Shown piece by piece: positions 1 to 64,000 of a stretch of 64,000 nt of DNA. Origin of the DNA: a bacterium (GTDB lineage Bacteria; UBA8248); the NCBI GenBank assembly GCA_965213625.1, contig CBDBZU010000004.1, positions 32,001 to 96,000 of the forward strand, given 5' to 3'. Each line of letters opens with the position of its first letter. Within the stretch, counting starts at the first letter, position 1. Under the pieces are notes generated by a model. The model was not told the DNA's origin, searched no databases, and was given only the letters and a program-made list of their open reading frames with translations. A program made the translations under genes and the position numbers.

Positions 1-1926
<1,926 letters not shown>

Positions 1927-2264
1927 CGGGTCCTCAGGGTAGAGAACCGGTGGCGGCGCGTGTATCGGCCTCCTCCGCTCTCTGCGTTTTTACTCAGCGC
2001 CGGGGTTCCTCGTGACGTTCATTCCCCGGCGCCGAACGTATGACTCAACCGGAGATGAAGCATCAAGGGTTCGAACCTTTCTTGCAATCAGCAAGTGATT
2101 TTCGTCTGAAATTGCTACTTTAGTGTACTTCACCGCTCTACACTCAAAGTTTCAGGGGGGGGTGATTCCCTGGCTGTGGAAAATGTGCTCTCTAGTTATT
2201 CGAGCCAGACGGGCACATCCGATTCGGTACCGGATTCGGTGAAGGCGCTGGACATCATTGACCC

Positions 2265-3542
2265 TCAATGCTGGACCCAAGGCACGACTTCGGGTTGGTA
2301 AATTCCTTTATAGTTGTATGTTATTCGATTCGCATATTTTCCTTTGTACTCGAAGAGATTTAGCAAAAACAATTCAACATACCATTGCCCCAAATTCCAC
2401 GCTTGAAGATACGCCTCCAGAGAAACATTTTCACAGTTCATTTCAGAGTGGACGAGATCGTTGCGTAGGTCTGTCAAGATTGCCGGGCCGTCTAATTGGA
2501 GATTCACGTCCTTTAGATTTTGCAATGAATCAGGTATCGCACAGTCGATTTTCGATTGTTGCAGAACAGCCCGTATCATCTTCTCTTCGGCCTTTTTCTT
2601 TTGTTTTAATGATTTGTACTCTGATTGCGGTAATATTTGATTGGCCAAACGCACAAGAGCCGCTTGCGTCAAGATGATCCCGCTATATGGGTTGTTTGAC
2701 TCATTACTGCGTAGATACCAATAAAGTGCAATGCGGGTTGGATCGTCTTGAGCACCCGTCGCCTTCTTTATTTTGCGCCAAAATACCGGCCAAACCATAG
2801 AAAGTTCGCAATCATTGTTCTGCCGATGATCCAACCAGCAGGACAGACTATACCATGGGTAGGTTGAATAGGTTCCCCATTGCTCCCATCCTTTCTCGCC
2901 ATGTTCGTCAATGCCGACAATGAGGGTTATTCCGCAATTTCCGCCACGGGCGAACGACAAAAATAAATGGAGTACGTCTAGGAGCTTGTGCGCTTCTTCT
3001 GCGGAGAACGATTCGCCGTCCGAGCGCCGGATAGAACCCTCGTGGGTGAGAGCGAATCCGCTCTCTGCCTTCAATACTGTCTTGATGTTGAAGAGTTCTG
3101 GAAGCGGTTTGATTTCGATGCGCCACGGTTCTGCTTCCAGCAATGCGGGATTCCTCACCTGAGCCAAAGTTGAGAAATTGATGAGGTTGAATCTCACGGA
3201 CCGAAGATTTTCTCTAGTTTCAACAACGGTTACAGGTTGCCGGGTTGTCATCAGGCAACTACTTGGGACCTCACCCCTGACCCTCACTACCTCCGCTTCT
3301 ATTTCGGGGTTGACTGCCGTCTCGACATTGTGCGGCAGACGTAACTTGAGTCTCGTGCCTGGCCTACCCATGTTGGTTGTAGACAGGAGTAGGTCATAGG
3401 GTAGGGTAATTTCAATAAAAACTCTCGGGGTGGGCGAAAGCCGCATAGTTGCTTCTGCAGGCATGGACCGGGGTTTTTGACTGCCAAGCAAAACCTCTAT
3501 CTGGGTTTCGGTTAAAGGAATTGCGCAATTCACTTTATCCAT
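2265..3542 (-). CDS. Hypothetical protein with C-terminal HEPN-like motif (ApeA-like; candidate defence RNase)
   Basis: 425 aa, lower-GC ORF between hsdS and hsdR. Has an R-x4-H motif (LRNDLVH) in a helical C-terminal region. Confidence 0.6.
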   Translation of the reverse strand: MDKVNCAIPLTETQIEVLLGSQKPRSMPAEATMRLSPTPRVFIEITLPYDLLLSTTNMGRPGTRLKLRLPHNVETAVNPEIEAEVVRVRGEVPSSCLMTTRQPVTVVETRENLRSVRFNLINFSTLAQVRNPALLEAEPWRIEIKPLPELFNIKTVLKAESGFALTHEGSIRRSDGESFSAEEAHKLLDVLHLFLSFARGGNCGITLIVGIDEHGEKGWEQWGTYSTYPWYSLSCWLDHRQNNDCELSMVWPVFWRKIKKATGAQDDPTRIALYWYLRSNESNNPYSGIILTQAALVRLANQILPQSEYKSLKQKKKAEEKMIRAVLQQSKIDCAIPDSLQNLKDVNLQLDGPAILTDLRNDLVHSEMNCENVSLEAYLQAWNLGQWYVELFLLNLFEYKGKYANRITYNYKGIYQPEVVPWVQH

Positions 3543-3592
3543 TTGGATTCGCTCCCGCTAGCTTGATCACAACCCGTTCAAGTCAGAGAGAC

Positions 3593-5218
3593 TCATATGG
3601 CTGGGGCTATATCCTGATTTGTATGAGACATTCGCAACTCCCCCGATACCAGTTTCGGGAGCAGGGCATCGCGCAGAGCTATAAGAGTGCGGGACTGGTG
3701 GCAATTAGTAAAAATATGATCGGTTAACAAGCCTGAATGTTGGTTGAATGTGTGAAGAATCTCTCTAGAAGGTACGAGAAGTGGCAAACTACGTACTCCG
3801 GCTTGGTTGATCCCTGGCTGCGCTGAGTTTGAGTTCAGACTAATGATTTCTTGCGTCATCGAGTCCTGATCGAGCCAAAAGAACAAATATCGCTGTGCTT
3901 CTTTGTTACGTAGCCGGAGGATGAACACATGTTCGTTAACAGCACAATCTGAATAGGGAAACTCATAATCCAGATAAGTTTTCCGTCCTATGTATGCACC
4001 ATCTTTGTAAAGTAATATATCCCCCTTTTGCACTATGGCAGCTTTGGTCTTCAGCTTCTCGAAAAATTCTTTGGGTATGTATTTTGTCTTGGAAAAATCG
4101 TATTGCCCAAGACCAACCACATTTTCTGCCCCAATGCTGGGTATGCCAGTTTCAATTGCACCTCCCCTAGGACGTGCTCCAGAAACCAAACATTTCAGTT
4201 CCTCCCCGAGTGTTTTAACTTCCCACCCCTCCGGTATCTCGCCCAACTCCGAATCCACCAGGCGATCAGGAAAGAGGTCGGCGATGTTGCTGGGCAGGCC
4301 GGTGTCGCGGCCTTCCATCCTGGCGCGGACGGGGTCGAAATCGACGAACCAGGACTTGAACAGCGCGCGGGCCATCGCCTCCAGCGTCTCGTTCATCCGG
4401 CGGTTCAGTTCGATCTTGTCGTCCAGCGTACCCAGGATATGCGCGATGACGCGTTGTTCAGGGAGGGGGGGAGTAATCATACGAATGCGGTTCATATTAC
4501 CTTGTGTTAGCTTAGGCATCGTTGAACCAGTTAGATAGCCACTTATATCCAACGCCGATAACGCATACATTAAATATCGTGTATTCGCCTTGTGGTTACC
4601 TCGGAGGATATGGGCATGGTTATTGACCCAAAATTTTCCATTGGCGAGGAAAGTGATTGGCGTGTTTCGTGTCCGAAGGTTTTCTCCGTCTTCTGCGATG
4701 AGAAGATATTCTCCATTAAAAAGATAATCATCAATGTGATCAACAATTCCGGATTCGCCATAGTATGGGTAAGGACCGGCTTGCCTGTCTGCTTGCTTAA
4801 CGGGTACACGTATAGAATCAAAGTTGTCCGTCAGTTCGCCCAGTAAGCTCTCTAACCAGACACTATCTTCACGTGAATTACTTTCCCTTAATGGCTGGTC
4901 GTGTTCATTCACCAACACCACATAATCCCTTTCGATCACTTTCCGAAAACTCTCGGAGGTGCTCGCCCAGTCCACGACATCCACCTTGAACGGAAGGTCG
5001 GAATCGTCAAAACTTTCCGCCAAGGCCGAAGTTAGGTTCAGCGGTAAAGGCTCATCGCCCAGAACGGCGAGATCGAGATCGGAATAGTGCTTCGCGGTCC
5101 AAGTCACACGCGAACCGAAGGCCAGCACCTTGCGATCCGGAACGTGCCGTCGAAGGACGTCGCGCACGATGTCCATATGATCGGGGCGAAGGTCAAGGTT
5201 CGGGAGTTCCTTGCTCAT
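3593..5218 (-). CDS. hsdS: Fusion of minimal nucleotidyltransferase (MNT) and type I R-M specificity subunit
   Basis: N-terminal ~105 aa carry GS-x10-DxD (GSRVTWTAKHYSDLD). The rest has two TRDs with HsdS conserved spacers (PPLPEQRVIAHILGTLDDKIELN; LGEIPEGW; RDALLPKLVSGE). Confidence 0.9.
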   Translation of the reverse strand: MSKELPNLDLRPDHMDIVRDVLRRHVPDRKVLAFGSRVTWTAKHYSDLDLAVLGDEPLPLNLTSALAESFDDSDLPFKVDVVDWASTSESFRKVIERDYVVLVNEHDQPLRESNSREDSVWLESLLGELTDNFDSIRVPVKQADRQAGPYPYYGESGIVDHIDDYLFNGEYLLIAEDGENLRTRNTPITFLANGKFWVNNHAHILRGNHKANTRYLMYALSALDISGYLTGSTMPKLTQGNMNRIRMITPPLPEQRVIAHILGTLDDKIELNRRMNETLEAMARALFKSWFVDFDPVRARMEGRDTGLPSNIADLFPDRLVDSELGEIPEGWEVKTLGEELKCLVSGARPRGGAIETGIPSIGAENVVGLGQYDFSKTKYIPKEFFEKLKTKAAIVQKGDILLYKDGAYIGRKTYLDYEFPYSDCAVNEHVFILRLRNKEAQRYLFFWLDQDSMTQEIISLNSNSAQPGINQAGVRSLPLLVPSREILHTFNQHSGLLTDHIFTNCHQSRTLIALRDALLPKLVSGELRMSHTNQDIAPAI

Positions 5219-5628
5219 GCCAGACGTTCCCGCAGTTTACCGCAAAGATAGACCGCTTCTTCAAGAAAGCGAGGGATGCTCGCTACTACCTCGATTGCGG
5301 TATTCTCGTTATAGGTGTGACTGGTTTTCGTGCGCATATCGCGGAAGACGCGCCAACTCGGCCAGTCTCCCAACAGCAGGCCCTGCTCGTTTCCCGTACG
5401 GATCATGTTCTGAAACGTCATCTCATCGAATTGTTCCGGATTCGCCGAAGCATACTCGAGATAGCGTTTGAGAACCTTGTGTCCCAGCTCGTAGGTGAAT
5501 TCGAAACGCTGAATCAGGCCGTCTCGAATCTGGGTATCACTCGTATCGGCCTGATAACGCGTCAACCCTTCTTCGAGGCGCTGGATCGCCTTTTCGAAGG
5601 GCGTAATTTCGGGTTTATCATAAGGCAT
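5215..5628 (-). CDS. HEPN-domain nucleotidyltransferase substrate-binding protein (HI0074 family; HepT-like toxin)
   Basis: RDGLIQRFEFTYEL and R-x4-H-x-Y (RTKTSHTY). Overlaps the start of the MNT-hsdS ORF by 4 nt. Confidence 0.88.
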   Translation of the reverse strand: MPYDKPEITPFEKAIQRLEEGLTRYQADTSDTQIRDGLIQRFEFTYELGHKVLKRYLEYASANPEQFDEMTFQNMIRTGNEQGLLLGDWPSWRVFRDMRTKTSHTYNENTAIEVVASIPRFLEEAVYLCGKLRERLA

Positions 5629-5629
5629 G

Positions 5630-7201
5630 TCAGTCTCCGCTCCAGAAGCCGAGCTCAGTCAGGTTTCGTGAGATCGCCGTATCCAGCCTAGCGCCTTCCG
5701 CCTGCTGTTCCCGAAGCTGCGCGACAAGACGCTTCATCTTCTTCTCGAACGGCTCGCCGTCGTCTTCTTTCGCCTCGGCGCCCACGTAGCGGCCGGGTGT
5801 CAGCACGTGTCCGTGCTTGCGAATTTCGTCCATCGCCGTGCTTTTGCAGAAGCCGGGAACGTCGGCGTATTCCTTCGCATCTTCACCGCCGCGCCAGGCA
5901 TGGTAGGCACCGGCGACCCGTGCGATGTCTTCTTCCGTCAGCTCGCGGTGGGTGCGGTCGACCATGCGGCCCAGCTTGCGCGCGTCGATGCAGAGGATTT
6001 CGCCGCTTCGCCTTCGGTCCCGCGCTAGGAACCACAGGCATGCGGGAATCGGCGTCGAATAGAAAAGCTGCCCCGGCAGAGCGACCATGCAGTCCACGAG
6101 TTCCGCCTCGATCAGGCTCTTGCGAATCCCGCCCTCGCCCGACTGGTTGGAAGACATAGAGCCGTTGGCCAGGACGAAACCGGCAGCGCCGCCCGGCGCC
6201 AGGTGATGCACCATGTGCTGCACCCAGGCGAAGTTGGCGTTGCCCTTGGGCGGGACGCCGTATCGCCATCGCGCATCGTCCGTGAGCCGCTCGCCGCCCC
6301 AGTCCGAGACGTTGAAGGGGGGATTGGCGAGTATGAAATCCGCCTTGAGATCAGGATGGCGGTCGTTGTGGAAACTGTCCCCATGGGCGATCTGCCCTTC
6401 GATGCCGCGAATGGCGAGGTTCATCTTCGCGAGCCGCCAAGTCGTGTAGTTCGATTCTTGGCCGTAGATCGAGATGTCGCCGCGCGCCTTTCCAGCATTG
6501 CCGTTGCCACTGGTGTGCGCGTCGATGAACTCGACCGATTGCACGAACATGCCCGAGGAGCCGCAACATGGGTCATAGACGCGGCCCCGGTAGGGCCCCA
6601 GCATCTCTACCAGGAGCCTGACGACGCAGCGCGGGGTGTAGAATTCCCCGCCCTTCTTCCCCTCGGCGCTCGCGAACTCTGACAGGAAATACTCGTAGAC
6701 GCGGCCGAGAACGTCCTTAGAGCGGGCGTCCGCGTCGCCCACCCGGATGTTGCTGATGAGGTTGATCAGTTGCCCGAGGCGTTCCTTGTCAAGCGCGGGG
6801 CGGGCGTAGTCCTTGGGCAGTACGTCCTTGACCGCCGGGTTCTCGCGCTCGATAGCCGCCATGGCGCCATCGACGATTTGGCCGATAGCGGGTTGCGGCG
6901 CCTGGGTCTTGAGAATCTCCCAGCGCGCCTCGCGCGGCACCCAGAAGATGTTCTCGGCGCGGTATTCGTCCGGGTCTTCGGGGTCCGCGCCATCGGCCCG
7001 TTCGGCTTCTAGGCGAGCGTGTCTTTCCTCGAAGGCGTCCGAGATGTATTTCAGAAAAATGAGACCCAGTACGACGTGCTTGTATTCGGCCGCATCCATC
7101 GAGCCGCGGAGGGTGTCGGCCATCTGCCAAAGTTCTCGCTCATAGCCCGTTATGGCTCCGCTACCTGGTTCCTGAGTTTTTTTCGATGTTTTTCGCGCCA
7201 T
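5630..7201 (-). CDS. hsdM: Type I R-M N6-adenine methyltransferase subunit M
   Basis: Motif I (YDPCCGSSG), motif IV (NPPF), GEFYTP. Start placed at ATG 7201 behind a GAAGGGG RBS; the ORF track extends to 7261. Confidence 0.95.
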
Positions 7202-7311
7202 GGCCCCTTCATTCCAAATGAATTTTACGTCGTCGTCCGCCATAAAGTAGAGGCCGGGCAACGCTCATTAAATACTAAACGACAAGTAAATCCTCATTTT
7301 CTATCTTACAA

Positions 7312-8370
7312 CTATACAGTTGACAGTTGATGCTCTGGATACGAGAAAAGGAGAAAAGGCTCGCTTTTTCTGCAATACGTGCACCGAAATCTCGACATCA
7401 GTAACATGTTGAGAGCATTATACAGTGTGATCTTGCATTTCGTGGAGCATCTTGAGCAGCTAGGAGATGTAGATAAGAGTTTTTCAAAATTTGATAACGC
7501 ATGGTGCTCGTTCGGTTCATTGATTAATTCATACGAGAACATAGTCCTGATATGGAAAATACGGCTGGAAGTTTCACCCATTGCTTCCATCCTATTAATA
7601 ACCCCGATAATCAGATGAGAAGTGAACAGTAGAAGATATGGGAGATTTTGGTAAATCAAATCATAAATATCATCATCAAAGGGGTTCTTGAATATGAAAT
7701 TAAAATTTCTGAAGCGGTTCGAAGTTCAGCTTTCCAAGTTGTTACCAACTGAGCCGCATGCTGGAAAAATTATTGGAACCCGTTTTCATTTCCCTTGTTG
7801 TTGATCGTATCTTCTATATACTCTGAGTCAAACAAATAATAATGCTCAAGATTTTTTATCGTCTTCGAGTAAATCTGTTTGCGTTCTGTACCCAGCGCAC
7901 TTAATGCAAGAATATTTGGAGCACCTTTTGTGAATTGAAGGTGAAATTCATCGGGGTTTCCATACATCCATGACAAGTAAAGCAAGTTCTCTACCAGAGG
8001 TTTTCTCAACAAATTGAATCCCACTACACATTTTCGTTTCTCAAAACATCGCAGTGCTTCATACACATGGTGCAGGCAATCAGAGATCATCGCTATGGAA
8101 ATGGTATTTTAAAACAACTTTCTTGGAGGCGTTGGCATATCGAAGTTCTCGCAGAGCCCCGATTGAATCGGTATGATTGCATAGTTCTTCGTATCTCTCG
8201 AATTCCGCTTGGTTCTTAAATTATTTCGTTTCCAAATGAGCGCCAGCTTGTTCACATTCGACCAGAGCACGTGTGTTCTCATCATGCAAGAAAAAGCAAA
8301 GTTCATGGCATACTCGGACTTTCTCGGGGATATTTTGCAACCTGCTTCGTGGAATTAGTCAAATTCTCAT
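7312..8370 (-). pseudogene. Fragmented AT-rich hypothetical gene
   Basis: Co-directional short ORFs 8109-8306, 7770-8090 and 7312-7659 in different frames that read like one frameshifted protein. Low GC. Boundaries approximate. Confidence 0.5.
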
Positions 8371-8817
8371 CATTCCAGTGACCCAGGACGACATTTTTTC
8401 TGTCGGTTCAATTCTAAGAGTCCCTTCAGGACTTCATTGTCTGAAATCTCCTCATCCCAACCATACGTCCCCGCAATGGTTGCATCAAGCGTGGCGTGGG
8501 CGTCGGCGAGCCATTGCCAGAGGACGTTTTAGAGGTAGGTGAGGTGCGGGCTAGATATCCCTTGCCGCCACTCAGGGCAGCGGACCGTGCACACCGAAAT
8601 TGGACTTGCCCCTGTTTACAATTTTCTTGCTGTGGTGATGAAATGGGTTGAAAAACGGTTGGACCTATCTGGAGCGAACTCGTGTCCCGGTCTGTGTCTC
8701 CCGTTTCTGATCGCCGAAACTGTCTCGGAGCTTGGTAGATCACGGAAGTGGCGGAGTGTGATCTAGTTGTTAAATCTAGACAATTGTCTCGACAACTGAC
8801 AGCTCCTCAATTGCAAT

Positions 8818-9156
8818 TTAGCATTGTTTTTTCGGTAATTCAGGTGCGATTTCGGAGATATCCCGTCTGATTTGCTCGATATCAACATCGTGTCCGGCCT
8901 TTTCCATGTCACGGATTATGGCCTGCGCGGTGAACATGGCAGAGCGTAACAGGTGGATTTCCGCCTCCGTTCGGGGCCATTCTTGTCCCTCGATGGCCTC
9001 AAGCGCCGCTGAGATCATGAGCTGGTTCGGTGAAATCCCCCTCTTGTGCGCCTCTTTTTCAATCCGTTTCCAGTGATCTTCATCGACCCTGATGTGCTTG
9101 TTGATCGTTTTTTCCATGCCGTTTTCCCTCGTTTTGCACTCTGAATTGTCGTTCAT
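8818..9156 (-). CDS. Ribbon-helix-helix-like DNA-binding protein (copy 1)
   Basis: KHIRVDEDHWKRIEKEAHKRGISPNQLM resembles an RHH fold. Shares EWPRTEAEIHLLRSAMFTAQ with the 23237-23517 paralog. Confidence 0.65.
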   Translation of the reverse strand: MNDNSECKTRENGMEKTINKHIRVDEDHWKRIEKEAHKRGISPNQLMISAALEAIEGQEWPRTEAEIHLLRSAMFTAQAIIRDMEKAGHDVDIEQIRRDISEIAPELPKKQC

Positions 9157-9766
9157 GTGAGATGTTTCCGGCTCCCGCCGGCGCCTTTTGGAAGCCGAAA
9201 AGGCGTACGCATACCGGATTCTCTGGCCAGTAAATGCTGGTCGATTACAGCCATGGGCATCTGTGTCTTGCGTCGCATTTGCGACGGATGACGGGAGAGA
9301 TCATATTCGAGCGCATCTTCGTCCGTATGCTGATCGACATTCGGTCCGGAAATCCCTGTGTTACACCGTGTTACAGACGTATCTCATATGACATGCGCCA
9401 TTTTTCAAGTGCAGGAATTTCAAGGGGATACGAGCGCCACCAGAGTGGTATTACTTTTTCTGGTATGAAGGAGGCGGGAATTGGCGTCGTTTGAGCAAGG
9501 AACTGTATGCCAAGCGCGCGCCTGGACTGCACCTGCACCGAGGTGCGTTCCGGTGTGCAATCCGAAGCGCCGAAGGGCGGCTAACGGCGGATTCTTGGGA
9601 ACGAACGACAGGGGAATTTTCGCCGGAGAGAATGGCGAGCGGGAGCCGCAGCGGCGATTGAGCGTGGAGACGAGTGGAGTATGCGAGGAAGAGCAGCGGA
9701 ACGAACGAGGGGAAAACCGGGCCGCGCCGACCTGCTGCTGTCGACGCGACCCGTTGAGCGTTTACG

Positions 9767-10717
9767 TCACGCTACTTTCTGGACGGGAATACCGAGGGTT
9801 TTAGCTTTGTCGACGAGGTTGTCGGTGATGCCGCTGCCTGGGAACGCGATCACGCCCTTGGGCAGGAGGTTGAGGAGTTCGTCGTTGCGCCGGAAGGGAG
9901 CGGCCCGTCCGTGGGCATCCCAATCCGGCTTGCAGACGACCTGGTGGACGCCGTTTCTCTCGGCCCATCCCGCCGCTATCTTCTCCGCACCGGGGCCGCC
10001 GCCGTGGACGAGAACGACGTCGGCGTATTTGGCCTTGAGGCGGTCGAGGTGCGCGATGATTTTCCCCGCATCGTTCGCCTCCTTGCCACCCGCGACGGCG
10101 ACGAGGGTTCCCTGGGGAAGATGAGCCGTGTTCTCGCGGTCCTTTCTGGCGCGCTGGAAGTCGCGCGCCTCGATGACGGCGGAGGTGAGCTTGCCGGTCT
10201 GGCTGACGTGCGATCCTCGCCTCGGCCGCCATACCTCGCCGGTCAGGTCGCGGTAGGCCTCTGCGGCGGTGTCCCTGAGTCCCTCGAAGGCGTCCCTGCG
10301 TTCCGTGAGATTGTTGGCCCGGTCGGTCATGAGTTCTAGTTCACGCGAGCGGATCTCGGAGCCGTCCTGCTCGCGCTGCAGTTCGCGGATGCCGGGGATG
10401 AGTTTGTCGGCGGCGCGGTCGAGCCTTTGTGTCTGGGCGTCCAGGGCGTTGACGAAGCCCCAGAGAAGGTTTCTTCGCTCATCCGCAAGTTGCGTTCCGT
10501 CGGGCGCTGCTTCCGCGAGTGCGCCGAAGGCCTTGATGACGGCGGCGGTGGCCTCGCCCTCGTCCCACACGGGGCGGTTGTCGAACTCATCCGGCCCTGG
10601 CGTGGCGCCGAAAAGCGCTGCCTGCTCGCAGACCATGGCGGTGAAAGATTCGTTCTGCGCTTCGTGTTCCGTGTGCTCGTTCATGTTCATCTCCTTGTGG
10701 TCGTGTATAGCGGTCAT
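9767..10717 (-). CDS. DUF2493 / YspA-like SLOG-domain protein (copy 1)
   Basis: C-terminal VLVHGGGPGAEKIAAGWAERNGV...AAPFRRN...IAFPGSGIT pattern typical of plasmid/ICE SLOG proteins. Confidence 0.85.
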   Translation of the reverse strand: MTAIHDHKEMNMNEHTEHEAQNESFTAMVCEQAALFGATPGPDEFDNRPVWDEGEATAAVIKAFGALAEAAPDGTQLADERRNLLWGFVNALDAQTQRLDRAADKLIPGIRELQREQDGSEIRSRELELMTDRANNLTERRDAFEGLRDTAAEAYRDLTGEVWRPRRGSHVSQTGKLTSAVIEARDFQRARKDRENTAHLPQGTLVAVAGGKEANDAGKIIAHLDRLKAKYADVVLVHGGGPGAEKIAAGWAERNGVHQVVCKPDWDAHGRAAPFRRNDELLNLLPKGVIAFPGSGITDNLVDKAKTLGIPVQKVA

Positions 10718-10738
10718 GGTTCACTCCTTTGGTAGTCC

Positions 10739-11110
10739 TCAAGCGAGGGGATGGTCGAATTCGGGAAGAGCGTATCCACGCTCGTTGCGCCCCACTTCCC
10801 TGGGCATCTCGTCGAGATACCCGGCTGCCCATTCAGCGGCGCGGGCGAGGACGTCGCCGTGGCACGGGAGGGGCCGGCAGTGGCAGCCGAGCTCGCAGCC
10901 CTGGAGGTCGGCGAGTTCGTAGAGGTTGACCTCCTCATTCTGGATTTTTCTCCACAGCCATTGGCGGTATTTCTCGATGACGTCGTCGCGGTCGCCGTCG
11001 GCGCCGAGCCGGAAGGGATTCCCCCACTTCGTCATGCGGTCGATCCTCACCAGCAGGCCGCTGCCGTTTTCTGCAACGTAGTCGTTCAAGTTCACCACGG
11101 TGGTATCCAT
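10739..11110 (-). CDS. DUF4326 domain protein (copy 1)
   Basis: R-x-TKWGNPF, LGCHCRPLPCHGDVL signature; GGAGA RBS. Confidence 0.85.
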   Translation of the reverse strand: MDTTVVNLNDYVAENGSGLLVRIDRMTKWGNPFRLGADGDRDDVIEKYRQWLWRKIQNEEVNLYELADLQGCELGCHCRPLPCHGDVLARAAEWAAGYLDEMPREVGRNERGYALPEFDHPLA

Positions 11111-11144
11111 GCCTTTCTCCTTTCCAGAGAGTTAACGGATGCGT

Positions 11145-11340
11145 TTCTTGGCGTCCCATTTTCAGCACGTGCTAGGCGTGGGCGTCAGGGGCGGTTTTCA
11201 GTCTTTTTTTCACCCGGAGGGCGCGCAGCGGAAAAAATCCATGCTCCACCGATTTTTTCTGAAAAAAAGATGCTTTTGCGTTATTTGCAAAAGCACCCTT
11301 GACCCCGCGCCGTGCGTGCTAAAATGAGGACGCTAAGAGA
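11145..11340 (-). promoter_or_regulatory. Long fold-back structure, candidate Frpo-type single-stranded DNA promoter (copy 1)
   Basis: Imperfect ~50-nt terminal inverted arms enclose inner hairpins. One arm carries TTGACC (11299-11304) and TG-c-TAAAAT (TAAAAT at 11320-11325). Confidence 0.55.
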
Positions 11341-11662
11341 GAGACACTAGTACCGTCACCGGGACACAAGAGTTTCTGGTGTTTCACGATGAAGGCGAAG
11401 CTCATCGGGAAACAATCTCTCATGCTGCGGAAAGGGTCATTTCGGGCCGTTATTCGGCCCGGAATTCCCGCAGCGGGGGGTGGACCGAGCCACTGTCTTG
11501 AGCATGGAATGATCGCAGGCGCAAGCCGATCTTCCGTGAACATGGTTTATCGTTCACGGAACCGGAGGCTATCGAGGTGTTCCCGGTAGACGAGAGAAGC
11601 CTACAGGGAGGGAAAGGCGCGGGCGCTTCGGCGGTGGACTTCCTCCGGACAACGGGCATAAG

Positions 11663-11698
11663 AAAAGGGGTCGACGCGCGTGATGGCGCCGACCCCTT
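11663..11698 (-). terminator. Rho-independent terminator after ssb (copy 1)
   Basis: Stem AAGGGGTCG...CGACCCCTT followed by a U-run on the minus strand. Confidence 0.65.
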
Positions 11699-11706
11699 GT
11701 GAGCAC

Positions 11707-12132
11707 TTAAAACCGGATGTCCTCCTCCTCACCCCCGACCCCTGCGGCGACGGGCACGCCGTTGCCGTTGTTGTTCCCGTTCGCCTTGTCCAAAAACTGG
11801 ACGACCCCGCCGGGTGCTACGAGTATCTCGGTCGAGAAGCGTTCCGAATCCTCCTCGTCCTTCTTCCAGCGACGGGTCTGGAGCTTGCCCGCGACGTAGA
11901 CCAGACGGCCTTTCTTCGCGTGCCGCTCGAACATGTCCACCAGGCCGGGCTGGAAGGTCACGATCCTATGCCACTCCGTTTTCTCCACCCTCTCACCGGA
12001 TTGCTTGTCCACGTAGCCCTCATCGGTGGCGATGGATAGATTTGCGACGCGTCCCCCGCTCGCGAGATGGTTGATGGTGACGTCGGCGCCTAAGCGCCCG
12101 ATCAGTTCCGCACGGTTCAGTCCGAATGCCAT
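11707..12132 (-). CDS. ssb: Single-stranded DNA-binding protein
   Basis: LNRAELIGRLGAD, TEWHRIV, VYVAGKLQTRRW, acidic tail EEEDIRF; AAGGAG RBS. Confidence 0.93.
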   Translation of the reverse strand: MAFGLNRAELIGRLGADVTINHLASGGRVANLSIATDEGYVDKQSGERVEKTEWHRIVTFQPGLVDMFERHAKKGRLVYVAGKLQTRRWKKDEEDSERFSTEILVAPGGVVQFLDKANGNNNGNGVPVAAGVGGEEEDIRF

Positions 12133-12546
12133 TTTGTTACTCCTTGAAGTGTAGTGTGGATGATAAAGTCGAGGAGCCGGAAATCCTCTCTCCCCGACCC
12201 CCCCCGTTCGTCCTAAACGCTACAAAACTCCACTTCGCCGTCCGCCTCGGCGCGCAGCTTGCGGATCGTGTACGCATCGAGTCCGAGTTCTGCGAGCAAC
12301 TCATCCGCGGTGGGAACGTCGACGTCGTAGTCGTTCTCGTACATGGCCGTGCCTCCTCTCGGGTTGTCCCCGGCGGCGGGAACTGGAGACCGTCTCCCTC
12401 CCCCCTACCGGGTATTTGCCCGGCTCTCCGCTTCCCTTTCACTCTCGAGAGGAGGTTCTCACCCGGCGGGAACCACTCGCGCAAGGTGTTTGCCTTTACC
12501 GCGGATTCGTGTCAGACAGCGCACGGAGGTGAGGAAGGGAGGAGGT

Positions 12547-12954
12547 ATGGAACGACTCAAGCTCTGGTTGCCGGCGCTGCTGTGGCTGCCTGCGGGGATT
12601 ATCGCAGAGGAGGTTCTGCGCACCGGGTCAATGGAGGGTGCAGATACGCTGCTTGACGTCCTGGAGTTGCTGCCCGCCGCTCCGTGCGGCATCCCCCTCG
12701 CGCTCGCCTGCCGGCGACTTGCCCGCTCGGGCTATCCGGGTCCCTCCCTGGTGGCGTGGTTGCTACTCGGCGCGGCCTCTGTGATGGGCTTCCTCGGTCC
12801 GCTCCCCGTGGGCGTTCAGGCGCTCCTGGTCTCTTTTCCGGTATGGATGGCGGTGTGGCGCCTCGAGCGTCGGCCCCGCGGCCCGGGATTCGCCCCTTCG
12901 TCAAGGCGGCCGGGGCGCGGGAGGTCTCAGGGGCCGTACCGCCCCTGGTCCTGA
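12547..12954 (+). CDS. Small membrane protein
   Basis: GGAGG RBS before ATG 12547; several hydrophobic segments. Confidence 0.55.
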   Translation: MERLKLWLPALLWLPAGIIAEEVLRTGSMEGADTLLDVLELLPAAPCGIPLALACRRLARSGYPGPSLVAWLLLGAASVMGFLGPLPVGVQALLVSFPVWMAVWRLERRPRGPGFAPSSRRPGRGRSQGPYRPWS

Positions 12955-13072
12955 GGCCCCGCGGAGACGTCCGATACAGGTCGACTCCCCCCGTCGAAGC
13001 CTCCCGCAGGAATCCAGACGCCGTGGGGCCGGCTGCGGAGCAGGTCGGCGTCGGCGGCACGTGCAGGCGCGC

Positions 13073-13888
13073 TCACCAGGGAGCCGCGGTGAGTTTCGCC
13101 ATCACGCAGGCATCCTCCACGACCTCGACCTCATCGCGTGAGAGTTTCGCGAAGGCGAGGCACATGGCGACCTCCTCCCAGGAGTCCAAAGGTCCGTGCT
13201 CGATGCCCGTGGCCAGTTCCACCACGGTGTAGCGTGGTGGATGGACGGGCATTCCCCGGTGTTCGCCCGATGAGAAATACGATCGCCTGGCGCACGCCTC
13301 ACACCTGGCTGCTCCATGAGAGGGGGCTGCGCAGTCAACACATGCCCCGCGGGCGCGCCTTGTATGATAGCGCGCCCGGCTGGCGGCGTTCTTGAGCGGA
13401 CGGCGCTTTGAATCCCTTTTGGCGCACGAAGCGCACGTCGAAGCCTTTCCGGTTACGGCGCCTCCGCAACGACCGCAAAGGTTCCTGGAGCGTCTTTTTT
13501 CATAGAGCCTCTTTTCCGCCGCGCGGCGTTCCTCCCGGCAAATCCCGCAGACCGTGCCGCCCTCGGCGGGTTTTCGTTCACCGCAAGTCGTGCAGAGCCC
13601 GGCTTCGAGACGCTCGCGCCTGCGCTTTCTGGCCCTCTCGCGCGCCATGCGCCGGCGGCTCTCGGGATCCCGCCCGCCATATCGAGTACCCTCTGATTTG
13701 GCTCTGGCGTATCGGGCTTGTTCGGACTTGCATCCTCTCTCGAGGCAGTTCGCGCAGAGGCTTCGCCCGGGCGCGGGAGGGTGTTTGCCGCACCTGGGGC
13801 ACATGCCCTGCGCGCGGCGCTCGGCCGTCCGCCTCCTGTGGCGTTCGCGTTCTCTCTCGCGTCGAATAACCGGGTCCTTGTAGGGCAT
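13073..13888 (-). CDS. Arg-rich protein with tandem CxxC...CxxC (zinc-ribbon-like) repeats
   Basis: Start MPYKDP after a GGAGGGAG RBS. Four units of the form G/N-x-C-xx-C-x9-11-C-xx-C, separated by basic helices. Confidence 0.7.
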   Translation of the reverse strand: MPYKDPVIRRERERERHRRRTAERRAQGMCPRCGKHPPAPGRSLCANCLERGCKSEQARYARAKSEGTRYGGRDPESRRRMARERARKRRRERLEAGLCTTCGERKPAEGGTVCGICREERRAAEKRLYEKRRSRNLCGRCGGAVTGKASTCASCAKRDSKRRPLKNAASRARYHTRRARGACVDCAAPSHGAARCEACARRSYFSSGEHRGMPVHPPRYTVVELATGIEHGPLDSWEEVAMCLAFAKLSRDEVEVVEDACVMAKLTAAPW

Positions 13889-14533
13889 GCCGTCTCCCTC
13901 CCTGGGGTGGATGGAATCCGTGCGGCCGGCGCCGGGCCGGCAGGACGTCCTCCCGGCGCGGGCCGGGAACACTCACCGGCACAGCATTTTTCCCCGACCA
14001 AGTGTTCGCCCCAGAGCTGCAGGCCGCTACCGGGGATTTTGATCCCCGTGCAGACGATGAGTTCATCCCGCGCGGGCCGCATCTCCCGGACCGCCCGGCG
14101 GGAAGCCGTCACGCGCTTGCTCCTGCGCCCCGCGCTCTCCCTGGCTGGCAGGGGCCTGAGCTCGCCCCCTCCCGTGGATTTGTAGCGCCTTACCTCGTAT
14201 CGCTCGTCCGCCAGTCCCCGGCTTGAGAGATGGGTGAGGAAGGTGTTGGCTTCAGGTTTTGGTTTCCGCATCGCGCAGCCTCCTTGGAATGGGTGGATGA
14301 TGTCGGCGACCGGTACTGACCGGAGAGGGAGAGCCTCCCTCCCGGACCCCTTCCGCCGCCTCTTCCCGGCCCGGCTCGGCCTCTTGGTGGCGCAAAGCGC
14401 GCCGGGGTCTTTCACGGGAAGTCCGGGTCTTGCCCAGGGTGTGAGGCTCAGGGGGGTTGCTTTCGTGCGCCATTGTTTTATAATTTACGTAAGTATTCAT
14501 GTTCTATGTTTCTGAAAACGTTCATTTTAAGGT

Positions 14534-17500
14534 TTGGGGTTTCCGGCAACTTATTGGAGCGAGGTCACGATGAAGACACTGAGCGCGTTTGTCAGGGGAT
14601 GGAAGAAATTGTGTGAATCCGGGTACCGGTTCTGCGCCGCGCGAGGCGGGGATATCCGGAAAATCCGTTCCGGGGGGTTGACAAACCGGCTCCGGGGGTC
14701 TTTGCATAATCGAGCCGAGCCGAGCCGAGCCGAGCCGAGCCGAGCCGAGCCGAGCCGAGCCGAGCCGAGCCGAGCCGCTCTTGCTACATCTCCGTGGTGG
14801 CGCCGCCTAGGGCGCTCCGCCGCCCGGTCTGAGCCTCTCGGCTCTTCCGGCGGTTGCCCCGCAACCCGCCGGCCCGCTTCTTCCTCCGGTCGTCCCGTTG
14901 CTTCCACTGCGTTCGCGGGCAGCCTGCGCCGGAGCCTTGCCGCTGTGTTGCTCGGACTGCTGTTGAGCGGCTTCGCCGCCCCGGCGGCCGCGCAGACGAC
15001 CATGCCGCAGATTATGCTCAGCCAGACGAACTTCAAGCTTGACGAGCCGCAGGACAACAACTGCCCGGACAGCAAAGTCGGCACTGAGAAGACGTTTCAT
15101 TATAACCAGAACACTGAAAAGCTGGAGAGAGTAGAGCGGCACTACGGGCGCGTGCTCACGTCAGTGCAGTACAAGGTCATGCTCGACCGCAAGCCCGGCC
15201 CGGGCAAATATGTCAGCGTGGAGATCTGGGACCCGACCGATCTGGACCGGCCTGATGTCAGGGACGGATACCACGACGACGGCTCAATCGCATTCACAGG
15301 ACACTTCTCGCAGAACGCGCAAATCCACGGCATCAGCTGGCGTGGTGGCCAGCAGGGCAGGATCACCATCGCCAAGTCCTTCCTGACCTTCACCGACAAG
15401 AACTGGAACCGGGCGCAGACGGTGACGGTGAACATCCTTTGCGCACAGCATGACGTCAACACGCCGCTGCCGATCTGGCACTTCGCCTTCCGGCATAACG
15501 ATCGCGTGATCAATCCAGGAGCCACCCACCAGTACCGCCTCTCGGATTCCGTGCACGCCGCCGGCGACAACCGCAAGGGCGACAACAGCCCGAACAACAC
15601 CAGCCTCAAGATCGCCGAGGTGCGGGTGGCGGACAGCACCGAACCGGCCGCCGTCACGAGCAACGTTGACGGCAAACTCGTCCTCGATGCCTACGGGTCG
15701 GGCTTCACCACGGGCGGCAAGAAGATGATCGACCTGGAGTTTAACTGGAACCATCCGGACAATGCGCTGCACAACGACTATGACGACGCCGCCGAACAGT
15801 TCGCCGCCTTCCGCGTCAAGTTGCGGACGGTGGAACCGGCCGGCCACCCGGTGCAGGAGAAGGTCGTGCCCGTGAACCTCATCAGCCCCGGCGACGACAA
15901 GACCACTACCTCGTGGTATGCGGCACTCGAGGCGAAGGGCCATGTGGGCTGGGTGCATGGCCGGCCCCAACCGGCCGACGGGAAGTACGAGTGGAGCGTC
16001 GTCCCCCTGGACCGGCGCTGGAACGACGTGGAGGCCGAGCGGGTCACCAGGTGCGTGCTGCTGACGAGCAGAGCCGGCCCGAACGGCGGCCGGGCCTCGC
16101 GTATTGACGAGACGGCCACCCCGACTTGTCCTCCTGCGCCGCAGAACGCGCCCGCGCAGGCCGCGCCGGCGCAGGCGCCCACCGAGGCGGTCGCCAACCT
16201 GCAGGTGACGGCGGTGGACGCTGCCAGCGCCGGCGTCACCTGGGACGCGGTGGAACACGCCACCTCCTACGAGGTGTCATGGGATGCCAACGGTTCGCAG
16301 ACCGCCGTCTCCGGCGCCGAGAGCGTGACGGGCGCCTCGGCCACCATCCGGCACGATGCCCAGGAAGCCATGACGCTGACGGTCACGGTGACGCCGGAAT
16401 ACGTGGACGGCAACGGCGTGACGCAGCGACTCGACGCGCTGGCCGCCACGGCGACGCTCGCCGTGGGGCCGGGCGGCGACGCGCTGAGCGCCAGCGCGCA
16501 GGCCGAGGCAGCCTGCGTCTCAGGCGCCCTGCTTGCCGACGCCCGGAAGGCTGCGAGCGAAACCTGGCGGACTTCGGGCCATGTCGAGCGCTGGAGCCGG
16601 GTGCTTGCGGCCTTCGGGGAGAGCAACGCCTACAGCAACAACCCGATGACCGTCGCCGAGGCGCGGGCGCAGGCGGACCGCGGCCTCAAGCGCTGGACCC
16701 CGGTGCTCGAGGCGCTGGAATGCCTGGCGGCGGCGCCGGAGGAACAGCCGGAACAGGCCGAGGCGCAGCCGGCGACGCCGGCCACGCCCGCGCTCAGCCT
16801 CTCGGCGGGGTCCGCCGTGGACGAGGGCGGCAATGCCGCCTTCACGGTCACGGCCGACCCGGCGCCGCAGTCCGACCTGACGATCGCCTTCACCGTCGCC
16901 CAGAGCGGCGATTACCTGGATGCGCCCGGCGCGGGCAGCCGGACGGTGGTCCTGACAGCAGGGGCCGCCGGCGTCGCACTCTCCGTTGCCACGGTGGACG
17001 ATGCGGCGGACGAGGCCGACGGCTCGGTGAGCGTCACCCTCGGCACGGGCGCGGGATACACGGTGGCCGGGGGCAAGGGCAGCGCCGCGGTAACGGTGCG
17101 CGACGATGACGAGCCGGTGGTGAGCATCGTCGCCGGCAGCGGGGTGACGGAAGGCGCCCCGGCCTCCTTCACGGTGAATGCCGAGCCGGCGCCTGCGGCG
17201 CCGCTCGACATAACGCTGACCGTCGGCCAGAGCGGCGCCTTCGCCGCTTCGGGCGAGGCGGGATCGAGGACGGTCACCGTCCCGGTGTCGGGCAGCGTGG
17301 ACGTGGAGGTCGCCACTTTGGACGACGCTGCGGACGAGCCGGACGGCTCGATCACGGCGACCTTGGATGCCGGCACGGGCTACACGGTGGCGGCGGCGCC
17401 GGACAATGCGGCCACGGTGGCGGTGTCGGACAACGACGCGGCGTCGTCGGGGCCGACGATCTCGATTGCCGATGCGAGCTTCAAGGAGAACCAGCGCACG

Positions 17501-19327
17501 GGGTATTTCACGGTGACGATGAGCGAGCCCGCGGACCGGACAATCACCATCCTCTACGCGACCCGCCAATCGACACCGGTCTCGGCCAAGGCCGGCCGGG
17601 ACTACTTCGAATGGAAGCGGGCCTGGCGGGCACGGATCTCGATATTGCCGGGCAAGACGACGGCGCGGGTTCCCGTCTACATCTACAACGACAGCCATGA
17701 CGAGGATCCGGAGACGTTCGAGGTGGTCCTGTTCGACGCCGATGAAGGTGTGTCGATTTCGGACGGTGTTGCGGTGGGCACGATCACCAACGACGACCCG
17801 ATGCCGGCGGCGTGGCTGGCGCGTTTCGGTCGCACGGCGGCGGAGCAGGCGCTGGACGGCATAGCCGGGCGCATCGCGGCCTCGCGCAGCGCCGGGGTGC
17901 AGGGCACGATCGCCGGGCAGCCGCTCGCCTTCGGGCCTGTCGGCGCGTCGCCTGCGGCGCACGCGATTACGGCCGGGGGCGGCCGCCACATCGCCCTCGG
18001 GGAGGGAGAGGTCTTCGCCAGCGAGTCGTACCGCTCCGGCGCAGGTGCGCCGGCGGACTCGCGCCTTCTGACGACGCGGGACCTGCTATTAGGCTCGAAC
18101 TTCACGCAGACAGGGGAGAAGGACGGCACGGGCGGCAGCTTCGCCTTCTGGGGCCGGGCGGCGCAGTCGAGCTTCGACGGCCGGGAGGGCAGCTTCTCGC
18201 TCGACGGCGAGGCGACCACGGCCATGCTGGGCGCGGACTATGCGCGCGGCGACTGGCTGGTCGGCATGGCTCTGATGCATAGCAGCGGAGAAGGCGGCTA
18301 TGCAGACAACGGACCGGTTTCCGGGGCAGGCAGCGGTACGGATTCCGTGCGCTGTCCCCAACCTCTGGATGCCGGGACGCGGAGGGTCCATTGCAGCGGC
18401 GCCGTGCGGGAAGGCGACGGCAGTGTGGAGGCGTCGCTGGCGGCGGCGGTTCCCTATGCCTCGCTCCGGGTCTCGGAACGCCTGAAGCTCTGGGGCGCGC
18501 TCGGCTACGGTTCGGGCGAGGTGACGCTCGAGACGGCCATGGGCGACCGCTATGACGCGGACACGACGTGGTCCATGGCGGCGGCGGGACTCAGGGGCGG
18601 CCTTTTGAAGCCCGGGAGCTTCAGCCTCGCCCTTCTCGCCGACGCGCTGTGGACGCGCACGGATTCGGATGAGACCGGCGAGCTTTCGGCCTCGCGCTCC
18701 GAGGTGAACCGGCTTCGGCTGGGAATCGAGGGGAGCCGTGAATTCACGCTCGATGGCGGCGTCGTTGCGCCTCGGGTCGAATTCGGGGTGCGCCACGACG
18801 GGGGCGGCGCGGAGACGGGCTTCGGCGTCGAGGTGGGCGCCGGGGTATCGCTCACCGCCGGGCGTCTCGGCCTCGTGCTCGACGTATCGGGCCGCACGCT
18901 GCTCGCGCACGAGGACGAGGACCTGAAGGACCGGGGGATATCGGCCTCGCTTACCTATGACCCGGACCCCGGGAGCAAACGGGGCGCTTCGTTCGCGCTC
19001 CGGCGCGACCTGGGCGGTTCGGCCGCGGACGGGCTCGACGCGCTGTTCGCCTCCGATCCGCTGGCGAAGCGCTCCGGCGGGCGGAGCGACGGCTGGCGCG
19101 CGGAGGCGGCCTGGGGGCTGCCCGCCTTCGGCGGACGCTTCACGGGTTCTCCCTTCCTCGCCTGGGGCTTCTCGGCCGGGGCGCGGGACTACGACGTGGG
19201 CTGGCGCCTCGAACCCGAGGCTGCAGGCGCCCCCGACCTCTCGCTCGCCGTAAAGGCCACGCGGCGAGAGGCCGCGGACGATACGACCGACCACGGCGTC
19301 GGGGTCGACCTCACCGCGCGCTGGTAG
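14534..19327 (+). CDS. Large autotransporter-like adhesin with Calx-beta/Ig-like repeats
   Basis: 1597 aa ORF with a signal-peptide-like segment (SLAAVLLGLLLSGFAAPAAAQ), Calx-beta-type repeats (ATVDDAADEADGSVSVTL; NDSHDEDPETFEVVL) and a C-terminal beta-barrel ending GVDLTARW. True start may be the in-frame TTG at 14702. Confidence 0.85.
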   Translation: MGFPATYWSEVTMKTLSAFVRGWKKLCESGYRFCAARGGDIRKIRSGGLTNRLRGSLHNRAEPSRAEPSRAEPSRAEPSRAALATSPWWRRLGRSAARSEPLGSSGGCPATRRPASSSGRPVASTAFAGSLRRSLAAVLLGLLLSGFAAPAAAQTTMPQIMLSQTNFKLDEPQDNNCPDSKVGTEKTFHYNQNTEKLERVERHYGRVLTSVQYKVMLDRKPGPGKYVSVEIWDPTDLDRPDVRDGYHDDGSIAFTGHFSQNAQIHGISWRGGQQGRITIAKSFLTFTDKNWNRAQTVTVNILCAQHDVNTPLPIWHFAFRHNDRVINPGATHQYRLSDSVHAAGDNRKGDNSPNNTSLKIAEVRVADSTEPAAVTSNVDGKLVLDAYGSGFTTGGKKMIDLEFNWNHPDNALHNDYDDAAEQFAAFRVKLRTVEPAGHPVQEKVVPVNLISPGDDKTTTSWYAALEAKGHVGWVHGRPQPADGKYEWSVVPLDRRWNDVEAERVTRCVLLTSRAGPNGGRASRIDETATPTCPPAPQNAPAQAAPAQAPTEAVANLQVTAVDAASAGVTWDAVEHATSYEVSWDANGSQTAVSGAESVTGASATIRHDAQEAMTLTVTVTPEYVDGNGVTQRLDALAATATLAVGPGGDALSASAQAEAACVSGALLADARKAASETWRTSGHVERWSRVLAAFGESNAYSNNPMTVAEARAQADRGLKRWTPVLEALECLAAAPEEQPEQAEAQPATPATPALSLSAGSAVDEGGNAAFTVTADPAPQSDLTIAFTVAQSGDYLDAPGAGSRTVVLTAGAAGVALSVATVDDAADEADGSVSVTLGTGAGYTVAGGKGSAAVTVRDDDEPVVSIVAGSGVTEGAPASFTVNAEPAPAAPLDITLTVGQSGAFAASGEAGSRTVTVPVSGSVDVEVATLDDAADEPDGSITATLDAGTGYTVAAAPDNAATVAVSDNDAASSGPTISIADASFKENQRTGYFTVTMSEPADRTITILYATRQSTPVSAKAGRDYFEWKRAWRARISILPGKTTARVPVYIYNDSHDEDPETFEVVLFDADEGVSISDGVAVGTITNDDPMPAAWLARFGRTAAEQALDGIAGRIAASRSAGVQGTIAGQPLAFGPVGASPAAHAITAGGGRHIALGEGEVFASESYRSGAGAPADSRLLTTRDLLLGSNFTQTGEKDGTGGSFAFWGRAAQSSFDGREGSFSLDGEATTAMLGADYARGDWLVGMALMHSSGEGGYADNGPVSGAGSGTDSVRCPQPLDAGTRRVHCSGAVREGDGSVEASLAAAVPYASLRVSERLKLWGALGYGSGEVTLETAMGDRYDADTTWSMAAAGLRGGLLKPGSFSLALLADALWTRTDSDETGELSASRSEVNRLRLGIEGSREFTLDGGVVAPRVEFGVRHDGGGAETGFGVEVGAGVSLTAGRLGLVLDVSGRTLLAHEDEDLKDRGISASLTYDPDPGSKRGASFALRRDLGGSAADGLDALFASDPLAKRSGGRSDGWRAEAAWGLPAFGGRFTGSPFLAWGFSAGARDYDVGWRLEPEAAGAPDLSLAVKATRREAADDTTDHGVGVDLTARW
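14711..14775 (+). repeat. (CGAGC)13 microsatellite in the 5' coding region of the adhesin
   Basis: 13 perfect pentamer units encoding RAEPS repeats. Confidence 0.95.
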
Positions 19328-19353
19328 AATACGGCAGAAGCGGGGTAGCGGGT

Positions 19354-19679
19354 TCAGGGAGAGGACGCCCCGGGATACCCCTTCAGCACGTCCGCCGCGA
19401 TGCTCTCTGATACCTCGAGGGCTGCCTCTCTCACTGAATTGCGCGCGGGATGCGCGTAGCGCGCCGTGGTTTCGACCCGCGCGTGGCCGAGCAGCTTCCC
19501 GATGGCGGGGAGGGATTCGCCCAGCGCAAGCGCGCGCGAGGCGAACGAGTGACGAAGGTCATGGAGCCGCACGTCACGGAGACCGGCATATCCTTATCCC
19601 GGTAGACGGTGTCGCGCTCCACCTCGAGCGACTCCACCGTGCGCCTCGATATCGTGGTCCGTCCAAGCTTCGCCATCAC
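19354..19679 (-). pseudogene. Internally deleted tyrosine recombinase/integrase
   Basis: An N-terminal MAKLGRTTISRRTVESL...RDKDMP segment is joined out of frame to the catalytic tail RLHDLRHSFAS...LLGHARVETTARYAH. Confidence 0.85.
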
Positions 19680-19750
19680 TTATCTCCCGCGGGTAACACG
19701 TCGGTGCCGATGCTCCCGCCCACTCTCGCGGCCGACGCCTTTTCGGCCTC

Positions 19751-19830
19751 ACGCACCTCGCTCGCGATTCGGCGCAGGAGGCGGCCGATCGGGTCGCCGC
19801 GAGCATCGCCGAAGACATGCTGCAGGGTGC
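19751..19830 (+). pseudogene. Second integrase C-terminal remnant
   Basis: Reads HLARDSAQEAADRVAASIAEDML, homologous to the tail HPARNSVREAALEVSESIAADVL of the adjacent remnant. Confidence 0.55.
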
Positions 19831-20329
19831 CGTACACAACTCACGGAAAACCCGGTCGATGATGAATGCGATTTTCCTATAACGTCCTCTCCCGGACGAC
19901 CCTTCGCCCCCTCCCCGGCCAGACTCGGCCTTTTCGCGGCGTAGAGCGGCATCTGCGGACCGCGATGCGATTGCGCTCAGTCGTTCTCTTTGCGAACATG
20001 CGTGAGCACATGCGGGTGAGTTCAGGGGAAACTTGAGGAAGTCCGGCAGCGAGACCCGGGCGAAGGGCACTCTCACGAGAGGGAGACGCTGCCTGACAGG
20101 GCCGGGCAGGTACATGATCGGAAATCGGCCGGTGCTGCGGCACCGTCAAATTCTCGCGCACAGGCTGCCGGGTGGCGTCTGGCGCAGCCGGAACTACGGC
20201 TTTCATGTGGTGTTGATATGGTGTTGATTCCATTCCGAATCAAATGTCTGAAGAATTATCTATCCTGTAACCTATTGTAAATATATGAATTAAAAACCAT
20301 ACCCCGCATGAAATCCTCTAAACTTCCAA

Positions 20330-20677
20330 GTCGCAAATCTATCCATCGCCACCGACGAGGGCTACGTGGACCGACAATCCGGTGACCGCATCGACAAGAC
20401 GGAGTGGCACCGGGTCGTCACCTTTCAGCCCGGCCTGGTGGATATGTTCGAGAAGCACGCGAAGAAGGGCCGCCTGGTCTACGTGGCGGGCAAGCTCCAG
20501 ACCCGCCGATGGAAGAAGGACGAGGAAGACTCCGATCGCTTCTCCACCGAGATCCTCGTAGCACCTGGCGGGCGGGTGCAGTTCCTGGACAAGGTGAACG
20601 GGAATGGCAACGGCAACCGCGCGGATCCCGAGACGGTAGCGGCAGTCGATGGAGCCGCCGACGAGATTCCTTTCTAA
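20330..20677 (+). pseudogene. ssb: 5'-truncated ssb (copy 2)
   Basis: Starts at VANLSIATDEGYV, lacking the first ~28 codons; ends DEIPF. Confidence 0.85.
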
Positions 20678-20683
20678 CCTCAC

Positions 20684-20722
20684 AACGGGCCGGCGCCACG
20701 CGCGCGTCGGCCCGTTTTTTTT
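20684..20722 (+). terminator. Rho-independent terminator after ssb (copy 2)
   Basis: AACGGGCCGGCGC / GCGTCGGCCCGTT stem followed by a T8 run. Confidence 0.8.
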
Positions 20723-21042
20723 GTTCGTTATCCAGAGGAAGTCCACCACCGAAGCGCCCGCGCCTTTCCCTCCCTGCCGGCCCTTCTCCTCTACCGGGAA
20801 CACCCCATAAACCTCCGGTTCCGTGAACGGTAAACCATGTTCCCGGAAGATCGGCAGGAACACTGCAATCATACCATATTCAGGATAGTGGCTCGGTCCA
20901 CCCCCCGCTGCGGGAATTCCGGGCCGAATAACGGCCCGGAATGACCCTCTCCGCAGCATGAAGGGATGTTTCCCGATGAGCTTCGCCTTCATCGTGAAAC
21001 CTCAAAGGCTCTTGTGTCCCGGTGGCGATACTGATGTCTCTC

Positions 21043-21236
21043 TCTTAGCGTCCTCATTTTAGCACGCACGGCGCGGGGTCAAGGGTGCTTTTGCAAATAA
21101 CGCAAAAGCATCTTTTTTTCAGAAAAAATCGGTGATGCATGGATTTTTTCCGCTGCGCGCCCTCCGGGTGAAAAAAAGACTGAAAACCGCCCCTGACGCC
21201 CACGCCTGACACGTGCTGAAAATGAGGCGCTAAGAA
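21043..21236 (+). promoter_or_regulatory. Long fold-back structure, candidate Frpo-type ssDNA promoter (copy 2)
   Basis: 5' arm TCTTAGCGTCCTCATTTTAGCACG...GGGGTCAAGGG pairs with 3' arm CCCCTGACG...CGTGCTGAAAATGAGGCGCTAAGA. Inner stems include TGCTTTTGC/GCAAAAGCA and GAAAAAATC/GATTTTTTC. Confidence 0.55.
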
Positions 21237-21270
21237 GCATATCCGTTAACTCTCTGGAAAGGAGAAAGGC

Positions 21271-21642
21271 ATGGAAACCACCGTGGTGAACCTGAACGAC
21301 TACGTTGCAGAAAACGGCAGCGGCTTGCTGGTGAGGATCGACTGCATGACGAAGTGGGGAAACCCCTTCCGGGTCGGCGCCGATGGCGACCGCGACGACG
21401 TCATCAAGAAATACCGCCAATGGCTGTGGAGAAAAATCCGGCAGGAGGAGGTGAACCTCTACGAACTCGCCGACCTGCAAGGCTGCGAACTCGGCTGCCA
21501 CTGCCATCCCCTCCCGTGTCACGGCGACGTCCTCGCCCGCGCCGCCGAGTGGGCAGCAAGGTATCTCGACGAGATGCCCAGGGAAGTGGGGCGCAACGAG
21601 CGTGGCTACGCGCTGCCCGAATTCAACCATCCCCTCGCTTGA
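21271..21642 (+). CDS. DUF4326 domain protein (copy 2)
   Basis: Near-identical to 10739-11110. Confidence 0.85.
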   Translation: METTVVNLNDYVAENGSGLLVRIDCMTKWGNPFRVGADGDRDDVIKKYRQWLWRKIRQEEVNLYELADLQGCELGCHCHPLPCHGDVLARAAEWAARYLDEMPREVGRNERGYALPEFNHPLA

Positions 21643-21663
21643 GGACAACCAAAGGAGTGAACG

Positions 21664-22614
21664 ATGACCGCTATACACGACCACAAGGAGATGAACATGA
21701 ACGAGCACACGGAACACGAAGCGCAAAACGAATCTTTCACCGCCATGGTCTGCGAGCAGGCAGCGCTTTTCGGCGCCACGCCAGGGCCGGATGAGTTCGA
21801 CAACCGCCCCGTGTGGGACGAGGGCGAGGCCACCGCCGCCGTCATCAAGGCCTTCGGCGCACTTGCAGAAGCTGCGCCCGACGGAACACAACTCGCCGAC
21901 GAGCGGGCGAGTCTCCTGTGGGGCTTCGTCAACACCTTGGACGCCCAGACACAGCGCCTCGACCGCGCCGCCGACAGGCTCATCCCCGGCATCCGTGAAC
22001 TCCAGCGCGAGCAGGACGGCTCCGAGATCCGCTCGCGTGAACTCGAACTCAAGACCGACAGGGCCAACAACCTCACGGAACGCCGCGACGCCTTCGAGGG
22101 ACTGCGCGACACGGCCGCCGAGGCCTATCGCATCGAGACCGGCGAGGTATGGCGGCCCAGGCGAGGATCGCACGTCAGCCAGACCGGCAAGCTCACCTCC
22201 GCCGTCATCGAGGCGCGCGACTTCCAGCGCGCCAGAAAGGACCGTGAGAACACCGCCCATCTCCCCCAGGGAACCCTCGTCGCCGTCGCGGGTGGCAAGG
22301 AGGCGAACGACGCCGGCAAAATCATCGCGCATCTCGACCGCCTCAAGGCCAAGTACGCCGACGTCGTTCTCGTCCACGGCGGCGGACCCGGTGCGGAGAA
22401 GATAGCGGCGGGATGGGCCGAGAGAAACGGCGTCCACCAGGTCGTCTGCAAGCCGGATTGGGATGCCCACGGACGGGCCGCTCCCTTCCGCAGGAACGAC
22501 GAGCTGCTCGCACTCCTGCCCAAGGGCGTGATCGCGTTCCCGGGCAGCGGCATCACCGACAACCTCGTCGACAAGGCAAAAACCCTCGGCATCCCCGTCC
22601 AGAAAGTAGCGTGA
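21664..22614 (+). CDS. DUF2493 / YspA-like SLOG-domain protein (copy 2)
   Basis: Near-identical to 9767-10717. Confidence 0.85.
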   Translation: MTAIHDHKEMNMNEHTEHEAQNESFTAMVCEQAALFGATPGPDEFDNRPVWDEGEATAAVIKAFGALAEAAPDGTQLADERASLLWGFVNTLDAQTQRLDRAADRLIPGIRELQREQDGSEIRSRELELKTDRANNLTERRDAFEGLRDTAAEAYRIETGEVWRPRRGSHVSQTGKLTSAVIEARDFQRARKDRENTAHLPQGTLVAVAGGKEANDAGKIIAHLDRLKAKYADVVLVHGGGPGAEKIAAGWAERNGVHQVVCKPDWDAHGRAAPFRRNDELLALLPKGVIAFPGSGITDNLVDKAKTLGIPVQKVA

Positions 22615-23236
22615 CTTGAACGCTCAACGGGTCGCGTCGCAGCACATCAACTGTGGCGCGGCCCGTCGCTTCTCTCCTCCCTCACTCCACCGTACCTCTA
22701 CTGCTTGCTCCGCTCGTCTCCAACCGCTCAGTCGCCGCGGCGGCTCCCGCTCGCCATTCTCGCCGGCAAAAATTCCCTCGACTCGCGTTCCAAAAGATCC
22801 CTGCGCTAGCCGCCCTTCGGCGTTTCGTTCAGTACACCCGACGCATCGCCGATGCGGGTGTTACATAGGCTGCGAACGACCGCGATTCGTTGCGCCTCTC
22901 TTTTATCATTCATCTTCCCGAGCATCCCCGTCGCGCCGAGAAAAGTAATACCAATCTGGTGGCATACATATCCTTTTGAAATCACTTCACTTAAGACATA
23001 GCGTATGCTGTTTGTAATACGTTTGGTATCAGGGTGTTTCCTGTAGATACCAAATTGGTAGCACCCAGGCCTGCGCTGCGTTATGATGGATACCGATTTG
23101 GTATTGCGAATACTGTCACCAATTCGAGACCTTCCCGGTTCGCGACGAGTGTGTTCGGTGAATTGAAACGAGAATTTCCCGATCGTTTTGGTACCGGAAT
23201 CGATTAAAATCATCGCGAAGGGAGCGGCAAAACGAA

Positions 23237-23517
23237 TGGCGCAGACGACACAGAAGAACATCCGTTTCACGTCCGAACAGTGGAAACGCGTCGAAAAAGA
23301 AGCCGAAAAGCTTGATATTTCGCCGAACCGGCTCGTGGTAGAGCTTACAATTGAGGGCCTGGAGCGCCGGGAATGGCCCCGCACCGAGGCCGAAATCCAC
23401 CTGTTGCGTTCCGCCATGTTCACCGCCCAGTCCATCATCCGCGACATGGAGAAGGCTGGACGCGAGCAGGAGATCAAGCAAATCAGCAGGAATATCTCCG
23501 AAGTCGCGCCGGAATAG
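23237..23517 (+). CDS. Ribbon-helix-helix-like DNA-binding protein (copy 2)
   Basis: MAQTTQKNIRFTSEQWKRVEKEAEKLDISPNRL; paralog of 8818-9156. Confidence 0.65.
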
Positions 23518-23526
23518 CCGGGCAAA

Positions 23527-24348
23527 TCAGCGAAAGACCAGCAGTATCAGGGGGATTCGGGGAGTGAGAATACATGAACCGACCTCCTCGATCCGGGAGT
23601 TCAGCCGAGTAAGGCCACCGATTTTGGCGAGATGATCGCAGCCCACATGCTCACCCCACCGCCTATACCCGATTCGTCGCCCGTCCGTCAGCCACTCTAA
23701 CTTGCGGCTGATGCAGGCGCCCAGCGCGGCGTCCTTCGCGGCGAGAGCGAAACCGCCGTGCTCGGTCTCGGGGTCCAGGGCCGTAACCGCGAATTCGCCG
23801 CCGGAGGCGTGGGCCGTGTGACGGTTGCCGATCTCGCCTTTCGCCACCGCATCTATCCGGCCGGCACGAAGGGCCGCCATGAGTTCCGCCCCGCCGAGTT
23901 TCGAATCGAGATAGACCACCCGGGGCATGCCCATCGAGGGTGGCTCGACGGACAGGCGCCCGGCGAGGTTCGGCGACGAGCCGGCGGCATCGATGACGTA
24001 GTCCGCGCTCCCGTCGGCCACCGCCTCGCCGCGCGGTGTACGGACGCGGGCACCGGCAGCAAGGATCCCGGAGGAACTTGCGAGACCTGTCAACGCCAGC
24101 AATCGCGCCTCGCTCGACGTTCCCGCAAGGACGCCGACGCGGACGCTGCTCCCCAGGTCCTCATGCCTGTGGATGCGCCCGGCGTCTGCGGCACGCACCA
24201 GAAGCGACTGGCGGAACGCGATGTGCCCCGACGTGAAGACGACGGTTCTCTTCCCCGCGGTATCGAAGGTTCGGGACTCGATAATCGTGATGCCCCGCCC
24301 ACCATGTCGAACTACAATCCGGCCGCGCGAAGCCAGATGTTCTTCCAA
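23527..24348 (-). pseudogene. Fragment of a periplasmic substrate-binding protein (family 3-like)
   Basis: VRVGVLAGTSSEARL, ALRAGRIDAVA, GFALAAKDAAL. No signal peptide, and the ends look truncated. Confidence 0.55.
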
Positions 24349-24915
24349 GACGCGATGCCGCGGCGGGAAAAAGAGAGGCCCGCGCCCTTCATCGCTTCGA
24401 GGGCGCTCATGATGCCAAATATTTCAAATCAATTTTTCTTGACAAATTTCGTTGATATTGCCAAGGTATTTAATGCAACATGATTTGCGGGTTGACTCGA
24501 TAATGGGATCGATTTTGAAATACAAGACCTCATTCTCGAGTGAATACGAAGGAGTCCACCCCAAAACTCATAAGTTAAGCGGCATTCGGCCCGATCCGGC
24601 GGGGCTGACACCAATAAAAAAATGAAAAGTATGAATCTATGCAAGGAACCCGATAATGGCTCAAGAAATGAAAGAAGCATTTGCAAACATAAACTCTTAA
24701 TTTGACCATTCAGGATCAAGATTCGATGAACTCAATGATGAAGTTAATCTCAAAAATCTTTGTTAACTTTGCTGAATTATTCCCATTCTTTAAGGAGACC
24801 GAAGATGCGCGCCGCCTTGCAACATTCCCCTTGGTTTTTCGGGCCTTCTTCAATAGCAGAAAAGTTTCATATCAGGGCTTGACAAGCCGGACGAGAGCGT
24901 TCTTCACCATGTCCT

Positions 24916-24945
24916 CCGAACCGAACCGAACCGAACCGAACCGAA
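24916..24945 (+). repeat. (CCGAA)6 microsatellite upstream of the second adhesin remnant
   Basis: Six perfect pentamers, 31 nt after a TTGACA at 24879-24884. Confidence 0.9.
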
Positions 24946-24953
24946 CGTAGGCC

Positions 24954-25943
24954 ATGAGCGTTACCACATGGCGGCGCTGCCTTTGCCTTTCAGCCTCACC
25001 GCCTGAGTTTTCCCGCCGCTCCGGTCCGCGCGGCGCGGCTTCCGGACTCCGCAAAAGAATCGGCGCCCCGGGACAAACGCCCCGGAAGCGGGCCACCTTT
25101 TCCCCGCACCGTCTCTTCCTGTCCTTGCTGTTGCCGGTCCTGCTGGCGGCGGGTTTTACCGACGAGACCACCGCGCAGGTCACGGTCTCCTTCGAGGCGA
25201 TGGATACGTGGATGACCGAAGGCGACGCGACCGACACGGCGCAGGTCAGGGTCAAGCTCGGCCAGCGGCTGCTGACGGACGATGTGGCGCACTTCTCCAT
25301 CGGCATAGGCACTAACTCGACCACCGTCCGCCACACCGATCACGTGACCTCGGACTACTCCTACGCCATCACCGGAACCAGCGTTACGGTGTCCGGTACG
25401 GGAAGTGACCCGACTCTGACCTTCACCGGCCTTGCCACGAACGTGGTGCAGGAGGCGCCCATCATGCTCACCCCAGTGACGAACCTAGAAGAAGGCAACG
25501 CCTACGAAGGGACGCTGAACGTCGTTTTCGGGAGCGAGGGCAAACAACACCAACGTCGCCTGCGGCCTGCCCGTGGGCACGCTGGCCAGCAGACCATGAC
25601 GCACAGCGACCCGACAAGCGTGTTGAGTATCTGGACAACGCCAACTCGGTGGCCAAGGGTGAGGTGTTCGAGGTGGAAACTGATGTTCTCGTGGCCTCGG
25701 TTCACGAATACAACTGTTACCTTGGTGAACACGGACCAGACCGCGTCGGAACAAGGGGACTACACGGGCGGCCCCTACACGGTGACTATCCCGGCGGGGT
25801 GGCCCCGGTACCGCTTCTCTATTGCCACCGAGTATGATGACGAGATCGAGGGTCCGGAAACATTCCTGCTCTCTATCCAGGGCGGCGACCTGCCCTCCAC
25901 AACCGCCGCCGCGCTGTACTCAGCGCCCTTTGAGGAGCGCTGA
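24954..25943 (+). pseudogene. Truncated Calx-beta adhesin
   Basis: Signal-peptide-like LSLLLPVLLAAGF and Calx-beta motif YDDEIEGPETFLLSI. The middle reads as degenerate and there is no barrel; it ends at the RBS of the next gene. Confidence 0.6.
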
Positions 25944-25944
25944 C

Positions 25945-28900
25945 TTGGTGCCGAAGTATGATGCCGCCATTATCGGCGCGGGACCGGTGGGAAGCGTGTG
26001 CGCAATTATCCTTGCGCGCAAGGGCGTTAAGGTGGCCCTGCTCGAAGCGAATCCGAAAGCGTCTAAACGCCTTGCAGGCGAATGGTTGCATCCGCCGGCA
26101 GTGAAATTGTTGCGTGACATCGGGATTGATGTTGATACGCTTTTCGGCAGCAAGTCGGGCGTCGGTTTCGTGGTGCTGCCCGACGACGACTCCGACCCGA
26201 TCCTGCTTCCTTATCCAGACGGTTCACGGGGTCTGGTATGCGACCACGCGCTGCTCGTTTCAAGCCTCCGCGAGGTCATAGAGAACGAGGCCAATGTCGA
26301 TTTCATTTCCGACGCGCGGGTCAATGTCGTTGAAAACGAACGGATCACCTTCTCGAAAAACGGCTCGGAATGCGCCATAAATGTCGACCGAATTATCGGC
26401 GCCGACGGCCGCGCTTCGATCGTGCGCAGATCCTTGGGATATTCCATGAACCCGATGCTCTGTTCGCGGATGCTCGGGGTGACGTTACACGACGCCGACC
26501 TGCTGTTTGAAGGTTACGGACATCTGGTGCTGGGCGGGCCGGGTCCAATTTTCATTTACGGACTTGCGAACGGCTCCGTCCGGGTCAACCTAGATGTCCC
26601 ATTGGACTGCTGGAATTCCAAGGATCGGATAAGTTTCTTGTCTGAATCCTATGGCAGGCTGCTTCCGGGATATCTCGGGCAGGCCTTCGTCGAAGCGCTG
26701 CACGTCAGGCGATTCTATGCCGCCGCCAACCAGTTGAGACCGCGTGTCACGTACGGGAACCCGCGGCGGGTGCTTATCGGCGATGCGGCCGGACACTATC
26801 ATCCCATGACGGCAGTCGGCATGACTCTCGGCTTCGGCGATGCGCTGGCGCTCTCCGAAAGCGAGGACTTCCAGCAATTCACCGCAGAGCGGTTCCAGGC
26901 GACCCGTGTTCCCGAGTTCCTTGCCATGGGGCTTTATGAGGTGTTGGCCGATTACCGCACCGAATCGGTTATGCTCAGAAAGGCCGTTTACCAGGGCTGG
27001 CGAGCGAATTCGGGGTATCGGGACCGGACCATGCGGATACTTGCCTGCCAAGAGTTGTCCATGTCAATGACGGTTTTCTCCTTTTGCGAAACTATCGCGC
27101 GGGCAATGAGCCGGGAGATAATCTTCTCCATCCGCAGGTTTTCATGGCGTCGGATATTGGTGAACTTTCGCGCGTTGGCTGCTCGCCTTTGGTGGTTGCT
27201 GCTCGGCATCCGCCAGTTGAGGGAGGCGACCAGGGAAGGAAGGGAGGAAAGCGCGAAAGCGCGAGAGCACCTACGACGGGCATTCCCCTATACCATCCCT
27301 TCGAAAACCGAATCGGAGCGGTCCGCCCGCGCCGGAGAGGTCGATTCGCCCGATGCCGGTCCGGCGCTGGGCAGCGCCGCCCAATGCCTCGTGCAAATGC
27401 AGAGAGAGGACGGCCACTGGGAAGGCGAGATGGTCTGGTGTCCCATGCTCACGGCGCAATACGTACTGCTCCACCACATCATCGGCCAGCCGCTCGATCC
27501 GGGAAAGCGGCGCCGGGTGCTGCGCTCGTTTGAGAGGACCCGTCTCCAGGACGGTTCATGGGGCCTGCACGAGCATTCGTCGCCCCATCTGTTCGTCACC
27601 GCCCTCGTTTATGTCGCGGCGCGGCTGCTCGGTGAAGAGCCGGATGACCCCCTGATCGCGCCGGCCCGGCGGTTCATTCAGGCCGAGGGGATTCTCGGCA
27701 TTCCGAGCTGGGGAAAATTCTGGCTGGCGCTCCTTAGTCTTTATGATTGGAACGGTGTGAACGCTGTTCTGCCGGAATTGTGGAGCCTACCGCGGAAGAT
27801 ACCGCTGCATCCCTCCAATTGGTACTGCCATACACGGCTCATCTATATGGCGATGGCGTCAATTTATGTCCGCCGGTTCCAGGCGCCCGTCACACCAGTT
27901 ATCGCCGCGTTGCGGGAAGAACTTTATCCGCAAGGTTTTGCCATGGCCGATTTTCTCGCCACCAGGAACCGGCTTCGGGACGCCGATCTTTTTGCAAGGC
28001 CGTCCGTCTGGCTCAGGCTCGGATATAGATTTGCACGGCTGGTCGAGCGGTTCCACAGCAAACACCTGCGCACACAGTGCATGGATGCAATTCTCGGGCA
28101 GATCAGATGGGAACTGCAGACCACCAGCCATACTAGCATCTCTCCGGTCAGCGGCATTCTCAACATTCTGGCGCTGTGGCTGCACGATCCGGACGATACC
28201 GATTGCCGACGGGCGCTATCGAAAATGGATTCCTGGATATGGGAAGACGAAGACGACGGCTTGCGGGTCACCGGAGCAAGAAGCGCTTCGTGGGATACCG
28301 GGTTCGCGCTGCAAGCTCTGGCTACCATGCCTGAGACGGACCGTGTTCGGGATGCGCTCCGGCGCGGCGCCGATTTTCTGCTCGGCGAACAGATCAAGAC
28401 CAGCTTTGAGCGGTTTCGTGAAGCCTACCGCGCTGACCCCAAAGGCGGCTGGTGCTTCGCCGGCGGGTGGCATGGCTGGCCGGTGAGTGACTGCACGGCG
28501 GAGGCGGTGCTCGGACTCGTCGCCGCCCACGGAGACGACACGGACTCGTCCGTGCTCAGCGAAGCGATTGGCTTTATGTTGCGAAGCCAGAACCCCGACG
28601 GCGGCTTCGGCAGTTATGAGGCCAGGCGCTCGGCAATTGATCTGGAGCGCTTGAATCCCGCAGAGATGTTCGGCGAATCGATGACCGAGCATTCTTTTGT
28701 CGAATGTACCGCGTCTTGTATCGCGGCGCTGGCTGTCTGCCGGGATCGATTTCCCGAAATTGGCGACAGGTCAGGGGTTGCCGATTCCATCGCCCGGGGC
28801 GCCTTGTGGTTGCGACGGAACCAGATGGCTGACGGCAGTTGGCGCGGCGTATGGGGGGTCCAGTACATCTACGGCACCCTTTTCGGCATCAGGGGCCTTG

Positions 28901-29388
28901 TTTCGGACCGGGCCGGTCCAAGCGATCCGGCGCTGCGCGCGTCTTGCCGCTGGCTGCTGGAGCGCCAGCAGCAAGACGGGGGATGGGGTGAACACCACAG
29001 CGGCTGCCTAAGCGGTCGCTACGTCCCGCATCAGGAAAGTCAGGTCATACAGACCGCGTGGGCGCTGATAGCGCTCCTCGAGGCGGACGAAACTGACTGG
29101 GCCGCGATTTCCCGGGGCGCTGGCTTCCTGCTTAATACGCAGGAAGCAGACGGGACTTGGCCCAAGCAGGACATGCCCGGCGTTTTTTTTCGGACGGCGC
29201 TCCTGGATTACGGGCTCTACCGCCAGTATTTCCCCCTGCACGCGCTTGGTCTCTACGAGCAGCGTCGCCGGAAGCGACGCAAGAGCATGATATTACCGGC
29301 GAGAAGTCAACGCGTCATGGCTGAAAGAGTGGCGGCTGTGGAAATGAAGCCGGACGGCGGAACCGGAACGGCAAAGAATATCTCGTAG
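25945..29388 (+). CDS. Fused squalene epoxidase-like FAD monooxygenase + oxidosqualene cyclase
   Basis: N-half: IIGAGPVG FAD motif, RLAGEWLHP, IGADG, GDAAGHYHPMTAVGMT. C-half: QW repeats (QREDGHW, LQDGSWG, QNPDGGF, QMADGSW, QQQDGGWG, QEADGTW), HPSNWYCHTR and the catalytic VSDCTAE. Start set at TTG 25945 (or GTG 25948) after GAGGAG; the ORF track starts at 25822. Confidence 0.9.
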   Translation: MVPKYDAAIIGAGPVGSVCAIILARKGVKVALLEANPKASKRLAGEWLHPPAVKLLRDIGIDVDTLFGSKSGVGFVVLPDDDSDPILLPYPDGSRGLVCDHALLVSSLREVIENEANVDFISDARVNVVENERITFSKNGSECAINVDRIIGADGRASIVRRSLGYSMNPMLCSRMLGVTLHDADLLFEGYGHLVLGGPGPIFIYGLANGSVRVNLDVPLDCWNSKDRISFLSESYGRLLPGYLGQAFVEALHVRRFYAAANQLRPRVTYGNPRRVLIGDAAGHYHPMTAVGMTLGFGDALALSESEDFQQFTAERFQATRVPEFLAMGLYEVLADYRTESVMLRKAVYQGWRANSGYRDRTMRILACQELSMSMTVFSFCETIARAMSREIIFSIRRFSWRRILVNFRALAARLWWLLLGIRQLREATREGREESAKAREHLRRAFPYTIPSKTESERSARAGEVDSPDAGPALGSAAQCLVQMQREDGHWEGEMVWCPMLTAQYVLLHHIIGQPLDPGKRRRVLRSFERTRLQDGSWGLHEHSSPHLFVTALVYVAARLLGEEPDDPLIAPARRFIQAEGILGIPSWGKFWLALLSLYDWNGVNAVLPELWSLPRKIPLHPSNWYCHTRLIYMAMASIYVRRFQAPVTPVIAALREELYPQGFAMADFLATRNRLRDADLFARPSVWLRLGYRFARLVERFHSKHLRTQCMDAILGQIRWELQTTSHTSISPVSGILNILALWLHDPDDTDCRRALSKMDSWIWEDEDDGLRVTGARSASWDTGFALQALATMPETDRVRDALRRGADFLLGEQIKTSFERFREAYRADPKGGWCFAGGWHGWPVSDCTAEAVLGLVAAHGDDTDSSVLSEAIGFMLRSQNPDGGFGSYEARRSAIDLERLNPAEMFGESMTEHSFVECTASCIAALAVCRDRFPEIGDRSGVADSIARGALWLRRNQMADGSWRGVWGVQYIYGTLFGIRGLVSDRAGPSDPALRASCRWLLERQQQDGGWGEHHSGCLSGRYVPHQESQVIQTAWALIALLEADETDWAAISRGAGFLLNTQEADGTWPKQDMPGVFFRTALLDYGLYRQYFPLHALGLYEQRRRKRRKSMILPARSQRVMAERVAAVEMKPDGGTGTAKNIS

Positions 29389-29456
29389 AGGGATGGAAAA
29401 AAGGGGACCGGAAGCCGCAGGAATCGGCATCACGAGAAAGAATCAAATCACGAGAA

Positions 29457-31487
29457 ATGGAGTGTAACATGATAACGAAGCAATCGTTGAATATCCCGCA
29501 AGAATTCATCCTGACGATTCTCAACGAGCAGAACGGTTATTTCCACCAAGTGGAGGGCTGGACGTTGAACTGCGCCACCATCGGCGCAGTTCTGGCCGAT
29601 CTCTGCTTGAAATCACGCGTTGATACAGATGAAGAATCACTTTTTCTGCTGGACTCAACCAAAACAGGCGACCCGGAACTGGATTTATGCCTGGAAGAGA
29701 TCGCATCCCATCCCAATCTGGAAGAACCGCGATACTGGATTGAGCGGCTTGCAGTTCATTCGGAAGACATCATCGATGCTACGCTGAAGCACTTGATCAA
29801 GTCCGAAATTCTGACACGCCATGATGGTGAGTTTTATACAACGAACCACTGCGCCTGGCATGCGAAATTGGAACGATATCCCCAAAGCGAGAGCGTCGGA
29901 AAGTACATCAAATCGAGAATCGAGGAGGTGATTTTCACGGATATCATTCCGGACCCGAGGGATTCCCTGATAATCGGTCTTTTGGATGCGTGCGATATCA
30001 TTAAATTTATTTTCGAGCTGGATGAGGAAGAGAAAAAGCGAATTGACCTGGTTTGTAAAACGGAACTGCTCAACCGGGTCATTTCCAGTGCCGTCAAGCA
30101 AGTCGCCATTACGCCTGCATTGCAACACTCACCCCTCACAAAATCAATTCCGAAGATTCCCCTAAAGAGCTTGCTTGCAAATCGGCATTTGTGGGACGGC
30201 AACCTGCCGGCGCTGTTCGGGAATCTGGCCGACCGATATGGTCCGGTCTTTCAAATCTGTGCGCCGTTTCAAAAGCCGCGAACATTTTTAGCTGGACCTG
30301 ATATCAATCATTGGGTGCGTCGAAATTCCCGAAGGTTTTTAACTTCCGGCAATTTTTTTCGCAAGATGGAGATGGTTTGCGGCGCAAACAATTTACTGCC
30401 GTCGATGGACGGAGCCGATCATTTTCGATTGCGCAAGCTGATGGGGAAAATTTACTCGAAAGCCAGTTTCTATGAGAGGCTGGATGATATGTTCCGACTG
30501 AGCCGCCAATTCATGATAAGTCAAGAGTGGCAGGCGGGATCGAGACTGGAAGTACAGCGAGATACCCGGTTGATGACCAATTTTCAATTGTCTCAGGTTC
30601 TTATTAGTACGGATTCGCAAGATGTATTTGAAGATCTGGTCAAATGGAATGAAAGAGCAATCCTTTGCTACGTTGCGGATTTTCTGCCGAAATTCCTGAC
30701 GCGCACTCCCGGCATGAAGTATCGCTTTCAGCTTTACGAGAAACTCCTGCGGCGCATCGAGCAGAACCATATACCCATTCACCGCGCAGGTGTTGTCGAG
30801 GAGCTAGCGGACGCACTGATTGCTTTGCACAACAGCGACCCGCAGTTTATCCCGGAGCAAAACCTGCTGTTCATGCTGGGGGTAACGCCTGTGTTTCAAA
30901 GTATTTATCTAGGGGACATGTTGGGATTCGTGCTTTATGAAATGGCCAGGCAGCCGGAAATTACGGCGAGAATTCGTGAAGAGGCAAACGCGCTTTTCGA
31001 TGGCGGGGACCCGGATAAAGACGAGTTTTCGCCGGACAAGTATGACGTTACCAGACGTTTTCTCATGGAATGCTTACGAATGTATCCGATTATCTGCATA
31101 CATCTTCGCGATGTCTCAAGTTCTTGCGTCGTGGCAAATTATTCACTGCCGCTCAGGGAACGGTTGTACATTGTTCAAACCGCGGCGCACTACATGAGTG
31201 ATTGCTTCGCAGACCCCTACGAATTCGATATCGACCGTTATCTGCCGCCGCGCAATGAGCATCAAGGTCCTGGATACGCTCCGAACGGCTTGGATACCCA
31301 CTCGTGCGCAGGATGGGCATGGATGCATTTGCAGTTAACAGTTACCGTGTTGGTTATAGCGCATCATTTCGAGTTCGCGCTGCCGCCTAAAGACTATAAG
31401 CTGAAAATCAACCCGTTCCCGGCATTGTCGGTTACGAAGAAACTTCGGCTGCGCATCGCAAGCCAGTTGCGCGAAATTTCGGCTTGA
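29457..31487 (+). CDS. GPP34 (GOLPH3-like) domain fused to cytochrome P450
   Basis: N-terminal ~210 aa GPP34-like (IPQEFILTIL...GAVLADLCL...TGDPELD). P450 motifs ECLRMYP, FDIDRY and a heme loop APNGLDTHSCAG. Confidence 0.8.
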   Translation: MECNMITKQSLNIPQEFILTILNEQNGYFHQVEGWTLNCATIGAVLADLCLKSRVDTDEESLFLLDSTKTGDPELDLCLEEIASHPNLEEPRYWIERLAVHSEDIIDATLKHLIKSEILTRHDGEFYTTNHCAWHAKLERYPQSESVGKYIKSRIEEVIFTDIIPDPRDSLIIGLLDACDIIKFIFELDEEEKKRIDLVCKTELLNRVISSAVKQVAITPALQHSPLTKSIPKIPLKSLLANRHLWDGNLPALFGNLADRYGPVFQICAPFQKPRTFLAGPDINHWVRRNSRRFLTSGNFFRKMEMVCGANNLLPSMDGADHFRLRKLMGKIYSKASFYERLDDMFRLSRQFMISQEWQAGSRLEVQRDTRLMTNFQLSQVLISTDSQDVFEDLVKWNERAILCYVADFLPKFLTRTPGMKYRFQLYEKLLRRIEQNHIPIHRAGVVEELADALIALHNSDPQFIPEQNLLFMLGVTPVFQSIYLGDMLGFVLYEMARQPEITARIREEANALFDGGDPDKDEFSPDKYDVTRRFLMECLRMYPIICIHLRDVSSSCVVANYSLPLRERLYIVQTAAHYMSDCFADPYEFDIDRYLPPRNEHQGPGYAPNGLDTHSCAGWAWMHLQLTVTVLVIAHHFEFALPPKDYKLKINPFPALSVTKKLRLRIASQLREISA

Positions 31488-31667
31488 AGGTGCTCCTGCA
31501 GGCCTGACCGGCAATACGGACGCTATCGAGAATGAAGGCATGCCGCGAACGTGGACGCGGAGGGGCGGAAGTTTGCTCGCGAGACACCCGGCGGAACCGC
31601 CCCGGCCTGATCGGCGCTTAGACGGCCTCATTCCTTCGACCTACGCCATCACGAAACGTCCCAGAAG

Positions 31668-34007
31668 CTAGTCGCCGAGCGCTTGCCCGTGTTTCGTCCT
31701 GTCGAGCGTCAGCAGAAGCGGCGGTAGTAAAAAGAGGTCCGCAACGAGCGCAATGATGACCGTCATTCCGACCAGCAACCCGAGCGTCTGATTGGTCACT
31801 AGCCCCGATGCGCCAAAGACGAAAAACGCCACCGCAAAAATCAAGGTTGTGCTTAGCAGCGGTTTTCCAACGAGTTCGAAAGTCGGCGCGATAGCTTCGG
31901 AAGGTGATTTGCCCTCTGCGCGTGATTTCAGGTATTTGGACAGGAGATGGATGGTATCGTCCACAACGATGGCAAACGCTATCGCGGTAACGATTGACGC
32001 CGCAATATTCACGTTTCCCGCGGCGTAACCCCAAGCCCCCAGGGACATGATTGCCGGAACGAAATTGGGTATTAAGCTCAGAAGCCCCAAACGAAGGCTT
32101 TTGAATGCAAAAATCAACAGCAGTGAGACGATCGAGATCGCGATGAAGGTTCCGAGTAACATGTTCACGATGTTTCTCATCACCGAGTAAGCGCCGACAA
32201 TGGCGACGCCGGTCGCTCCGGTTCGCATTTGCGGCGCATTTTTTCCCAGCCAGGCAGAAGCGCGATTGTCCAGCTCGATTTGCTCTTTGACCGACATTCC
32301 CCCGATCACGACGGTCATCCGGGTCGCCGAACGCTCAAAGTTGATGAGATTGTTTATGTCGCGGCCGACCGGTAGAGAGAACTCGTATAAAAGCAGGTAT
32401 TGCGCCGCAAGGTCGGAGTTTGCCGGCAGTGCATAGGTGCCTTTTGCGTCATTGCGCAGATTCTGATTAATCCGCTTCATGATATCAGCAATCGAGGTGA
32501 CGTGAGAAACTTCAGGCTGTTTGCGAAGCCAATTGGCGAACGAATCCACCCGATGCAGGTACTCAATGTCGGTGATTCCCCCTGCACGCCCGGAATTCAG
32601 TGAATACTCAAAGGAATCCAGCCCGGAAAAGTTCTCGTTTATGAAATCCCCCGATCGGCGCAACTCGTAGCTTTCGTTAAGCAGCTTGGCATTGTTGTTG
32701 TCATTCAGTTTAATTCTCGAGACGCCATATGCGCTCACCAGAACGAGTATGACGAAAGTCCAAAGCAACAAGGTGCTTTTGGAAACGACGAAATCTCCCA
32801 AACGCTTGAAAGTTTTCGTTCCGTTTCTCTTTTCGGCGGGCGCCCGCATGGGCATCATCGCCAACAATGCGGGCAAAAGCGTGACCGCGTAAGCGAATGC
32901 GCACATGGCGCCGAACGCAACGATATTTCCCATCACTCGAAACGGGGGCATTTCCGAGAAATTCAGGCTCAGAAAACCGATCATGGTGGTGAGCGAAGTG
33001 AGGAATATCGGATGGGCATTGATTTGCAGGGAATGAACAACAGCGGCTTTACGTTCCATTCCACGAAGCATTCCATCGGTCATTCCTTCGATCAGATGGA
33101 CGGAGTGTGCGATGGCAATCGCCATCAGAACGAATACCGCGGCGCCGCTTTCCGCATAGAATTTCAATCCGAACCAGCCGGTTAAACCGAAACTCGATGC
33201 CATCACCGCAATTATCATCGCAATAATTCCACAAACGCTCCAAACCGAACGCAGCAATAGAATGGCCACCAGAACCATCATCGCAAACGCGATGGGCGCC
33301 AAAAAGGACATATCTTCATTCAGCGCCTCGCGAACCGCCCGATTCAACAACAGTTCACCATAGATGTGATATTCGATATCGGGGTTGGACGCGCGCTGTT
33401 TGTTGACGAGACCGTAGAGACCGTCGACCACTTCGATTTTGCGCTGTTTCCTTTTCTCATCGGGAATAGCCAGGCTCACGATCAGCCCGGCTACACGACC
33501 GTCGCGAGAGACGAAACGGCCGGCCGTTTCCTGTGTGGTGAGCGCAATCTCTCGAACACGGGCGAGTTTGACCTCGTCCAGCGAAGCCGCATCGTCGACC
33601 AGCTGCTCGACAATCAGTGTGTCCTCGATTCCCTCGGTGTGTAGGTAATTGGTTATCGAATCGACACGGACAGAATAAGGCGTTTGCCACAACACCTCCG
33701 TCAGTTGCTCAATCGCAACGAGTGCTTTGCGCGTGAAAACGGTGTCGTTCGGCGGGGCGACAATGACGAGCACGCTGTCCGACACTGCGTAGGTCTTTTC
33801 GAAATCGTCGAGTTTGATCAAATGCGGATCATCTTCATCGAAGTGATTTCGGATGCCTACATTGACGGTAATCAGGTGCTGCACTCCCGCGGCGAGAACC
33901 GCGGTCACCAGGAATGTGACGGCTATCGTCCAGAAGTATTGACCCACTACCAGATCGAAAAAACCGGACTTCGACTTGGATGTCATGTTATGTGCGCTTT
34001 CCCGCAT
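31668..34007 (-). CDS. MMPL / RND-superfamily lipid transporter
   Basis: 779 aa with two repeats of TM + periplasmic domain + 5 TM; PIFLTSLTTMIGFLSL and AIVVDDTIH motifs. Confidence 0.88.
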   Translation of the reverse strand: MRESAHNMTSKSKSGFFDLVVGQYFWTIAVTFLVTAVLAAGVQHLITVNVGIRNHFDEDDPHLIKLDDFEKTYAVSDSVLVIVAPPNDTVFTRKALVAIEQLTEVLWQTPYSVRVDSITNYLHTEGIEDTLIVEQLVDDAASLDEVKLARVREIALTTQETAGRFVSRDGRVAGLIVSLAIPDEKRKQRKIEVVDGLYGLVNKQRASNPDIEYHIYGELLLNRAVREALNEDMSFLAPIAFAMMVLVAILLLRSVWSVCGIIAMIIAVMASSFGLTGWFGLKFYAESGAAVFVLMAIAIAHSVHLIEGMTDGMLRGMERKAAVVHSLQINAHPIFLTSLTTMIGFLSLNFSEMPPFRVMGNIVAFGAMCAFAYAVTLLPALLAMMPMRAPAEKRNGTKTFKRLGDFVVSKSTLLLWTFVILVLVSAYGVSRIKLNDNNNAKLLNESYELRRSGDFINENFSGLDSFEYSLNSGRAGGITDIEYLHRVDSFANWLRKQPEVSHVTSIADIMKRINQNLRNDAKGTYALPANSDLAAQYLLLYEFSLPVGRDINNLINFERSATRMTVVIGGMSVKEQIELDNRASAWLGKNAPQMRTGATGVAIVGAYSVMRNIVNMLLGTFIAISIVSLLLIFAFKSLRLGLLSLIPNFVPAIMSLGAWGYAAGNVNIAASIVTAIAFAIVVDDTIHLLSKYLKSRAEGKSPSEAIAPTFELVGKPLLSTTLIFAVAFFVFGASGLVTNQTLGLLVGMTVIIALVADLFLLPPLLLTLDRTKHGQALGD

Positions 34008-34689
34008 GATTTGATTCCTTCTCGCGGTGCCGACTCCTGCAGCATCCGGTAATCTTTTTTCCCATACCTCTATAATATCTGCCTTCTATTGTATGGCTTC
34101 ATGTCCATGGCCGCCACTTTTTTTATGACAGGTTGGCTTCTCGCGGGAGCAGACCATCAGACAACTCCGTCGAGACGACGGATCAGCGGTTCTGTGACGG
34201 AGATCCAGTCGTCCCGCATCGGGCGCGCCGACGCGCTGCTCCTCACGAGCACCCATGCCCGCGATTTGCTTAAAGGCGGGGGCGCGACGCTCGTCGGGGA
34301 GACGGTCGAGACGTTCGATTGCGCGGGCGCGCGCTGCGTCGCTCGGAACGGGACGGCGGTCTCAGCCTCTCCTGGGCGCACAACGTAATACGCCCCGGCC
34401 ATGAATGCGCTCGCCTTGACGGCCCAACAGGCACCATTGAGAAAGATCCGGTGTCGGTGTATATTTGTCGAATATTCGTTCAGCTTTGAGAAAAAGCGTC
34501 GTCTCATGAGAAAATGCGAACCAGCCGCTTTAGGCGCATATTCTCCTTGTGATTTGCTGCCTTGGGGAAAGCGGCGAGTCGCCCCTTCCGGCATCCTCTA
34601 GTGGAAACCTCCTGAAGAAAGAATGCAGCATCTCCCTCTTGCCGGGAGGGGCGGCGCTCGAACACATCATTTTCATTCGGGAGGGAAAG

Positions 34690-34960
34690 ATGCGGAAATC
34701 AGATATCTCGACCCATGTCGCAGATAGGGTCTCTCTCTAAGGCCGAAGCGCGAAGCGCTGTGGATGAGCTATTGGGTATCGTCGGGGATGCTCTCGCTCG
34801 CGGGGAGAGGGTCTACCTACCGGGTCTCGGGGCGTTCTCGCTCAGGAGCCGCCCGGCGCGGCGGGGACGGAACCCACGCACGGGGGAGCGCATCGACTTG
34901 CCGGCTTCGAAGACGCCACATTTCAAGGCCGCCAAGGCGCTCAGTAACACAGTGCGCTAA
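34690..34960 (+). pseudogene. HU/IHF-family DNA-binding protein, frameshifted
   Basis: MRKSDISTHVADRVSL stops in the (CT)4 run at 34731-34738. The next frame continues SKAEARSAVD...GLGAFSLRSRPARRGRNPRTGE. Confidence 0.85.
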
Positions 34961-35544
34961 CACCGGCGTCGAATAGGTCCCCGGTGATGCCGTCCGCGAA
35001 GCAACCCAAGGCCTTCCATCGCCGAATCGCTAGTAAGGTGCGCTTAGCGCGTCGTAGTTTCGCTCTTGATCCGGCCCGGGAGTTTCTCCGCGAAGCCGAA
35101 ACAAGCCGCCAGCGTCGCCGAAATCGGCCACCTCCGATTCGACCGTATTATGCGTTGAGGCGTAAGGGCTACACAAGTCCTCACGCATTATATGCGCCGC
35201 GCTCTCGATACCCGGGGTTTTGAGCCCCCTGGGATGGAAATGCGACGCCCCAAAACGCCGTCTCCGGTGGCGCGGTTCGCCACGAGAGCATTATCCTGAG
35301 CCACTTGATCGTCAAGGGACGCAGCCGCAACACCGACCGGCTGTCCCTCACACCAGAGGAATGGCCCGCCGTCTGCGATGCGCATGAGTATCTATTCGCG
35401 CCGGAAGATTTCGAGGCATGGGACCGCAGGACACGCTCCCTGAGTGACCTCGCACGCGCAATTCGGCGAAAAAACGCTTGTTAATGAATTATTTTTCACT
35501 GTCGGGAGGGAATCGGGACATCCCGTTCTCGCTGAACCGCTCGC

Positions 35545-35892
35545 TCAGACCCACGAACGACCCGACGAACACGCCCGTACGGCCGTCGCTCTCCTCGAAA
35601 TCAGCGTAGGTGAGGCCCGCCGCCAGCCGGGGGTTCCCGTCCGTGTCCTGGCGGCTGGACAGGGCCCCCAAGAATTTTCCTGGTGGCGGACTGTATCGAG
35701 TGTGCGGATGCGGCCATCGTGGTAGCCCACGTCGATGCTGTGGACGCCATCGACAGAGGTCGTCCGCGTGCGAAACGGTTGAGGTGTGGGCGTAAGCGTG
35801 GGCATCGAAATTAATAGCGGAGAGGAACCGCCACCGAAACAGCCCGCCGTCAGCGAAACCAGTAACAGGGTAATCAGTGTCCGGAGATTCAT
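35545..35892 (-). pseudogene. Probable lipoprotein remnant
   Basis: Signal peptide with lipobox LTAGC; the downstream sequence appears degenerate. Confidence 0.4.
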
Positions 35893-36267
35893 ATGCAGTC
35901 CTTTGCACGAAACGAGCCAGTGAAAAAACGGGGCGTTCGATCCTCTTCCCCGGTAGTCCCGACGACAGGAACGCCGGGAACGACCGCCAGATGTCCAGTA
36001 TACACTATCAATATGGGGTTGGTGTGAAGATTCGGGATGATGACTATGATAACATAATCATCGTGGAGAGATATGCCAAATTTTCAAGTGGCACACGAAC
36101 CTTCAGCGGCAAGGAATTCAGGTCGACCTCTCTGTCGCTCGAGGCTCTGCAAGCTCGCTTACGATCTTTCAGGCGACGTTCCTCGTACAAGTCACATCCG
36201 AAACCCGAATAGAAAGAGAATCTGCCTGCATACACGAAATGTTCGAGAGGAGGAAACGCTGCCCTGA

Positions 36268-37332
36268 ATGGCCAAAACCCGCGCCTCCCCTCAAATAAGC
36301 CTCATTTTCACGGTACCGGGCCCCTGCAGCCGGGCACCGCCCTTGGACCCGATAACGTTCGTTCGATCATTAGGGGCGATCTTTCATTCTGCATCAAAGA
36401 CTGAAGAAGTGATGCGAAAGGAAATGGAATTCACCGACTTCAAGCGCCACTACTTGGGCGAGTTTCCGAACAAAGATGCGCCGGCGCAGGACGTTTTACG
36501 TTATGGACGCGTAAAGCTGGAATCAGGAGCCACCCAGGCCCATGGCCACACGCAAGGGGCTTGGAGTTTTTCGTTCACGCCGAGCGGTGATAGGATTGAA
36601 AGATTCACACCGCCCTTGGTGAGTAAACGCCTCATGAACAAATGGTTGCGTCGTCCGGGAGCTCCGCACACGATTCCCTTGAATCCCGAGGAAATGAATG
36701 AAGTCTGCTCTGTCCTGGCGGGAGAGTTCGACGAACCCGATGAGGTTTTCATGAATTTCATGGTGCGCCTCCCCGGCTGGGCGAGACTCGAGTTCGAAAA
36801 CGTCGACAGATTGTTCGGGGAATTGACGAGGGGCCATGCGCCCCTGCTTGACTTCGTTAAAATGTGCCGGGTGCGGGTATATGACGATCGGCGAACCTTG
36901 GAGATTGCCTATCGCCGCCTTTGGCTGCTCGACAGCGTTCGAATACGTGCGGACGCTGAAGAGGAGGAGTGGCGTTTTCGTGCGATTGAGGCGGCGTCCC
37001 GGGTTCTCGAGAGCCGCGGGGAGCGTGTCCAGGCTTGCCGTTTCATAGTCTTGCTCCAGGGGTTCCTGTGGCTGGCGTTTCAGGCGTTTTCGGGTGCATC
37101 GCTAGTGTATCTGTGGAACATCGGGCGGACGGATACGAATCTCCTATGGGCGGGCGCCGCGGCCTTCTCGCTGTCTGCTGCCACGTTCGCGCCCGGCCTT
37201 TTGAAGCGGATGTTTCCCCAGGATACGGAAGTAGAGGCGAGAAGCCCACTGCGCCTGTTTCTGGGTGTGGTTTCTATGCTTTCGAGTATCGTTGCGGCTG
37301 TAGCGGTGATACTCGGCCTCGCCGGCATATGA
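36268..37332 (+). CDS. Hypothetical protein with three C-terminal transmembrane helices
   Basis: 354 aa ORF; true start may be ~36412. Confidence 0.55.
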   Translation: MAKTRASPQISLIFTVPGPCSRAPPLDPITFVRSLGAIFHSASKTEEVMRKEMEFTDFKRHYLGEFPNKDAPAQDVLRYGRVKLESGATQAHGHTQGAWSFSFTPSGDRIERFTPPLVSKRLMNKWLRRPGAPHTIPLNPEEMNEVCSVLAGEFDEPDEVFMNFMVRLPGWARLEFENVDRLFGELTRGHAPLLDFVKMCRVRVYDDRRTLEIAYRRLWLLDSVRIRADAEEEEWRFRAIEAASRVLESRGERVQACRFIVLLQGFLWLAFQAFSGASLVYLWNIGRTDTNLLWAGAAAFSLSAATFAPGLLKRMFPQDTEVEARSPLRLFLGVVSMLSSIVAAVAVILGLAGI

Positions 37333-37365
37333 GCGCATGGCGTCGTTTATTCGGTAAACTTGAAA

Positions 37366-38010
37366 ATGACCACCGGGACGAGGGGAGCTAGAAACGCCCA
37401 AAGGAAGTTCGGTGACCTCCCAGTACCTTTGGGTCTGTCTCTGCTCGGCAACCTTCACCAGATTCGTTTTGCGAGGATGCACTGCATACTCGAGAGATGG
37501 GCGGATCGATACGGGCCGATCTATTGCATATCGCTGGGCAGGCGAAATTACGCGGTGGTCTCGGAACCGGACGCCATAGCCCATATACTGGGGAAGCGGC
37601 CCCACGGCTTCCGGCGCGAGAAGTCGAGCACCTGAGACGGTGCTGGGAACGCGCGGCCGATCATGGAGAGGCGATAGACCCCTACCGTGACCTCATGCGC
37701 TTCACCGCCCGTGTCACTATGCAATTCGTCTTCAGCGTCGACCTCGGCGCGCCCGAAAGTCCCGGCGCATCCATCCGTCACCATCTCGCCGCCATATTCC
37801 CGGTGTTGCACCGCCGTCTGAATCTGCCCTTACCCTTTTGGAGGTGCTTCCGGCTGCCTTCGGATCGAGCGCTCGAACGCGCTCTTGCCGGACTGAAAGC
37901 CGAGGTTCGCGACATGATCCGCACTGCTAAGGAACGAATGGAAGAAAACCCGCGGCGCAGCGTTACGCCTGGGAATTTCATCGAAGCCTCAATCGCCGCC
38001 AGAGGATGTG
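37366..38010 (+). pseudogene. Cytochrome P450 remnant (internally deleted, 3'-truncated)
   Basis: LPVPLGLSLLGNLHQI...WADRYGPIY...VVSEPDAIAHIL, then in another frame DLMRFTARVT...FRLPSDRALERAL. No ExxR or heme Cys. Confidence 0.75.
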
Positions 38011-38297
38011 CACGAGCGCCTCTCCTTCACCATGGCACCCGAGAAACTTATCGTACGCATAAGGCGCAGACAAGGCGCTTCATCCGGTTCGAATTCATCC
38101 CTAATCCCTCGCCGTGCCCAGGGCTACCACGCGGACGGTCGCGATGCCCGGAGGTGAAGATTATCTTCACGCTTTTTCAACAGCCCCGTCAGTGCCTGCC
38201 AACAAACGCCGGCACATTCCATACTTATCCGATAGCACCGGGAAAAGAAGCGTTCGGGAGCTTCAGCTTCCCTCTTAGGAGAGCGTCGTTATCGTTT

Positions 38298-39183
38298 GTC
38301 GGGTAGGGCACTGGCGCGCGCACCTTTAGGCGGAGGGTTTCCAGCCCTGCCCTTTCGGTTCCAGGGTGGGGTCACAGTTCCGCCTTGAGCCACGTTTCCA
38401 GCCGCCCCCCCTAAAATTCCGTACGTCGAGTTTTCCTCGGTACGGCTTCCAGCAACAGGCACCTCCCAGTTTGGAGTGGAGTATTCCGCGGGAACACCGG
38501 GGTTTAAGACCGACCCTGCCATACCCCTCGGCGGGTCCAACGTTTACTCCGCCCTCAGGCTTCACCATGTGCAGAGCGCTTTCCCCCGCCTCTGTGTGCG
38601 GGCTGCCCGCCACGGTGTCGCCACCTGTGCCCAGAGGTCCTCGCTCCGGGTGGGTTGTGTTCTCCCACCCTTCATCGCTTGGCGACCTCGTCCGCCAGTC
38701 TGGAGGTCTCCGTCTCACTTCCCGGCGCCCCGGTTATAAAGACGGTCTTCGACATTCACAGGGTCATCCTGTCATGACCTCCACACCTTCCGGACTTTCA
38801 CTGCGCTACTTTCGAGTATTGCCGCCTTCAATACGCCGGGAGCCCCGGTTCGTGCGCCTCAGTTTCTTCTGCACCGGCACTGGCCATCGGTTAGGAGGGA
38901 GACCCTTGGCAACTCCATCTACCCCGCAAATCAGCTTCACGCGGGAAGTCCTTGTTTCGACGCTTCATCCGTTCACTTTCGTTACGGTCCTACTCGTTGC
39001 TTGCCTGCCGGGCTGATCGCACACGAGCGGCACGGCGGCCCCTCTGTACCCCGAGGCTTTTACGTCCGGGCTTCCAGAGCGCCGGGTCGCCCCGTACGTC
39101 TGCTGGATATGACTACGGCGCCAAACTGAGAATTGCGCCGGCGGGACTTTCACCCGCTAGTACCGCAGTTAGTCTCGCTGCAC
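38298..39183 (-). ncRNA. ORF-less group II intron (intron C), apparently complete
   Basis: 5' end GTGCAGCGAGACTAAC, domain V AAGCCGTACCGAGGAAAACTCGACGTACGG, an extended domain VI and 3' end CCCTACCCGAC. No RT ORF in 886 nt. Confidence 0.8.
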
Positions 39184-39235
39184 CCCTCCCGCAGGACTTT
39201 CACCAGCTGCACTGACACCAGTTAGCCTGGCGCAC
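39184..39235 (-). ncRNA. 5' fragment of another group II intron (intron B), interrupted by intron C
   Basis: GTGCGCCAGGCTAACTGG...GTGAAAGTCC, a typical 5' end and domain I start, directly abutting the 5' end of intron C. Confidence 0.65.
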
Positions 39236-39599
39236 ACCCCATCGCTTGGTCGGGTAGGAGGGGGCATTGCTGCGCCCCTCCCCCCACAGACCCGAGCGTG
39301 CGCGATTGACACACTCGGTTCCTCACCTGACAGGTTCGCTCAAGGGGTTGTCACCCTTGCTCCGCAGGTCGAGGCATTCCTCGCCTGTTTGGCTATCCAC
39401 TGCTGTTTCGTGTACGTGTTGGTGGAACTCAGAGTTTCCTCCAGCGTTTCCCATCAGTGGCTCTGTACAGATGACGCCCCGCTTCCCTCCAGTGGGTCCC
39501 GGTGGCCACGGTTCCCCGCCTTCAGCGGTACTATCAGGGCGCTACGACTTCCTGCCCTTCTCTAATCGGGACGAGCAAGTCAAGTTCCTCTGCCCTGTT

Positions 39600-39810
39600 T
39601 TTTCCAGCTCTGTTCCGCCTTTGGTTTTAGACGATACTCCATGGGGGTCTCGCTTCTCTACGTGATCGGCACCCGGTCCGGGGCCGTCAACAGGATGGGA
39701 TCGGAGAACGAGGTGGAACAATCTCGCATACGTCCTCGCACCGTCACCGACGGAGCGGAACGGGGCAGGAAGCGAACTCACCTCGTCCCTCGTCCCCACG
39801 GGAGCATCCT
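39600..39810 (-). ncRNA. Putative bridge/seek RNA of the IS110 element (boundaries approximate)
   Basis: Stem-internal loop-stem whose loop strands match both flanks of the insertion site. A second loop matches the predicted circle junction. Confidence 0.7.
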
Positions 39811-39867
39811 CCGCCAGATCGGAAGCTGCCGTAGTATTCGGATTCTTCTCCTCTTGGATTCCCAAGG

Positions 39868-40908
39868 TCAGGCGGCTACGTCATCCACGCCGTCGCGTTT
39901 CCAGCGGAACTCGCTGCCATCCATCCATATGCGGTGCATGATGACGCCGAGCCGGCGGGCAAGCGCAACCTTCGCGCGCGCCTTGCCGCGACGCTTCGCC
40001 ACACCCATCGCCCAGGCTTTCAGCCATGACCACCGCGTCGTGCGCCCGAGCAAGGCGTTGGCGGCTTCGTAGAGCGCCGCGCGCATCATCGCGTCGCCGC
40101 ACTTGGAGATTCTTCCCGTTCGGTCGACCTCTCCGGATTGCCATTTGCGAGGCGCAAGCCCGAAGTGCGCGCCCACCGAGCGCGAACGAGCAAAACGCGA
40201 TGGCACGTCGACGCTCGCCCGGAAGGTGAGCGCCGTCACCGGACCCACGCCGGGGACCGTCATCAGGCGACGGCAGACCGGGTCGACGCGCACCGCCTCC
40301 AGCATCATCCTGTGCAGCCGGACGTATTCCGCCAGCAACGCCGCTCGCGCCCGCAGCATCGGCTTCACCAGGCCCGCCAGCGCCGGGCGCTCCGCGACCA
40401 GTCCAAGCACCCGCGCCTCCAGCCCGCGGCGGGTGACCTTGCCCATCTTCAGCCCGAAGTTGCGCAGCGTGCCCCGGATGTTGGCCTCGGCGTCGCACAA
40501 CTGCTTCAGCATGAACCTGCGGTTGGCGAGGAGCATTCGTTTCTCCTGGCTCGACACCGTCTTCACGTGCACCGGGCGAATCAGGTTCGCGCGAACCAGC
40601 TGGGCGATCCCGCGCGCGTCGTCACGGTCGCTCTTGTTCACCGTCGCAGATAGTATGGCCTTCAACTGCCGCGTCTCGGCGCAAACCACCGGGAGCCCGG
40701 CCTCGGCCAGGCCGTCATGGAGCCACTGCGACAGCGGCCCCGCCTCAAGACAGATGCGCGTCACGCCGAAGTCCAGCCCGGTGAAGAACGCCGCGAGGGC
40801 CGCGGGTTCGCTCGCGACCTTCGCCTCCCGGACGATCCCGCCGTCCACGTCCACCACGCACACGCTCGTCCACTCCAACGACACGTCGAGTCCTGCAAAG
40901 TAGTTCAT
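39868..40908 (-). CDS. IS110 family transposase (DEDD recombinase)
   Basis: FAGLDVS, CLEAG, KSDRDDARGIA, VPGVG, GLAP..WQSG, ISKCGD; GGAGGAG RBS. Confidence 0.95.
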   Translation of the reverse strand: MNYFAGLDVSLEWTSVCVVDVDGGIVREAKVASEPAALAAFFTGLDFGVTRICLEAGPLSQWLHDGLAEAGLPVVCAETRQLKAILSATVNKSDRDDARGIAQLVRANLIRPVHVKTVSSQEKRMLLANRRFMLKQLCDAEANIRGTLRNFGLKMGKVTRRGLEARVLGLVAERPALAGLVKPMLRARAALLAEYVRLHRMMLEAVRVDPVCRRLMTVPGVGPVTALTFRASVDVPSRFARSRSVGAHFGLAPRKWQSGEVDRTGRISKCGDAMMRAALYEAANALLGRTTRWSWLKAWAMGVAKRRGKARAKVALARRLGVIMHRIWMDGSEFRWKRDGVDDVAA

Positions 40909-41634
40909 GACTGCTCCTCCTGCGGGCGCGTAGAGACCGGACCATCCCGGCCTCGCCTCGATCATATGACAGAGGAACATCCCCTACACGCGGTAGTTCG
41001 AGGGCCGACCCGATTATCCCATCTCGCATCTCCTTCGGCTTATTGTTTTCACCAGCCGGTTCCGCGGGCGCCTGCCGGGTTCGTGTCCGCCATGGGGCGC
41101 TCCCGCCGCCGTGCAAGCCCGGCGACGGACCGGGGTCTGGATTTTCATGCTGGCCGTCCCCTTTCCAGCGTTCTTGCCCACGGGCAAGAGCAGGATCTCC
41201 CAGGTTCCCTGGCGACCCATCCCCGTAACTTTGCGCCGGTCCACGACCCCGGACGACCCGTTGCGCCTCGCCGATAGCGGCGCTTCCGGTGCTGCCCCCA
41301 CACGATTAACAATGAAGGCGTCGTCGATTCACCGATTTCGAGGCTTACCCCACCGCTTCGTCACCTGCTGTCTACGCTTCACGACGCACGTTGCCGCACG
41401 CCATGCAAGACTCGCTTCCGGCTGGCTGGCTTCGCCTTTGCCGGGCGGGAGTCGAACCCGCTGGGTCGCTACGAGAGGTTTCAGGTCATGGCGTCCTCCT
41501 CTCCAGGGCTTAGCCTGGCGCAATAAACGTTCGGCGACAGGGTGATGGCGCCGGGTTTACTCATTCCGGACTTAAGCAAAAGGTTCTTGTTGAGGGGCTG
41601 GTAACATCATCCGGCATGTGGTAATCATGTCGGC

Positions 41635-43982
41635 ATGAAGATTTGCACGGAAGGTGTCGAGACGAAGCCGGCGTTGGTCGAGAGGCCGAATGAGCCATGG
41701 CCTCATTCCCCTGATTTGTCCACAACCGCAGAGGCGTACTGGCGTTCGCAGTACGAGCGCGAGCGTGCGCGCGCGGAGGCGGCGGAGGCGCGCTGCGAGG
41801 AGTTGCGGTGGGCGGAAGTGGATTCGCGCGCCCGTGCGGGTAGGCTGAAGCGGCAGTTCGACGTCTGCCGGAAGAAGCTCGAGGAGGCCGCCGGTGAGGC
41901 GAAGGAAGCCCGCCGCGCGGCGAAGGACGCGCTGTCGCTCAAGACGGAAGTGGAGCGGCTGGAGAAGCTGCTTGCGGAAGCAGGGGTCGAGCCGCGCAAG
42001 CGCAGCCCGCTCATGTCGCTGCGCATGGAGGTCGTCCGGCTTCGCAAGGAGCTCTCGGGCGTGCCGTCGCCGGGGGAGGCGGGGCGGGTGCGCAAGGCCC
42101 TGGAGGAGCGCAGGGAGACGATTCATGCCCTGCGCAAGGAGGTCGGCCGGCGGGAGAAGGAGGTCGCCCGGCTGGAGGAGCGACTGGACCGGGAGAAGCA
42201 GAAGTCGGCGGCTCACAAAGAGACCATCCGGGGCCTGGACGAGGAGGCCATCGGGCTCTACAGGAAGTTGCGGCGATTGCGCGACCAGGCGGAGGTGGTC
42301 GAGTCGTTGTCCGCGGAGGTTTACCGTCTTAAAGTCTCCCTGGGAGCCGCAGGCATCGCGACCGAACGACTGAAGGCGCGGTTGTTGCGCGCAATGGAGG
42401 CGGCGCGCTCGAGGTCGCCGTCCCGTGCGGACGAGGAACTGCGCAAGGCCCTGGGGAGGTCGCGGCGCCAGAAGACGGCGCTCGGGTCCCTGTCCAGGGA
42501 GAATGCGCGGCTTCGCCGGGCGCTACGCAAGTCAGAGACCCGCCGGGCGCGTCTGGAAGCCGAGCTCGCGAAGCTTCGCGCCACGGGAGTGGTGCTGGCG
42601 AAGAGGCTGTTCGGGCGCAAGAGCGAGCGGCAGGAGAAGCCGCGCTCGGAGCGCAGGCGCGGCGGGCAGCCCGGCGCCCGGGGCCATGGCCGCACCCCTC
42701 GTCCCGCGCTCGAGGAGAGGACGGAAGTTCGCAACCCGCCGCCCGCGTCTGCGCCTGTTGCGGGCAGCCCTACGTGGCCAACGGCGCGCGTGTATCGAGC
42801 CTCGTCGAGATCGAGGTCTCGGCCCACAAGCGCGTCATCCGCCGTCCGCGGTGGCGCCGGGGGTGCGGTTGCGCGTCGTCTCCCATGGAGGTGTCGGCGC
42901 CGCCCGCGCCGCGCCTGTTCGCGGGCACGTCCTTCGGGACGAGCGTATGGGCGCGCTTCCTGTTCGAGCGCTACGCCTGCTTCCGCCCGCTGCGCCGGGT
43001 TGCCGCGTGGCTCTCCGACCAGGGGCTTACCGTCTCGGCGGGGACGCTGGGTGACAGCGCGCACCGCTTCACGCCCCTGTTCGAGCCGCTGGCCGGGGCG
43101 ATCCTCGCCCGCCAGAACGAGTCTACGCTGCGCCACGGGGACGAGACGACCTGGCGGATACAGTCGCTTCGCGAGCAGGGGCGATCGAGCCGCGCCTGGC
43201 TGTGGACATCGGTAAGCACGGACTCCGTCTACTTCCACGTCGACCCCTCGCGGGGCGCCGGGGTCGCGATGAAGCTGTTCGGCGCGGCCGGCCGCCATAC
43301 GGTCCTCGTCTGCGACCGCTACAGCGCCTACAAGAAGCTGGCGCGCGAACTCGACGGCGCCGTAATCCTATCCTTCTGTTGGAGCCACCAAAGAAGAACC
43401 TTTATCGACAGCGCGGCCGGCGAGGCGCGCCTGACGCCGTGGTGCGAGAGATGGATCGGGCGGATCGCCTTGCTCTACCGCCTGAACGAGGCGCGCCTGG
43501 CCCGTTACGACTCAGGTCTCGAACACCAGGACGCGGCGTTCGACGCGGCGCACGACGAATTGAAGAAGGCGCTCGAGGGCCTGTTCGCGCAGGCCCGACG
43601 CGAACTGGCCGCCCTGTCGGCGCAGGCGCCCGAGGGCAAGGCGCTTCGCTCGCTGCTGAACCACCGCGAGGGGCTGAGCGTCTTCCTCGAGCGCCCCTGG
43701 GTGCCGACAGATAATAACGCCATTGAGAGAGTGCTCAGGGGTCCCGTGATCGGGAGGCGGCTCTCGTTCGGCTCCGACAGCGAGGCCGGCACCGGGTTCA
43801 CGGCGATGATGTACTCCGTCCTCGGAACGCTCTCATCGAACGGCATCGACCCGCTCCGCTGGCTCGATGCATGGCTCACCGCCTGCGCGCAGAACGGCGG
43901 CCGGGCGCCCGGGGACCTCTCCGCATGGCTGCCCTGGTCGATGAATGCGGAGCGCAGGCGCGCCCTCACGGCGCCGGGATGA
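41635..43982 (+). pseudogene. IS66 family transposase with a long coiled-coil N-terminus, frameshifted near 42740
   Basis: LFGRKSE...GGQPGARGHGR in frame 1. HGDETTW, VCDRYSAY, CWSHQRR and TDNNAIERVLR in frame 2 (42774-43982). Confidence 0.85.
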
Positions 43983-43986
43983 CGCC

Positions 43987-44859
43987 GTGATCGAGTGCCG
44001 CTACTACGGACGCGACTTCACGACTGATGAGATGACGCTGCTGCGCGCGCTGATCACCGGCCCTCCCGCGCTCAATCGCAACGTGCTCTCCAAGGAGTTC
44101 TGCCGGCGCATCGGCTGGTTCAAGCCCGACGGCGGACTCAAGGACATGATGGCCCGGGTGACCATGCTCGCCATGCACAGAGACGGCCTGATCACGCTTC
44201 CCCCGCCGAAGCGCCCGCGGCACCCGGCCCGGCCGATCGTCTTCGGGCCAGACACCGAAGCGCCTCTCATCCCGGCGCCCGAGACCCTCGACGAGGTCCG
44301 TCCCCTCGGGATGCGCATCGTCGTGCGTGGAACCCGCGAGGGAAGGCTCTGGAACGAGTTCGTCGCCCGCTACCACTACCTCGGCTACAAGACCCTCGTC
44401 GGCGCCCAGATGCGCTACGCCGTACACGACCGCGACGGCAGGCCCCTCGCCATGCTCGGCTTCTCCACCGCCGCGTGGAAGCTCGCCCCGCGCGATGCCT
44501 TCATCGGCTGGACGCCCAGGCTGCGCGAGAAGAACCTTCCCCTCGTGGTCGACAACCCGAGGTTCCTCATCCTGCCATAGATCAAAATCCCCAACCTCGG
44601 CTCGCATCTCCTCGCCATCCTTCGCAGGCGACTGCCCGACGACTGGACCGAGCGCTATGGCACGACCCCCGTCCTCATCGAGACCTTCGTCGAGACGCCA
44701 CGCTACACCGGCGCCGTCTACAGGGCTTCAGGATGGATTCACGTCGGAACCACACAGGGACGCGGACGCTACGACAGGTACAAACGCCACGACAAACCCA
44801 AAAAGGATGTCTGGCTACGTCCCCTCCGCAACAACTGGAAGAAAGTCCTCAACCGCTGA
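43987..44859 (+). pseudogene. DUF4338 (DruA-like) protein with an internal stop
   Basis: LWNEFVARYHYLGY, WKLAPRDAFIGW, RFLILP. A TAG at 44578-44580 is followed by in-frame IKIPNLGSHLL...ETFVE...GTTQGRG. Confidence 0.82.
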
Positions 44860-45302
44860 AACAACTCCCATCACCCTGTCGCCGAACGGTTACCTACCCG
44901 GCCCCCGACAGGCGCACCCTTGGATACGCAGGCGTTGTAACGAATCCGCTTGCGGTTTGATTACGGGTTATGGAGGGTGGATCTCGGAGACTCGGTAAAA
45001 GAAAATGATATCAATATGTTAGATGGATATGTGTCCAATCGAAACTAGTGGATGCACCTGATTTCTCGAAAAACCCCGTGAATTTGTCTAATTTTATCGA
45101 TATTTCCAGATATTATTATTTGCATATTTCATGATCTGCGCCTGGACGAATCGCTCACCCGCCTCCATCGGTCCGCGCCCGCTCCATCTCCTGAAAAACC
45201 AATGGCCGACGGACGGCCTTCTCAGCATACCCCATCGCCCCGAAAATCCCGCCACGGCAAATGCGGGTCGAACCCGACCGAGGAGGTCAGTTCCGACCGA
45301 GA

Positions 45303-45406
45303 AGGGAGGAACTGACCGACTGAGAAGGGAGGAACTGACCGACCGGGGAGGGAGGAACTGACCGACTGAGAAGGGAGGAACTGACCGACCGGGGAGGGAG
45401 GAACTG
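45303..45406 (+). repeat. Five tandem 23-bp units with core AGGGAGGAACTG(ACCGAC)
   Basis: Cores at 45303, 45326, 45349, 45372 and 45395, with alternating linkers. An inverted copy GGTCAGTTCC lies just upstream. Confidence 0.9.
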
Positions 45407-45760
45407 CTTCGCCGGCCGACCGGGCAGGTCAATCGTGGCTGGGGAAGGAGCGGTTGTTGTTTGCGCGCACCGACCCAAACGATCGGCCCTTCCAACTTAC
45501 AGGCGCTCCCCTCCTCTCCCTTCACCGCGAATGCCCTCCCCGGTTCCAGGCCGGACCACCCACTCCATACGCATGAAACGTGGCGGCGCTCTCCGGTGAA
45601 GCCGCATCAAACGCCCCACCAGATACGATTTTGTCTCACCGAGGCGTTATGTTAGATTCATTCCATCATCTGGATTTAAAAGTTCGGCGAAAGTAATTCC
45701 GGGAGAAGACGAACTTCACGTCACCGCGCAGAAGCAGGCGGTGGAAACCCGAGGTTTCAC

Positions 45761-46663
45761 GTGGACCGAACCGACGCCCAAAAATCCCTCGACGCCCAGG
45801 ACGTGAAACGCATCGCCCGCGAGTTGGGCGCAGACCTCGCAGGCGTCGCATCGGCGGAGGATTTCGCGGAAGCCGCTCCCGGCTGCCGACCCAGAGACTT
45901 GTTCAACATGGCGAACAGCGTCGTCGTCATCGCCAAACGCATCCCCTTCGCCGCGGCCACGCCCTATCCCAGCATCGGCGCGATGGAATTCGGCGAATAC
46001 ATCCCGGAAAATTTCCTGAACGAAGCCTGCTACCGCCTCTCGCTTCATCTCGAAGACGCGGGCTATCTCTCGGGCGCCACGCCATGCGGGCGCGACATCA
46101 CGAGCTTCCGCGTGGAAGAAGAAGACCCCGAGCCCAGGGTTTTCCTCCAGGGTTCCTTCGATTTGCGGCTCGCGGCGGTCAAGGCCGGCCTCGGGCATAT
46201 CGGAGCCAACAACTGCCTCATCACGCCCAAGTACGGCTCCCGCGTCCGCCTGGGCGCGGTGCTCACCGAGGCGCGCCTCGCGCCTGACCCGCCCAACCAG
46301 TACGGCGTTGTTCCTGAGTTCTGCCGTGAATGTGGCTTTCGCTGCGTGGAGGCCTGCCCCGCGAACGCGCTCCCGGGCGACGGCACGGTCGATCACTACC
46401 GCTGCATGGTCATCCGGCCGGATCTGGTCGCGCCCGAAAAAGCCCTCACCCATTTCAAAAAACTGTTCCGGGGCAAGCCCCTCATCATGGCGGCCAAAGG
46501 CCTCTCCTACACTGACAGCCCGCCGCATGCCTGCAGCACCTGCATCGCCCTGTGCCCGATGGATCAGGGCCGCGATTTCGCAGATACGCCTTTTCACCGT
46601 GAATCCTGGTCCGATGAAGACGCGCGCAAGGTCATCGACCCGGCATTACTGGAGAATCCCTAG
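45761..46663 (+). CDS. QueG / reductive dehalogenase-like cobalamin Fe-S protein (paralog 1)
   Basis: ARELGADLAGV, AAVKAGLGHIG, YGSRVRLGAVLT, CRECGFRCVEACP, CSTCIALCP. Confidence 0.82.
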   Translation: MDRTDAQKSLDAQDVKRIARELGADLAGVASAEDFAEAAPGCRPRDLFNMANSVVVIAKRIPFAAATPYPSIGAMEFGEYIPENFLNEACYRLSLHLEDAGYLSGATPCGRDITSFRVEEEDPEPRVFLQGSFDLRLAAVKAGLGHIGANNCLITPKYGSRVRLGAVLTEARLAPDPPNQYGVVPEFCRECGFRCVEACPANALPGDGTVDHYRCMVIRPDLVAPEKALTHFKKLFRGKPLIMAAKGLSYTDSPPHACSTCIALCPMDQGRDFADTPFHRESWSDEDARKVIDPALLENP

Positions 46664-46664
46664 C

Positions 46665-47510
46665 ATGGAAAACGGCCACGGAACCGGGATTTCCTCCGCC
46701 GACGTCAAGGCGCAGGCCCGTGAGTTCGGCGCGGACCTGGTGGGAATCTCATCGTGTGCGGGTTACGGAAAAGCGCTGCCCGGCTGCAAGCCCGAAGACC
46801 TCGTAAAGGACGCCAGGAGCGTCGTCGTCTTCGCGCGCCGCATGCCCTTCGGCAACGCCACCTCCCGGCCTACGGTGGGTTATCTGGAATTCGGCTATTA
46901 CGGGCACGAGGCATGGATCAACAAGCTCTCATACCGCCTCGCGCTCTGGTTGGAGGATCAAGGACAGATGGCGCTGCCCACCCCCGCCGGGCGGGACATC
47001 CCCTCGCTCCGCATCCTGAGCGAAGGCGCGGAGCCCGAGGTCTTCATGCAAGGCTCCTTCGACTTGAGGCTCGCTGCGGTGAACGCAGGCATGGGCGAAA
47101 TCGGCGTGAACAACAACCTCATCACCGCCGAATACGGCTCGCGCCTGAGACTCGGAGCGGTCATCACGACGGCGGCGCTCGAACCCGACCCGCCCAGGCA
47201 ATACGGCGTGGTGCCCGATTTCTGCGTGGAGTGCGGGTACAAGTGCATCAAGCCCTGTCCTGCGGGCGCCCTCCCCGGAGACGGCGCTGTGGACCACTAC
47301 AAGTGCATGGTGATGTATCCCCAAAAAGTCTCGCCGGAAAAAGCCGTCGACGTCTTCAAGAAACGCTACGGCTACCCCGAACTCCAGCTCGCCGGGCGCA
47401 TGATGGCCTTCACCGAGAACGCGCCGCACATCTGCGCGACCTGCATCACCCTGTGCCCGATGGACGAAGCGCGCCGCGTCAAAGAGAAGGCGAACGGCGG
47501 CGGGGACTGA
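46665..47510 (+). CDS. QueG / reductive dehalogenase-like cobalamin Fe-S protein (paralog 2)
   Basis: Same motifs (CVECGYKCIKPCP, CATCITLCP). ATG lies 1 nt after the previous stop. Confidence 0.82.
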   Translation: MENGHGTGISSADVKAQAREFGADLVGISSCAGYGKALPGCKPEDLVKDARSVVVFARRMPFGNATSRPTVGYLEFGYYGHEAWINKLSYRLALWLEDQGQMALPTPAGRDIPSLRILSEGAEPEVFMQGSFDLRLAAVNAGMGEIGVNNNLITAEYGSRLRLGAVITTAALEPDPPRQYGVVPDFCVECGYKCIKPCPAGALPGDGAVDHYKCMVMYPQKVSPEKAVDVFKKRYGYPELQLAGRMMAFTENAPHICATCITLCPMDEARRVKEKANGGGD

Positions 47511-47619
47511 GACTTTAATCAGAATTGCCAACCGACGAGAGAGAGGTGAACCACTTCCCTCTTGAGGTAGTTTCTGAAAAAGCCCTACTCGGTCGCAATT
47601 GACGAGCGGAGAGGAGCAT

Positions 47620-47995
47620 GTTTGTAGGGGCCGCATACATGCGGCCCTGGTTTTTACGCCCACTAAATGGGACGCATTTATGCGTCCCCTACAACACGAA
47701 TAGCGCTCGTAGGGGCTGTTCGCGAACGGTGAGTATAACGGGCGAAGGCCGATGACGTGGGGGATCAATCCCGACTGAGAAAGGAGGATTGCGGTTTTGT
47801 TCGTCATTCCGGCGTCGAAAGCGATTGATGAATGAGGGTTCGACTGAATCCATTATTTGCTTTTTTTACTACTTGATTGCTCCCCGCCAATGACGGGCAG
47901 ATGTATAGCCCGTAGGGACAGGTCGCGACCTGTCCCTACAACTGGATTCCACAATCCCCCCTTCACTAGTCGGGACTGACACCGGAATGACGGCA
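47620..47995. repeat. Cluster of REP-like palindromes
   Basis: GTAGGGGCCGCATACATGCGGCCC, GTAGGGACAGGTCGCGACCTGTCCCTAC (47911-47938, repeated exactly at 62281-62308), and CGTCATTCCGG/CCGGAATGACG. Confidence 0.75.
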
Positions 47996-48162
47996 GTTAG
48001 CAACTCCAAGCGAGGCCGGGTTATTCAACAATCCTCCTCATTCGCATTCGACCCCCAAAAAGGGAATGATAAACACACCTGCTGGATACATTTCTGAATC
48101 AACCAACAAGAAAACTCACCAACTTAAGTATATAATCCCCTTTCTTTTCTTAGGAGCATGCA

Positions 48163-49395
48163 ATGCCGAAACCGCTGGAAGGATTCCGGGTGCTGGACTT
48201 GACCCAGTTCTACTCGGGTCCCTGGACGACGCTCCTGCTCGCCGGTCTGGGGGCGGAGGTCATCAAGGTGAACCACCCGGCCACGGGCGACGTGGTGGCC
48301 ATGGGGCCTCCTTTCGCGGGTCCAGAGGGCGTGTCCTTCCACCGCCAATCCGAGGACGACTTGGGCGTCGCTTATCTCAAGCGAACCCGCAACAAGAAAT
48401 CCCTGACCCTGAACCTCAAGGAACCGCGCGGGCTGGACCTGTTCTACCGCCTGGTGGATGAGGCCGACGTGCTCGTCGAGAATTTCTCGGTGGGCGTCAC
48501 CGGGCGGCTCAAAATCGACTACGAGACGCTCAGCAAGCGCAACCCCGGGCTCATCTACTGCTCCATCACCGGCTACGGGCAAAGCGGCCCCGACGCGAAA
48601 CTCAAGGGGTATGACGCCGTCACCCAGGCGGTCTCGGGCCTCATGAATCTCACGGGCTTTCCCGACGGCCCCCCCACCAAGGCTGGCTCCGCCATCGCGG
48701 ACAGCATCGGGGGCACGTTCGCCTACGGCGCCATCACCACCGCGCTCCTGCACCGCGAGCGCACGGGCGAGGGCCAGTGGATAGACGTCTCGATGGTGGA
48801 CTGCCTCTTGTCCCTGGTATTCGATGAGCCGATGGACTGCTACGACTCGCTGGGGCTGCCCGATAGGCTGGGAAACCGCATCATGCGCCTCTCCCCCTTC
48901 AACGCGTATCAGGCGAAGGACGGCTGGCTGGTGGTCGGTTCGGGCACTGACGCCCACTGGAACAACATCCTGCGCGCCGTGGGGCGCGAGGAACTGCTGG
49001 GCGACGCGCGCTATGCGGACCTGAGCGGCCGCATCACGAACAACGACGAGGTGGACGCCGTCATCACCGAGTGGACGGAAAAGCACACCGTGGATGAGGC
49101 GCTCGCGGAGTTGCGCTGCTTCGACGTCATCTGCGGACCCGTCCACACCATCAGGGACATCCTCGCCTGGCCGCACCTGAAAGAGCGGGAAATGATTGAA
49201 GACCTCCCCCACCCCACGCTTGGCCCTCTGAGCGAAGTCAAAACGGCCGCTTTTCCGCTTAAATTCAACAAAACCCCCGGCGGCTACGACGCCCCCGCTC
49301 CGCTGAATGGTGAGCACAACGAGGAGATTCTGGGCGACCTGCTCGGCCTCTCGAAAGAAGAGATCGAAAAGCTCAAGCGAGACGGTGTTATCTGA
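48163..49395 (+). CDS. CoA transferase family III (CaiB/BaiF)
   Basis: PLEGFRVLDL, LGAEVIKV, RNKKSLTLNLK, ADVLVENF, SITGYGQSGP, GYD. Confidence 0.95.
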   Translation: MPKPLEGFRVLDLTQFYSGPWTTLLLAGLGAEVIKVNHPATGDVVAMGPPFAGPEGVSFHRQSEDDLGVAYLKRTRNKKSLTLNLKEPRGLDLFYRLVDEADVLVENFSVGVTGRLKIDYETLSKRNPGLIYCSITGYGQSGPDAKLKGYDAVTQAVSGLMNLTGFPDGPPTKAGSAIADSIGGTFAYGAITTALLHRERTGEGQWIDVSMVDCLLSLVFDEPMDCYDSLGLPDRLGNRIMRLSPFNAYQAKDGWLVVGSGTDAHWNNILRAVGREELLGDARYADLSGRITNNDEVDAVITEWTEKHTVDEALAELRCFDVICGPVHTIRDILAWPHLKEREMIEDLPHPTLGPLSEVKTAAFPLKFNKTPGGYDAPAPLNGEHNEEILGDLLGLSKEEIEKLKRDGVI

Positions 49396-49496
49396 GAAAT
49401 TACTCCTCAAGGTGTGTTGGAAACCCGGCTTCGGATGTGGGCGGTTTATGGGTGTTCGCTTAGGGGAAGGTATTGCCGACCTTCGAGATTACCCAC

Positions 49497-49635
49497 CGTC
49501 ATTCCGGCGCATGCCGGAATCCAGAGCCGATGAGAAGGAGAAAAAGCAGCACTCCATTTTTTCACTCATTTGCGATGAATGATGGTAAAAGAACAAAAAC
49601 AAAGTCACTGGATTCCGGCATGCGCCGGAATGACG
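49497..49635. repeat. REP-like inverted pair
   Basis: CGTCATTCCGGCGCATGCCGGAATCCAG ... CTGGATTCCGGCATGCGCCGGAATGACG. Confidence 0.85.
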
Positions 49636-49768
49636 AACAAAACCAAACCTTCCGTATTCTCTTCCTTCTCGTTCAGCAAGGTCAAAAAAAGGGGGGGGGT
49701 AATTATTAAATTCACTCCGGTGGGGAGTGATCTCTGCAGGGATCGCAAGTCTGGCCTCTGCTAACAGG

Positions 49769-50947
49769 CTAGGTTTCCGTCGTAGTCTCGGGTTGCCAGT
49801 CCGGCGCCGTTCCACAGGCGGCGGCGACCAGCGAACGTGGGCGGATTCCGGGAGGCATGCCCTCGGGCTGGAAGTTGGTGCAGAAACCGAACGCCATGTT
49901 CCGCGCCCTGTCACAGAACGTGAACGCCCCGCCGGAGCCGCCGTGGCCGAAGGCTTTCATGTTGCTTCCCATCAGTGTGTTGGGCGGGCAGTTGTGCATG
50001 AAGCCGAGGCCCATTCGCCGGACCGAACCGGTCATCGGGCAGATGCCCTCCCACTGAATTTTGGAGAGTTGCTCCACCGTTTCAGACTTGAGCAGGCGGA
50101 CGCCGTTGATTTCTCCATTATTGGCCAGCATCGCGTACACGCGGGCGATGGCGCGCGCGTTACCGTGGCCGCCCGAGGATGGGTTCTCGCCCACGCGGTT
50201 CTCACGGCAGTTCACCAGATCGACGCCCAGCGGCCGGCTCCCCCATGCCCTGTTCAGCATCGTGCCGGACTTTTCGCCCAACTCCCAGAATTTGTTCTCG
50301 GGATTGCGGTGCATGGGCGCGACCCGCGCGAGTTCTTCCTCATTGAGCCCGACGTTGTAATCCGCACCCAGCGGACCCGTAATCTCCTCCCGGATGAAGT
50401 CGCGGATCCGCTTGCCGCTCACCCGGCGGACGATTTCGCCGTGGATGAACCCGAAGTTGATGGAATTGTAGGCGCCCTGCGAACCCGCGGGCCAGGCGGG
50501 TTCCTGGGCTGCGATAGCGGCCACCTGGGCCGGGTAATCGAAAAAGTCACCGGGCTTCGCGGCGTCGCAGAAGATGACGCCGCATTGATGGGAGATGGTG
50601 TGCCGGAGCAGAATGTTTTCCTTGCCGCTCTGGGCGAATTCCGGCCAATACCGCGCCACCGGTTCCTCCAGCGAAACCAGGCCCCGGTCCACGAGCATGT
50701 GGACGGAGAGCGCGGTGATGCTCTTGGCGATGGAACTCATGAGCACGATGGTGTCTTCCGTCCAGGGCTGCGTGCGGGCCTCGTCCCGGTGGCCTCCCCA
50801 GAGGTCCACGACTTTCTCGCCGTCCTTGTACACGCATACGGCGGCGCCAATCTCGCCCCGGCTCGCAAAATTTTCCCGGAACGTATCTTCCACCGCTGAA
50901 AAATCGCTGTGGCAATGCCCTTCCACCCGGATATCGGCAACGCTCAT
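49769..50947 (-). CDS. Serine hydrolase, beta-lactamase class C / EstB-like family
   Basis: SxxK (SIAK), GEKVVDLWGG, YWPEF, FGHGGSGG. Confidence 0.92.
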   Translation of the reverse strand: MSVADIRVEGHCHSDFSAVEDTFRENFASRGEIGAAVCVYKDGEKVVDLWGGHRDEARTQPWTEDTIVLMSSIAKSITALSVHMLVDRGLVSLEEPVARYWPEFAQSGKENILLRHTISHQCGVIFCDAAKPGDFFDYPAQVAAIAAQEPAWPAGSQGAYNSINFGFIHGEIVRRVSGKRIRDFIREEITGPLGADYNVGLNEEELARVAPMHRNPENKFWELGEKSGTMLNRAWGSRPLGVDLVNCRENRVGENPSSGGHGNARAIARVYAMLANNGEINGVRLLKSETVEQLSKIQWEGICPMTGSVRRMGLGFMHNCPPNTLMGSNMKAFGHGGSGGAFTFCDRARNMAFGFCTNFQPEGMPPGIRPRSLVAAACGTAPDWQPETTTET

Positions 50948-51106
50948 ATTTTCCCCATCACTAAATGAAAATCCATGTTTATCGTCTGGATACGCCGCTC
51001 AAGACTATTATGAATTCATCCAGAACAACAAATGGAGCATCCAGATATATCGATATGGAAATAGTCTTTTTTCCGAAAACGCAAATTATTAGCGAGACGG
51101 CCCTCA

Positions 51107-51405
51107 AGGGGCTGTTGAAAAAACCTTAACTCGCTTGAGATTGACCTTTGCCTTTGCTCGTCATTCCGGCGAAAGCCGGAATCCATTTTCTCCTTTGTCT
51201 TTGGCCTGGACGTCCTCGCTCCCAGCGAGGAAGATACGGACGCCGCCTCATATATCAGACTAATCCGTTCCGGATTCAGGCGCGGCGATCCCTCCCGCGA
51301 GTCGGAATCAAATACAAAAACGCAAGCAAAATCATAAAATGGATTCCGGCTTTCGCCGGAATGACGGTGGTTTTCCCGCATCAAGGGTCTTTTTCAACAA
51401 CCCCT
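51107..51405. mobile_element. MITE-like element with IS-type ends enclosing a REP-like pair
   Basis: Ends AGGGGCTGTTGAAAAA / TTTTTCAACAACCCCT; internal GTCATTCCGGCGAAAGCCGGAATCC and its inverse. Related single ends occur near 38174 and 59408. Confidence 0.65.
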
Positions 51406-51435
51406 CGGGCGCCGGCCTCCACCCCCGAAGGTTAA

Positions 51436-52311
51436 TTACTTATCCTTCCCTTCGTACACTTCGATGACACGGCTCGCGTCGTCTTTGCCCCAGCCGGCGG
51501 CCTCGGCCCGCTCGAACATCTTGCGCGCCGCGGGAACAATGGCGAGTTCAATCCCGTGCTCCTCGGCAAGCTTGATCGCGAGGCCCATGTCCTTCACGAA
51601 TATTTCCACCGCACCGCGCGGGGCGAAATCCCGCTCGAACATTCTGGGGGCAGTCTGTGAAAGCATGGAACCTTGCACGGAACCCTTCGAGAGGCAGTGC
51701 TGCATAATCTCGTGCGAAAGGCCCGCGCGCTCGCCCACCACGATCAACTCGGCGAACAGCGCCGTGCACGAGTTGACGAATAGGTTGGTCACGACTTTCA
51801 TGGTGGCCCCGGTTCCGCTCGGACCCGTGTGGGCCGCATCCGCCGCCAGCGGATCGAGAATCGGCTTTACCCGCTCGAAGACTTCTTTTTTGCCGCCCAC
51901 CATGAAGGAAATGGTTCTCGTATCGACCCTGTTGTGAGAACCCGATATCGGCGCATCCAGCATCTCGATGCCCCCGGCGGCGAGCCGCGCAGCCAGATCG
52001 GCCTGAAAGGAGGGCTCCATGGTGCTCATTTCGACGTGAATGTGGCCCTTCTTTCCGGCGGCGACAATGCCTTTCGGGCCGAACGTGTTTTCCTCGATGT
52101 GCTCTGGTTTCAGGAGTATGCTGAAAGTGATGTCGCTTTGCTCGGCCACTTCCTGCGCCGAAGCGGCGGGGCGTCCGCCTTCCTCCTCCAGCATCTTCAT
52201 CCGCGCGGGGTCGATGTCGTAGCCGACGATCTCGTGGCCGTCCGCCATCATCTGCCGCGAGAGCGGGAGCCCCATCTTTCCCAGTCCGATCATTCCAAGC
52301 TTTTCACTCAC
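51436..52311 (-). CDS. NAD(P)-dependent beta-hydroxyacid dehydrogenase (3-hydroxyisobutyrate / tartronate semialdehyde reductase family)
   Basis: GMIGLGKMG, LDAPISG, FMVGG, catalytic MKVVTN. Confidence 0.92.
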   Translation of the reverse strand: MSEKLGMIGLGKMGLPLSRQMMADGHEIVGYDIDPARMKMLEEEGGRPAASAQEVAEQSDITFSILLKPEHIEENTFGPKGIVAAGKKGHIHVEMSTMEPSFQADLAARLAAGGIEMLDAPISGSHNRVDTRTISFMVGGKKEVFERVKPILDPLAADAAHTGPSGTGATMKVVTNLFVNSCTALFAELIVVGERAGLSHEIMQHCLSKGSVQGSMLSQTAPRMFERDFAPRGAVEIFVKDMGLAIKLAEEHGIELAIVPAARKMFERAEAAGWGKDDASRVIEVYEGKDK

Positions 52312-52536
52312 GATTTTTCTCCTGTGCTAATTAATTAGAGTCATTCGATTATCGGAAATTTACGCGGCAACCGAGGGCGTGTCGGCAATGAATTGGAGGA
52401 GGAGAAAAGACCGACCCTCGAGAAGGACTGTTCCACGCCCGCGAGTGGAGAATCACCCGGCTGCAACGGTTCTGACGCCTCGGGCATATCGTCGACGAGG
52501 CTTCCACAACCGGGCGAGCGCCCCCATCTATCCCGC

Positions 52537-54066
52537 CTATTCGGCGGAAGTTCCCCCGGTAAGCCCGAGTTTCGCCGCTCGGAACATGGCGGCCATGCTG
52601 TAGACCGCGGTGATGAGGGAGAGCACGAGAATGGTCGCCGTGATGGGGCTGGACAGGAGCGCCCACATGTCCCCGCCCGATATCGTGAGCGCGCGGCTCA
52701 GGTTGATCTCGATGATCGGCCCCATGATGAACGCGAGCACGATGGGCACAACGGGAATGTTGATCTTCTCGAAGAAATAGGCGAGCGCGCCCAGGATGAG
52801 CACCATGACGACGTGGGACGTGTAGTTCGCATACACGAAGCTGCCGACGACGATGAGGATCAGGACGAACGGCCCCAAGATGCGACGGGGCACCTTGGCG
52901 ACGAGGCTGAAGGCGCGGGTGCCGACGAGGCCCGTGCACAGGAGCATGAGGTTGATCACGAAAAGGCCGATGAACACCGTCATCACGAACGTACCGTTGT
53001 CGCGGAAGAGCAGCGGCCCGGGAACCAGCCCCTTGCTGATCAGGACGCCCAGTAGAATGGCCGCGCCGCCCGAACCCGGAATGCCGAGCGAGAGCGAGGG
53101 CACGAGCGTGCCCGCGACCAGGGCGTTGTTCGAACACTCGGGCGCGGCGACGCCCTCGATAATGCCGGTGCCGAATTTATCCGAGCGCTTCGACCACCGC
53201 CTCTCCTCGCTGTAGGCCAGCATGCCGGCGATGGAGCCGCCCGCTCCCGGCACGGCGCCGACTCCCGTTCCGATCAAGCTCGCGCGAATCCAGGTGGGAA
53301 TGAGACTGCGCACTTCCCACCGCTGAATCCGGTTGCGCTCATCGGCGGCGCCTTGAGAGGCGGTTTCTGTATTCTCAATCGTGCGCCGGTGCTCCACCAG
53401 GAGATGGAACGCCTCGGGCCCGGCCAGGAAGGCGATGATGACGACGACGAGCGGGATGCCGTCCATCAGGTAACCCTGGTCGAAGGTGAACCGCAGTCCG
53501 CCGAAGCCCGAACTCCCGACCGTGGCCAGCAGCAATCCGATGCCCGTCGCGAGGAAGCCGCGCGCGGCGTCTTTTCCGAAGAAGCTCGCCACTATCGACA
53601 GGCCGAACACGCCGACCGCGAACAACTCGCCCGGTCCGAACATCAGGGCGACGTTGCCGAGCGAGGTGCCTGCGATGATGAAGATCAGCGTGCTCGTAAC
53701 GCCGCCGATCACCCCCGAGTAGAGGGAGACGCGCAACGCCTTGCGCGCGAGTCCGTTGCGGGTCATCGCGTAGCCGTCGAGCACGGTGACGGCGGACGCA
53801 CCCGTCCCCGGCGTGCGGATCAGGATGGCCGGAATGGAGCTTCCGTATTCGACCCCCGAATAGACGGCGAGGAAGAACATGGTCGCGTGCTCCACGGGCA
53901 TCGTGAAGGTCAGGGGAAAAAGAAGGGCCAGCGCCTGGGAACTGCCGAACCCCGGCATCGCGCCCATGAGGACGCCGATGGCGACTCCCCCCAGCATGAT
54001 CGCAAGGATGGCGGGCGAGGCGAGTTGGCTGGTCGCTGCGAATATGTGCCCGAGAGTTCCTTCCAT
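52537..54066 (-). CDS. tctA: Tripartite tricarboxylate transporter permease
   Basis: GAMPGFG, YGSSIPAILIRTPG, GVAAPECSNN, LSLGIPGS. Confidence 0.93.
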   Translation of the reverse strand: MEGTLGHIFAATSQLASPAILAIMLGGVAIGVLMGAMPGFGSSQALALLFPLTFTMPVEHATMFFLAVYSGVEYGSSIPAILIRTPGTGASAVTVLDGYAMTRNGLARKALRVSLYSGVIGGVTSTLIFIIAGTSLGNVALMFGPGELFAVGVFGLSIVASFFGKDAARGFLATGIGLLLATVGSSGFGGLRFTFDQGYLMDGIPLVVVIIAFLAGPEAFHLLVEHRRTIENTETASQGAADERNRIQRWEVRSLIPTWIRASLIGTGVGAVPGAGGSIAGMLAYSEERRWSKRSDKFGTGIIEGVAAPECSNNALVAGTLVPSLSLGIPGSGGAAILLGVLISKGLVPGPLLFRDNGTFVMTVFIGLFVINLMLLCTGLVGTRAFSLVAKVPRRILGPFVLILIVVGSFVYANYTSHVVMVLILGALAYFFEKINIPVVPIVLAFIMGPIIEINLSRALTISGGDMWALLSSPITATILVLSLITAVYSMAAMFRAAKLGLTGGTSAE

Positions 54067-54095
54067 CTATCACTGCCCTTCCATCGAATACGGCC

Positions 54096-54644
54096 CTAGA
54101 GGATATAGATCGGCAAGAATTTGAGCGGCAACGGGATGTTCAGCATCGGCACCAGTCCCAGATACAGGATGAGCATCGTCGCCAGAGACAACAAAAAGCC
54201 CAGCACCAGCGCGCCGCGCGGTGCCGATTCCGCCCGCATGCGCGGGACCAGCAGGCACATCATGAGCGCGACGGTCATGATCTCGAACCCTATCGGCTCG
54301 AGCAAAAGCGCGTAGAGGTAAACGAACACGACGATGGAGACGAACTCCGCCCAATGCGTCTGGAGGTATGGGTCCTCGCCGCCTGCGGACTGCGCCTCCG
54401 GGGGCAGGAAAAACCCGCGCCCCAGGACGATGAGCGCCCAGATAATCGAGAAACCCAGAGCCAGCCGGGGGAAAAAGGCGTCGCCCGGATACCCCGGCTC
54501 GTAAGGAGGCTGCATCGCATAGGTTTCGTAGTAGAGATACACGAGTCCCCCCAGGATGAGGGCGGTGGTGGTCAACACCGCCGCCCTCATCGGAACCTTC
54601 AACTCATAGGGAGACGACGCGCTGTTTTCATTTTCTTCGGTCAT
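54096..54644 (-). CDS. tctB: Tripartite tricarboxylate transporter small subunit
   Basis: Four to five TMs, PGDAFFP, located between tctC and tctA. Confidence 0.85.
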   Translation of the reverse strand: MTEENENSASSPYELKVPMRAAVLTTTALILGGLVYLYYETYAMQPPYEPGYPGDAFFPRLALGFSIIWALIVLGRGFFLPPEAQSAGGEDPYLQTHWAEFVSIVVFVYLYALLLEPIGFEIMTVALMMCLLVPRMRAESAPRGALVLGFLLSLATMLILYLGLVPMLNIPLPLKFLPIYIL

Positions 54645-54693
54645 GTTCGCGCCTTACCGACGGCGGAGCCTTCCGCCGTCGGCTCAAATCCAG

Positions 54694-55683
54694 CTACTTC
54701 TTGATGATATTGTGGTCGAGCATGAATTGTTTCACGACCGCCTGGTTCTTCGCCATGTCCTTGTTGAGCCACTCCGAGCCCGTCTTGACGTCCAGGACGA
54801 TGTGCGTCCCCTTGGAGAGATAGTCCTTGTAGTCGGGCGAGCTGGTCACCTTGTAGACGGCGTCTTCCAGTATTTTCATGACTGCCGGAGGCGTGCCCCG
54901 CTTGACCATGAGGCCCTGCCAGTGAAGCGGGAGGTCGTATTTGAGGCCGACTTCCACCGCGCTCCGGACGTTCTTCCAGATCGGGTCGTGCGAGAGGCGC
55001 TTATGGGTCTGCGATACGAGCGGGCAGATGGTTCCCGCCTCGATATGCGGCCGCCACGTACGCGGCGAGGCCTGCCCGCTGGGGAGATGGCCGCCGAGTA
55101 CGTCCTTCACCACGTTGCCGTCGCCACGGTAGAAGATCGTCTTGACTTTGTCACCGATGCCCGCGGCCTTCAGGAAGGCGAGCTGATGACGGTGGTGCGT
55201 GGAGCCCCGCTTGTTGGAGCCCATCGACAGTTTGCCGGGGTTCTTCTTGGCGTAGGCGACGAGGTCCTCGAACGTCTTGATGCCGTACTTGTTGTTGCAC
55301 TTTACTGCGACGCCGTAGACGTGCTTCTCGACCTGGGCCAGCGTCTGGAAGTCGTTGTACGTCCTCCTGTAGTGCGGCAGGTGGAAATACCCGTAGAAGC
55401 TGGCGCTGATGTGCATGATGATGTGACCGTCGGCGGGCTTGCCCGAAACGTAGAGAACCGGCTCGTGCTGCGAGCCACCGCTCTTGAAGGTCACCCGCAT
55501 GGGAACGCCGAGCACCTTTGGAAACTCCTGGGCGAGAAGCTGGCACCAGACCGCCACGCTCGAACCAGGCGAGGTCGTGCAGATCAGCTCCATCGGTTTG
55601 GAGGGGAACTTCATTGCCAGCGCGGGAGCGCTCCATAAAATGAGAACGGCTGCGAGTACGAGTATGCGTTTGAAGCTCGACAT
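54694..55683 (-). CDS. tctC: Tripartite tricarboxylate transporter substrate-binding protein
   Basis: Signal peptide, FPSKPMELI, KPADGH, YAKKNPGKL, VLGGH. Confidence 0.9.
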   Translation of the reverse strand: MSSFKRILVLAAVLILWSAPALAMKFPSKPMELICTTSPGSSVAVWCQLLAQEFPKVLGVPMRVTFKSGGSQHEPVLYVSGKPADGHIIMHISASFYGYFHLPHYRRTYNDFQTLAQVEKHVYGVAVKCNNKYGIKTFEDLVAYAKKNPGKLSMGSNKRGSTHHRHQLAFLKAAGIGDKVKTIFYRGDGNVVKDVLGGHLPSGQASPRTWRPHIEAGTICPLVSQTHKRLSHDPIWKNVRSAVEVGLKYDLPLHWQGLMVKRGTPPAVMKILEDAVYKVTSSPDYKDYLSKGTHIVLDVKTGSEWLNKDMAKNQAVVKQFMLDHNIIKK

Positions 55684-56009
55684 CGTTTTCCCTCCTTCAA
55701 GGGGTGGGTATGATGGGGTAGGTAGGAACCCCCACTTTCTGTGGGTAATAGGTATTAAAGCTTATACCATTTCCCGGTGGAACATACAAATTTTTGTTTT
55801 TCGGGTGGGCCGCTTCGCATGGCGTCCGGGGAAAGCGCCACGACGACGGGCGGCGCAAATGGTCTGAACGGGGTGCAAAAGCCTTTCGAATCCTGTCTAA
55901 TGTCGACATCTTTAATTTCGACACCATGAAAATCCCGAGGCGCGAGGGACCCCGAAGAGCGCGAAGCAGCGGCGGCGCTTGGCCTCAGGATAACCGGAGG
56001 AATTCATCC

Positions 56010-56900
56010 ATGACCGACAGCAGCGTGTTGTCCTACAGCGGCGTCACGGATTTGGGCGGCGGCAAGGCCTACGCCCTCCACAACGTCTTCGAGCTCGACG
56101 GGCGCATCAGCGCCTATCCCAAAAGCGCCAGGGGCTTCGCTCCCTCGAACTGCTACCTCCTTTGCGAGGATGACGGCGCGATCCTGCTCGACACGGGCTA
56201 CAACGGGCACAAGCAATCCCTGTTCGAGCAGATAGGCTCCATCATCACGCCCGACACCCCGCTCTCGATCTACCCGCTCAGGCTCAACGAGTTCATGTCC
56301 GTCGGGAACGCCGCGGCGCTCGCCCGCGAGTTCAACGTCGTGGAGTGCTTCGCCCGGCGGCCCGACATGGACTTCTGGCTCGATTTCGACGTGGAGAAAT
56401 TCGGCCCCAAGAGCGAGGAGGAGCAGATATTCCCGACGACCGTCCTCGGAAACGAACTCGAATGCCGCGTCGGCGGGAACGAGAGCCGCGTCATCAGCGG
56501 CATCAACGCGCCCATCCGCCTCATCACCACCATGTGGATTTACGACGAAGCCACCCGCACCCTCTTCTCCTCGGACATGTTCAGCCACATCTGGGGAGAC
56601 GACCCCGAAGGCCCCTGGTCGGTGGAGGAAGATTCCGTGACGACGCCTGAGTTCGTGCGCTCGTTCCTGCTGAACACGCGCTACTGGTGGCTCGAGGGCG
56701 TGGATACCGGGCATGTCCGCAAAGGCATCGCCGACGTCTTCGACCGTTACGACATCGAAAACCTCGCCCCCGGCTACGGGGCCATACTCATGGGACGCGA
56801 ACTGGTCGAACGCCAGTTCTCGGTGCTCGACGATGTGCTGCGCGATCTGGATCGCTCCGTCGTCGACCCGCGCTACGTTCCCCGCGACATGGAAAGGTAA
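56010..56900 (+). CDS. Metallo-beta-lactamase-fold protein with degenerate metal motif
   Basis: NCYLL..AILLDTG, WIYDEATRTLFSSDMF, LAPGYG. The His motif is replaced by PLRLNEF. GGAGG RBS. Confidence 0.75.
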   Translation: MTDSSVLSYSGVTDLGGGKAYALHNVFELDGRISAYPKSARGFAPSNCYLLCEDDGAILLDTGYNGHKQSLFEQIGSIITPDTPLSIYPLRLNEFMSVGNAAALAREFNVVECFARRPDMDFWLDFDVEKFGPKSEEEQIFPTTVLGNELECRVGGNESRVISGINAPIRLITTMWIYDEATRTLFSSDMFSHIWGDDPEGPWSVEEDSVTTPEFVRSFLLNTRYWWLEGVDTGHVRKGIADVFDRYDIENLAPGYGAILMGRELVERQFSVLDDVLRDLDRSVVDPRYVPRDMER

Positions 56901-56902
56901 TC

Positions 56903-57676
56903 ATGAACCCCCACGAAAATCCCCTACCGCGCGAAATCGCACCCGGCATCTTCTGGCTCGGCATCTGCCACGAACAGCACCACAAGGGAAAGATTTACCA
57001 CAGCTACAACGCAGCCTTCCTCCTCATCGGCTCGGCGGGCACCATGCTCGTCGAAACGGGCCACCAGGGGGATTTCCCCGTCGTCTCCCGCCAGGTGAGC
57101 GAGATTCTGGCCGAGCGCGGCTCCACGCTCAAATACCTCTTCTTGTCGCATCAGGAAACGCCCCACGCGGGTGGGCTGGGCAGGCTGCTCGAAACATACC
57201 CCGAGATGACGGTCTACTGCGACGTGAGCGACTACCATCTCTCCTACCCCGAGCACGCGGACAGGATGCGGCAGATGGAAATAGGCGACGAGATCGACCT
57301 GGGCGACAGACGCTTCATCGCCGTCGAACCGGTCATCCGCGACTTGAGAACCTCGCTCTGGGGGTTCGACACCGGCGCGCGCGCCCTCTTTCCCGGCGAC
57401 GGCTTCGCCTACAGTCACTACCACTGGGACGGCCACTGCGGAAAAATTGCGGAAGAGGCCGACTCGCTCGACCTGGCGGAAGTCCTGGGCGTGTTCGCGG
57501 AACGCGCGCTGTTCTGGACGCGCTTCGCCGACATGAACATCTATTCGGACCGCCTGGAAGCGTTGCTCGAAGAACTCGACGTCACCGTCGTCGCGCCCTC
57601 CCACGGACTGCCGATTCTCGACCTCGCAGTCACCATGCCCAAGGTGCGCGAAGGTCTCATCGCCGGAAAGATTTGA
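56903..57676 (+). CDS. Metallo-beta-lactamase-fold protein (flavodiiron/ODP-like)
   Basis: REIAPGIFWLG, SHQETPHAGG, LFPGDGF, VAPSHG. Confidence 0.82.
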   Translation: MNPHENPLPREIAPGIFWLGICHEQHHKGKIYHSYNAAFLLIGSAGTMLVETGHQGDFPVVSRQVSEILAERGSTLKYLFLSHQETPHAGGLGRLLETYPEMTVYCDVSDYHLSYPEHADRMRQMEIGDEIDLGDRRFIAVEPVIRDLRTSLWGFDTGARALFPGDGFAYSHYHWDGHCGKIAEEADSLDLAEVLGVFAERALFWTRFADMNIYSDRLEALLEELDVTVVAPSHGLPILDLAVTMPKVREGLIAGKI

Positions 57677-57685
57677 GGAGCGCCG

Positions 57686-58882
57686 ATGGATTTTTCCCTG
57701 ACCGACGAACAAAAGGCGCTTCAACGACTAGCGCGCGATTACGTCAACCGCCACGTGAAACCCATCGCCGCCGAGTACGACCGGAACCCGGATCCGCTCG
57801 ACTGCATCCCCGCCGACGTCGTCGAGGAGGGTTCCAGGCTCGGCCTCCGCACCCTGGCGCTGTCTGATGCGCGCGGCGGCGGCGGGGCCGACATGCTCAC
57901 CCTCTCCATCGTCGGCGAAGAGCTGGGCGCGGGCGACTTGGGCGTGGCCGCCACCTTCGATCAGACCTGGAAGTTCACCCCCATCATCGAACACTGGACG
58001 AACGACGAGCAGAAAGAGCGCTTCCTCCCGGCGTTCGTCTCGGATCACCGTTTCCATCTGGCGACGTGCATCACCGAGCCCGACGCCGGTACGGATCACG
58101 TCCTGCCCTACGCCGCTCCCGGCGCAGGCGTGCAGATGCGCGCCGAGCGCGAGGGCGACGTCTACCGGCTGAGCGGCGTCAAGCGCTTCATTAGCAACGG
58201 CGGAACGGCAAAGCTCTACATCGTCTACACGCGCACCGACAGGACGAAAGGGGGCCTCAAGGGCATGACGCCCTTCCTCGTCCCCGCGGACACGCCGGGC
58301 TTAAGCATCGGGCAGATCCACGACAAGATGGGCCGCCGCCTCCTGAGCAACGCCACGCTCGTCTTCGAGAACGCCGAGGTACCCGCCGTCAACCGGCTGG
58401 GGGAAGAAGAGGGCCAGGCCGAGTCGCTGCGCACCAGCCGAATCGCGCGGGGAAGAGGCGGCTACGGAGCCACCGTGCTCGGCTCGGGCCGGGCCGCCTT
58501 CGAAGAAGCCGTGCGCTACTCGCAGGAGAGGGTGCAGGGCGGAAAACCCATCGGGGGGCACCAGGCCGTCGCCCAGATGATCGGGGAGATGTACACGAAG
58601 CTGGAAATGGCGCGCTCCGTGCTCTGGCGAACCTCATGGGCGGTGGATTACGCCGAGGACTATGATCCCAAAATGTCGTGGCTCACCAAGGTGGTTTGCT
58701 CGGAAGCCGCGTATGATGTCTGCCGCCTGGCGCTCGAGGTGCACGGCGGCGTGGGCTACATGCGCGAATGCCCCGTCGAGAAATACCTGCGCGACGTAAT
58801 CTCGTTCCTCCACGGCGCCGGGAACAACCACATATTCCGTATCAAGATCAGTTCCAGGATCACCGGCCTGCCGGCCGAATAG
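57686..58882 (+). CDS. Acyl-CoA dehydrogenase
   Basis: MDFSLTDEQ, ITEPDAGTD, GVKRFISNG, RVQGGKPI, HGGVGYMRECPVEKYLRD. Confidence 0.95.
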   Translation: MDFSLTDEQKALQRLARDYVNRHVKPIAAEYDRNPDPLDCIPADVVEEGSRLGLRTLALSDARGGGGADMLTLSIVGEELGAGDLGVAATFDQTWKFTPIIEHWTNDEQKERFLPAFVSDHRFHLATCITEPDAGTDHVLPYAAPGAGVQMRAEREGDVYRLSGVKRFISNGGTAKLYIVYTRTDRTKGGLKGMTPFLVPADTPGLSIGQIHDKMGRRLLSNATLVFENAEVPAVNRLGEEEGQAESLRTSRIARGRGGYGATVLGSGRAAFEEAVRYSQERVQGGKPIGGHQAVAQMIGEMYTKLEMARSVLWRTSWAVDYAEDYDPKMSWLTKVVCSEAAYDVCRLALEVHGGVGYMRECPVEKYLRDVISFLHGAGNNHIFRIKISSRITGLPAE

Positions 58883-58943
58883 CGCCCCGGAAAACGACTC
58901 AGGGCGAGACGGCCTTCGGAAAGTTCTGTTCCCGGCCCCTCGA

Positions 58944-59336
58944 TCATGCCTGAATGAGCTCGATGGGCATTTCCTCGGGACCCTCGACAAAGGCGGCGAA
59001 CTTGCCGCTCACGTGGACGGGCATCTCCTGGATAATTGTCACCCCGTTGGCGCGCATATCCTCCAGCAATCCTTGCAGGTCATCCACGACGAAGCAGAAG
59101 TGATGGATTCCGTACCCCTTCGGGCGAGGGCCGTCCGCTTCCGTGAGTCCGTCCGGGGGACGGGGGGTGCGCACGCTGAGCGTCCCCTCCCCCACCCGGA
59201 GGACGAGGTTGCGCGCCCCGGCCGGAAACTGCTCGGCCACTATCTCACTCCCGAAGAAGCGCTCGAACCAATCGGCTACCCCGTCGGGATCCCTGCTGAT
59301 CATATGGACATGATGAAACGCGCCGACTATCGCCAT
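58944..59336 (-). CDS. VOC / glyoxalase family protein
   Basis: FHHVH, GIHHFCFVVDDL, AFVEGPE..IELIQ; GGAG RBS. Confidence 0.88.
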   Translation of the reverse strand: MAIVGAFHHVHMISRDPDGVADWFERFFGSEIVAEQFPAGARNLVLRVGEGTLSVRTPRPPDGLTEADGPRPKGYGIHHFCFVVDDLQGLLEDMRANGVTIIQEMPVHVSGKFAAFVEGPEEMPIELIQA

Positions 59337-59459
59337 TTTTTCATTTCTCCTCTGCGCCAAAACCAACCCCGTATATCCAGCCGCACTCCCCTCACTACCA
59401 CCTTATCGGGGTTGTTGAAAAAACCTGATTTCGTGATTCGGCTCGACGGATGTGAAGTT

Positions 59460-59545
59460 GTAGGGGTCGCATATTATGCGACCCTGCATTTTGCACCTGC
59501 CGACCATAGGCCGCATCATATGTCAGACATATATGTCTGACCTAC
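59460..59545. repeat. Inverted pair of GTAG-family REP palindromes
   Basis: GTAGGGGTCGCATATTATGCGACCC on + and GTAGGTCAGACATATATGTCTGAC on -. Confidence 0.7.
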
Positions 59546-59848
59546 ACACCCTCCGATATGGCGGTAACCCGTCACCGTCATACCGGCATCGCAGGCTTTC
59601 CCAACAATTCCTAAAACCGGCATTCGGAAGGGAATCGTCATCCAGTTTGTATTTCACCATCTGCAGGTTAAGGAGAATCCATCCAGGGAGCAAGGTGACG
59701 AAACACCTGTATTCAAAATAGAATCATCAATTCGCCAGGTTCAAATCCGGGAACAGGGAGCACGCCGCTTGAATCGATCACCTGACCCGATTTTAATCGC
59801 CGTGTACAAACCGAACATCCCATTTTCTTTCCCGCAAGGAGACCCAGG

Positions 59849-60274
59849 ATGACAAAGCAAATCGAATCCGTGGACTGGCCCGACAGGCTCGACGTCTGGA
59901 CGCCCTACTCGATGGCCATCAAGGCGAGCGGCGGGACGACCGTCTATTTCGCAGGGGTCACCGCGGCCCCGCCCTATCATCACCATCCCCACCGGCCCGA
60001 GGAGTTCGACACGCTGCCGGGCGACTTACCCACCCAGACGCGCATGGCGCTCGAGAACCTCAAAAAAAGCTTGGAGGCCGTGGGCGGAACGTTCCGGGAT
60101 ATCGTCTTCTTCCAGTTCTTCTCGACGACGATGGAAGGCGCAGAGGAGGCGGGGGCCATCCGCAAGGAGTATTTCGGCGAGCATCGCCCCGCCTCCACCA
60201 CGCTTCAGGTCGTGCGCCTCGCCACCGACCCCAGGTGCCTGGTGGAGGTCAACGCGATAGCGGTGATGGACTGA
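59849..60274 (+). CDS. RidA / YjgF family protein
   Basis: PYSMAIK, QTRMALENL, PASTTLQV, LVEVNAIAV. Confidence 0.9.
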   Translation: MTKQIESVDWPDRLDVWTPYSMAIKASGGTTVYFAGVTAAPPYHHHPHRPEEFDTLPGDLPTQTRMALENLKKSLEAVGGTFRDIVFFQFFSTTMEGAEEAGAIRKEYFGEHRPASTTLQVVRLATDPRCLVEVNAIAVMD

Positions 60275-60459
60275 GGAGGGCTTCTGTCGTTCTTGCAGGG
60301 CGCGGCGCAAGCAAATATCCGCCATTTTTTCATTGCCCGCACCTGCCGCACTTCGCTATTATCCCGTCCTGTCGAGTCAAGACTGCGAGAATCAAACGAG
60401 GCGCGCCTGCCCTTTTGCAGGGAGTGGCGCGGCGGACCTAATCCAAAGGAGCCAAGGCT

Positions 60460-61305
60460 GTGGACATCATCAACGAGATCGGCGCGACCGCGTTCGTCAT
60501 TTCCTGTATGCGGGCGATGGAAAAAAATCAGGAGCACAAGCTGTTCGACGACCCCTATGCGACGCTGTTCGTCAACGAAGCGATTGAAGAGAAGGTTCAG
60601 GAGCAGATAAGGGTTTTCCCGCCCTCGCTGGAACTGGTTCGTTTCCGGGTGTGCGTCATGAGCGAGGTTGTCGAGCGCGGCATCGCGGACGGCATGAAGC
60701 AGATCGTCTCGCTCGGCGCGGGTTTCGATATGCGCGCCCACATCTATCAGACGGAAGGCGTCAGGTTCTGCGACGTCGACCAGCCTGCGGTGCTGCAGTT
60801 CAAGAACAAGGTCCTGGAAGCAGGCGGCGTCACGCCCTGCGCCGGAATCGATTGCAATTACCTCGAAGTCGACCTGCCCTCGGAACTGAAAAAAGCGGGC
60901 TTCGACCTCGAAGCGCCCATACTCTTCATATGGGAAGGCAACACCATGTACCTGCCGGTCGACCTGATCCACGATTTCCTCGCTCGAATGCGCGCGCAGG
61001 TCCCTCGTATGACCATCGCTTTCGATTATTTCTCCGAAAAGATCATCAACCGCACGTCCGGCGACGACAGGATCACCGAAGTCACGGATTTTTTCGAGAA
61101 CAACTTCAATGTGAAATGGGTGACGGGCTTCGACGACCTTTCCGTCCTCACGGAAAAGCACGGCTTCGAAGTGGTCGAATCCGAAAGCCTGATGGCAGTC
61201 GGCGAGCGACGCGCGCCGCAGTCCGTGGCGGCTGTCAAAGAGTACATGGACTTGGCGGCCAGTCTGTTGGAGTTGTATTCCTACTGCGTGCTCAAAGCGT
61301 CCTGA
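60460..61305 (+). CDS. SAM-dependent methyltransferase, leucine carboxyl methyltransferase-like (paralog 1)
   Basis: LFDDPYA, QIVSLGAGFDMR, DVDQP, IWEGNTMYL. Confidence 0.9.
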   Translation: MDIINEIGATAFVISCMRAMEKNQEHKLFDDPYATLFVNEAIEEKVQEQIRVFPPSLELVRFRVCVMSEVVERGIADGMKQIVSLGAGFDMRAHIYQTEGVRFCDVDQPAVLQFKNKVLEAGGVTPCAGIDCNYLEVDLPSELKKAGFDLEAPILFIWEGNTMYLPVDLIHDFLARMRAQVPRMTIAFDYFSEKIINRTSGDDRITEVTDFFENNFNVKWVTGFDDLSVLTEKHGFEVVESESLMAVGERRAPQSVAAVKEYMDLAASLLELYSYCVLKAS

Positions 61306-61310
61306 GCTCC

Positions 61311-62132
61311 GTGGAAATCAACGAGGTCGGCTCCACGGCCTTTTTCCCCGCATGCGTCCGGCAGATGGAAAAAGACGAGGCGCGTCCCCTGTTCGAAGAT
61401 CCCTACGCGGGATGGTTCATCGACGAGGAAGCGACGGCGAAGTTCCGCGAGCTCATCCGCACCTTTCCGGCTGTCCGGGAGACGGCGCGCTACCGCGTGT
61501 GCATCATGAACGAGACGCTTAAGCGCGCGATCGCGGACGGCGTAAGCCAAGTCGTCACGCTGGGCGCCGGCTTCGACATGCGCTCGCAATTATACGCCAC
61601 CCCCGGCGTCAGCTTCTGCGACGTCGATCAGCCTGGGGTCCTCGAATTCAAGCGGAATGTTCTCGAAACGCACGGCGTCGCGCCCTGCGCCGCGGTTCCA
61701 GGCAATTACCTGGAAATCGACCTCCCCGGAGAACTCGGCCAGGCGGGCTTCGACCTGGAGGCGCAGACCCTGTTCATGTGGGAGGGGAACACCATGTACC
61801 TGCCGGCAAATCTCATCCATGACTTTCTGGATAGATTGCGCGCGCGGATTCCAAGCCTCATCGTCGCCTTTGATTATTTCTCGGAAAAAATCATCAACCG
61901 CACCTCCGGGAACGAGACGATGACGGCGACTTCGGATTATTTCGAAAGAAATTTCGGGGCGAAATGGGTGACGGGTTTTGACGATCTCTCCGTCTTCGAG
62001 AAGAGAAACAATTTCAAGATCATCCGCTCGGGCGCCATGCTGGACGTGTGCATGCGCTATGCGCCCGAATCCGCTCCGGCGCTCGCCGAGTGGACGGGGC
62101 TGCATTCCTACTGCGTGCTCGAATCCGCCTGA
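61311..62132 (+). CDS. SAM-dependent methyltransferase, LCM-like (paralog 2)
   Basis: Same motifs. GTG start at 61311 aligns with the paralog 1 N-terminus. Confidence 0.88.
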   Translation: MEINEVGSTAFFPACVRQMEKDEARPLFEDPYAGWFIDEEATAKFRELIRTFPAVRETARYRVCIMNETLKRAIADGVSQVVTLGAGFDMRSQLYATPGVSFCDVDQPGVLEFKRNVLETHGVAPCAAVPGNYLEIDLPGELGQAGFDLEAQTLFMWEGNTMYLPANLIHDFLDRLRARIPSLIVAFDYFSEKIINRTSGNETMTATSDYFERNFGAKWVTGFDDLSVFEKRNNFKIIRSGAMLDVCMRYAPESAPALAEWTGLHSYCVLESA

Positions 62133-62358
62133 GTCTCACTTCCATCTCGGGGGTGTTTCGAAAAAACGCAGACATTGCAATCATTCCCCCCTTGAAGGTC
62201 ATTGGCGACTGATGAAAGAGGAAGAATCACTCCCCCCTTGGGGGGGGAGTGGTTGGTTAGTGTTCTACAAGGTGGGGGCAGTAGGGACAGGTCGCGACCT
62301 GTCCCTACCGGAAACACAAAAATCGACAAACAAATAAACGATCGAATCCGCAGAATCC

Positions 62359-62736
62359 CTACAGCGTAATGACGAGGTCGGGCGCGGCGGGGGCGAGTGC
62401 GGCGTAGAGCTGCGGGAAGCAGCCTGCGCCCACGCCGGCCACCAGGCCCTTCGCCTTGACGTCGCCCGATCCGCATTGCTCGAACGTGCCCTCGGCGAGG
62501 TTGCGCCGCACGGCGCACTGATCGCAGACCATGAGGAGGATATTCTGCTCCGCGGGGACCTTGGCCAGGCGCTCGCCCACCTCGTCGCCCTCGCGCAGGC
62601 AGAACAGGTTGTCGTCGAAAAAGAACATGCCGACGACGTTCACACCGTGGTTGCCGGCTTCGAGTTGCGGCAGGATCATCGTGCCCAGTTTGTAGGTGGC
62701 CGACATGTCGGTGGCGAAAACGTATGCGATGTTCAT
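62359..62736 (-). CDS. DsrE-related (SaoD-like) protein
   Basis: YKLGTMILPQLE, GMFFFDDN, CDQCA, GCFP, DLVITL. Confidence 0.8.
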   Translation of the reverse strand: MNIAYVFATDMSATYKLGTMILPQLEAGNHGVNVVGMFFFDDNLFCLREGDEVGERLAKVPAEQNILLMVCDQCAVRRNLAEGTFEQCGSGDVKAKGLVAGVGAGCFPQLYAALAPAAPDLVITL

Positions 62737-62864
62737 TGTTTCAGTTCCTCCTCAGGTGTGTCTCTCGACTGGTTGAAAATGACCCTGCTACCCCTGTTCA
62801 CATCAAGTAATGTGTATTTTACGCTTGGAAACGGGGGTGAGCCTCTCATCCCGCGCAACCGGCG

Positions 62865-63695
62865 TCAACGCCAGTTTCTCGTTTCGAGGATTTTCCTGAA
62901 CCCAGGGATTTCCACCGCTTTTGAGGCTTCGACGCGCTCGACCTCACCTGCCTTCACGATGAAGAAAAATAACTTTTTGTAGATGCAGCCGGCGGGGCAA
63001 TCCCCCCACGCCTTGCGGACAACGACATGCCAGGCGTCGCCCGTTTTCGACGCTTCGATGTCAGAGCCGTCCCCCAGGTGCGCATCGGCTTCGGCGTACT
63101 CGACGCCCGCTATCTTAATGTAAGACTGCTGCGCCGCCCGGATGTTCAGGCGCTCGCTCAAGTGAATGACGAGGACGCCCGTATGTCGATAAGGACGCAC
63201 GGCCCGAAGCCCGAGCTTGGCGTTCAAGGCGTCGAACGCGCGATTCCCGGTGCGCAGCTTCACGGGTCCGTTTTTACCTTCAAGAAGGCTGGCGACAGCT
63301 TTGAACAAATCGGGTTTTACGCCCAGGAGAAGCACTCCGGGCAGGTGGTCCGCACGGACGAAAATTTTCGCTATCTCAGGGTGCGCGTATCTCAGCCGCT
63401 TGAGCACTCCCTCGATCTCGCGGGCAAGTTCGCGCCGCTGCTTCTCATCAAGGAGCAAGTCCTTGCTTTCTCTCGCCAGGATGCGGTGGGCCAGAACGGC
63501 CGCCTCGGAGAACGCCGCAGACTTTGTGGAATCGGCGCGTACGACCATCGGAGCCGTAGCCGCTTCCGAGGCTTGCGCCCTGGAGGAAACAACCCAGGCT
63601 ACAGACAGAAACAGGCAAACCGCCGCGAAGCGTAACCACTCCTTCGGGAAGGGATTTCCGCAATGCGTTCTATGGTGAGACAAACCCCCTTTCAT
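62865..63695 (-). CDS. Hypothetical exported protein
   Basis: Signal-peptide-like N-terminus; C-terminal AWGDCPAGC. Confidence 0.6.
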   Translation of the reverse strand: MKGGLSHHRTHCGNPFPKEWLRFAAVCLFLSVAWVVSSRAQASEAATAPMVVRADSTKSAAFSEAAVLAHRILARESKDLLLDEKQRRELAREIEGVLKRLRYAHPEIAKIFVRADHLPGVLLLGVKPDLFKAVASLLEGKNGPVKLRTGNRAFDALNAKLGLRAVRPYRHTGVLVIHLSERLNIRAAQQSYIKIAGVEYAEADAHLGDGSDIEASKTGDAWHVVVRKAWGDCPAGCIYKKLFFFIVKAGEVERVEASKAVEIPGFRKILETRNWR

Positions 63696-63739
63696 CTTGT
63701 CGAACCTCCATTAAGGGCCTTGCTATCCATAGTATCCTC

Positions 63740-64000
63740 TCATCCAGCAGCCCGCAGGCGGGGTCCAAGCCATATTCCCCAAGCCGCCAGCACGAGCAAC
63801 CCCGTAAATGCGGCCGCCCACGCGACCCCGCCAGTGGGGAACAGTATGACGGCCACGGCTACCACTCCATAAATCGCGCGCTCGGGGAGACGCAAAGGGC
63901 CTTTGAGATATCCGCTGAGCGCCACCGCCCAGGCGCCCGTCGCGCAGAACAGCGAAACGCACGCAAGGGCGACCCAGCCCAAATCTCCCTGCCCCAGCAG
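63740..64000 (-). CDS. C-terminus of a probable TRAP fused permease (5' end outside the window)
   Basis: Hydrophobic ...ALSGYLKGPLRLPERAIYG... typical of 4TM/12TM fusion tails. Confidence 0.55.
   Translation of the reverse strand: MLGQGDLGWVALACVSLFCATGAWAVALSGYLKGPLRLPERAIYGVVAVAVILFPTGGVAWAAAFTGLLVLAAWGIWLGPRLRAAG

Follow-up and report, generated by a model that had tools for sequence, protein, structure and literature searches.

The window, by which we mean the whole 64-kb stretch of DNA that was analyzed, carries a gene for a fused squalene epoxidase-oxidosqualene cyclase (SE-OSC) on the plus strand (25945..29388), with 1,147 codons, a stop codon, and no internal stop. Read directly from the sequence, one open frame on this strand extends from 25822 to 29388. 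The TGA of the preceding open reading frame lies at 25941-25943, and a Shine-Dalgarno-like GAGGAG (25932..25937, plus strand) stands 7 nt 5' of a TTG at 25945 and 10 nt 5' of a GTG at 25948. Because of these signals, the coding sequence was placed from 25945 or 25948 to 29388, with either TTG or GTG as the start codon; the alignments of homologues to the fusion begin at residues 2 to 5. The initial annotation had described one uninterrupted frame of about 1,147 codons and quoted the motifs GAGPVG, RLAGEWLHP, GDAAGHYHPMTAVGMT, and DCTAE; the frame is indeed open throughout, and every motif was found in the translation. The fusion is followed at a distance of 68 nt by a gene of 676 aa that, according to Pfam, joins a GPP34 (GOLPH3-like) domain to a divergent P450 (29457..31487, plus strand), and then by a convergent gene for an MMPL/RND transporter of 779 aa with a sterol-sensing domain (31668..34007, minus strand; Pfam MMPL, Sterol-sensing, and Patched).

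The C-half of the fusion is an oxidosqualene cyclase domain (aa 469-1112; 27349..29280, plus strand). DCTAE is the motif of oxidosqualene cyclases, and DxDD is that of squalene-hopene cyclases. Here, DCTAE occupies aa 849-853 (nt 28489-28503) and aligns with human D455-E459; each of its residues (D849, C850, T851, A852, and E853) is the same in all 30 fused proteins compared. In the alignment, H629, C921, and Y891 correspond to H232, C533, and Y503, catalytic residues of the human cyclase; the same 30 proteins show no variation at H629 and C921 and almost none at Y891. Both Pfam domains are present (SQHop_cyclase_N at aa 477-770, 177.5 bits, E value of 4.5e-52; SQHop_cyclase_C at aa 780-1105, 186.5 bits, E value of 8.4e-55), and human OSC (1W6K) matches the C-half by sequence (E value of 2.5e-134) and by fold (Z of 38.4 over 640 residues), in agreement with the complete DCTAE-bearing cyclase that had been annotated. 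The general squalene/oxidosqualene cyclase model TIGR01787 scores 509 bits against a cutoff of 322.7, the hopene cyclase model TIGR01507 stays below its cutoff (265 versus 431 bits), and the strict NCBIfam oxidosqualene cyclase model TIGR03463 (osq_cycl) gives 727 bits, under its cutoff of 851. The assignment of the C-half as an oxidosqualene cyclase with its DCTAE and catalytic residues is supported in silico.

At the three product-determining positions, the protein has A778, H843, and V847 (381, 449, and 453 in human numbering). A778 and H843 are invariant in the fused family, and only V847 is lanosterol-like. This mixed triad, with the cycloartenol synthase residue at 449, together with the TIGR03463 score under its cutoff, speaks for an active fusion whose product would not be lanosterol; cycloartenol and parkeol are candidates, as are a mixture and a non-steroidal triterpenol (an arborane-type alcohol, for example). 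Bacterial OSC homologues can reportedly make arborane triterpenols, as Banta et al. are said to have found in 2017. We regard such a product as rather unlikely. The rule given in the relevant passages of PMC4919349 contrasts T381/C,Q449/V453 for lanosterol with Y381/H449/I453 for cycloartenol, and there Wei et al. describe V453 as the only predictive position, fully correlated by itself with lanosterol in the bacteria tested. The same valine led Mohanty et al., in the passages on the fused enzyme MsbE, to call it a lanosterol cyclase. In addition, the fusion is adjoined by CYP51 in 68 of 81 loci and by ERG24 in 66, and both of these enzymes act on lanosterol-type substrates. Lanosterol remains the preferred prediction.

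The N-half comprises a squalene epoxidase domain of aa 3-432, made up of a flavin monooxygenase core (aa 3-372; 25951..27060, plus strand), which was delimited by Pfam, alignment with human SQLE, invariant columns, and fold match, and a squalene epoxidase-specific pair of long helices at its C-terminal end (aa 373-432; 27061..27240, plus strand), which was recognized from the AF2 model, the SQLE fold alignment, and hydropathy. GAGPVG lies at aa 11-16 (nt 25975-25992), RLAGEWLHP at aa 42-50, GADG at aa 152-155, and GDAAGHYHPMTAVGMT (GDAAG...GMT) at aa 279-294 (nt 26779-26826), with GDAAG at aa 279-283. GAGPVG, GADG, and GDAAG fit the GxGxxG, DG, and GD signatures by which group A flavin monooxygenases bind FAD. 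The 30 fused proteins, with identities down to 43%, all share G11, G13, P14, G16, R42, G45-P50, G155, G279, D280, A281, G283, H286, and P287, and nearly all (≥90%) have A12, V15, G152, A153, and D154; A282 is absent from this list of conserved positions. Pfam FAD_binding_3 covers aa 5-304, and Pfam SE (PF08491) covers aa 151-368 with 71.7 bits against a cutoff of 20.1 (E value of 6.6e-20). The best solved sequence match of the N-half is human SQLE (6C6N, E value of 7e-26), with the next family at 2.6e-8, and the fold match to human SQLE (6C6R) has a Z of 37.9 and an rmsd of 2.4 Å over 421 residues. In this structural alignment, model residues 3-432 lie on SQLE 122-572, whereas p-hydroxybenzoate hydroxylases and other flavin hydroxylases align to residues 3-372 only. 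The squalene-monooxygenase type that had been annotated for the N-half therefore stands, and its closest relationship to squalene monooxygenase, by sequence and by fold, is supported in silico. Outside the Rossmann fold, hydropathy is highest in the two terminal helices (373-398 and 401-431 in the AF2 model), with a maximum of 1.55 at aa 404-422; this maximum does not amount to a clear transmembrane helix anywhere in the fusion by hydropathy. In the model, these helices are probably the monotopic membrane-binding part.

The flavoprotein might be a related monooxygenase rather than a squalene 2,3-epoxidase, with oxidosqualene coming from elsewhere and the N-domain performing a second epoxidation to dioxidosqualene or oxidizing the cyclized product. 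The identity to human SQLE is just 22% in the structural alignment, and SE-like domains also occur in other architectures, such as SE-x-SQS_PSY (33 of 138 tree rows), so that the domain is versatile. However, PF08491 exceeds its cutoff, the SQLE-specific C-terminal helices are present, and the SE core is about as conserved as the cyclase (0.63 versus 0.72). The genome has no other SE-like gene, the sole second hit being a 37-residue FAD-motif match with an E value of 3.9e-4, and a DCTAE cyclase without the N-domain would therefore have no substrate. This alternative is thus very improbable, and squalene epoxidation remains the favored role of the N-half.

The two enzymes are joined by an interdomain linker of about 36 residues (aa 433-468; 27241..27348, plus strand), which consists of a short helix (437-446) followed by a charged, poorly conserved, low-confidence stretch with a pLDDT below 50 at aa 453-466 of the AF2 model. 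Across aa 431-476, identity averages 0.42, versus 0.72 in the cyclase. The protein ends in a basic, unconserved tail (aa 1113-1147; 29281..29385, plus strand) with an identity of 0.13, a gap fraction of 0.42, and a pLDDT below 50 at aa 1116-1147. The single-chain AF2 model has a pTM of 0.60 with a disordered linker and lends no support to a fixed interdomain interface or tunnel.

The initial annotation considered the two enzymes to be normally encoded by separate genes, which implied a novel arrangement. This premise is not supported, since the fusion had already been published (PMC7074536, PMC10070321) and is carried by all 120 listed relatives and by all 80 fetched loci (the best of 259). 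The search for other full-length fusions that had been suggested accordingly returned many. Among the matches listed, 120 of 120 relatives are 1,044 to 1,184 aa long and have both Pfam sets, and the best 80 of 259 loci confirmed by tblastn all match as one full-length stretch, with no split form among them. According to the record titles, most of the 80 loci come from sponge-symbiont MAGs and represent at least 7 phyla. The window fusion is 62 to 96% identical to these loci and nests among them in the tree. Fused SE-OSC is thus already known and common in sponge-dwelling bacteria, and the window gene is, in silico, one more member. Kelly et al. (2022, Microbiome, PMC9531527) give an omega of 0.17 for "LSS" over an alignment of 3,765 nt; this value, with the 120 of 120 relatives and 80 of 80 loci, points to a selected, recurrent architecture. 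A FastTree analysis of SE domains gave 11 changes of fusion state, at least 8 of them forced by well-supported branches; the count of fusion origins was set aside because many of the "SE alone" rows could represent genes truncated on short contigs. The main-text passages of Hoshino and Gaucher (2021) that were searched make no mention of the fusion, and the parts of a 2025 preprint on cyclase diversity (PMC12324236) that were covered use "fused" for other enzymes only. Literature searches on SQMO/OSC, Nitrospira, sarasinoside, and bifunctional symbiont enzymes yielded no further reports on the fusion, and none of them turned up biochemical work on a fused SE-OSC.

The continuity of the gene across the linker, for which a check at about 27150-27400 had been proposed, is supported by public contigs from two studies, among which no indel is listed between 27150 and 27400. 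In runs X1 and X3, unitigs without a single difference span 27157-27445 and 27435-28125; these two runs come from the same study and are possibly the source sample. One 2,530-nt contig of the second study (run X5) spans 25800-27446 with 51 substitutions and 0 gaps. Pieces of the fusion gene were also found in run X8, labeled as a sponge metagenome, where 17 of 219 records are at least 99% alike; no RNA runs are listed among the 22 public runs with matching sequence. One could argue from the MAG-like assembly (4 contigs, 5.16% contamination), and from a linker checked on contigs rather than raw reads, that sequencing or assembly error, or recent decay of the gene, underlies the single frame, so that the organism has two genes or none working. 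This reading is exceedingly unlikely given the difference-free unitigs and the 0-gap contig of a second study across the linker, the invariant catalytic residues, and the same unbroken architecture in the 80 independent genome loci and 120 listed proteins. The fusion as a true single polypeptide is supported in silico.

The gene neighborhood of the window copy differs from that of most relatives. The usual neighbors of the fusion in 81 loci are an SdmB-like gene (65), a Rieske gene (SdmA; 66), ERG24 (66), and CYP51 (68), whereas none of these was found within 8 kb on either side of the window fusion. With the queries used, the genome has no real match to CYP51 or the Rieske SdmA and only a weak match to the SdmB-like query; an ERG24-like gene, 31 to 33% identical, lies about 290 kb from the fusion. 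Three SMT genes are present in the genome. The GPP34-P450 gene accompanies the fusion in 25 of the 81 loci, and its best PDB matches are weak ones to CYP51; the family has been published as a host-manipulation effector (PMC11706023). The transporter, for which NCBIfam also gives HAE3 and weak HpnN-like hits, occurs alongside the fusion in 15 of the 81 loci. A scan of 24000-34600 returned 6 promoter-like sites versus 5.1 expected and 10 terminator-like sites versus 13.2 expected, an uninformative outcome. It is conceivable, although unlikely, that protosterol synthesis, modification, and export in the window lineage and nine other loci are handled by a compact module that moves horizontally and works without CYP51, a clustered ERG24, or SdmA/B. 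It would comprise the GPP34-P450, the fused SE-OSC, and the sterol-sensing transporter, the last in 8 of the 10 loci. The GPP34-P450 would then perform the P450 step, or a 4,4,14-trimethyl sterol, possibly methylated in the side chain by SMT, would be the end product, destined for the outer membrane or the sponge host. If so, the GPP34-P450 family would really belong to bacterial sterol metabolism.

Horizontal acquisition of the fusion is well supported by sequence comparison. The fusion shares 77% identity with Paracoccaceae copies, versus 57 to 58% for RpoB from the same genomes, and it nests inside the Paracoccaceae copies with a support of 100 (FastTree). RpoB is 96% identical to that of the genomes L003 and L004. 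Only 4 of 22 genomes of the same genus have a match to the fusion, and these fall into two alleles, with two genomes at 92 to 96% and two at 66% identity. Relatives of the host lineage include sponge-symbiont MAGs. A block of about 10 kb (24390..34363) is conserved with the closest relative genomes by blastn, the identity being 96.8% for L003 (10,019 nt) and 92.6 to 92.9% for L004 (25893-34164); outside the block, similarity drops and gene order is rearranged. The donor was probably Paracoccaceae-like, and the fusion probably arrived together with the GPP34-P450 and the RND/sterol-sensing transporter. The location in a mobile island that had been suggested is consistent with these data insofar as acquisition is strongly indicated and mobile and defense genes lie near the fusion. 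However, a bounded mobile island was not found around the fusion: the 64-kb window has no tRNA gene, no integrase or flanking repeats were found around the module, and neither the gene (GC of 0.604 versus 0.591 for the genome) nor the 10-kb block (0.556, the 14th percentile of 10-kb windows) shows a compositional island signal.

Squalene monooxygenase and oxidosqualene cyclase are monotopic membrane enzymes that catalyze consecutive steps. The gene probably codes for an MsbE-type enzyme that is naturally bifunctional, for which we infer the enzyme activities, product, membrane topology, and reason for the fusion as follows. The N-terminal flavoprotein (aa 3-432) would bind FAD, sit on the cytoplasmic membrane via its two C-terminal helices, and epoxidize squalene to 2,3-oxidosqualene. 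A flexible linker of about 36 residues would tie it to the monotopic cyclase (aa 469-1112), where the Asp of DCTAE would protonate the epoxide and cyclization would yield a protosterol, most likely lanosterol. The likely gain is 1:1 expression and co-localization of two consecutive membrane-surface enzymes, and co-localization would give the lipophilic intermediate a short path; we propose proximity on the membrane rather than a protein tunnel. The fusion would also let both enzymes pass as one unit in horizontal transfer. Squalene could be supplied by a Nudix-HpnC-HpnD fusion protein encoded elsewhere in the genome (HpnC, 462.8 bits versus 250.45; HpnD, 447.1 versus 278.6). With the fusion as the query, the genome yielded no cyclase match other than the fusion itself and no squalene-hopene cyclase.

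Sterol synthesis by sponge symbionts bears on which organisms make sponge sterols and on the reading of sterane "sponge biomarkers" (PMC10070321, PMC9531527). The fused SE-OSC is the predicted entry enzyme of the symbiont pathway and appears to be the unit moving between phyla. The window copy adds a clean and complete case in a near-closed genome. It also provides evidence of two independent acquisitions in one genus, and it has a reduced context in which the fusion stands apart from CYP51, ERG24, and SdmAB and is tied to GPP34-P450 and an RND transporter. With its predicted activity, it may also be a ready-made part for triterpenoid production in bacteria.

Among known systems, the folds and catalytic motifs of human SQLE (6C6N/6C6P/6C6R) and human OSC (1W6K) match those of the window fusion. 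The human enzymes are separate proteins, whereas the window pair is covalently linked, and the fusion lacks a counterpart of the regulatory N-terminus that precedes residue 122 in SQLE and of roughly the first 70 residues of OSC. The "fused SMO/OSC homologs" that Brown et al. (2023, Nat Commun, PMC10070321) trimmed belong to the same family. So do the "LSS/ERG7" clusters of Kelly et al. (ERG24-CYP51-LSS, Ircinia sponge MAGs), judging from the section of PMC9531527 that describes them; their alignment is of fusion length, and that section does not name the gene a fusion. It reports steroid clusters in 115 of 537 MAGs from 11 classes and 10 phyla with horizontal transfer inferred, and the 80 loci of the fusion have the same phylum spread. 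In contrast, the three-gene core of these clusters is not intact in the window genome, where the search for CYP51 was negative and the ERG24-like gene lies far from the fusion. A further system is MsbE, a fused epoxidase-cyclase described in 2020 (Mar Drugs, PMC7074536; GenBank MT026193 as cited there), and its equivalence to the window fusion rests on architecture and the synteny of relatives rather than on direct alignment. Unlike MsbE, the window copy has no msbA-D neighbors and is flanked by GPP34-P450 and the MMPL transporter. According to the passages of PMC7074536 on the cluster, the msbA-E order is oxidoreductase, Rieske, sterol reductase, demethylase, and fusion; our analysis found this order around most relatives of the window gene. 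MsbE and the window gene share the N-terminal epoxidase and C-terminal cyclase in one polypeptide, the flavin-binding residues, and the valine on which the lanosterol cyclase call for the predicted MsbE was based.

A single open frame runs from 25822 to 29388 on the plus strand of the window. The stop codon of an upstream ORF (25941 to 25943) and a GAGGAG motif (25932 to 25937) precede two candidate starts, TTG at 25945 and GTG at 25948. Since the relatives begin to align at residues 2 to 5, and given this start-site context, the gene encoding the squalene epoxidase-oxidosqualene cyclase (SE-OSC) fusion extends from 25945 or 25948 to 29388. The uninterrupted frame of about 1,147 codons described in the initial annotation is indeed 1,147 codons long and free of stops, and the motifs quoted there are all present in the translation: GAGPVG (residues 11 to 16), RLAGEWLHP (42 to 50), GDAAGHYHPMTAVGMT (279 to 294), and DCTAE (849 to 853). 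We checked continuity of the linker on contigs of public sequencing runs, and no insertion or deletion is listed at 27150 to 27400. Unitigs from X1 and X3, two runs of one study that may be the source sample, cover 27157 to 27445 and 27435 to 28125 with zero differences, and one 2,530-nt contig from a run of a second study (X5) spans 25800 to 27446 with 51 substitutions and no gap.

The assignment of both halves was borne out by Pfam, which finds FAD_binding_3 (residues 5 to 304), SE (PF08491; 151 to 368; 71.7 bits versus a cutoff of 20.1), SQHop_cyclase_N (477 to 770), and SQHop_cyclase_C (780 to 1105). The fusion exceeds the cutoff of NCBIfam TIGR01787 (509 versus 322.7 bits) and scores 727 bits with TIGR03463, "oxidosqualene cyclase," under the strict cutoff of 851. 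Sequence matches to human OSC and human SQLE have E values of 2.5e-134 and 7e-26, respectively. An AlphaFold2 model built from 30 fused homologues (mean pLDDT, 83.3; pTM, 0.60) superposes at residues 3 to 432 on human squalene epoxidase 122 to 572 (Z, 37.9; rmsd, 2.4 Å; 421 residues) and at 469 to 1112 on human oxidosqualene cyclase 71 to 727 (Z, 38.4; rmsd, 2.4 Å; 640 residues). Superposition with ordinary flavin hydroxylases is confined to residues 3 to 372 of the model, indicating that the two long helices at 373 to 431 are the epoxidase-specific C-terminal part. Apart from the Rossmann fold, no part of the protein is more hydrophobic than residues 404 to 422, which lie within these helices; hydropathy gave no clear transmembrane helix in the protein. 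The true linker, residues 433 to 468, is poorly conserved, with low model confidence at 453 to 466. No tunnel between the domains is shown by these analyses. The linker is disordered in the model.

In the alignment, DCTAE of the fusion corresponds to human OSC D455 to E459, and H629, C921, and Y891 correspond to H232, C533, and Y503. At product-related positions in human numbering, the fusion has A at 381, H at 449, and V at 453. Among 30 fused proteins, H629, C921, A778, H843, and V847 are invariant, and Y891 is nearly so. According to Wei et al. (2016, PMC4919349), V453 in bacteria is fully correlated with lanosterol and I453 with cycloartenol. By this rule, our best guess from the residues is that the product would be lanosterol, although this is not certain. 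A bifunctional SE-OSC is a reasonable and the best reading of the gene; its activities, product, electron donor, and expression are what we infer. The protein may act at the membrane surface, converting squalene to oxidosqualene and then to a protosterol of the lanosterol type. Fusing epoxidase and cyclase would co-localize the two enzymes stoichiometrically and allow them to be inherited as one unit. Squalene could be supplied by a 719-amino-acid (aa) Nudix hydrolase-HpnC-HpnD triple fusion in the same genome (same contig, about 3631491 to 3633650, minus strand; 589 to 2748 of stretch L085), both squalene-synthesis halves of which exceed NCBIfam cutoffs. A CrtO/phytoene-desaturase-like flavoprotein (L002, 1495 to 3087) is encoded about 5 kb from this gene. 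No second cyclase was found in the genome with the fusion as the query.

RpoB of the window genome is 96% identical to that of its closest relatives (genomes with loci L003 and L004), 57 to 58% identical to that of two Paracoccaceae MAGs (L005 and L007), and no more than 57% identical to that of any named genome found. The fusion protein shares 77% identity with the copies in these two MAGs and nests within the Paracoccaceae copies with a support of 100 (FastTree). Of 22 further genomes in the genus, 4 carry the fusion, with two copies 92 to 96% identical and two (in G010 and G017) only 66% identical; there was no match in the other 18, which are 79 to 100% complete. The two identity levels and the 18 congeners without the fusion suggest at least two separate acquisitions within one genus, and this evidence for repeated acquisition is mildly new. 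In the congeners G010 and G021, there is one stop inside the match to the fusion.

A 10-kb block (24390 to 34363) is 96.8% identical to L003, with rearranged flanks. The fusion begins 2.4 kb downstream of the right arm of a large inverted repeat (8833 to 12048 and 20330 to 23520); the core arms of this repeat (9742 to 11518 and 20863 to 22639) are 1,777 nt long and 93% complementary, and the repeat encloses about 8.3 kb encoding a 1,597-aa protein with a Calx-beta domain (14534 to 19327). An IS110-family transposase is encoded at 39868 to 40980. A low-GC stretch (0.48 to 0.53) at 1 to 7261 holds a minus-strand type I restriction-modification system comprising HsdR, cut by the window edge (1 to 1926), HsdS with an N-terminal nucleotidyltransferase domain (3593 to 5218), HsdM (5630 to 7261), and an unknown 425-aa ORF. 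The "mobile island" proposed initially is supported as an accessory, horizontally acquired module but not as an element with defined ends, as we found no tRNA gene in the window, no integrase, and no compositional signal of an island.

The view that the two enzymes are normally separate genes did not hold, as the fused architecture is common among the relatives and already published (Mohanty et al., PMC7074536; Brown et al., PMC10070321). A word-indexed search gave, among the matches listed, 120 relatives with 65 to 96% identity to the fusion, all of 1,044 to 1,184 aa and with SE and cyclase Pfam families. A genome scan with one genome per species gave 259 confirmed stretches, and in all of the best 80, which were kept, the match is one continuous stretch. 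According to the NCBI ranks of their record titles, many of which name sponge bins, these 80 loci belong to Pseudomonadota (60; 30 alpha and 30 gamma), Nitrospirota (7), Binatota (3), Chloroflexota (2), and Rhodothermota, Acidobacteriota, and Thermodesulfobacteriota (1 each), with 5 unranked. An SE-domain search without a filter against 1.84 billion representative proteins returned 222 matches at an E value of ≤1e-30. The best 150 include further SE-OSC fusions with SE parts just 35 to 44% identical, indicating that the architecture reaches beyond the sponge clade. A second, seemingly widespread architecture of 1,080 to 1,200 aa, not in the window, joins an SE-like flavoprotein, about 300 to 400 residues with faint SQHop_cyclase_C similarity, and a squalene/phytoene synthase domain (database proteins P0130, P0135, P0138, P0140, P0154, P0164, and others); it accounts for 33 of the 138 rows of the SE-domain tree. 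Searches of the accessible literature found no biochemical characterization of any fused SE-OSC.

We mapped neighbors at the 80 loci and the window. The usual order is an SdmB-like dehydrogenase, a Rieske oxygenase, ERG24, CYP51, the fusion, and then often a sterol methyltransferase (SMT). In tblastn counts (≥40% identity, ≥60% coverage), CYP51 is at 68 of the 81 loci, ERG24 and Rieske at 66 each, SdmB-like at 65, and SMT at 55. None of these five is near the fusion in the window. There, a 676-aa GPP34-P450 protein (29457 to 31487) follows 68 nt after the fusion; next, in convergent orientation, comes the gene for an MMPL transporter that has a sterol-sensing domain. A P450 N-terminal fragment (37420 to 37626; contig positions 69420 to 69626; profile positions 2 to 72 in an open frame of 100 aa) lies downstream of this module. 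CYP51 and ERG24 are both absent from 12 loci, of which 2 are short; the other 10, the window included, all have GPP34-P450, and 8 have MMPL. GPP34-P450 lies within 8 kb of the fusion at 25 of the 81 loci. The weak best matches of its P450 part among solved structures are CYP51 (E value, 1e-13). A published description of the GPP34-P450 fusion, under the name GPP34_L, proposes it as a phagocytosis effector (PMC11706023); "sterol" and "squalene" do not occur in that paper.

Elsewhere in the genome, no canonical CYP51 (best matches, 20 to 28% identity) and no Rieske SdmA were found with the queries used, SdmB-like had a weak match only, and one ERG24-family gene (31 to 33% identical) lies about 290 kb from the fusion. 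A second sterol-related locus on the same contig (1344317 to 1370640) encodes three SMTs, three MMPL transporters, and a GPP34-P450 paralogue 38 to 40% identical to that of the window, together with a LolA-like protein, an amine-oxidase flavoprotein, and an unknown protein (about 430 aa). Kelly et al. (2022, PMC9531527) reported that 115 of 537 Ircinia MAGs, spanning 10 phyla, carry ERG24-CYP51-LSS clusters and inferred horizontal transfer of the clusters; their LSS alignment of 3,765 nt has the length of a fusion gene. The reduced context of fusion, GPP34-P450, and transporter without CYP51, ERG24, and SdmAB is mildly new, and the usual order at the mapped loci is that of msbA-E, the published cluster of the sponge-symbiont fusion MsbE.

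What the first reader, a model, noticed from the sequence alone, without database searches (positions are those of the whole stretch)
39548..41029. IS110 bridge/seek RNA with readable guides programmed against a group II intron
Seen: the reconstructed empty target (minus sense) is GAGATGCG-AGA-GAAGGGCAGGAAG. The right-end non-coding region folds as an outer stem (GGGACGAGGTG/CACCTCGTTCT) and an inner stem. One internal-loop strand is CTTCCTGCCC (39763-39772), the 10-nt complement of the right target flank (39548-39557). The other is ATGCGAGA (39722-39729), identical to the left flank plus core (41022-41029). A second loop has ATCCCATC and TAGA, matching the predicted circle junction GATT-AGA-TGGGAT. 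Established: IS110/IS1111 recombinases use such a bispecific ncRNA. Inference: an intact system with an AGA core, targeting the DII/DIII region of a group II intron as a safe haven.
Basis: partly seen in the sequence, partly recalled or inferred. Interest (0 to 1): 0.82.

Follow-up and report, generated by a model that had tools for sequence, protein, structure and literature searches.

The report
RNA-guided IS1111-type element inside an intron
This is an intact insertion sequence of the known IS110/IS1111 RNA-guided kind whose guide RNA spells out the exact spot where it sits, inside a group II intron; the mechanism is already known, and only the choice of an intron as landing site is unusual.

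Summary
The element is an IS1111-group member of the IS110 family. It has a 346-aa DEDD transposase, 11-bp subterminal inverted repeats and a two-loop bridge/seek RNA downstream of the gene.

Guide function is supported by natural covariation. Across 14 close copies the guide columns vary in 15 of 19 positions, against 33 of 158 elsewhere in the RNA. In 7 of 14 copies the right guide gives an 8-10-nt run with its own flank, against 3-5 for unrelated flanks. More distant homologues show compensatory guide/flank changes.

The core is the dinucleotide AG, not AGA. The element is 1466 bp including one core copy, and the empty site is GATGCG-AG-GGCAGGAAG. Contigs from two other runs carry exactly this uninterrupted site: a 1466-nt skip with 2 letters that fit either side.

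The target does lie in a group II intron (Rfam 132 bits), in a copy that has lost its reverse-transcriptase gene. The domain is not determined, and "safe haven" remains inference. Verdict: a new member of a known kind with an unreported target class. Moderate to low interest.

The parts
41023..41024 (-). Left copy of the core dinucleotide AG (end of left target half LT ...GATGCG, 41030-41025)
   Evidence: All 12 close copies whose left end is on the contig, and 8 more distant copies, read NN-AG-ATGGGRT at the left junction.
39559..41022 (-). Body of the insertion sequence (1464 nt; 1466 with one core copy). Left end ATGGGATAATCGGG..., right end ...CCCGATTAGAGA.
   Evidence: Full-length alignment to 12 copies in other genomes at 85-95% nt identity. 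Contigs in X5 and X6 skip 39557..41022. Single copy in its own genome.
39557..39558 (-). Right copy of the core dinucleotide AG, followed by right target half RT GGCAGGAAG (39556-39548)
41006..41016 (-). Left subterminal inverted repeat (TAATCGGGTCG), 6 nt in from the left end
   Evidence: I21: 11 nt, 91% complementary to 39563-39573. Conserved in relatives.
39563..39573 (-). Right subterminal inverted repeat (CGTCCCGATTA), 4 nt in from the right end
   Evidence: I21
39868..40908 (-). Transposase gene, 346 aa, preceded by GGAGGAG. Contains the GLAPRKWQSG motif.
   Evidence: Pfam PF01548 + PF02371. NCBIfam NF033542 'IS110 family RNA-guided transposase', 227.6 bits against a cut-off of 140. Translation. 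PDB relatives ISCro4 (9t56) and IS621 (8wt6), E about 1e-13.
39631..39807 (-). Structured core of the bridge/seek RNA (about 177 nt), closed by an outer helix 39807-39794 / 39646-39631
   Evidence: Alignment of 15 homologues. RNAalifold. Pair counts: outer helix 13 pairs, 5 with changes on both sides; 95.9% of cells paired against 41-53% when the partner is slid by 1-3 columns.
39763..39772 (-). Right target guide (RTG) CTTCCTGCC+C. [quoted passage not shown]
   Evidence: I20. The column block is hypervariable in relatives and tracks their flanks.
39721..39729 (-). Left target guide (LTG) ATGCG+AG, identical to LT plus core, so it pairs with the bottom strand. It is followed by an invariant AT equal to the first two bases of the element.
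39694..39701 (-). Right donor guide (RDG) ATCCCAT+C. It pairs with the element's left end ATGGGAT plus the G of the core.
   Evidence: L019/L020 carry ACCCCAT together with a left end ATGGGGT, a compensatory change. Nearly invariant in 15 homologues.
39653..39660 (-). Left donor guide (LDG) TAGAGA+AG, identical to the element's right end plus core
   Evidence: AGAGAAG is invariant in 15 homologues, and every right end found and 53 reads AGAGA-AG, except L030 (TGAGA-AG).
39779..39788 (-). 5' strand of the basal helix of the target-binding loop (partner 39715-39706)
   Evidence: helix 3: 9 pairs, 3 with changes on both sides, 97.8% of cells paired
41025..41548 (-). 5' part of the interrupted group II intron (target element)
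   Evidence: RF02005 group-II-D1D4-6 at 41454..41237, 132 bits against gathering 49. 96-97% identical to two other copies in the genome starting at about 41548.
39249..39556 (-). 3' part of the same intron. The reverse-transcriptase ORF is deleted. D5/D6-like end at 39323..39249.
   Evidence: RF00029 32.4 bits, below gathering 40. Match to the paralogue is split around a 1254-nt gap, which in the paralogue holds a 446-aa RVT_1 ORF.

Best explanation
The region holds a complete IS1111-group insertion sequence of the IS110 family: 1466 bp counting one copy of its AG core, window 41022..39557, minus strand.

It encodes a 346-aa DEDD/Ser recombinase and, in its 309-nt right end, a two-loop guide RNA (bridge RNA or seekRNA).

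The target-binding loop carries, 5' to 3':
[quoted passage not shown] The donor-binding loop carries, in the same order, ATCCCAT+C and TAGAGA+AG. These read the two ends of the element when they are joined in a circle.

Recombination between circle (LD-AG-RD) and target (LT-AG-RT) at the shared AG gives exactly the junctions seen. In this lineage the target guides spell a 16-nt site, ATGCG-AG-GGCAGGAAG, inside a multicopy group II intron. The occupied copy is a derivative that has lost its reverse-transcriptase gene.

Shown here: the sequence anatomy, the covariation, and the empty site. Inferred from the family: RNA expression, circle formation and current activity.
For: Protein:
- PF01548 + PF02371.
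- NF033542 at 227.6 bits against a cut-off of 140.
- GL-P----SG motif and 346 aa. Both fit the IS1111 description in PMC11187229, section 6.

Ends:
- 11-bp subterminal inverted repeats (I21).
- Left end 114 nt, right end 309 nt.

Guides:
- A 10-nt and a 9-nt match to the element's own flanks.
- The order 'top-strand match 5' of bottom-strand match' is as described for IS1111 seekRNAs (PMC11187229, section 9).
- The core is included in the pairings, as described for IS621 (PMC11208160 passages).

Covariation:
- 8 distinct RNA variants occur among 14 close copies.
- Guide columns vary at 15 of 19 positions against 33 of 158 elsewhere (Fisher p = 8e-7). The rows are related, so this is not a true probability.
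- The cognate right-guide run is 8-10 nt in 7 of 14 copies, against 3-5 with unrelated flanks.
- L023 and L025 each differ by one base and match each other's flank variant.
- Among distant homologues, L034 and L035 differ by one compensatory guide/flank pair, and L039 and L060 differ by a matching 1-nt insertion in guide and flank.
- The donor guide covaries with the element's left end in L019/L020.

Scaffold: 10 of 42 pairs have changes on both sides, and 0 of 500 shuffles reach the observed covariation score.

Empty site:
- Contigs in X5 (2840 nt) and X6 skip 1466 nt with a 2-letter overlap.
- In its own genome the guide-defined 16-mer has no free perfect site. Its only 1-mismatch site is the same position in the paralogous intron, where 0.15 such sites are expected by chance.
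- In X6 a contig bridges the left junction of a ~97%-identical copy on the same intron flank (record 22).
Against: - There is no direct evidence that the RNA is made or that the element moves. It is single-copy in this genome.
- No sigma-70-like promoter or terminator was found in 39500-41100.
- RNA-library contigs (X15) cover only scraps of the element and cannot show transcription.
- Five of 14 related copies (L021, L022 on the right, L024, L027, L033 on the right) lie in flanks that their guides do not match.
- The base opposite the core A is a mismatch in the window's right target guide (C) and right donor guide (C), whereas many relatives have U there.
- The register of core pairing in the loop differs by one position between variants, which I cannot explain mechanistically.
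- The donor-loop helices are only weakly supported (helices 6-9, mostly invariant).
- The only other intron copy in this genome that keeps the site carries A instead of G at the first RT position, so it is a near-cognate target, not a perfect one.
Confidence: 0.88

Rival explanations
1. One reading: same kind of element, but with a 3-nt AGA core, boundaries 41021..39564, empty target GAGATGCG-AGA-GAAGGGCAGGAAG and circle junction GATT-AGA-TGGGAT.
For: AGA is present at both junctions. The 10-nt right-guide match also fits this model, because it lies wholly in the flank.
Against: The model predicts empty sites 5 nt longer than all three uninterrupted paralogous sites found. It also predicts a 1461-nt skip, whereas the observed skip is 1466 nt with a 2-letter overlap. 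It leaves GAA unpaired between core and guide, and it reduces the left donor guide to 4 nt although 8 nt match. The base after AGAGAAG varies among copies, while AGAGAAG itself does not (L030 alone reads TGAGAAG).
Confidence: 0.03
2. A decayed or domesticated relic: the anatomy is that of an RNA-guided IS, but this copy no longer moves, and its place in the intron is a frozen accident rather than a maintained specialisation.
For: It is single-copy in the genome. There are no perfect free targets left in the genome. No promoter-like site was found. The host intron copy is itself degenerate, with its RT ORF deleted.
Against: The ORF is full-length and 93-97% identical to copies that are multicopy elsewhere, including seven loci in one genome. 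Guides match flanks perfectly, 16 of 16 positions plus the core overlap. Empty and occupied forms of the same intron site coexist in run X6, as expected for a recently mobile element.
Confidence: 0.2
3. The guide/flank matches are coincidence or a by-product of shared repeats. The 3' non-coding region is just a conserved UTR or terminator region.
For: The single-sequence fold is only marginally better than shuffles (z = -1.89). Many 11-12-nt inverted repeats occur by chance in this GC-rich 1.5 kb.
Against: Guides covary with flanks across independent insertion sites. Variation is concentrated in the guide columns. Compensatory changes occur in two helices. The chance estimate for the 10-mer is about 3e-5.
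Confidence: 0.01

Closest known systems
IS1111-group elements with 3' seekRNA (ISEc11, ISPa11, ISKpn4, ISPst6; Siddiquee et al. 2024, PMC11187229; sections 6, 9, 10, 12, 13 read)
   Same: The transposase is the same size (346 aa against 330-350) and has the GL-P----SG motif. It has subterminal inverted repeats and a long non-coding region downstream of tnp. The RNA carries a top-strand match 5' of a bottom-strand match, and the two matches overlap in the target. Natural redirection happens by changes confined to the guide segments.
   Different: Different target (a group II intron site) and different ends and core (AG). The donor-reading loop is inferred here from sequence. No RNA or transposition data exist for this element. 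Phylogenetic placement inside the IS1111 clade was not tested.
IS621 bridge RNA system (Durrant et al. 2024, PMC11208160; Hiraizumi et al. 2024, PMC11208158; passages read)
   Same: Two internal loops, each with a left guide that pairs the bottom strand and a right guide that pairs the top strand. A dinucleotide core is included in the pairings. The recombinase has DEDD and Ser catalytic features. The PDB chain 8wt6 matches at E = 1.4e-13.
   Different: IS621 encodes the RNA in the left end, with the left guide 5' of the right guide. Its core is CT, its subterminal repeats are short, and it targets REP sequences. Here the RNA is in the right end with the opposite guide order and an AG core. 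The invariant AT after the left target guide may play a handshake-like role, but that is my inference.
ISEc21 (IS110 family), which targets a conserved codon region inside IS3-family transposase genes (PMC11187229, section 12)
   Same: An RNA-guided IS whose programmed target lies inside another mobile element.
   Different: ISEc21 has an upstream RNA and targets a protein-coding DNA transposon gene. Here the RNA is downstream and the target is in the ribozyme part of a retroelement.
IS4321/IS5075 (Tn21-family inverted repeats), attC-targeting IS1111 members, and REP-targeting IS110 members (cited in PMC11208160 references; PMC1525189 seen in a search listing only)
   Same: They prefer repeated, often mobile-element-borne, sequences as landing sites. 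Close relatives of this element sit in REP-like palindromes.
   Different: None of these targets is a group II intron.

Membership tests
IS110 family (RNA-guided DEDD transposase elements) | N-terminal RuvC-like DEDD domain plus C-terminal Tnp domain | tested here: met
   PF01548 (E = 3.7e-12) and PF02371 (E = 2.9e-22). NF033542 equivalog at 227.6 bits against a cut-off of 140.
IS110 family (RNA-guided DEDD transposase elements) | Catalytic residues (D, E, D, D and the Ser of the SG motif) | tested here: inconclusive
   The SG motif GLAPRKWQSG is seen in the translation. The DEDD residues were read by eye only (FAGLDVS, CLEAG, KSDRDDA), with no residue-level alignment to IS621.
IS110 family (RNA-guided DEDD transposase elements) | Non-coding RNA with a target loop and a donor loop, each with two guides that include the core | tested here: met
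   Strings. Covariation with flanks and ends. Scaffold helices.
IS110 family (RNA-guided DEDD transposase elements) | Insertion without target duplication; the same short core flanks both ends; precise empty site | tested here: met
   AG lies at both junctions in every copy whose junction could be read. A 1466-nt skip with 2 ambiguous letters occurs in X5 and X6 contigs.
IS110 family (RNA-guided DEDD transposase elements) | Circular intermediate whose junction rebuilds a promoter | not tested
   No raw reads were available (contigs only). The linear sequence shows no sigma-70-like site. The junction itself was not scanned.
IS1111 group | Subterminal inverted repeats of 7-17 bp | tested here: met
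   11 bp, 10 of 11 complementary, 6 nt and 4 nt in from the ends (I21). Conserved in relatives. Criterion from PMC11208160.
IS1111 group | Long right end carrying the RNA downstream of tnp; short left end | tested here: met
   Left end 114 nt (41022-40909), right end 309 nt (39867-39559). The RNA core lies at 39807-39631.
IS1111 group | Guide order: top-strand-complementary segment 5' of bottom-strand-complementary segment | tested here: met
   The right target guide (39772-39763) precedes the left target guide (39729-39723) in the RNA. Criterion from PMC11187229, sections 9 and 12.
IS1111 group | Transposase falls in the IS1111 clade of the family tree | not tested
   No tree was built. Only length (346 aa) and the GL-P----SG motif agree.
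Group II intron (the target element) | Ribozyme domains D1-D4 recognised by a curated covariance model | tested here: met
   RF02005 at 132 bits against gathering 49, at 41454..41237.
Group II intron (the target element) | Catalytic D5/D6 | tested here: inconclusive
   RF00029 at 32.4 bits (window) and 27.3 bits (paralogue), both below gathering 40.
Group II intron (the target element) | Intron-encoded reverse transcriptase in D4 | tested here: not met
   The window copy lacks it: a 1254-nt gap relative to the paralogue. The paralogue has a 446-aa ORF with RVT_1, E = 1.4e-34. The window copy is therefore an ORF-less derivative of an intron.

The most novel reading that the evidence does not exclude
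This IS lineage has switched from the REP-like palindromes used by its close relatives to a conserved site in the ribozyme of a multicopy group II intron. The retroelement would then serve as its dispersal platform: each retrohoming event makes a fresh landing pad, and IS-bearing ORF-less intron copies could be carried along in trans. The same data show guide segments turning over far faster than the scaffold. That leaves room for a dedicated route of guide reprogramming, for example conversion after half-matched insertions, rather than plain point mutation.
Probability: 0.12. Interest if true: 0.6.

Novelty: new member of a known kind. Interest (0 to 1): 0.33.

Why it matters
The mechanism, RNA-guided recombination by IS110/IS1111 elements, has been established since 2024, so the finding adds no new principle. 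It offers three things:

- A cleanly resolved natural example with an AG core, in which all four guides, the empty site and the occupied site can be read.
- A set of at least 8 naturally reprogrammed guide variants on an almost identical scaffold. This could be useful for learning the rules of guide length, register and core mismatch in the less-studied IS1111 branch.
- A case of one mobile element programmed against the ribozyme part of another, a group II intron. I did not find this in three literature searches.

Tried and rejected
- Own-genome search for further copies of the IS: only the window copy.
- Metagenome scan with the window's right-guide context: 0 matches.
- Metagenome scan for the intron site with a gapped pattern: 3 matches, all in unrelated sequence, so chance hits.
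- The same site pattern in 42 genomes of the family and 51 of the phylum: only the window's own genome. Genomes are incomplete, so absence is not shown.
- Search for an AGA-model empty site in the genome of L025: nothing better than 3 mismatches. This was the first hint that the model was wrong.
- Rfam at E <= 1 over 34000-46000: no bridge or seek RNA family, only intron models.
- Single-sequence folds of the RNA (z = -1.89) and of the paralogous intron's 5' 670 nt (z = -0.65). They were too weak to assign the target to an intron domain, so DII/DIII stays untested.
- Promoter and terminator scan: none found.
- RNA-library run X15: contigs cover only 17 of 30 bins, at low depth and with differences. 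This gives no evidence for or against transcription. A part without cover is not a finding.
- Plasmid collection: the best protein identity is about 60%, annotated only as 'IS110 family transposase'. No named IS was obtained.
- Structure prediction, complex prediction, the search for homologous proteins and the search of protein representatives were not used. The protein family was already clear.
Full report
**What is in the sequence**

Read on the minus strand, the region holds an ORF at 40908..39868 preceded by GGAGGAG. It encodes 346 aa. The protein carries the two Pfam domains of IS110-family transposases (PF01548, PF02371). It scores 227.6 bits against NCBIfam NF033542, 'IS110 family RNA-guided transposase', whose cut-off is 140. 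Its nearest solved relatives are the ISCro4 and IS621 transposases, at E about 1e-13.

- ATGCGAGA at 39729-39722 equals the left flank 41029-41022.
- CTTCCTGCCC at 39772-39763 is the complement of 39557-39548. It is also listed as inverted repeat I20, 10 nt, 100%.
- ATCCCATC lies at 39701-39694 and TAGA at 39660-39657.

The element is single-copy in its own genome.

**The flanks are a group II intron**

- RF02005 (group-II-D1D4-6) matches 41454..41237 at 132 bits against gathering 49.
- A D5/D6-like match lies at 39323..39249, at 32.4 bits, below gathering 40.
- The genome holds other copies or fragments of the same intron at 88-97% identity.
- Only one of them, at G000:C4:3545930-3547984, runs through the insertion site uninterrupted.
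- That paralogue has a 446-aa RVT_1 ORF. The window copy lacks it, with a 1254-nt gap in the alignment.
- The insertion point is 206 nt 3' of the Rfam D1-D4 match and about 100 nt 5' of the paralogue's ORF start.
- Single-sequence folding could not assign a domain (z = -0.65).

**Boundaries and core**

A scan of 185,579 species' genomes with the transposase gave 55 loci. Twelve are full-length copies at 85-95% nucleotide identity, and one more (L030) aligns from element position 30 to the right end.

All of them read NN-AG-ATGGGRT... at the left junction, except L030, whose left junction was not read. All read ...GATTAGAGA-AG-N... at the right junction, except L030, which reads TGAGA-AG. The base after AGAGAAG varies, so it belongs to the target.

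- in the window's own genome;
- in the genome of L019/L020;
- in the genome of L025-L029.

A model with a dinucleotide core AG fits all three in length, with 1-2 substitutions. In this model the target is LT-AG-RT and the circle is LD(...GATTAGAGA)-AG-RD(ATGGGRT...).

Public-run contigs settle the matter. In X5 (a 2840-nt contig, depth 222) and in X6, the intron continues from 39556 to 41023. It skips 1466 nt, with 2 letters that fit on either side. The empty site is therefore GATGCG-AG-GGCAGGAAG, and the element is 41022..39557 counting one core. A third joint, in X1 (39555 to 41022), corresponds to the paralogue allele.

**Guides under the corrected model**

- The right target guide CTTCCTGCC+C pairs with RT (9 nt) plus the core G.
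- The left target guide ATGCG+AG equals LT plus core, followed by an invariant AT that equals the first two bases of the element.
- The right donor guide ATCCCAT+C pairs with the left end ATGGGAT plus the core G.
- The left donor guide is TAGAGA+AG (8 nt, not 4) and equals the right end plus core.

Left guides that read the bottom strand, right guides that read the top strand, and a core included in the pairings are what Durrant et al. describe for IS621 (PMC11208160, passages). The order, with the top-strand match 5' of the bottom-strand match, and the downstream location are those described for IS1111-type seekRNAs (PMC11187229, sections 6 and 9).

Other IS1111-group features are present:
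- subterminal inverted repeats of 11 bp, 10 of 11 complementary (I21);
- a 114-nt left end and a 309-nt right end;
- a 346-aa protein;
- the GL-P----SG motif.

**Covariation**

In the alignment of the 3' regions of the window and 13 close copies (14 rows, 8 distinct), differences pile up in the two target-guide blocks. Variable columns number 15 of 19 guide columns against 33 of 158 other columns of the RNA core. Fisher's test gives p = 8e-7, but the rows are related and I chose the guide columns from the window's match, so this illustrates the pattern and is not a true probability.

The longest exact Watson-Crick run between each copy's right-guide strand and its own core+RT is:
- 10 for the window, L019 and L020;
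- 9 for L030;
- 8 for L026, L028 and L029;
- 5 for L023 and L025, each of which has a single mismatch and matches the other's flank allele with 8;
- 3-4 for L021, L022, L024, L027 and L033.

Against unrelated flanks the runs are 3-5.

On the left side, identities in the 7 nt next to the core are 5 for the window and 6 for the REP-type group. They are 5 for L020, L022 and L033, 4 for L019 and L027, and lower for L021 and L024.

Nine more distant homologues (54-79% protein identity) keep the scaffold and the invariant strings AGATTG, CCCAT (within the right donor guide, GA(T/A/C)CCCAT(C/G)) and AGAGAAG. Where their ends could be located, they again read LT-AG-ATGGGGT and ...ATAGAGA-AG-RT. Their right guides are the complement of RT followed by C-U, which pairs with the AG core:
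- L034 and L035 differ by one compensatory guide/flank pair.
- L039 and L060 differ by a matching extra base in guide and flank.
- L037 pairs 9 positions, including one G-U.
- L038 and L061 match 6 and 8 nt that do not abut the core. L040's right end was not found.

The donor guide also covaries: L019/L020 have ACCCCAT with a left end ATGGGGT, and the window has ATCCCAT with ATGGGAT.

In run X5 the IS contig shows six substitutions inside the right-guide block and a different right flank. Reconstructed by hand from the tables, the changed guide pairs with 9 consecutive bases of that flank, including the core G. The tables hide 85 rows, so this reconstruction may be incomplete.

**RNA scaffold**

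RNAalifold on 15 sequences predicts two well-supported helices:
- an outer helix, 39807-39794 with 39646-39631, which encloses both loops;
- the basal helix of the target loop, 39788-39779 with 39715-39706.

Pair counts give 95.9% of cells paired, against 41-53% when partners are slid by 1-3 columns. Ten of 42 pairs have changes on both sides, and 0 of 500 shuffles reach the observed covariation score. The small helices of the donor loop are nearly invariant, so they are neither supported nor contradicted. Rfam 15 has no family that matches this RNA at E <= 1.

**Is the intron really the programmed target?**

- The 16-nt string defined by the two target guides has no free perfect site in the 4.15-Mb genome.
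- Its only site with one mismatch is the same position of the paralogous intron, where 0.15 such sites are expected by chance.
- The perfect allele exists uninterrupted in contigs of two other runs.
- In X6 a contig bridges the left junction of a ~97%-identical IS on the same intron flank (record 22). The contig over the right junction has only about 30 flank letters and is not counted.
- Close relatives with other guides sit in REP-like palindromes and other sites.

So this lineage's guides are set for the intron. Whether that serves as a 'safe haven' is inference. Targeting of other mobile elements by this family is known: ISEc21 inserts in IS3-family transposase genes (PMC11187229, section 12).

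I found no paper linking IS110/IS1111 targeting to group II introns:
- 'bridge RNA' + IS110 + 'group II intron': one unrelated paper.
- IS1111 + 'group II intron': 9 listings, none on this by title or abstract.
- 'IS110 family' + 'group II intron' + 'target site': 3 listings.

**What speaks against, or remains open**

- No expression or mobility data exist for this copy.
- No promoter-like or terminator-like sites were found.
- The RNA-library contigs are uninformative.
- Five of 14 relatives sit in flanks that do not match their guides. These may be off-target or half-matched insertions, or later rearrangements. A 2026 preprint on half-match recombination was seen only as a listing.
- The window's guides mismatch the A of the core.
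- The loop position that pairs with the core shifts by one between variants.

**Verdict**

The core, the boundaries, the empty site, the circle junction and one donor guide needed correction. This is a new member of a known kind with an unusual target.

Noticed in passing
window 38977-39159 (-) and 39184-39247: Directly after the 3' end of the interrupted intron lies a piece of a second, different group II intron (RF02003, 46.5 bits, just under gathering 49). The 64 nt next to the first intron's end recur elsewhere in the genome at 91%. The first intron therefore seems to sit in or beside another mobile element.
   Followed up: partly
window 39344-39379 (-) against L083:870-2210: The window's intron copy has lost about 1254 nt that in the paralogue encode a 446-aa reverse transcriptase (RVT_1). 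It is an ORF-less derivative.
   Followed up: yes
L004:1500-2010 (G000:C4:3427362-3427867): Another copy of the same intron ends abruptly about 20 nt before the IS target site and continues in unrelated sequence. A loose end at 41042 in run X1 shows the same break.
   Followed up: no
L021, L022, L024, L027, L033: These close IS copies lie in flanks that their own target guides do not match on one or both sides: right-side runs of 3-4 nt; L022 and L033 match on the left only. Possible causes are off-target or half-matched insertions, or recombination between copies.
   Followed up: partly
L039:1850 against L060:1078; L029, L030 against window: The loop position that pairs with the core shifts by one nucleotide between variants. 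L039 and L060 differ by one extra base in both guide and flank. L029 and L030 pair both core bases with C-U, whereas the window and L019 pair only the G.
   Followed up: partly
L025-L029, L023 flanks; G001:C1:564945-564973: The relatives in one genome sit in a REP-like palindrome (GTCGGCCTTC...GAAGGCCGAC). Seven loci of this IS were returned from that genome. An uninterrupted variant of the palindrome was found once.
   Followed up: partly
run X15, joint 39552 to 41025: A contig from an RNA library carries a diverged version of the intron, with 5 other letters in place of the target site (tables 5 and 5c). This shows that the site itself varies among intron relatives.
   Followed up: no
window 41635-43215 (+): A 526-aa ORF lies divergent from the intron's 5' end. 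Its only hit is a weak coiled-coil-type Pfam match (Cnn_1N, 30.9 bits). The intron does not appear to interrupt a recognisable gene.
   Followed up: no
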